Assembly: GCF_001186125.1 (NCBI RefSeq)
Contig: NW_014040444.1
Coordinates: 112,646 to 152,309 of the forward strand
Direction of reading: 5' to 3'
Origin: Sphaeroforma arctica JP610
Lineage: Eukaryota
Length of the DNA: 39,664 bases
Part shown: in pieces, positions 1 to 39,664 of the stretch
How positions within the stretch are numbered: position 1 is the first letter of the stretch
Layout: every line of letters starts with the position of its first letter
Translations under genes and position numbers: made by a program
Notes under the pieces: model-generated
What the model was told of the DNA's origin: nothing
The model's input: the letters and a program-made list of their open reading frames with translations, nothing else
Databases searched by the model: none

Positions 1-220
1 GAGTGTGTGTGTGTGTGTACATGTTCAAATTAATATGTGTAATTCTCGTTATAGTTGTCTATCTTCGTGTCACATTTTTTCTTTGTTTTTGGTGTGCACT
101 GTACATACACATTAACAGCGGATCACGAGAGTGGACCAAACCTTTGCAGTCCAAGCGAAACTTTGGGGCCCTTTTGCTAATTAAGCGAATTCAAAAAGAT
201 CATTTTTATAAATATTTATG

Positions 221-254
221 CATATATTTATATATATATATATAAATCTATATG

Positions 255-286
<32 letters not shown>

Positions 287-302
287 TATATACATATATA
301 TT

Positions 303-335
<33 letters not shown>

Positions 336-386
336 GTATATGTATGTATGTATATATGCATATATATATATATAGGTATGTGTATG

Positions 387-420
<34 letters not shown>

Positions 421-424
421 TGTT

Positions 425-457
<33 letters not shown>

Positions 458-580
458 CAATATATATATATATGTATGTATGTATGTATATATATATATA
501 TACATATATGTATGTGTATGTATGTATGTATGTATGTCTGTATATATATGAATATATAATTTTATGTATATATATATATG
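221..580. repeat. Intronic (TA)n/(TATG)n/(TG)n compound microsatellite
   Basis: Directly visible. Similar tracts occur at about 3920-4170, 5970-6070, 7040-7170 and 7326-7390. Confidence 0.95.
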
Positions 581-632
581 TACATCCCTACATCCCTCTC
601 ACTTTGTACGTATTGTCCTGGTGCTCATTCAG

Positions 633-3600
633 ACAGAGCTAACCGAAGCCATCCTGAAGTACGTTGCGCTGGAGAAGGAACTTCTAGCCGATGGAAGTGA
701 CGAAAACGCCAGCACTGTGGTTTTTGTCACCAACAAGCTGCTCACGATTGCTGCCTTGTGTGATGTGGTGTGTGCCCCGTGTTGTGGCTGTGTTGCGCTT
801 ATGTGCAGGTGTGTTTGTGTTTGTCTCTCTGTGTATGTGTGTGCTTGTTTATGGATTTCATTCTCCTTGGCGTATATTTGTTTTTGTGTTGTGTCCTTGT
901 AATTGTGTATCTGAGTTGCGCGCGGAATTGTGGGCGTGTTAAGTGCCGATGCCGATGTGCTACTTGATCTATATTTACTATGTAGACAATGCGCTGGACC
1001 CGAATTCCGAGACGTAGGTATAAAGCTAGAGACCTCGCTCTTGGGTGTATTTGTGTCTCGCCTGGCAATTTTACCCAAGATTACGACTGTATGTATAATT
1101 CCGTTACCATCGTTGAGTGTGTGTGGCTGTGTGTATAATTGTACTGGATCAAAGTCAACTATGTGTCGACCAATCAGACGGTGGGAATCATCCGTGGATA
1201 CTCCACACATTGACGATTTTTTTTTACACACGCCATTATTCGCTGTACAATCAGATTGATCAGAAATCGGGCGTTTAACGAGTCTTTCAATAGGACCATT
1301 TTCATTTATTTTTTTAAGCTTGCGGAGGCTTCATTTCTATTTATTTATTGGCGGTTAGGGGGCAGGGGGGTGGGCTGCACACTGACATGCTTGAACATAT
1401 GATTTGCTGATATAGTTATTTGGTATCAGACGTCAATAGTACAATTGGCAGTACAGCCTCAGTCAAATTTACTTGCTCGTGGTCGCGGATATACCAAGTA
1501 GGCGTATACGAATGCATATATCTTTTTTCATCACAAATGCACCTGGGTTTGGGCACCCATACATTGGTATATAGAAGTCAAACTCGATCCGCGAAATACC
1601 CACGCATAGAAAACTTATAAATATCAATTGTACGCTTAGTACCTGTGTGTAACCGGTTGAGGTCACACCGAGGGGATCCTTTTCAGCTAGACTTACATAG
1701 ACAGAATATAGATACTAAGTACACGTTGATCCAATACGTGTAGGGAGATGTGGTGAGAAGGGGGGTATTTTTTAGCTGCACTGGCATGATTTTTACAAAG
1801 CATAAGATAGATGCCAAGTATCGCTAGACAATTACTCTGCATAATCGCAATAGCATCCGATGGATACTATATATCGATAGACCCACTTACGATAGATACT
1901 AAGCGAAAAATAGATAATAAGAATACGTTGTTCTAATATGTGCAGGGAGATGAGGTTGGACGAAGGTTACTATCTCAACTGGCATCGGATATGTTGGTCT
2001 CTGCAGCCACCAGCGATGTGCTCCTGCCCGCACTCGTGGACTGCATTGCACACACACACAAGAAGACAAACGATAGGATAGACGTGGTCACGGGTATGTG
2101 GTGTGTGTGTGGGTATACGAGCGCGCAACAATTTATAAACAACTAAGATTGGTATTTTCTCATGTTCATGTTTATATATATAGATATATATATATATATA
2201 TATATATAAGCATGTGTTTGTGTTTGTGTATGGAGGAGGGGGAGAGGAGTCGTGTGTGTGTCTGTATATCTGTGAGTTCGTTTGTTCCTGTGTTTGTGTC
2301 TGTGGCTGTGCATTTTCCTATGCGTTTCTGCATCATCTCATTCTCATTCCGGCAGTATATTAGAGCTTGGAAGGTGTTCTTGTGTGTATTTGATTTTCTC
2401 AGCCTTGCCAAGGCATGAATCAAAAGTATAAAGTTTGTCCTGATTTGTCTTCGATCTTCTCCGTCTCGTTCAAGTATCATTAATCTACCCCTAGTATTAT
2501 GTACGTGCTTGTGCGTCTACCTCTAGTATTATGTACGTGCTTTTGCGTCTACCCCTATTATTGTGTACATGCTTTTGCGTCTATCTCTAGTATTATGTAC
2601 GTGCTTATGCGCCTACCCCTAGTATTGTGTACGTGCTTTTGCGTCTACCCCTAGTATTATGTACGTGCTTATGCGTCTGTCCCTAGTATTATGTACGTGT
2701 TCATGTGTCTACCCCTAGTATTGTGTACGTGTTTATTCGTCTACCTCTAGTATTGTGTACTTGCTTATGCGTGTCATCTGATATTCTCTCCTACAGGTAT
2801 TATCCGAGAGCTAGCCGATGATAACAACTACCGCAACACAGGGGGCCTCGACACCTCGCTGGTCGTGGATACAGAGACAGACATTGCCGATTTCACAGCA
2901 GACGACAGGCAGTTCAGGTCGCTGGCTATCTGCTCATTGTTCCTGGAGAAGGTGTGTGTATAGTACGGACGTCGTGTGTGGTTTGTATTATCCGAGCTGT
3001 ATGCACCTGCCGTTGAGAGAGTGGGTGTACAGTATGGGAGCTGTTATGTACGCTGCATTAATACTTGCTGCTAGACTGGCTGTATCTGTCAATAAGGGTG
3101 GATGTGTGTCAACTTGCGTGGTGGTGGATACAGAGACAAGCATCGCCGACTTCACGACAGACGGTAGGCAGTTCAGGTCGCTGACTATCTGCCCACTGAT
3201 CCTGGAGAACACAGGGGATCATATTATATTTTGATTGAAGTTCTTGCCCTTGCTGTAGTAAGACTATTTGACCCAATCCGATGCGTACATTGTGTTGTTT
3301 AGGATTGTGTGCTTGTTGGAGAATCTGAGTGTGTGTTAGCATATATACATAACGTATGACCGTACCTTCTTCCGATTATTAAAACTGAAACTGGTAAGAG
3401 TATTTGCTCATGTATATAAGGTACGATTCACATCTTGTGCGTGGTTCTTCCGGTAGTTAACACCCAGCGACTACATCAACCACGGCGAAAGGAGTTGGCC
3501 ATCAATCTCATTCTGCCCCTGATTCAGAACCAACCCCAACGCACTATTTTATTTTACTTATATATGCATGTACATAGTTCATCGTTCTCGAGAGAGAGAT

Positions 3601-4114
3601 ATATATATATATATACGCGTAGAATGTATACAAAATATCTTCGATTTATGACTCTGAGCAAGATACCATATCCTGTCACCAGACCCGGCGACTAAACATC
3701 AACCACGGCGAGATGAGTGCATTGATCGACAACCTTATTCTGCCGGGGATTCAGAACCACAACACGTTTATACGTGAGCAAGCTATCCGTAGCCTGGGTC
3801 TGTGCTGTGTAATTAACCCGGAGTTCGGACGAGACTATCTTCTTCTGCTGCTACAGGTTGCTGAGAACGATGGCCCCCGCATTCAGGTGCGTCGGGTATA
3901 GTAAAAGCTTTACAATACTGATATATATATATATATAAGAATTTGAATTTGAATTTGAATTGATGCATATAAATGCATTTAAATACATATATATTTATAT
4001 GCATATATATGCATGTATGTATTTGTACATGTACATGTATATATATGTATGTATGTATGTATATATGTGTGTGTGTGTATTTGTATTTGTCTCCATAGTG
4101 TGTGTGTATGTTTA

Positions 4115-4159
<45 letters not shown>

Positions 4160-5972
4160 ATATATATATATGTTTTATTTGTATCAATTTGATTATGTTC
4201 TACTGTGTATGTTAATCTTATCTTCGTTCTTTCAATTCTCTATATTCTTACTCACAGCTCACTGCGGTGAAGACTCTGTTTGATCTGCTGCTGGTATATG
4301 GTCCCTTAACGTTAGGCGTATCATCCGCGCACGTAGAAAGTGATCGCAAGCGAGAGCAACAAGCCGATGTTATTAGAGAGTCCATGAACAATATGTCGCT
4401 CATGGAAAACGACCTAGAAGCTCTCGGTATGGCTATGCGTATTGCACATATTTGTGCATGTGTATTATGCATATATGTTTTAATTTGTAAATGGATTTCA
4501 TGCATATATGTAAATTTTTGCATATGAGTTTGATGCAAATATGTAAATTTGTGTGTAAGAGTATTATATGTTTTTGTAAATTTGTGCACGAGTATTATGC
4601 ATATATGTAAATTTGTTCGTATGAGTTTTATGCATATATATATATTTGTGTATATGAGCATTAGTCATATATGTGAATTTGTGCACTTTTGTTAAGCATA
4701 TATGCAATTTTGTAAATATGAGTTATATGCGAATATGTAAATTTGTGTATACGAGTACTATGCATATATGTAAATCTCTGCATATGAGTATTATTCATAT
4801 GTGTGATTTTCCGTATACAAGAGTTATGCATATTTGTATATTTGTACACAAGTATAATTCATATATGTAATAATTTGCTCGAGTATTTTGCATATATGGA
4901 TCTTTCCGTATATGAGTTTTATGCATATATGTATATTTGTATACGAGTATTATGCATATATGTATATTTCCGTATTTGTATATTGCATATATGTATATTT
5001 TCGTATACGAGTGCTATGCATATATATATATATTTCCTTATATATACACCTATAGGTATATCAGTAGACACAATCGCCTGTGTGGTTACTATCATATGAA
5101 GCTAAGCACACGCACCAACCTGCCCACATGCAAACGCACGCGTCACTGTACGTATGGAATGCAGACGACTATGCCGAGAATGTGCCGGAAACAGAGTTTC
5201 AGAATTATCTGTGAACACAGCGATCAAAACATACAAGACATAGATCATGATTTCGTTAATGTTTTTGCAGAGATAGTCAAACTGGTACGCACATGCGTTT
5301 GTACCGATACATGTCTATACGCAATTTGAATAGTTCCTAACTCACCCACACCCACACTCACACCCACACCACACCCACACAACATCCACGCATACACATC
5401 ACTGCACATGCGGAGCGGAATAGAGCATATCCAAATATACGTTAGACACATCAACAGGAGGGGACACAACAACGATCATGACATGCATTCCCATCCTCTT
5501 CATATTCTCCTCAGCCGCGCTAGTGCTAAGTGTGTGCACCGGTTACACATGCGTCTATACTATACCAAGGCATGTCTGTGCACAACCAGTATATTCAATA
5601 TCACACCCACACCCACACTCACTCTCACTCTCACTCTCACATTCACACCCACACCCACATCGCTACACGTGCACAGGAGACAAAGACACCGGCGAGAATG
5701 AGTCAGACACAGAAGCTACAGTGGATACAACGATCAAGACTTACATTCCCATCCTGTTTAATCTGTTACAAAGCGACACTGCCGAGATGCGCACCGTAGC
5801 CGCGGAGGGGTTTGCGAAGCTGTTACACACTAATCACTTGGCCAGTCACACCGTGTTTGCTGCGTTGATGGTGCTGTATTTCAATCCCATGTCTAGCGAC
5901 GACCAGAGGTTACGACAGGTATGAGTTATGGTGCGCGTAAGTTAGTCACCATTTGTATCGATACACATTATT

Positions 5973-6015
<43 letters not shown>

Positions 6016-6361
6016 ATATATATATGTGTGTGTGTGTGTTGTGTGGGTGCGTATTTGTATATATATAAAGATGTATGTGTGCGTATGTGTATACTAAAGT
6101 ACCTTCCATACAGTCCTGGGCGTGCTCTTCGCTGGCATTGCATTCGCATTTACGCTGTCCATTACGATGGTATTAAGAACATAATGAGTTATATTGCTCT
6201 ACGCTAACTTGCATATTGTACGTTTTTTTTTTAACCATAGAGTGCCTGTGCGTGTTTTCTTCAGCGTTTAGCACCTCTTTCGTACCTAGAACATCCTTTT
6301 CAATATTCTATAGTTCACGCACTGGTTCATGTCAACAAATGGTATCTATTACACGCAATTC

Positions 6362-6397
<36 letters not shown>

Positions 6398-7325
6398 GTG
6401 TATTATTATATTATTATATTTATGTGTATATATGCTTGCATATCTACAATACAGTGTCTGGGCGTGTTCTTCCCTGAGTTTGCATTTGCCACAGCGCGTC
6501 CGGTGGCCGATAAGTCGCTCGCACACCAGGCCATCATCGAGCGGTCTTTTCTGCAAATCATGAACACATTACTCGACGCTCCTCGACGGTCACCTCTCTA
6601 TGAAGGTACGCTTTGTATCCGTGCACATAATTGTGAGTGTGTTTATGTGTCTGTGTGTTTGTACTTGTACGGTGACGTTGGCCTGCATGTGTTCTTGTGC
6701 ATGCGATCATTCCTGTACGTATTGAACACACTGCTAGAGTCTCCTATACGGTCGCTTTTATTTCAAGGTACGCTTGAATACGTGTATGTGTAATTGTATG
6801 ATGGGTTTTGGCAATGTGTTGTGTGTGTTTGTATGCGTGATCATTCCTTCACAGCATTAATAAGGACTTATCGGCGGACGCCTTTTCACGAAGTAATTTT
6901 GGTCGATGTGTGTGTGCTTGCCTCTAGTTGCGGGTATTCCTGTATATAATGAATGCCTGCTGGAGGTCATTGACGGGACCTCTTGGTATTTGTATACGAC
7001 TGTTCAAGTGTTGATAATTGGATGCGAGTTCATATTATATATAAATATGTGTGTGTGTGTGTCTGTGTGTCTGTGTCTGTATGTATGTATGTATGAATAT
7101 ATGTATATACATATGTATATGTATGTATATATATATGTATATTTGTTTTTATGTTTATATGTATATGTATAAATTGAAATATGACTGTTGGCGTGCATTC
7201 TAATTGAACGGCTGTTGGCGTGTTGATGACTGCCTGTCAACGTTTACCCGTGTAGTGCATGCACAATATTATGTACATGTGTGTGTGTGGACGTGGTCAT
7301 ATCTGCACATCATCATGACGTGAAC

Positions 7326-7392
<67 letters not shown>

Positions 7393-9824
7393 TTGTCTGA
7401 CCTACCATTTCTCCAGCGAACGAGCTCTCAAAACACTTACCCTGCCATTTCTCCAGTGAACGAATATCAAGTGGGTGCGTATCTGCTATACCTGACGAGC
7501 CCTGAGCAACTCAACCAGAACAATCCCAACTACTCCTCGGGTGCCAGTCTGTTTGAGGCGCACCACGCACTCGCCATTGTAAGTGCGTGTGACTCTCGCT
7601 TGTACATGTGTGCACATGCTTGTCTTGTATAACCAAATAGCCAGAGCAGCTCGCTGCATACCAGAAAGGGACACTCGTACACATGATAGGAACCGTCCCA
7701 TACTCGAGCAATTTGTGTATCAGTATTTGGTTTAAACATGTACTATATTTGGGCGTCTATCTGTTTAATGCAAGCCACTCACTTGCCGTTGTATTTATCC
7801 ACTTCTCAATAGTGCCGACACCTACACGCGTGAACGTATTGTACCTGTATTTAAATCGAGGAAAACATTTTTGATCATCGCCTAACATAGTTTGTTGTTC
7901 GTTTGTTTCCACACCTAGACCATTGCCAATGAGTGCTTACACGCTGCCAAGGATGGGGATAACTACTACATGAAGCTGTGGTCCAAGTTGCTGAATGTGA
8001 TAGAGATCGAGCACGAGAACCAGCAACTGGTAAAGGCCATGCGCGTGATCATCGCCGATCTGAGGAAGGAGTGCAATGACAGTGTTGCACAGAAACAACT
8101 GCAAAGGGTAGGCATGCACGTGTTTGGGATTTTCCGCTCGCGTTGGTGATAATTATGTGATACACTAGATACCAGAAAGGTGTGTCTGCGAGCGGTTTGT
8201 CGTACAATTTTACCATCGCTTTGATATACATGTACATGCTCGTGCTGGAGATCACTAAAGTTGTCGTAGTGAAGTGCACCGTAGTGAGAACAAATGGCAG
8301 GAAACGACACTCCCGTAATTCGTGTACTTGTCAGGGTTCATAACTAATGGTAATAATACCGTTATGAGCGTGTTAAATCATCTCAATGTTTGATAGGAAC
8401 TTCGAAGGATACCTTTTTATCATAGTCTATGTGTGTATACCGTGGCTCAGAATGCATAGATCATGCATTGCATAAATATCCTGTGGGATTACCCCGCCTG
8501 TAGTCGAGGCGACACGGAATCCACCTACTTCAGTGTTACCAGAACGTTTGTTCATGTCTCAGAGATTGGATCTTAAAAACTCATCAGGAAAGAAATGCTC
8601 TGGCAACACAGGTGCATTTGAAACGAAACCAACGCCTATCTCACATGGAGTGTATCGTATTGGCTGTTTTGTATTTTGACGTGTCAGTGTCAGTGCTACC
8701 TTCAATTCGATTTAGGCCGCACATGTCTGCTATCCTAACATCTATCGCCAAGCTCGTGTCTTAAACGAAAACCACACTATCTTCATATGTCATGTAGTCC
8801 AATTAGTTTTGAACCCCGATTGGAAAATACCCAACCTACACCTCCACCTCTGATGTACACAGAGTGCACACCAACTAGCCGACTACGATCAAACACCGGA
8901 CGACTGGATATCGCGCAGTGACATTGAGGGACTGTTTGATAACCTGCTCAAGGGTCTCGATCGAGCCTTCTTGGATGGTGTAGACGAAGTGCTCGCCACA
9001 ACGGCCAATACGGACGGGTCTGTGAAGCGCACCTTACGCGCACGTTCAGTGAAGGCGCCGACGAAGACAGACAACAGGTATAGACGTGATACGTGTGTTA
9101 CAGGTAGATGGGGTTATGAGTTGGATCTCTATTGAGACTTGAGGTAACTTAAGGTCGTGTGTAAATGGTTTGGATGCATTCTTTCCTCACGGTGGGATGC
9201 TGAAGTGTGCAGCAGCGCCTGAGAAGCGTACGTTTCGCGCATGCTCGGTGAAAGCGCCGAAGTAGGTTGATAACAGGTATAGGTGTTGTAACGTGTAACA
9301 GTTTTTTAAGATCATATATTAAAACTTCCGGAGAAGTGTGATGGGTTTAGGGTTTAGGGCTGGTGTAATGGTAGCACCAGAAATACAAATGCCTTGTGCA
9401 CCGATTTATTGGACAGTGTGAATGTATTTAAATGCTATACTAGTGTTATGCGCCAAATCATGTTTGGTCGTCGCACAACTTTGCTAATCAGATATTCATC
9501 TGTAGCTGCTTCAGATCTATCTAGGCATTTTACTGGCGACATGTATTGCGAGTTTTTGTTCCACGATAACACCTCGAGTGTAAAGCATGCATGTGTGTGC
9601 ATATACACAAATAAGGGTGCTCATTTAGTTGCATTCACATGCGTATATCTCAACTATATAAAAGCACTGGATTTTGCACACAATTATGTATATACAAATC
9701 CTACAGCGATTCCGAGGTGGCGAGTGATGGGGCTGATGAGAGCGATGAAGAATCTGAGAGTGAGGCGGATATACAAGAAGCTGATCTTGACGATCCCGAG
9801 AGTACAGATGAAGAAATGGCGTAG
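633..9824 (+). CDS. NCAPG: Condensin complex subunit 3 / CAP-G (HEAT-repeat, Cnd3 domain), 3' part; 5' exons lie upstream of the window
   Basis: Exons 633-767, 1946-2093, 2797-2951, 3683-3886, 4258-4426, 5677-5918, 6455-6605, 7457-7578, 7919-8107, 8863-9077 and 9707-9824 have GT-AG boundaries and join in frame to TAG at 9822-9824. Recognised CAP-G motifs: CDVGDEVGRRLL, LILPGIQNHNTFIREQAIRSLGLCC, TAVKTLFDLLLVYG, AAEGFAKLL, YFNPMSSDDQRLRQCLGVFFPEFA, DAPRRSPL, and an acidic C-terminal tail. Confidence 0.92.
2484..2771. repeat. Intronic minisatellite, 32-bp unit, about 9 copies
   Basis: Unit close to TCTACCCCTAGTATTATGTACGTGCTTATGCG, repeated head-to-tail just before the exon starting at 2797. 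Confidence 0.9.
4435..5040. repeat. Intronic degenerate minisatellite, unit about 30 bp
   Basis: Recurrent GAGTATTATGCATATATGTAAATTTGTG-like unit. Confidence 0.8.
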
Positions 9825-10312
9825 AGAATTAATGGATATATGAGCTATTAGTCAAAATATAGTGCTAACATGCCTCTTAGGCACTGATATTGGATGTCCT
9901 TGAGCAAATGTATAACGGTTACTTTTAAAGAAAATTGTATGATATAGACATACAAACCCTGAATTGTTTATGAAGTGAGATAGGTATAGAATAGATGAAG
10001 TATTGTTGATGGAAACAATTGAATTGAGGTTATATATATATATATTTATATTTATCTATATATATATATATATATATATTTTATATTTATATATATATAT
10101 ATATATATAACATAATATACATTATATCTTCCCAAAACGACACTCAACATATAATATACGTTTATAGTAATTATGGTTTCTACCCTTTTATGATATGGTA
10201 CTTAAACTACCCCTTCAGACTAGTATAATTGCTTATATCTATTCTTCAATATCGTAAATCTGCTTAACAATCCGTAATTAGATTTGTATATAGATGTAAT
10301 ATTATGATACAA

Positions 10313-10511
10313 TGGTAGAGGTATTCCTTATCCATCGCCGTGAACTAACGCATCGTGTGTCTTCCATTATTGCATCACTCGCCCCGAGCTTCTTGCGGCA
10401 GTTCGACAATCTCAACTTCCCTTCAATTTTCACAAACCTCTCCAACGAATATGAAGCCTGCTGTACATGTAGACATAAAACTTTATCCAAATTGAAATAA
10501 ATAATATTATC
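10313..10511. repeat. Dispersed repeat, copy 1 (copy 2 at 30122-30285)
   Basis: GGTAGAGGTATTC...TCCATCGCCGTGAACTAACGCA...GCATCACTCGCCCCGAGCTTCT...GTTCGACAATCTCAACTTCCCTT...CTTTATCCAAATTGAAATAAATAAT occurs at both sites in the same orientation. Confidence 0.9.
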
Positions 10512-11245
10512 CCTATAATAGGATAAGATGAATGTGGTATTCATTAAGTCCCCTCTATATAAATTGTTTTAAGAGATGTCATTAAGATAGATAAAGATGC
10601 AATAAGTCTAAGTATATAGATGTCATTAAGATTTAGATAGATGGATGTCATTTAGTTATATAATCTTATCTAATCTTATTATAGTGTTATAGTTTATATA
10701 GTCATTGCCTTTATTTATCTCGTAAAACTCTAACAGTAAAACCTAACAGTACATTAACGAGGCTATAAGGTTTGATAATTATCTAAAAACATTCTTACCC
10801 CTCCCCCTCTAATAACTAAGTAAAACATTCTAACCCCCTTCTGGATAACCTTTAAAAGTATGACTATCGGCAATCACCGGAAACTTAAAATATTCGTGTC
10901 TTTAAATAAGAATACAATATCGACACTCTTGAAAATAAAATTAAAAAATTATTATATCAACATAATAAACAAATGAAACAAGAAAGATTTAGAAAGGAAT
11001 TGAAGGATTTCTGTGATGATTTGGAAATAGATAGAAATGATATTATAACTGAATTATTAAGAATTGGAAAGATACGAAATCCCCCAATAAAAATATTTTC
11101 TTGTCTCTATCTCATATATTGTTAGATCCGGGTTATGCTAGAATGAAGAATGGGGTCTATATCCGGATTGAAACGGATTGAAAGTTTTAATTTTAAAATG
11201 AAGGGTTTGAAACAACGGTTCAAAGAGATGAGGTTTTTGTATAAA

Positions 11246-11729
11246 ATGAAGTTAATCAAGTGTAATAGATCGAACCGTTTAGTCCCGGAGGAAAAATTTG
11301 GAATAAGAGATGATGGTGAAATGAAGAAGATGTGCGAGGTTTGCTGGGTTAAACAACGGTACTGTCCTCATAATATTCGATATGTGTAAGAATTGTTCGG
11401 ATCCCGTCAAAATAACTCTGATGAGTATGATGAAATGGTCAAAAAGGTCTGATATGAATAAAGATATATATGATGCGGACAAGTTTATAGATCGTTGTTT
11501 TCTGTAACAAACTAAATACGAACAAGGGGGTAAATGTATTTATTGTAAAGTCGCCATGGAATACTATCCGGAAGAAGTTAAAAGTCTACTTACGATCTTA
11601 TGACAGGTCAATTCAATAGGTCATATGAAATCGAATTGTGCCATTGCTTGTCTCGATTGTAATGCCCAGAGGAGAGATATCTATACCCACTATAAATTCA
11701 AAAAGAAAAAATTTCAATTTGAACCTTGA
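11246..11729 (+). pseudogene. Intronless Zn-ribbon/HNH-type endonuclease remnant, of the kind seen in large DNA viruses, virophages and Polinton-like viruses
   Basis: Read across one frameshift and two stops: MKLIKC...CEVC...CPHN..CKNCSDPVKITL...SKRSD...YDADKFIDRCFL*...QGGKCIYCKVAMEY...LLTIL*QVNSIGHMKSNCAIACLDCNAQRRD. This fits the CxxC...(D)R...GH...N...CxxCN pattern. Confidence 0.65.
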
Positions 11730-12634
11730 AGAAGTAGTGAATGAACCTATTCGAACCGAAAACACGGGAACAATCGAACAACAAATATTATATCTATGTG
11801 AGAATAATATGGTTGTAGGTGAAAGTTATAAATCAATCGCTGACGATTCATTGACATTATGAAATAAAAACTCAGAGATAAAACTAAATATGTCATCGTT
11901 TGGTAGAGCACTATCCAGGATTAAAATAATAGATCCTGTCGCCCAATCGGGCTATTTTAGCCCGAATGGGCTGGTAACCGCATGACGATTATCGCATCAT
12001 GGGCGATAGCAGTTCGGTCCTTTAAATAGCCTATCACCTTTAAGAAGTAGTAAGAAGTGCGCCAAACTTCGACCGCGTCGATAGCGCAACTATAAGTCGA
12101 GACATACAAAAAGTGCTACAGCCTGTGTGCACACAACTATGTGTGATATTAAGTAGATTACAATAACTATAACCATGCCTAAGGTGCCTAAAAATGACTC
12201 GGCAGCTGCCAAACGAGTCATAGGCACCACCGTTTATGTCCGTTGGCATCATATGGACCAGAGGTACGCTCAGAATCGCTTTGGGTTACGATATAAGGAC
12301 ATCAGGTCGGAGGCGAATGTAGTGAATGCAAGTAGTACAGCATCGTCAACAGGCAGAGTTATGGTGTGGAAGATTACTGAGTGTGTATGATTTCACTGAT
12401 GGCGAGGGATATATTTACACAAAGACACAAGCGCTATCTCTTCAGACCATAGCACTGGTTCCACCTGAAGAAATAGAAGATGGTGATGCACCGGCATGCA
12501 CACAAATGCTGATTTCGGGTCCAGCACGAGCAGCATTCGCACGACACGCACTTCTGGTTCAACAACATGGATCAGAAACCCGTTATAGTTCACAGCAAAT
12601 ACGTGAAGGTGTACCCGAACACCTACAAGCCCTA

Positions 12635-12832
12635 ACAACAGATACACAACACACGCATGCACAGGCAATAACTGATACACAGCACACGCATGCCCGCGTA
12701 ACAACTGGAACACAATAAATGCATGTACACGCAACAACAGGTACACAACACACGCATGCACTCGCAACAACAGGTACACAACAAACGCATGCACACGCAA
12801 CAACAGATACACAACACACGCATGCACACGCT
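12635..12832 (+). repeat. 33-bp tandem repeat x6 (TTDTQHTHAQA-like) in the transposase N-terminal region
   Basis: ACAACAGATACACAACACACGCATGCACAGGCA-type units; one copy contains an in-frame TAA. Confidence 0.9.
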
Positions 12833-13667
12833 TCTTGATATGCATCTTCAGAAATCGACACTCATCTCGTACCTGGAGACGTGCGCATTACTAACTTATC
12901 TCATGCGCCATCAGACATTACAATGAACTTACCTCTCTCCCGAACAGGCCTGAAATGGTTGCACCATCAAGCACTTCCCTACCCTCACTTTCAGACCCAG
13001 TTGACACATACACTTTGAACTCTAACATTGACACACAGCTTAACTTAGACTTAGACATTATCAACAACGATAAAACACCCTCACACTATCTCAGTACCTT
13101 TGTGCCTGTGTATGTGACACCATCAGAACGACAAACTAGTAGTGTGACTAGTAGTGTAGATAAAATGACACAAACACAAGGAACAGAACGTGTTAAACAA
13201 AACGCATTTACTCAGACCACCCAAACACCAATAGTACGGCCTGAGTATATTGAAGCATATGGTGTTCGATGGGAATGGAAGGTGGTCAATGCAGATACAC
13301 GTCCGGAAGAAAAGCAATCATGGAAGGTCATCGCTAATAACGAGACCTTCGGTCCAAAAGATGAAATTGCGCGGGATACAATCACTTACTTCTATGCCAT
13401 GTTTCCTTTAGGCAATCTAGTAGAGACGTGTGCACTGGCGAATCTTTTGCTAGCTAAATGTAAGGATAGGAAGTATGGACATCCGTTGACGCCAGGGGAG
13501 CTATTGAGATGTTTCGGGGTCTATATGCAGTTCTTCTTCATTGATTTTAGCAAGCAGCCGTGCGGATTGTTGGCGAAGGCAGCAATGAGACCATGAGCAC
13601 CATCCGCCGTACAACTTTGGACGCTTTATGGAAGGGCAAAGGTTCGACGATATATTTCAGAGCTTGC

Positions 13668-14085
13668 TGTAGTCAAAACCGAGTTGCGCTTAGTCAAAAG
13701 TGTTAAGTCTGAAATAAGTGAACTTAGTCAGAAGTGCCGTTATGAACGGCGCGTCTGCTGTATTTATTAATCACGTTCCTATGTGGAACGAGATTTTCTC
13801 TAACAACGGCAGATTGTGTAAATCTCCGTATCTAATATTATGGTCTCCTAGTTACTAAATAATGATGATATCTGATGAGTCATCATTCTTTCTCACTAGC
13901 TTATATATTCTGATATCCAGTCCGGTCCTCGGGTCCGTTCTTCAATAAAATTCCTTTAGGTCCAAGCCTCTGATTCGGTCCTAAATATTTTCCTTAGGTT
14001 CGGCCCTCTGGTCTGGTCCTAAATTGCTCTTGTCAGTCCGGTCCTCTGGTCCGGTACTAAATCCCCGTCTACGGTACTTTGTCCA
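13668..14085 (-). repeat. 3' LTR of family A element (418 bp)
   Basis: Aligns to 23542-23616 plus 24383-24688. A short purine-rich tract (GGCGGGG on the minus strand) lies immediately inside it. Confidence 0.92.
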
Positions 14086-15781
14086 GCCCCGCCAAGTTGA
14101 GTGCTGGTATTTTTCAATGAATATTTAAGCCATAATTCTGTGATAATTTATGAATAAAAATATAAAGGTAATATCCTATACGGACCGTGGGGTTATTGCA
14201 TCGTTAGAATTTACTATTACTAATTATTACATTTGTCGTAAATAATTGCGGCTAAAATATCACTCAGTCAACTGTAAACAGACTAAAAGTACCTGTTTTG
14301 TATTAAATTAAAAAAATTACGTGCTATAAATATACCAAATGTAATAAAAAATATAATCATATATAAACTATTTTAATATTTTAATTTTATACATCAAACC
14401 CGTGGTCGTAAATATACATTCTGTCGATTTTATACTTTATAATTATGCCTATTTAACAGTATATTTATTACATGACGACCCATGTCTCAAACTTTTGTCG
14501 ATAATTAGTTGTTAATTGGTCACTAATTATAACAGCCTATGTGTCTTGCACAACGTATTGTCTTGTATTATATGTATATCCTAATTTGGCACATGTCTCG
14601 CGTCTGACTATGTATACCCGGCTGTCGAATCCGTTAAAATGTTTTAGACAATGCGTTACAATATTCCGTATTTAAACTCCGTGTACATATGTAATACGTT
14701 TGACGTTTTGTGAATATTATGTCAACCGTGGTTGACTTTTCTATTGTCTACGTAGTAAGAAATCACCGTAAAACAAGTTTCCATATGTTCTTCTGTAGTG
14801 TGTGTGTAATGGTTCATTAATTCCTGCATAAAGGAGAGTATTTGTGGCACTATGCCCGATACTGTGATGTGCATGTGCGTGAAGCGGATACAGCCGCTAT
14901 ATATTACAACCAAGTATCTGTCTTTCTGTCTTTCTGTTCTTAATTCATCCATTTATTCCGTTTCAAAGATGTATTATATATATTATCCTATTCGTCTTGT
15001 GGTGTATTTAGCGTGTATGCATGTTTGGGAATGGCTGTATAATTGTGTTATCTTTTAGATTGATTTATAGTATTGTCTGTAATGGTATATGACTATAGAT
15101 ATACATTTACTTTAATATCTGTACGTGTACGTCTATACCCCCATTCTTGTATGAAAACTGTCTATCTAGTGGGGATTGTGTGTGTCATTTTGTGTTGCAT
15201 TGATTGAACTTCCCTAATTTGTTAAATTTAATTGCCATGTGTGAAATTTGTGTGATTCTATGACATGATATCCTAAGTATAGTGTGTTCGCCTCTCGTCT
15301 GCCTATGGTGCGGGTGGTTACCATTATGCTATATATTGACTCTAATAACATTGTACTATCCTTTTTCTTCTATCATCACAGGGATGACCGCGTGCGACAC
15401 CCCTATTTGTCATGCCTACCATTAGTGGTTATCAATGACAACTCCTTGTTGTCCCTGACCATATCGTAGTATACCATTAAACCTACTTACTCTGGTCTGC
15501 TCTTGTTCTTAATGACTTAAAGTGTAATGTATGAGATGCGCGTGGTGTGATGTCCTCATGGGCATACTTGAGATGGGTACGCTTTCCGTGACTCCGTCAC
15601 AGCGTCTTACATGTTCCGCCTGCCACACCACTAGGATTACGCCTGTTCCGTCGTCTACGTAATTGTTCCGCCTCCTGCGTAATAATGTTGTACACGTTCC
15701 GCCGTGTATACACATGATATCGTTTGGTACGTAATAATGCTATACAAATCAACATCGCTCACGGCGACTATGCAACACGCT

Positions 15782-16080
15782 TGAGGCTGCGGGTTCCTAC
15801 CGAATCTCAAGTGTTCGCGCAAATTTCAATGCGGCGTGTCCTCAGGGTTGCTCCCCTCTGAGTATGACTCAACAGGGTGCTCGCCTGTACTCTCAGCATC
15901 TAAATAACCATAAGGCCTATTATGTCAACTGTGATGATGCCATGTATCACACTAGTGAGGCTGCGGTTGCTCACCAACTTCAAAGTTCTTATACAAAGTT
16001 CAATGCGCCGTGTCCTCAAGGTTTCTCGCCACTGAGCTAGAGCCAACAGGGTGCTCGCCTGTACTCTAAGCATATAGATA
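15782..16080. repeat. Two diverged copies of an about 125-bp unit in the retrotransposon 3' non-coding region
   Basis: 15782-15906 and 15956-16080 share TGAGGCTGCGG, TTCAATGCG.CGTGTCCTCA.GGTT and CAACAGGGTGCTCGCCTGTACTCT.AGCAT. Confidence 0.85.
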
Positions 16081-16566
16081 TACTTGCGACTCACCACCAC
16101 CGCTCGTGTTTAGCGACGTTTGGCGTCGTGTGTTTGGTTTCTATGTCTGTTATATTGAGGTTACACGTATATTATTATGATACCAGTGTATACCCTTGTT
16201 CGTTTATGTATGCGTGATGTCTTATAGTGTATATGATGCATCAAATTACTTATATCATTTCCATGTTCTATTGTTGTCGAATATGTATCTTGTCTGTCTA
16301 TCGTAATATATGTAAGCAATGTGTCTTCTAATAGTGATCTGTGCAGCTCGTGTATAATATATATTCGAATACAGGTGTCTATTCTATATATAGCAGCTGT
16401 TATTAAAAGAAGATTACTCTTCTAATATCTACTATCGGTTATATGAGTATGTTGTCATCACCCATGCACGCAGCAATGACGCAACCTCGGCCAGACATAC
16501 CATCGACCCAGGCTGCTCTAACCTTGTACCAGGCGTCGTTGTCGTCGGCTCTCGCGCGTTTGAATC

Positions 16567-16705
16567 CGTTTTCGATATGCGGGCATGACGTTGGGATCGT
16601 CAAAAGCATCGGCTGTCACACATGCAGGAGATCCTTCCAACCAACGTACCAAATATTCCGATTGTTGAATCGCCTCATTATGACGGTGCGATATGATTTG
16701 TCGAA
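16567..16705 (-). other. Chromodomain at the integrase C-terminus (in a shifted frame)
   Basis: The alternative frame reads FDK/IISHRHNEAIQQSEYLVRWLEGSPACVTADAFDDPNVMPAYRKR, matching the I..HR...EYLVRW.G.....V....F chromodomain pattern. Confidence 0.75.
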
Positions 16706-18016
16706 ATGTCGAACCTCTCTCTCTTCATAGAGATTCATCCAGTGGTGGTTTCGTAGCCCGATGGACAAGCCAATAATCTCCACATTCACGGGTCGGTCTC
16801 TGAGCTCAGGCGGCTTGCTGTCATCCTTTGCTCGTAGATGGTAACTCTGATTTTCCCGACTATGAATCACGTACGGACCAAGCGGTGATTTCATGACTTT
16901 GGTCGTCGCTCCCTGTGCGAGTATCATGACGTCCCCCGCCTTAAATTCAATCAAATCAAACTTACTCATCTGATCCGTAGCCTCTGCCATGGCATCAGTA
17001 TACTTAATTGTTTTCTGATGAAGTTTTGGTAGGATAGTTTTCTCCAAATCATCCAGCTTCATTAACCATGCATCATTCGTAGTAGGAATATGACCAGGTA
17101 AGTTATCAGTCATGCTTACAAACGGGACATGTCGCCGACCAAAATAAACGCTGAATGGTGCTGACTTGTGACGTCGTGATATCCGAAGGTTCTGGTATAA
17201 CATAGTAAACGGTAGACGTTCATTCCACAACTCCGGACAACCATCACACAATGCGCTCACACATTTGTGGATTTCCTTATGTCGGCGCTCTGCCGCGCCC
17301 AATGTCTGCGGGCGGTATGGTTGGGACGTCTTGTGTGTAATGCCCAACGCTCGTGTGATGGATTTGACAATATTGTTTATAAATTCGGTGCCCTCGTCAC
17401 TTTGAATCTTACGAGGAAATATATGCTCACCAAACACTGACACTAACTCTGCCGCCACTGTCTTTGCATCCTTCGCAGGTATCGCCCGTAGAATAGAGTA
17501 ACCCGACGCCACATCAAGCACATGTAAAATAAATTTGTTTCCTTTAGTGGGATTCCTTTAGTGGATGTGACCGCCATAGGATTGATATCCATTTGTATGT
17601 GATCCCAGGGGTACCGAGCGGTAATATTCATTAAAGGATGAAATCCCTTCTTCATCGTATCGTTTCCCCAAGCATGTGCGACATAATTTGCGGACCTCTT
17701 CTGTGATTGGAAGCATCTGCTCCCAGTTATGCCCATCATCCCGCATCTGTTGTACTGTAACTGCTGGGGCCGGATGTCCTTGTTCATGAAATTGCCATGT
17801 CAACTTTACACGACGGTTCGCTTCCTCGTGCCTTGGATGATTCATCACTGTAGCGCCCGCACATATCTCAGGAATTTGTGCAGCAATCTGTCGCGTTCGT
17901 TTCGTCATCACCGGTTGTGCCCAATTTCTTGATAACGTGTACTAGCGTCTTCACACACAGGTACCTCCAAGCCTAAGTCACACCAAAACGATGGATTGAC
18001 TTTGTACCCAGATGGA

Positions 18017-19202
18017 GGGCCAATACGTACCACAATAGTATGCTCGCACGGGTATTTACTACAAGCCTGTGAGCCATGCTTCAAAAATGTGTGAGCCGTA
18101 CGTGGGATAAGTAACGGGTCCACTTGCATCATCGACAGAAATAACGCAAACCATGGTGCGCGTGTGTTCAACGGTAAACATATTGCTGCCGACGCCTTGT
18201 CCTGCAACACCTTACGCAACACCTTATGTATAAGACGCCATGGTGTAAGTTTCGGTCTATCAAGGCGATATTAACGCCTTAGAGTAATTAAACGATTAGG
18301 TTAAGTCTAGGTATAGTTAAATTCGAAATAAATAAACGAAATGAGTCTTGTAGTAAAGTTAGGTATGCCTCGTGAAAACAGCAATACTTTGAGGGATTGT
18401 GAGGGTGAGACGTTGCCTTTATATAATCCTCCCAGTACTGTTTTCGCCGAAGGGATTTTATTTAGTGTTTCATTGTCGCTCTAATAGAAACTACAGTATG
18501 TTTCGTTAGGGCGAATCCGAGAGACTCATAAAATCCTATCTTGAAAATATTTGAAAAAATACTCCTGATGTCCATAGTTTTTGCATTAACCAATAACTTG
18601 CCACTTATCAAGAATTACCGACTTAGCCTTCATCAGACTGGCACATCTGGTTGGCTGAACGGAGGATAAACTAAGCAATGCTAATAGTCCTTAGAAACCT
18701 ATGTTCTGTTGAGCCATCTCGCTATCGAAGTATTCAGGTATAAATAGATTTGGAAAGTAAATATAGTTCTATTAATAGAACTAGACTAAATCTTATTTTT
18801 TGTATTTTACTGGGGCCTTTTAATGGCCTTGTCCAAATATCTGATACGTAAAATGGAAAAGGTATTAATTAATAAAACCGTTGAAACCCATTTAGGAAAC
18901 TTAAGTTCCTCGTAATATTAAGAGTACGTTTATAGTTTACGTATTGCTTAATAGTACGTTTATAACATAGTCTAATGTGGAGGCCCGGCTATTACAATGG
19001 TGGCTTCATCCATGCGTTGTATTTGCCCCAGTCAAACTCAAACGCCCCGCCATCCTTGTCGTACGACCAGTGTTGGCGAAGCTGAGCGTTATGGCTCGAG
19101 GCAAAGGCGTCGACGTCGTTTGGTCCAAAGTGTTTCTGGATCTAGTCAAAGAAATCCGGAGTTTTTCTGAATCTAGTCAAAGAAATCCGGAAACAACTTC
19201 CA
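18017..19202 (-). pseudogene. Dam-like N6-adenine DNA methyltransferase domain inside pol, interrupted by a solo LTR
   Basis: After removing 18244-18996, one TSD copy and an about 31-bp tandem duplication at 19131-19191, it reads WKLFPDFFD*IQKHFGPNDVDAFASSHNAQLRQHWSYDKDGGAFEFDWGKYNAWMKPPWRLIHKVLRKVLQDKASAAICLPLNTRAPWFALFLSMMQVDPLLIPRTAHTF...TIVVRI. This shows the SAM-binding DxFAS..N motif, AF..DW, and an (N)PPW catalytic motif. Confidence 0.85.
18244..18996 (+). mobile_element. Solo LTR, family B (753 bp), inserted in pol
   Basis: Termini TGTAAG...ATTACA. 4-bp TSD ATGG at 18240-18243 and 18997-19000. Homologous in reverse complement to 23617-24378. Strand is arbitrary. Confidence 0.9.
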
Positions 19203-21220
19203 ACATGACGTATAGAACACCGCGGAGTAGTTGATATCCGCCGTGCCCTCATGAAGACGACTCCACATGTCTGGTAACTTGTTCAGTTCTCCAGGTACAT
19301 GTGTAATAGTAAAATTGAACTGTGCAATAATATGATGCCATCGTTGTAACATACTATTCAGCTTCAGCTGAACGTTCATGTATATGAGAGCCTTATGGTC
19401 TGTGTGTACAGTAAACCGCTGTCCAATGAGATGATCATGAATGTGAACCAGAGCATAGGTAAGTGCTAATAATTCTTTCATCGGGGTTGCATATGTCTGC
19501 TGTGCCTTGTTGAGAGTTTTTGAGAAGAACGTCAGGTAATGTTTGCATCCGTCAATCAATTGCAACAATGCGCCACCAATCCCATAATCGCTTGCATCCG
19601 TTTTTAACTCAAATGGTACACCATCAACAGGAAAGTTCAACCTGACTGCCGACATGATAGCCTCCTTCATCTGATCCCACGCCAATTGATGTTCTGGCTT
19701 CCAACGATCTCCAATGGGCTCCTTTGGCTTAAGTTTAGAAACGGTTCGGAGTGGAGCTACCTTGTGTGCAAAGTTAGGTAGATGCTCATGTAAGAAGTTT
19801 GCTAATCCTAACGCAGAGGCAATATCCCTTTGACATCGTGGAACTGGCCGGTCAATTAAACGTTGCTGTTTCTCATGATCCACGTCAATGCCTTTAACTG
19901 ATCTCTTCTTTCCCAGGACCATCACCTCTCGCACCGCAAGGTGACATTTCTTTTGATTAAGTTTGAAGTTATTCTCCGTCAGGCGTCAAACGACCTCTTG
20001 AACCGTAGCAATGTGCTCCTCGTAGTTGACTGACGCAATTATTAGGTCATCAACATAGCATTGCACGTCCAGTCCCGCCATCAAATTGCTGATTGTGCAT
20101 TGAAATTATGACGTGAGTGTCGTCAATCCAAAGGGAGCCGACGTAAACGAGTACTGCTGACTATCCCATGTAAACGAAAACATGTGCTGCGAATCGATGT
20201 GCACCGGTAACCGATGGCATGCGGCCGATAAGTCCAACGTGGTATAGTATCGCTTGACCTTCAAGTTGCTAATGATCTCGTTGACCTTCGGAAGCGTAAA
20301 CTGATCGCCCGGAATAAGCCGCAAGTCCAAGCACACGCGCACCTTAATAAGTTCACCCGACGGTGTGAATGACGGTACTGCCAACAAAAAAAGTTAACAA
20401 TCGACACCGATGTTCGACGATTGGTGACCAATTCGTGTTCCCATTTGAGTACTTGCTTCGTTACATGTGGTTTGTATTCGTCAGATACAAAATTTCTTGT
20501 CTGCCGACGTAAGCGCAGGAGTTTATCCCGAGGAATAGGAAGTGACACCTTACTACCCGGGAGTGTGCAGCGAGCGGCATCCAGAATAGTGTCAGTAGCA
20601 TCCAGGTATTGGCGTAAGCGTGCGCGTATATCATCTGGCTCGGACAAGTCTGGGGCCATTCGAAGATTGATTGGTTCCAGTAGTTTATCCATAACATTAC
20701 GATTGATCTCTAGAAATGGAGATACCAATCCGGTTAAGCCTAATCTCAACTCACCCATAATATCCATACTTAGTATTATATCAATGTTATCCGGTAGGTT
20801 CACAAGTTCAAATGTACAACCCTCAGTAGCAGCTGACCCGTACTGGACCTTTGTTGCTTGTGTTTTGCCCAAACGTGAAGTCCTGAAGGCTTTGTCCACC
20901 AAGTATATGTAACTATCCTTGGCCGGTGGCGTAATAGAGAGGTGTGCCTTAACCGCGGATGCCTGAGTGATGACTGGACGATTGGCCCCCGTGTCAATAA
21001 GGGTGCGCATGTCATGTCCGTACACTTGTAAAGTAACATATACACGGTTGTCAGTAGGAAACAATTTATCTTTTACTGCAAATATTCTTGTTGCCGTACG
21101 ACCAAATGACATGCACATGTTCACATCAGGCACCCCAGCCTGACAATCCGAGTCTGTTCCAACTTCCCAGCCGTCGGGTGTCTGCTCTTCTTCCATCAAC
21201 TCATCGTCACTCTGCACATA

Positions 21221-23443
21221 CTACTCATCGACCAAGTCATGAATGTGCGTCACTTCAGTCACCCCTGTCTCGGTGGTTGGTTGATCAGGCATAATATCAC
21301 CGTCCACTAAGTTAACACGAGGTCGGAAATTAGTACCCGATCCGTGAGCCCCGCGTGTCGATGTGCTTGTAGCCGATGTACGTTGAACTGTAGCCTCACC
21401 ATTTTGTGTGCGGCTACTTGTGCTAGCCTGGACCGGTACCCGTTGTAAGTTAGGACAACGACTTGCATGTCCTGGTCCCGGCGGAATGTTTTGCTCACAT
21501 GATCGACAACGAACCCGTGGGTTCGACGTAGACGGTGCATGCGGGATAGCGCGTGTATTCGCCTCCGTACGCAAATTTGAACGTGATCGCGAGTTCCCCG
21601 GAATTCGTCGAGGTCGCGAAAACTTGTCCTGGCGATTTTCTTCTGCTTTGTCAATGTTCACACGGGATATATCACGCATCTTCTCAGACGAGTAGTTTCG
21701 CCACTGTGGATACATTCGAAGAGTATCCCGGTAGTACGCTCCACCTGCAGCTTGGCGTATAATATTAAGTATACCATGGTTGCGGTGTACCTGTAGAGGG
21801 TTCTCATACTGTCGCATTTCCATGAACTCCACCTGGCGTTCAAAATCACGAATCTGAGTATCAAGCGGTACCGATGGCTTCAGCTTCATGCATGCTAATA
21901 CCTGGCGGTATGCATTATCCTCCAGGTCTTGTTCTTGTGTACGTACAATAAATGCAGTGGCATCTTCAAATGTCATAGACTGTAATTTTTGCTCGTTTTC
22001 CACAATAAAATCCAATAGCGCCTTAGGAGCCCCTTCATGCTGTAGAGCTCGGTGTAAGCCCATTAGCATGTGAATCGGCTCTAGCTTGTGGAATCGCGCA
22101 TTCTTATGCGAGTTCAAGATAAAAGCATGTAACTGTATCTTCTGCGGATTGTCCAAATAATAATTGCCCTGTGGGTTGGGTGGCCATTCCTTCGGTGTTC
22201 GTTTGTCGACCGTTATTGAACACGTCTTCAGAGTCTCATTCGACGCACGAATTAGACCCTGTAGCGCACGCGCATCGTCTATGCGTCCGTCTGCTTCTGC
22301 ATGCATCATCCGTTGGGTCAGTTGAAAACTTGCATTTTCATCTCTGCCGCTGTCGATGCAGTAATACTAGGCTCCGTAATTTCCGAGTCTTTATGACGTT
22401 TCACTGCCTGTGGGTCTTCCAAGTAGCGGTCGTGATGAACAGGAAGGTGTTTGCGGTATGGAATCGTATCAATAGGGACATTCGCCGCATCCTGAGAATT
22501 CTCTTGTAACTCTTCTGGTGAACGTGGTTTACGGTGACGTTGCAACTTATCACGAAAGTGGTTCGTTGCCACGTGACTCTGGTTCATCTGTTGCTGCGGA
22601 GACTTCATTACTCTGCGGAAGGCACCAAAGGAACGCTTCGCCGACGACGATAAATTCCGAGGAGTGTCCATGTCCAAGTGTAAATCCGCAGGTTCCAAAA
22701 AAAATTCTATCAGGCGACTTCACCAAAGTTTTCTATGCCTGATACCAATCCGGCCCATTAGGCGGTATCTCATCAGGGATCGGAATTGTTTTTGCCCGAT
22801 TTTGAGCGTTCTTCAACAACCGCTATCTACGAGTGACATGGACATTATCACGAGGAGCCACCTGAGGTACAGGCTTCGTACGTCCAATTCTACGTTTCAC
22901 CGGGCTAATTTGCTTCATGTTGTTAGCCCCGTTGTCAGGTAACTGGATGGTGGGTGTCGGCCCTGCCTGCATTGGGTATTGAGGAGCCTAATGTTGTTGC
23001 ACTGTTGGCACGACCTGAGGCTCCGAAAAATCGTCATCCACTTTCGCCTGGTCCGAGTCCTGGGGCGTAGATGTGTCAATACCCGCCAGTGACAATTCAC
23101 GGAGTTGGTGGAGTTGCTCTTGAACGAGAGTAATCTTTTCCGTGGCTTCCTGCACATGCATCAGCGCATTCAAGTGTCCCTCGTGATCAGAAATCCACTC
23201 TGAGGATTGTCTAAGCCTGTCCAAGGTTTCGATTGAGAACAGGGCCTCCGATAGTAAACGGGTCAATTCCACATGGATTTCCACTTTCTTATCGTCTTCG
23301 GATGCAGGTTCTTTGGCAAGTGCTGTCTCCACCATTTTGCGTAGCACTGTTAACCGGCGAAGTGCTCCAATCAACCATTTCAGCAGCTGGTCACAGGCTT
23401 GCTTACCCACCGTAGGAAACGGTCTAGGCTTGGGTCCCGTCAT
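21221..23443 (-). pseudogene. gag-like ORF1 (about 740 codons, broken by stops and frameshifts)
   Basis: Starts about 100 bp after the 5' LTR. ORF pieces 22988-23443, 22318-22698 and 21221-22309. C-terminal Zn-knuckle variant CRSCEQNIPPGPGHASRC. In frame with pol across one TAG. Confidence 0.75.
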
Positions 23444-23541
23444 CGTTGAAAAAATAAATAAATAAAACTAAGTTGCTTCTTAGTTGATTTAACCTTCTAA
23501 GAACGCAGTGTAATAAATACAGTAGTTCGGTCACTTAAAAA

Positions 23542-24688
23542 TGTAGTCAAAACCGAGTTGCGCTTAGTCAAAAGTGTTAAGTCTGGAATAAGTGAACTCA
23601 GTCAGAAGTGCCGTTATCTAATAGTTGGGCCTCCACATTAGACTCTATGTTATAAACGTACTCTTAAGCAGTACGTAAACTATAAACGTACTCTCAATAG
23701 CACGAGGAACTTAAGTTTCCTAAATGGTTTTTAACGGCTTTATTAGTTAATACCTTTTCCATTTTACATATCAGATATTTGGACAAGGCCATTTCATTAA
23801 AAGGCTCCAGTAAAATACAAAACATAAGATTTAGTCTAGTTCTATTAATAGAACTATATTTACTTTCCAACTTTATTTATATCTGAATACTTCGGTAGCG
23901 AGATGGCTCAACCGAACATAGGTTTCTATGGACTATTAACGTTACCTAGTTTATCCTCCGATCAGCCAACCAGATGTGCCAGTCTGATGAAGGCTAAGTC
24001 GGTAATTCTTGATAAGTGACAAGTTATTGGTTAATGCAATAACTAAGGACATCAGGAGTAAAAAAAATTCTTCTTCTAAAGATAGGATTTTATGAGTCTC
24101 TCGGATTCGCCCCCAACGAAACATACTGTAGTTTCTAATAGAGCGACAACGAAACACTAAATAAAATCCCTTCGGCGAAAACAGTACTGAGAGGATTATA
24201 TTTAGGCAATGTCTCAGCCTCACAATCCCTCAGAGTATTGCTGTTTTCACGAGGCATACCTAACTTTACTAAAAGTCTCATTTCGTTTATTTACTTTGAA
24301 TTTCACGATACTTAGATTTTACCTACGCGTTTAATTACTTTAAGGTGTTAATATCGTCTTGATAGACCGAAACTTACAGTTATGAACGGCGCGTCTGCTG
24401 TATTTATTAATCACGTTCCTATGTGGGACGAGATTTTCTCTAACAACGGCAGATTGTGAAAATCTCCGTATCTAAGATTATGGTCTCCTAGATACTAAAT
24501 AATGATGATACCTGATGAGTCATCATTCTTCTCACTAACTTATATATTATAAAATCCAGTCCGATCCTCGGGTCCGTTCTTCAATAAAATCCTCTTAGGC
24601 CCGAGCCTCTGATTCGGTCCTAAATATTTTCCTTAGGTTCGGTCCTCTGGTCCGGTCCTAAACACCCGTCTACGGTACTTTGTCTACA
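23542..24688 (-). repeat. 5' LTR of family A element, interrupted by a family B solo LTR
   Basis: Matches 13668-14085 once 23617-24378 and one GTTA copy are removed. Confidence 0.92.
23617..24378 (-). mobile_element. Solo LTR, family B (762 bp), inserted in the 5' LTR, in opposite orientation to the copy in pol
   Basis: Reverse complement of 18244-18996. 4-bp TSD GTTA at 23613-23616 and 24379-24382. One terminal base is mutated (TCTAATAG for TGTAATAG). Confidence 0.9.
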
Positions 24689-26093
24689 TTGCAGTTTGCC
24701 GAGAAAACAACAGACGACATCAATCCCAACTATCAGGATCATCTCTGGTCGCCTGTAAACGGATTCGTAGACGCAATCAACGAGCAAAAAGACCACACGA
24801 TCACGGCGAGTAGCGACATATATGTTGATGAGTGTATGAGCCGCTGGTATGGCTTAGGAGGACAATGGTTAAATACTGGTCTTCCACACTACGTAGCCTT
24901 GGACAGAAAACTGGAAGCTGGTTGTGAGATATGGACTAACTGTTGTGGCCATGGTCAATTCCTCATAGAACTCGAGTTAGTGCAATCCACAGTAGCCAGT
25001 GCACGCGAGCACGAAGACGACCACCAACATGGCACCGCAACAACCTTACGACTCGTACAAAAATACTTTGGGACCGGACACGCAGTGTAAGGCTGCTGCA
25101 CTACGTGCAAAAGGCCCTCATTTCACAGGTGTTATGAAGACAGCTACTAAAATGTTTCCGATGAAGGTGTTGAGCAGGGAAGAGTTGTCTGGTTGTGAAG
25201 GGCACTGGTCATCGATGGTGACTACAGATAAAGATGACAACCAATACTCGGCTACAGTGTGGTCAAACAGAAATCGAAAATACTTCATCAACACGTATGG
25301 CACAACCAAAGAGGGCAGAACAATATCACGTAAAAGGGTACAGAACGATGGAAACAGTGTTATTTCAAAAGAAGTGCGCTGTCGACAACCTCAGCTAGTC
25401 AAACAGTATTTTTCCTTTAGTGATATTGTAGGTAGGCACAACAGATACCGTCAAGATACACTCAATATAGAAGAAAAAAACTAGATGTGAGAAGTTGGGA
25501 AAAAAAGAGTTGGTACAACACTGCTTGCAATGTGTATAGTAGATTCATGGCTCCTATACAAAGGTACACCCTCACCAGCAGAAAGGACTCCAGTGGACCA
25601 GCGAACGTATTGTCAGATACTTTTCAAAGAGCTCATGAACAATACATACGAAGCACGCGTCACACGCTCGATAACAGCTACTGTTGCGGTGCGACCAGAA
25701 GCGACTTTATCGGGTATTGGGACACACGCAAGCCTCATTGAGGAACTAAAACGTGAGAAGAGGAGGAATAAGGATGGGGTGGTTGTTTTCGGTCTACGAA
25801 CCGACCGAAAGAACTGCAAATATAAAGGCTGTGCGAGGAAGAAAGTTCGAATAGGAGACCAGTGCAGTATTTGTCACCAGGGTATACACAAGGAATGCTT
25901 CATAGCGCATATTTACGAGTCACATCCAGACGAACGAGGTTAAAGAAGACGTGTTCACAGATACGTGCACATGCGTGCAATACATTCAAGCTGATCAGCT
26001 GAAAAGTATAAGATATTTTTATAATAAACGTTTGATTCATATATATTTAGCCGTATATATACTCAATTTATTCATTTTACTCGAATTTTGCAG

Positions 26094-27856
26094 GCGTTCG
26101 CAAAGACTATACATCTGGTTCTTTGGAGGAACGTTAATGGAGTCTCCATGCGCTTGCAAGGCTCGTAGGATGTACAGGCGATGAACTGGACTGGCTTGCG
26201 TAGGTGGCGTTATTATGAAATATAAAAAGAAGACCGCAGAAAGAGTGCGCCAATCTAAGACTAGTCGCGGTTTAGATACCTTGCAAAATTTATATAATAT
26301 GAAACAGCATCAGATCGTAGTAGACAAAATGTACAAACATCAGATTCAGCTCGAAATACATGCATGCATACATTCGCCCACAAATTGCTCTACAGCGGAT
26401 TATCTGTTAGAAAATTCCAGAAGCGCGATTTCTGTTTGTTGCAGTATATAAAAGGTATGTGAGATTACATTTGCATACAATATTACATTTGCATACAATT
26501 GGTCAGTGTTGTTAATTTAACTACACATGATATTATGTAGGAGCACTACCATCTGTATGCAATCACAACTCATTTCTATCACAGGCGAATGATAGCATGA
26601 TACAGGAGTACGACTGCTTAGTAGCAGTGATCAATGAAAACAAAACTGATGGAACTGGGATACATGAGTTTGCATACTTGTATCACGATCAGAATGCGCT
26701 CATATGCGCATGGACAGCGTTGTCTATATTATTTTTTCGAGGAAATGAAGATTGACGGTCACAAAACTGATCCTGAAGATGACAGCTGGCAGGATGAGTA
26801 CATTATCCTTAGAGGACGCGCAAACAATAGAACGTACGATAAATTAGGACACACCAAAACGCGCGCATATGTGCATCTTTTAGTGCCTATACCAACATAT
26901 ATATCTTGTTCACTAACAATGCATACACACTTCACAGCCGATGAGCTCTTCTAGCCACGGTGGTGAAGCGAGTGCTACAAGACGTGGGTCATGCTGATCT
27001 CCTGAAGAACAAGAACACGCATGTATGCCGCGGCTTAGCACGTGTAGCAAAGTAAGTGATTTAGATTCTATAGGATACATATACACAACATTTCTATTCA
27101 CACTAACACCTGCATGAAATTTCATACCTTAATCATTCCGAAATGGGAGCCAGCGAAAGCGGCATCCGATCCCAAGGAAAGTGGGACTTGAATGTATTAT
27201 GAAGCATTATCTTGAAGACTTGGCGACAGACGCTATGACGGCGATGTCGGATGTTCACGTAACAAGGATGAGCACAATGTATTTATCCCGAACAGACAAT
27301 GAACGTGCCGACACGACTGATTCAAAGGAAAGATTCAAAGGTGTATTCAGCAGTGCAGAAACAAAGGGCGATAGAAAGTGGCGGAGCAATCGACGGCTAT
27401 CAGTTCGGACGTTTTCTAATATGGTTAAGAGAAACACTGGTCGAAGACTGCAGTGTATGGTCTGTAGTTTAGTTTAGTGTATGGTATGTAGTGCAGTGCA
27501 TATATGGTCTGTAGTGTAGTGTAGTGTATGTATGGTCTGTAGTGTAGTGTAGTGTAGTGTATGGTCTGTAGTGTAGTGTATGCATGGGCTGTAGTGTAGT
27601 GTAGTGTATTGACTGTAGTGTAGTTTAGGTGCATTATCCAAGTATGTAATCGGACATCTATTAACACCGTAGGCTTGTTACAGATATTGATAAGTACATA
27701 GCATAGTGACACACTCACTCACCTTGATTTCTTACGATTACAGATCTACGTATCTTCAAACCTGATATCTTTCAATCAGAGGATTGTAATCGATGGCGGG
27801 TGAAGCATACTGAGTATTCGAATAAACGACACCTCGATCTTCGCAGACACAATCAG
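26094..27856 (+). pseudogene. Crypton-type (Ndc10 domain II-like) tyrosine recombinase, intron-containing, degraded
   Basis: Motifs in the expected order across frameshifts and GT-AG introns: KTSRGLDTLQNLY; CLVAVINENKTDGTGIHEFAYLYHDQNALICAWTALS/YYFFEE...W; KNTHVCRG (HxxR, about 27017-27034); GASESGIRSQGKW...MKHYLEDLATDAMTAMS (candidate catalytic Tyr 27208-27210); YLSR; IFKPDIFQSED. Confidence 0.75.
27452..27625. repeat. (GTAGT)n / GTATGGTCT compound microsatellite, in a probable intron of the Crypton remnant
   Basis: Directly visible. Confidence 0.9.
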
Positions 27857-28977
27857 GTAATTGAATATAGTTATAATATAATATAACTTTGTGATTATTT
27901 ATTGACATAAATACACATGCCACTCAGCACTATTGATTTATTTAAATCACAACGGCAGCAAGTAGATACATGGTGATGCAGGAAATAGCAACGCCACAGG
28001 TTGTCACTGCTCTTAATAAGCTTCGTTCACTTCTTTCACGGCAAATGGAACTCTACATAGTTCCATTACGTCCGTGATTGATACTTCTTTGTTTAAGCCT
28101 TCTACTAAATTTGTAGTCTTGTGATCTCATCGATTTGCTGTTTGTATATTGTATATACATGCAACTATATCACATTGTACTTTATAAGCATTTTATATAT
28201 TATCATGTGCATATATTGTTATATACTATCGCTTAAACTGACTCAGCCAATCATTTCCTCAATAAATGATCGCGCAGGCTATCGAGTGTCGTCGGCTAGC
28301 AATATGTTTGTAGCGGGGTTGATACCTTTTTTTTGCCTGTTTGTTGCCTGTTTGTTTGTGGTAAGTACTCGTTCAATAACTGTATCTGAACGGTCTCCCT
28401 GAATGCGCAGGGAGACGTCGCGTCTTCATTAGATTAAATTATAGCTATTAGATTCTCCTAATGAGTCATGTGTTCGTCCCAAACGGATCGAATCAAAAAC
28501 CAGGTTTATCAAATCCTAAGAAAACCGTCATAAAACTAAGTTTACCCTGTATATGGGAATTCCGACTACAATCTCCCCAAGCTGAAGCACTACACACTGT
28601 TACTGTGACAGGTTGAAAAAAATAGGAAGAATATACCCATATATGGGTAGCTTGCTGGCATTTATCCTCTGAGAGCTAGAGGGACCTAAGTATACGGCTC
28701 GAGCGCACCGTTGTTCATGGTAAAGTGTATTTATGCATATCCCCGGAGTCGAAACTTAAGTTCAAAAGTCGTAAATTCTCGTTGGAAAGGCATTTATCGA
28801 AAAGAATACAAGTCAAGCAAACAGCAATCAGGGATCACAGCAATCAAGAGATAAGTATGGGTAAATTAAGTACAACAATTTACAAGGCAAGTATATATTT
28901 TTCTTTATTTTATTGTTGAAGTATTGTTCTATTGTTAAAGTGTTGTTCAGTCAAAGTTTAAATACATGGGCATTGTT

Positions 28978-29482
28978 AACGATGTGATGAACTTAAGTTC
29001 GGTACTTTTGACATCATGTTTTTTTTTCAAGCGGGGTGATAATGTTTTAATACTTGAGGCCAAAGTCAAAACCTTGGCAACGGATGCAAATCTATTAACT
29101 CTACCGCCCTGAGGGTACTTTTCTATCGTTTCTACCACATCCTGTGTGTCCTCTAAAAATTCACATTTGTATCATTTTGAGGTCCTTCGTCGCCCAAACC
29201 CATACCAATATAAAGTCTATTTATGCATGGTCAACGATGTGATGAACTTAAGTTCGGTACTTTTGGCATCAGAAAAAATATTGTTTTCAAGCGAGGTGAT
29301 AATGTTTTGATACTTGAGACCAAAGTCAAAACCTTGGCAACGGATGCAAATCTATTAACTCTACCGCCCTGAGGGTACTTTTCTATCGTTCCTACCACAT
29401 CCTGTGTGTCCTGTAAAAATTCACATTTGTATCATTTGAAGTCCTTCGTCGCCCAAACCCATACCAATATAAAGTCTATTTA
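28978..29482. repeat. Tandem duplication of an about 250-bp unit
   Basis: 28978-29223 and 29233-29482 are near-identical (AACGATGTGATGAACTTAAGTTCGG...CCCATACCAATATAAAGTCTATTTA). Confidence 0.92.
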
Positions 29483-30121
29483 CGGCCGATTTCAGTTTTT
29501 CATATTTTCGTTACTCTGGAATGTCTCAAAAACATTCTTCAACATGGGGTATTTCTCTGCGGTTTTCTTTCCTTTCTTCTATCATTCTTCTGAACCTCGT
29601 CTTCCTTTTCCTCCATTTGAATTGGGGTGACTTTCAAAATATTTATAGGGGTGGGGTCGATATTAATGGCTTTATTATTTTCTTACTTACTACAACAACC
29701 ACAGGGTCGGCATGATTACCACGGCATATGGACTCTCCATGAACGTCTCGGGAGCTTCCTTCTCCTTGAACAACAGACACCAATTGATTTCCATCCAGTA
29801 CTAGTCGATAGATTGATGTTCCCCATACTCCGTCTTGTCACTTTACTGAAGAACTATTTCCAGATTTCGGTCAATACCAAATCTTCGAGACTTCTGGTAC
29901 CACATATGATACTTCCCGCTATGGCTAGCCAGGATATCCCAAATACATCAGTTGTGAGGTGTGGTATCGGACAGCTCCCAACTTCGCTCCGAACCGGAAT
30001 TGCGGATGACAACCTCACCCTCCTTGGTAAATATCCCAGACCGATTCAGGTCATATTACCATTACAAGTGTGGGCCAGCTTTATTTCACGCAACGGCACA
30101 CAGGTTATAGTTCTCACCCAA

Positions 30122-30285
30122 GGGTAGAGGTATTCTGTATCCATCGCCGTGAACTAACGCACAGTATGCCTTCCATTGTTGCATCACTCGCCCCGAGCTT
30201 CTCGCGGCAGTTCGACAATCTCAACTTCCCTTTTGAAGCCTGATACATATTAAACTTTATCCAAATTGAAATAAATAATGTTATC
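30122..30285. repeat. Dispersed repeat, copy 2, with an internal deletion relative to 10313-10511
   Basis: Same-orientation match to copy 1. A stop-riddled intronless reading frame appears to continue on the minus strand to about 29690. Confidence 0.88.
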
Positions 30286-31405
30286 GCTATCCCTTTTTCG
30301 GCCAATCGAATATGTGTCTCACTCTTCTTCTTCAATTTTTCATCATACTGTCCCTCGAAACTTCGTTTTGGTCTCATATAGTTCTTGTGATTTTTCATTT
30401 CTTTTTGTCTCTGGCCTAATTTTTTGTGGGTCATTGTTAATTTGGGGACTGTCATTCTTTCTCTTCTTTTTATTATAGATGTGAGGTTTTTAAAAGAATT
30501 GAAAATCAGTATTGTTTAGATTAAATATCAACCACACGGTGGCGGCCGACCTTCTCTCTCTCTTCCTCTTCTGTTCCTTCTTCCTTTCCCGTCGTGCCTT
30601 TTGTTTCTCCGCCTGTCTCACCCCATAATGGTCTCCCAGTTCAGTTAATAATACTCTCTCGCATATAAAGCATTTCTCGTTCTCTTGTAGTATGTTTTCC
30701 AATCAGGATAGTTATTCGTAAAATTTATTTCAATTTCATTTTCAACTGTTTTATTTGATATCTCATCGTTTTATATTGAAATTATAAATTTTTATTCATG
30801 TTGAAGATATATAAAAGTAATTAAGGTTTATCCAGTGGTGATATGTATGAGCAAAATAAAACCTCATATTTATGAAATTATAGCCGACATTGTGTTTAAC
30901 GATACAATTATGGTCTTGTTGTTTACTATCTTCATTGTTCATAGTTATAATAAAATAAGAACCCTTTGTCCCGTATCTGTGGTGTTTGTTATTCACATTC
31001 GACCATAACATTGCACCCTATTAAATACCTTGTTATAAGTAAAAATGGTGTCCGATGAAGACATGCCGGATGAGATATTTTGTCGAGAGGGTGTAAAAGT
31101 GCCCGTTTAAAGGCGATAAGTTAGTAAGAAATTATCCATCGGGATTGAATTTATTGTTGTCGGGACTATATGACCGGTTGCAACTGTCCCCGTGTTTGTT
31201 ATACTATCACACTCAATCGCATGTGCCTCAACCAAATCGGTCGTTAATTCCGGGATCGATATATACCCGTTGCAGCAACACCATCCAGCCGACTACAAAA
31301 TTCCGTGAGAATAGTTGAAAGTGCTTCCGTCGGTGAGTAATTTTTTACAACATAGTCGTAAGCATCTACAAAACCCCGGTAGTTATAGAGACAAACTCTC
31401 CTTTA

Positions 31406-31963
31406 TCAAAGATCGGTAGGGATTTGATTTTTTTGAAAACCTCTAAAAACTCCCATACCAGCGCATACGTCTTCTTCGCGGTGCTTATCAACTCCAAACA
31501 TGATAGCTGTGGCTAGCGCTCTACAGTCCTGATAGGCCGTTTCATATAGCGCGTCCATCTCCATTTCACGCCTTGCCTCTTCTGTTTTTGTAGCGTCGAG
31601 GGAACTTTTAGCCTCCTTCACATTCTGTCGTATAGATTTTAAAGCCTCGTCGGCTTCTATATCGAATTCAAGCTGCTTTAACTTCTCCTCGGCGGAGTTG
31701 ACTGTATTATTGACACCTTCAAGGGTTTCCAGTTTCGTCCTTAAGTGTGAATTCAGATGTGAAAGTTCCCTAGTTGACGACATTGTATCTGGTATTCTGA
31801 TTGCTCGATCGGTAGGGGTTTTTTGTTGTTGTTGAAAACCCCTAAAGACTCCCATACCAGCGCATACGTCTTCTTCGCGGCGATTCTCAACTCCACCCAT
31901 GATAGCTGTGGCTAGCGTTCTACAGTCCTCATAGGCCGTTTCATATAACGCGTCCATCCCCAT
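31406..31963 (-). CDS. Intronless hypothetical protein (possibly a pseudogene): two copies of an about 55-aa repeat flanking a coiled coil
   Basis: The unit EEARREM.MDALYETAY.DCR.LATAIM.GV...REEDVCAGMGVFRGFQ...PTD is present twice (DNA about 31410-31582 and 31808-31982). Confidence 0.5.
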   Translation of the reverse strand: MGMDALYETAYEDCRTLATAIMGGVENRREEDVCAGMGVFRGFQQQQKTPTDRAIRIPDTMSSTRELSHLNSHLRTKLETLEGVNNTVNSAEEKLKQLEFDIEADEALKSIRQNVKEAKSSLDATKTEEARREMEMDALYETAYQDCRALATAIMFGVDKHREEDVCAGMGVFRGFQKNQIPTDL

Positions 31964-34435
31964 TTCACGCCTTGCCTCTTCTGATAGATATCTCTGAGAC
32001 CTCCTTGTCCCATCAATGGACCCATGCTTATCGAGTATTTCGGCCGTCTAACCGCAACAAATTGGCAACCAACTAAAACGAAAAGTAGCCAGATAAACCA
32101 ATTCTTAGTCGCCAATTAATACATCAAAAAATCGTAGCTAACTAAAACGAGGCACTATTAAACTACAACGCTATATGTGTACAATAAACCATTTATCTGT
32201 ATAGCTTTTTTTCAGCTTAAGGTGCTATTGAAAGCGCTTCAATTTTCCTGTCGTCTTCAATTTTTTTTATCAATTCAGAAAGCGGCGGCATGAGATAGGC
32301 GTTTCTTAGATAAAATTGATCTTGGCAAAGGTGGAATCTGGTAATATGATTCAAACAAAGCATTGGATTACCATATAATCCAGTCACACAACACGAATGT
32401 ACAAAGACATATTCTTGAACAAAGACATTATTTTCTTATCTTGGAACATTCTCACTCGAAGCAAAAATACTCTCGGATCGGCAAGAGGTAATTAAAACAT
32501 TAAAAGATATTAAAAACAACCATATACAGCGTCGGAAGCTGGCTTCTCATGAAATGGCAAAACTCCATAGACTGCCTAGTTAAATGAATCCGCTTTTTGA
32601 CTATAGTTAACGCACGCCCATGACCCATTTAGACATAAATACTATTTTGCAAGTCTATATAAATATGAATCGCGTGCCAAATTACAATAACAACACTCAG
32701 TAAAACTAGGGTACCCAGTATAATTTGATACACAGCGAGGTGAAGTTCAACGAGATATCGGAAGGGAGAAATTAAAATAACAGCCATTGATACACGTTTT
32801 TATACGCTTATCAATCAATGGGTCAGCAGCAAGCAAACGGATTTCAGCAGCACACATAATACGAAAGTTAAGTGTTCAACAATATATATTTAGTATTCGC
32901 ATAGTTTTCTGGCAGAATATGTCCATAGGTATTGTGATTGTGCATATGTACGATTAATTATTAAGTCGAATGGCCTATGATTGAACTTTAAGAGTTGCTC
33001 TATCGATCTGCAACAGATTTGTGTTTTTTTAAATATAACTTTATAAGAATTTGTCTGCGTTAAGCGAAAATACTTATTATATCAATATATATATATATCG
33101 GGTTCAAATTTGACTGTGCATTATGTTTTCCGAACTGTGATTGTTTTTCCTAAATTGCAGCGTCGTTATGCAATCAAACGGCTTTGAAATCATGGAAAGC
33201 AACTATATGTATATGTTTACAATATCAGTGTAGATTTCTGTAAAAGAAGGTGTCTGCGGGTATAACTTGGTTGAATATCAAATATGATCGATCGTCAACA
33301 AAACTGGTTTCACCAGTTTCACCTATTAGTCTACTGAAATACGCACTCATTCTCCGCACTCTTCAGCTACTACGTCTTTTATCACTAAAAAAGTTCTTTC
33401 TGGGAGTTCATGATGGTTTAGAATATCTTGCCTGATGCAAGTTTGGAAATTTACAGTAAGAAATTATATATATATATACAGAAAACCATCAAGTTTTCGT
33501 GTCCAATGGCTTCCACAATACATGCGATATCACGCGCTTTTACCCTCAACGACTGAAAAGTGTCAGAGTCCGAGTCTAAGATTCGCGTCCAACACCGCGA
33601 GGGCAAAGTCACCGCTGCTACTATCCGTAACTTCAGCAAGTTATAGAGATGATTGAAGGACCCAATCATCCTCCACGGCGACGCTAGTTTCACAGGTGAG
33701 ACCAAAGGGTTTTAGGGTTTTAGTCCGTGATAGCGTCTATCACGTGGACACGCCCATGAGACAAGTCTAGGTGTGTGCATCGTTGCTCGACGTGTATCGG
33801 ACGAAAGGGAAAGCAACTCCTGTTCCAGCGTGATAGGAACGTGTTCTTCAATATATTTCGCAACGCGGTCGAACAACGGCCCTGGGCCGGGTGGACGAGG
33901 GTATAGGCGCAACTATCGCACGCACAGGGTCATCTAGCCGGCACATACACGTAAACCAAGGGGTTTCCCGCGCCAACGGATGTCCCTGGAGCAGTTAGAC
34001 TCTCTGTTGTACAATGGAAACACAACAATACTCTGTAGCTGTCAAGTCAACAGTGAAATACTACTATACCAGGTTTCGACATATTTGATTATATGGGATG
34101 TGGCTGTAAGGCATATTATGGATAGGCCAAACATCAGCCTCCTTCAAAACAAAAAGCGCAAAACGATATGGACAGTCTACGAAATGGTCACTATTGCCGG
34201 CGGAGTAATTTACCATGATTAAAAGTGGATATCATGCTGTTTGGTAAGTGCACGGTCCATGCAATACTTTATGTATATGGTCGACCCCTTACAGTCCAGG
34301 CAAATTAGAACAAGCATCGCAAGAAGACCGTTACACCCGAAGATTCAATATGGAGTATACTTTAATTGATCCTAGTTTATAGATACCTGCACCACAACTA
34401 CAAGTCAGGTGCCGCTATAAATACCTGTACCACAA

Positions 34436-35810
34436 CTACAAGTCAGGTGCCGCCGTTGTATTGAACCTCTGGTTACCTTCACAGCTTCCTTCGTAGCCTT
34501 CAACTACATTCCGGACGCAAACGTGGTACGACAGACCGGGGAGAAGGCCACTTATCCGGCACTGCGTGTCAGTGACTCGGCACATTTCAATTGTATTCAC
34601 CACCTGTGTATAGGGCAACCGGACCGAACATTCAATACCGGACATAAATTTCCGTACAAGTTGCTCACCATGCATTGTCCCCAAACAATACAGATGGCAT
34701 ACAACTGACAAAGAGCTGGCAAAGAAAGAGGTATCGGGCAAGCACCGATAACTCAAACACATATATTATAAAAGGTGCAAGTGATGGTCATATTTTCCAG
34801 CTTCGATAACTAGCTCATACAAATATAGAGTATGTGAACTTTATTAAAGATCTGTAGCCATAAAATTAAGAGTCATGGGGTATTGTCGTATTGTAAACTT
34901 GTCATTTAAGGTGAATACCTGCAGCTTTGGATAAAAGCTGTACGTAGCTACGAAGTTTAGTTATTGACACACAAATTTGCAACCGTGTCAAAATCCCTTA
35001 CAAGTAACCGTAGATGACCTCCAGATGTAGTCATATATCCATAAACCACCAAGTGCCATATTATACAATACAATACACGAATTCACGCAGAAAGGTGTAG
35101 TATCAGCAGACTTTTGAAGTTTGCACATGCACCATACATGAAATTTACTGTCATTGAAATCACTATGACACTCACATAAGTCTATGTTGTCAATATAGAA
35201 CAATTTCTTACCACAGAATACACCGGGGCGATCGTATAGTTAGCAGCCGGCCACTCAACTAGCGCTCCATCGGTAGTTTCGTTCGAGATTGTTATATTGC
35301 CTACAAAATCCGGAGTTTTGGGCCTATAGCCCGTGTATGTGAAGGTTGACCCGAATCCCCATCTGGCGACTCCTTGGATGTATAATCCAGCCATGATGCT
35401 CTGGATTAAGACAATGAGGAGTAAAAATGTTCACTATGAATGTCTAAGGGTGTGTATGCATAAAGTACGTCACAACAACATGTGGCGCGGTTACTGTGTG
35501 CGGACCACCACATTAAGGAGAATGAATTATATTCTTGATTGATTATGTATATATATATACAACCACATAACCAAACATATGATTAAGGGCAACCGGCGAT
35601 GACGTTCTGAACAGGTGTAGTAGCATCATTTTCAATAACATGCTGGTAGTCATCTGTCGAGTACAATTCTTTGAAGAAGGTTTGCACACAAGTGACAATA
35701 TCTGTGAACCAGTATCTAGCGAAAAGCTGCCGTATATAAAGTAATCCGGTGCCATTTGCACATTTAATGTTATTACCATGCCAGCAGTGTCGGTCAAAAT
35801 TATGTGTAAA
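34436..35810 (-). pseudogene. Exons of a fibronectin type III-like extracellular protein gene, possibly disrupted; full extent unclear (perhaps 33.2-36.7 kb)
   Basis: PDFVGNITISNETTDGALVEWPAA (about 35210-35320) and CRISGLLPGLSYHVCVRNV...RFNTT (34450-34570) match the start and end of an FN3 domain. A stop follows APDL just before an apparent donor site. Confidence 0.45.
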
Positions 35811-37449
35811 CTAGAAGTCATGCGGATCTTTTAATACACAGGCACCGTGCATGTGATATAAACCGGTCTAGGACATGTGTATCTTTGTAAATACGAGAAG
35901 GCGGGGATGTTTGCAAGTGAGAGAGAGGGTATGTGTGTGTTTCTGAAACGACGTGTCTGATAATGTATCCAGGAAAGTATGTGTGGCGATTTCCGATCTG
36001 AATAGTGTTTGTATATCTGTGCATCACTATGTGTGGGTGCACGCTGGATACGCGGGTCGACATTTGTGCGGTTGTAGGATTCTATTGTGGGATTGCAAGC
36101 GCGCGCACGCAGGAGCCCGCGGGTTAAAATATGGAGCGGGACAGTCATGTGGATATGGTTGTTTAGAGGTATATATGTAGGTTAGAGGATTTTTAGAGTG
36201 CAAAAGATGTTGGAATCTTTAAAGTATGTGCGGTGCATGTACATGCTTGGACCTTGACTACGCCAATCTCAGTAGACAAAGAGTACATATCATCGGATGT
36301 GAGTAGGCACCCTTCTGGGTTTCCACTCATAGTCATGGCACACGGATGAATATGCAATCGTAAACGTTTTGTATACATACCGATCCTTAGACCTTCCGGA
36401 GTACAAGTCGACTCTCTGGCGCAACAGTACAGGACTAAGAACTAGAAAATCAGTCTCGTACCCACTTCACATATATTCCTATACCTTCAGACGTTCCTAC
36501 ATATCAAAGTGCTTACCTGCGCAAACGCAGCAGGGCCCATGGAGAATGCTGTGATAGGCCATATCGCCATACCCAGTTGGTAGTGATGCAGGTGCACAAA
36601 GTACTGACTGGATACGGCTACCGCAAACAGTATAAGCACAGCTAGTGCACTGATATATCCCGTGAGATATGGGAGTGTCCGACCGGACCGCCAGATAGCA
36701 CGGAACAGTTTGTAAAGCAGAAACTGTAGGGTGGAGTGTATTGAAACTGAGACACTTGAAAGGGAATGGGTGGGGAGATGGGGAGGGGAGGATCCACAAA
36801 TGAAATAGGGGCTGAATATGAACCGGCATTAATAGGTATGAAAGGAGGACGACATAGAGCTATACGTATGCCAATTACATAAGAAATACTGAGTATGCAT
36901 ACACGCAGAGAAATAGCAGGCGAATACGGACTGTGATATCGTGGAAAGATGCAAGATATGCAGAATGCTGGAAGCTAGCAAAGACCAGCTAATGGATACG
37001 CTCACACCGATTGAGCATCTGCACCCTTTCAGGCGTAGGGTTTGAGCGCAATGACATACATATCTAGCTTCTAAACGCAGGATCACTGTGAATAATACGT
37101 AGTGTATGCTCAACTTCCGGAGTGGGAAACGCCAACTATTAGAGAGATGTCTGTCTAGTTAGCTGACTAGGATTATTTGGAACGCGACAGAAACCGTGAT
37201 GTCGCCAGATTCAATATTAGCAGCTTAGAAGGGAAGGCAAGACCGCATTCAAAACATAACTGCATAAAACTGGAACTAAAACAACAGTGTGATGCAGGAA
37301 CACACACTAGTGCTGTGCAGAATTAGATCGTGCATAGGAAGCACCTTCAAGCTGCAAAATACACCGAAATATAAACAATAACAACAACTAGTACCTTTAA
37401 GAAAGGGTCTCCAAAAGGCATGCATTCATTTTACACCCAATACCTTTTA

Positions 37450-39060
37450 TCAAAACAGGACAACCTCCAGTGATGTAGTGCACGCCACGAATTTCACGAC
37501 ACACACCAGTGCTATACTACACGCCGCAACCATCAGAGTGATCGCCAGCGGATTCCAGGACACAGGCGGCTGCACCACAGCGATACCACCGTCATCCGTC
37601 ACCACTTGCTCACCACCGGTGATATCCTCATCGGGGAAGATGAACGTCAGGTAGTTCATGTGGACAAAAAACCATGCGGGAAACCAGTACAAGGCAAACC
37701 GCTCCAGCATGTGCGTGGGGGGCGGGATAGCGGTTTTGCCACCGTAGAGATAGAGCATATAGGCTATGAATAGGAACGGCAAGAAACGGCCCATGCAGGC
37801 CTCGATGAAGCTGTAGCTGGGAACGGGCTGGCTGATGAGCGCGACGTACCTGTTTGAGAGCGGTTCACTTATGTGTTATATATGGCACTTGCAGACATTG
37901 ATCTCAAGTTATCAGCTTGCAGATAGCTGCTACATAGTATAGTATACACACAGCCGAATGTTCAGGCTCACGTGGGGAACAGTAGTGACACACTTCCTAC
38001 TTGCATGGCATCCTTAGTCACCGGTAGGTGTGCTGAAAACAGAGTAAGCGGTGATCCGAGAGGGCTTAACGGCTATTTATCTGGGCCGTGCTTACTACAA
38101 GACAAATTATATAGTGACTCGCAACTACATGACAGGCAGCCATGCAAAAGTGGAGATGCGAATGACTCATGGAGAATCTGAATTGCTGATTTGGCAGGGT
38201 ATCGCGAATTATACCGACCGATCTGAATGTAGCAGTGTACTTGGTACAGCAGTAGCAGGAACTGTCTAGCAGAGACACTGCTGATGCCGATATTGGCAGC
38301 TCATGGTGAAGATTGATACTGTGTACAGCACCAAAGTGATATTTAAACTGAAACACATATGCGTCCAGCCGTACATATACATATAGCTATATATTCACAT
38401 ACAGATATGTAGCGTAAACTCCGAGAGAACACTATTCGATATTAATAACATTCAAGTGTAGGCACATCTCGGTACCATGTGCACCACATATCACACTGTC
38501 ATAACGTACACGAACGATTACATGTACTTACCTACACATATGTTCGAGAATACAAATTCCGGCCTACACTCCAATAAAAGCATAGGAAAGTATGATTTAC
38601 TTGAAGGTATACATATGTACACAGAGATTAAAAATTTTGCGCACGTATTTCAATTCACTTACACATATATGGACAACAACAACTAGTGACATCTCTAAGC
38701 ATTTTCTCTATTACATTTCTCAGCCTGCACCCGTAGCACGCATACAGATACTCCGAAACGACAGCACACACACACACACCACTACGTGGTAAGCCATACC
38801 AGAAACCCACAACCATGATAGAAGCGTAGTATACTAAGGAGTTGACCCCCAGGAGAATGAGTCCGATGTACAGTAGCGTTGTGACCGGTAGAACCACTTG
38901 GAAGCCAAAATATTCGCACGCCTTGGGATCGGTGCATGGCTTTAGTTCGAAGGATTTCGCAAACCATTGCGTTGAATTGAACGACTGCACACCATTGGCA
39001 TCTGCTCCATCGTATGAGCGAACAGGTACATGTGAGTCTCTCGTGGTGTGGGTACACTGA
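37450..39060 (-). CDS. Multi-pass membrane protein resembling fungal LCCL-domain membrane proteins (two exons visible)
   Basis: Exon about 39060-38800 splices (TG|G) to exon 37849-37450: SYDGADANGVQSFNSTQWFAKSFEL...CTDP...VVGFWYVALISQPVP...MGRFLPFLF...LERFALYWFPAW...NY. Several hydrophobic segments. Confidence 0.55.
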
Positions 39061-39546
39061 CTGAAGGAAGCTTCATCGGAACTTTAGCCGGTTTACATGA
39101 TCGTGCTATTATACTACATCTAATAGAACAGAGTTAAGCCCTTTCTCCTTATCCAGACTGGCTTTGTGGGCCCATTGGTCATCAGATAAATTAACTGCAC
39201 AGGTTGTGCGTGTTCACAAATATGGGCGCAAAAAGATAGCTGGTCATGGGGTACAGATAGGCGTATTTGCGCTTGGATAATATTTTGCTGGATGCAACTG
39301 GTACTGAAAATCGCAGGCACCACTTGGTTTCTGAGAAGCAACGTGAAAGCAGCCAAATCCTCTAGATTTCGTAATAGTATACACAATAGCGCGACTTATC
39401 TAAAATTCAGATCACTGTGTAGTGATTCATGTCTTCGGACTCTTACACAAGGTGGCTTTCGGTGCGTGTGCTCACCCGTTGTGTATCTACTGGTTTGTAT
39501 GTATGTGTGTAAATCGCTGTATGTATCCACCTATGTGATTGGTGTG

Positions 39547-39664
<118 letters not shown>

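Follow-up and report, generated by a model that had tools for sequence, protein, structure and literature searches.

A decayed Ty3/Gypsy retrotransposon of Sphaeroforma arctica with a Dam-like domain placed between its RNase H and its integrase

Known retrotransposons with Dam-type domains

Dam domains within Ty3/Gypsy elements, termed DAM-LTRs, were described by Fernandez-Moreno et al. (bioRxiv 10.64898/2026.05.21.726589), who defined an ichthyosporean lineage with members in Pirum, Abeoforma and S. arctica. In S. arctica, DAM-LTR insertions exceeded other LTRs in both 6mA and RNA, and in A. whisleri they showed 6mA enrichment and higher expression. DAM-LTRs and AMT1 co-occurred in 9 of 13 species, and DIRS elements retained a methyltransferase domain in hosts lacking AMT1. 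The model proposed in that preprint has 6mA put on RNA-DNA intermediates, followed by recruitment of, or maintenance by, AMT1. Expression in an E. coli strain deficient in Dam did not raise 6mA. The Nanopore data cited there are deposited as GEO GSE331346. Our literature search returned no title pointing to a Dam-bearing LTR element earlier than this preprint. A first-pass annotation of the locus described here, made from the sequence alone, had left open whether its architecture was published and had suggested that 6mA might mimic active chromatin. Architecture, species and 6mA-mimicry hypothesis are all already in print there.

The locus lies in a 39,664 nucleotide stretch of DNA (hereafter the window, in whose positions all coordinates are given) from S. 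arctica JP610, a single-celled relative of animals, and is almost certainly a decayed copy of a Ty3/Gypsy DAM-LTR in which a Dam-like domain separates RNase H from the integrase. It shares with the ichthyosporean DAM-LTR lineage the Ty3/Gypsy organisation, the Dam-like domain and the host S. arctica, and its RT and Dam sequences cluster with named proteins of Abeoforma and S. arctica. It differs from the published description in having a sub-threshold chromodomain-like tail after the integrase, which other members of its clade, Abeoforma P0031 among them, have as well, and in being an apparently dead copy with a KPPW motif. The main text of the preprint gives no position for the Dam domain of this lineage, which in the window follows RNase H and precedes the integrase.

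DIRS1-type retrotransposons have a homologous methyltransferase domain directly after RNase H, their pol being ordered RT-RNase H-MT (PMC2685390; PMC5890265), as the first-pass annotation had stated. Unlike them, the window element has direct-repeat LTRs, a target site duplication (TSD), a protease and a DDE integrase, yields no recombinase match, and lacks inverted or split direct terminal repeats; its RT falls across a split with a support of 100. The Chlorophyta DAM-chromovirus-like elements and the EpiLTRs resemble it in combining Dam and a chromodomain in one Gypsy Pol (bioRxiv 10.64898/2026.05.21.726589). We found this combination, with strong Pfam Chromo matches, in P0044, P0053, P0064 and P0128, but these four proteins were outside the RT clade of the window element. 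In addition, the chromodomain of the window clade is shortened and without a third cage aromatic, and the window element has no cytosine methyltransferase match. The locus is one more, dead, example of a DAM-LTR and its additions are modest; what the present analysis adds is the divergent chromodomain-like tail in the clade, which a Pfam screen misses, and a predicted fold of the Dam-like domain that is nearest to an RNA cap methylase.

Structure and decay of the element

The Dam-like domain is carried by an approximately 11-kb Ty3/Gypsy LTR retrotransposon on the minus strand (13668-24688). It is bounded by a 5′ LTR (23542..24688, -) with TGTAG..CTACA ends and a 3′ LTR (13668..14085, -), the latter with a short purine-rich tract before it on that strand. 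These family A LTRs are direct repeats with 95.5% identity over 378 aligned bases, and the element is flanked by a 4-bp TSD, TTGC, at 24689-24692 and 13664-13667. A solo LTR of another family, B, is nested in the 5′ LTR (23617..24378, with the 4-bp TSD GTTA). It is inverted relative to a second family-B solo LTR at 18244-18996, with which it is 92.6% identical. No TGG-type primer-binding site was found after the 5′ LTR (23510-23541, -) and no tRNA gene within the window; priming may be unusual in this element, or the site may have decayed.

The gag-like region (21224..23467, -) is broken into several frames (22991-23467, 22321-22719 and 21224-22366) and was recognised by its position and sequence, including a knuckle-like motif, C-x2-C-x9-H-x3-C. 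Since it had no Pfam match at E<=0.01, its identity as gag is something we infer. An aspartic protease and the start of RT follow at 20264..21220 (-; Pfam gag-asp_proteas, E 3.2e-6), then RT and RNase H at 19242..20393 (-; RVT_1, E 3.9e-4 for a fragment; RT_RNaseH, E 8e-28). The RT has a YVDD motif and two in-frame stops, and the RT-RNase H region is 46.8% identical to that of the protein P0002 over 389 columns. The integrase (16619..17941, -) is frameshifted and has an HHCC zinc finger and a D,D-35-E core, the spacing being taken from the translations (Integrase_H2C2, E 0.0029; rve, E 6.5e-10). According to the Pfam matches, Pol is thus arranged in the Gypsy order of protease, RT, RNase H, HHCC finger and integrase core. 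None of the 61 element ORFs of at least 55 aa matched a tyrosine recombinase at E<=0.01, and none matched a cytosine methyltransferase at that threshold.

With two RT stops, several frameshifts, two nested family-B LTRs and a lysine at the position of the catalytic asparagine, the window copy is predicted to be dead.

About 2.4 kb (14086-16520) separates pol from the 3′ LTR. It includes a 132-nt direct repeat (15775-15906 and 15949-16080, 76%), which overlaps an antisense ORF (15738-16037) with a repeated CPQG.SPL motif and without a Pfam match at E<=0.01.

The Dam-like domain in the window

The Dam-like domain occupies 18004-19202 (-), between RNase H and integrase, in three pieces. Piece 1 (19176..19202, -) is in the RNase H frame and begins with WKLFPDFF at 19202. 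Piece 2 (18997..19141, -) contains the Pfam Dam match and ends at the catalytic-motif region (KPP). Piece 3 (18004..18243, -) was recognised by its identity to P0001 and to the S. arctica protein SARC_07150. Between pieces 2 and 3, within the catalytic motif, lies the 753-bp family-B solo LTR (18244..18996, TGTAA..TTACA), with the 4-bp TSD ATGG at 18240-18243 and 18997-19000. A 31-bp tandem duplication (19130-19160 and 19161-19191, 29 of 31 bases alike) breaks the frame upstream of it.

The first-pass annotation had placed the start of the domain about 20 codons after the end of RNase H, close to the 18 codons that we counted from the RNase H end motif to WKLFPDFF, and every motif in the series it named was found on the minus strand in the order given. 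It was likewise right about the position of the solo LTR and about the interruption that this LTR causes. Its reading of two fragments rejoined in one frame by excision was wrong: there are three pieces, and excision of the solo LTR by itself leaves the frame interrupted, because the tandem duplication splits the N-terminal part.

Piece 2 matched Pfam Dam (PF05869) with E 1.1e-5, though its 25.6 bits fall short of the curated cut-off, which is 28.1. It also matched PHROG 111 DNA methyltransferase with E 0.008. Piece 3 had neither a Pfam nor a PHROG match. It was 47.5% identical to the Dam region of intact P0001 (735-814) over 80 aa (E 8e-18) and 51% identical to SARC_07150. When compared with P0001, pieces 2 and 3 each scored better than all of 500 shuffled sequences, and for piece 1 four of the 500 shuffles were equally good. 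Piece 1 is supported instead by a match with SARC_07150 across the junction of RNase H and Dam (12 of 29 residues identical). The C-terminal piece had also been used in a word-seeded search, weak evidence that later searches superseded, in which none of 10 candidates reached E<=0.01. The N-terminal piece, searched against PDB sequences, matched a lectin (E 0.0012, summed over seven weak repeats) and a sialidase, and these were rejected as chance matches.

The catalytic motif reads KPPW in the window copy, interrupted, and departs from the [DNS]PP[YFW] of active N6-adenine DNA methyltransferases. In the corresponding column of 151 relatives, asparagine was present in 118, lysine in none, another non-asparagine residue in 31, and a gap in two. 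The D-x-F-A motif and both prolines were 96-99% conserved among the relatives. Sister contigs were sought in four public runs from four studies (24 were listed), with three contigs per run. In all four runs they skipped 757 bases, corresponding to the solo LTR and one TSD copy. One sister contig, a divergent one with stops, encodes W-M-N at the catalytic motif when translated by hand, a reading that comes from the 40 of 1046 differences listed. The lysine in the window copy is therefore likely a product of decay.

Relatives of the element

A search with the RT-RNase H region found 19 longer proteins. P0001 and P0002 were the closest (48% identity), and both are intact single ORFs of 1288 aa with the order protease-RT-RNase H-Dam-integrase and an NPPW motif. 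Their Pfam Dam matches had E 4e-15 and 2e-14. No Dam was present among the precomputed domains of the other 17 proteins.

The Dam domain of P0001, searched against 1.84 billion representatives, had 2620 matches at E<=0.001. Among the named matches were at least four S. arctica and at least three Abeoforma whisleri proteins. We scanned with Pfam 30 of the 150 listed matches, picked as top-ranked or long. The order RNase H, Dam, integrase was also present in P0027, P0029, P0031 (from Abeoforma), P0032, P0038 and P0039, among others. NPP[W/F] was intact in all nine clade proteins checked, and SARC_07150 has CPPW. A metagenome scan gave seven confirmed loci, all of them short prokaryote-type Dam genes (32-53% identity in the best segment), and no retrotransposon loci were found in it. 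The Dam-like domain is a feature of the family and not a one-off insertion: the sister contigs, P0001, P0002 and other members all carry it. The first-pass annotation had suggested looking for an intact NPPW in other copies, and P0001, P0002 and the clade proteins have it.

Two other polyproteins, P0100 and P0107, are of the Copia type (RVT_2, copia gag) and carry a Dam domain whose NPPW is intact. This domain sits between the gag zinc knuckle and a Pol beta-barrel domain, and the Dam tree joins the two as sisters (100/100). The term "copia" is nowhere used in the main text of Fernandez-Moreno et al. (bioRxiv 10.64898/2026.05.21.726589), and our literature search gave no title on a Copia Dam. 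P0100 and P0107, known here as proteins only, are possibly an undescribed Copia DAM-LTR. P0052 and P0058 are Gypsy-like polyproteins with an endonuclease/exonuclease/phosphatase domain and then Dam (NPPW) upstream of RT, and with RNase H and an integrase zinc finger downstream of it.

Phylogenetic position of RT and Dam

A quick RT tree was built from 70 rows, with rows covering less than 75% of the RT profile excluded. The references were database proteins classed as DIRS-like or Gypsy-type by their domain content only, not curated Repbase elements. The window RT fell on the integrase-bearing side of a split with SH-aLRT support of 100, apart from 36 Dam-bearing RTs without an integrase, which are the ones classed as DIRS-like. 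It clustered with other Dam-bearing elements, Abeoforma P0031 among them, in a clade of 11 rows (98). The Dam tree comprised 73 rows, namely classifiable or named rows plus four prokaryote-type sequences. In it, the window domain was sister to SARC_07150 (100/96), and a 94/79 branch placed the window on the side of the Abeoforma and other S. arctica rows. In both trees the ichthyosporean DAM-LTRs were represented by named Abeoforma and S. arctica proteins and not by the preprint's own sequences. The order of events cannot be read from the Dam tree, because its bootstrap values are unsettled and its root joins long branches.

Judged from these sequences, the RT groups with Gypsy and not with DIRS. 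The first-pass annotation had likewise assigned the element to Gypsy from its LTRs, TSD, Gypsy-type RNase H and DDE integrase; the RT placement and the missing recombinase match agree with that assignment.

The chromodomain-like tail

A divergent chromodomain-like tail, in a shifted frame, follows the integrase in the window (16521..16724, -). Alone, it matched Pfam Chromo with an E value of only 0.2. Against a profile of four unrelated retrotransposon chromodomains it scored 17.2 bits, and none of 2000 shuffles scored as high. Its AF2 model has three strands and a helix (pLDDT 71). All 41 rows listed by Foldseek were chromo or chromoshadow domains (best E 0.019), none at E<=0.001, and the best Z score was 4.8 (rmsd 4.6, 55 aligned). 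At these values the fold supports a chromodomain only jointly with the profile searches.

Divergent tails of this kind follow the integrase in P0001, P0002, P0027-P0029, P0031, P0035, P0038, P0039 and P0176. Searched as whole proteins, P0001, P0002, P0027, P0028, P0029, P0031, P0035, P0038 and P0039 had no Pfam Chromo match at E<=0.01. We then cut the tails by eye from 11 proteins: the window element, eight further members of the RT clade, P0035 (a row of the Dam tree) and P0176, a cluster-mate replacing the truncated P0032. The truncated P0033 and P0034 were excluded. At E<=1, 10 of the 11 cut tails matched Pfam Chromo (best 5.2e-7, values that cutting by eye inflates). A profile of the clade tails had 63 matches in PDB at E<=0.01 (best 6.5e-11, inflated in the same way). 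The best 60 of the 63 were chromodomain proteins, most of them by name. As a less biased check, the profile of four chromodomains from outside the clade recovered the tail when run on the complete Abeoforma P0031 protein (E 4.9e-7). It did not find the tails of P0001, P0002, P0028 and P0029 above 5 bits.

The chromodomain is shortened in the clade, and the tails are without the third cage aromatic, a residue usually missing in group II retrotransposon chromodomains (PMC3350952). From these profile matches, a chromodomain is very probably present in the window clade. The ichthyosporean DAM-LTR lineage was described as lacking chromodomains following an hmmsearch screen at E 1e-5 (bioRxiv 10.64898/2026.05.21.726589). 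This description looks incomplete, since deeper searches detect a divergent chromodomain, including in the named Abeoforma P0031.

Fold of the Dam-like domain

We modelled the Dam domain of intact P0001, rather than that of the window copy, with AF2 (48-row alignment, pLDDT 94). The closest solved fold was PCIF1/CAPAM (PDB 6irx; Foldseek E 1.9e-5; Z 10.8, rmsd 2.9, 135 aligned), followed by the KsgA, Dim1 and Erm rRNA methylases. The top six Foldseek matches and the top VIA match were CAPAM, and after these mostly rRNA methylases. T4 Dam ranked lower (Z 8.2, rmsd 2.5, 104 aligned), as did E. coli Dam (Z 8.0, rmsd 3.1, 108 aligned). A sequence profile searched against PDB had only two matches at E<=1, both to PCIF1 (E 0.07 and 0.11). 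The model indicates a SAM-dependent N6-adenine methyltransferase fold of the Dam/DIRS type. The Dam-type domain called in the first-pass annotation is accordingly seen in the Pfam matches of the window and its relatives and in this predicted fold.

The NPPF motif of PCIF1/CAPAM aligns with the NPPW of the element. The two share 16% identity and differ in setting and size: PCIF1/CAPAM is a cellular enzyme whose crystal constructs have about 500 residues, and the element domain has about 140. Since the closest solved fold is that of an RNA cap methylase, the substrate may not be double-stranded DNA. A shared fold indicates the type of methyltransferase and not its substrate. No solved structure of the PF05869 family appeared in the structure searches, so PCIF1 may be merely the nearest solved structure. 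Iyer et al. (PMC4738411), in their treatment of DIRS1, place the DIRS1 MTases in the PCIF1 clade and judge them likely inactive.

Possible roles of the Dam-like domain

In intact members, the Dam-like domain would travel in the particle as part of Pol. There it would likely use SAM to N6-methylate adenine on the nascent cDNA of the element or on the RNA:DNA hybrid. After integration, host AMT1 would maintain the 6mA mark, and the chromodomain-like tail might help to choose insertion sites. We regard the identity of the element together with this mechanism, a particle-borne domain methylating cDNA or hybrid and AMT1 maintaining the mark, as the most likely reading, at about even odds. The domain order in the window, the intact single-ORF relatives, the intact NPP[W/F], the methyltransferase fold and the placement in the RT and Dam trees speak for it, as do the 6mA enrichment, the higher expression and the model given in the preprint (bioRxiv 10.64898/2026.05.21.726589). 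The negative E. coli assay, PCIF1 as the nearest fold, the 31 of 151 relatives with another residue in place of asparagine, and the likely inactivity ascribed to the DIRS1 MTases (PMC4738411) speak against it. The association of 6mA with DAM-LTRs is a correlation, and host AMT1 by itself could account for 6mA on expressed copies. In hosts whose transcribed genes are tagged by 6mA, a transposon-borne adenine methylase could label its new copies as active chromatin.

The domain could instead be a PCIF1/CAPAM-like RNA methyltransferase that acts on cap or near-cap adenosine in the genomic RNA of the element, with effects on its stability, translation or packaging and with DNA 6mA supplied by host AMT1. 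The CAPAM and rRNA methylase matches in the structure searches, the two PCIF1 profile matches and the PCIF1-clade placement of the DIRS1 MTases (PMC4738411) are in keeping with this, as is the negative DNA assay in E. coli (bioRxiv 10.64898/2026.05.21.726589). We nevertheless consider it unlikely: the sequence matches Pfam Dam, all seven metagenome loci were prokaryote-type Dam genes, and the resemblance to PCIF1 may reflect which structures have been solved, the fold saying nothing of the substrate. The modelled fold hints at RNA or hybrid substrates, which were outside the scope of the published assay.

It is similarly doubtful that the domain is a non-catalytic module binding nucleic acid or SAM, or a spacer within Pol, with no part played by methylation. 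The same negative assay would fit such a role, as would the presumed inactivity of the DIRS1 domains (PMC4738411), the replacement of asparagine in 31 of 151 relatives, the lysine of the window copy and the CPPW of SARC_07150. Against it stand the retention of NPP[W/F] in nine of nine clade proteins and, among the relatives at large, the 96-99% conservation of the D-x-F-A motif and both prolines. The W-M-N of the sister contig suggests that the window lysine arose by decay of this copy.

In a different combination, the ichthyosporean DAM-LTRs would be unrecognised chromodomain-bearing elements whose PCIF1-like "Dam" acts in the particle on element RNA or on an RNA:DNA intermediate. We rate this as quite unlikely. 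An RNA or hybrid substrate of this kind would explain the negative E. coli DNA assay. If true, the combination would pair a particle-borne adenine writer with a chromatin reader that has a reduced cage.

A purpose other than seeding active chromatin is also conceivable, in which methylation of the cDNA shields it before integration from nucleases, deaminases or sensing. Such protection has been proposed by analogy for retrotransposon methylases (PMC5890265), and the domain persists in DIRS elements whose hosts lack AMT1. The co-occurrence of DAM-LTRs with AMT1 in 9 of 13 species and the higher 6mA of the insertions (bioRxiv 10.64898/2026.05.21.726589) speak against it, and we consider it very unlikely.

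Finally, although the locus is a nest of insertions, the idea of a single insertion of a DIRS fragment into a Gypsy copy, or of a faulty assembly, is refuted to the point of being scarcely credible by the collinearity of the window with intact single-ORF relatives that carry Dam, by sister contigs that cross the domain without the solo LTR in four of four runs, by the same RNase H-to-Dam junction in SARC_07150 and by the lack of a tyrosine recombinase match in the 61 ORFs.

Surroundings of the element

The Gypsy element seems to sit within a piggyBac-like DNA transposon (12895-13667 and 24693-25940, +). The right side (24693-25940) matched Pfam DDE_Tnp_1_7 (E 1.1e-7); the left ORF (12895-13667) had no Pfam match and was assigned by position only. 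An ORF at 31409-32047 had weak coiled-coil-type Pfam matches only. Local duplications were present at 28970-29482 and 31411-31983, and a dispersed repeat pair (10310-10516 and 30119-30290) was 76% identical. Exons of the host condensin subunit G (Pfam Cnd3) were found at approximately 550-6800 (+), with introns rich in TA and TATG microsatellites, and one condensin-G exon in the window, too little to tell S. arctica from a very close Sphaeroforma species, was identical to S. arctica JP610 SARC_02521 in 75 of 75 aa.
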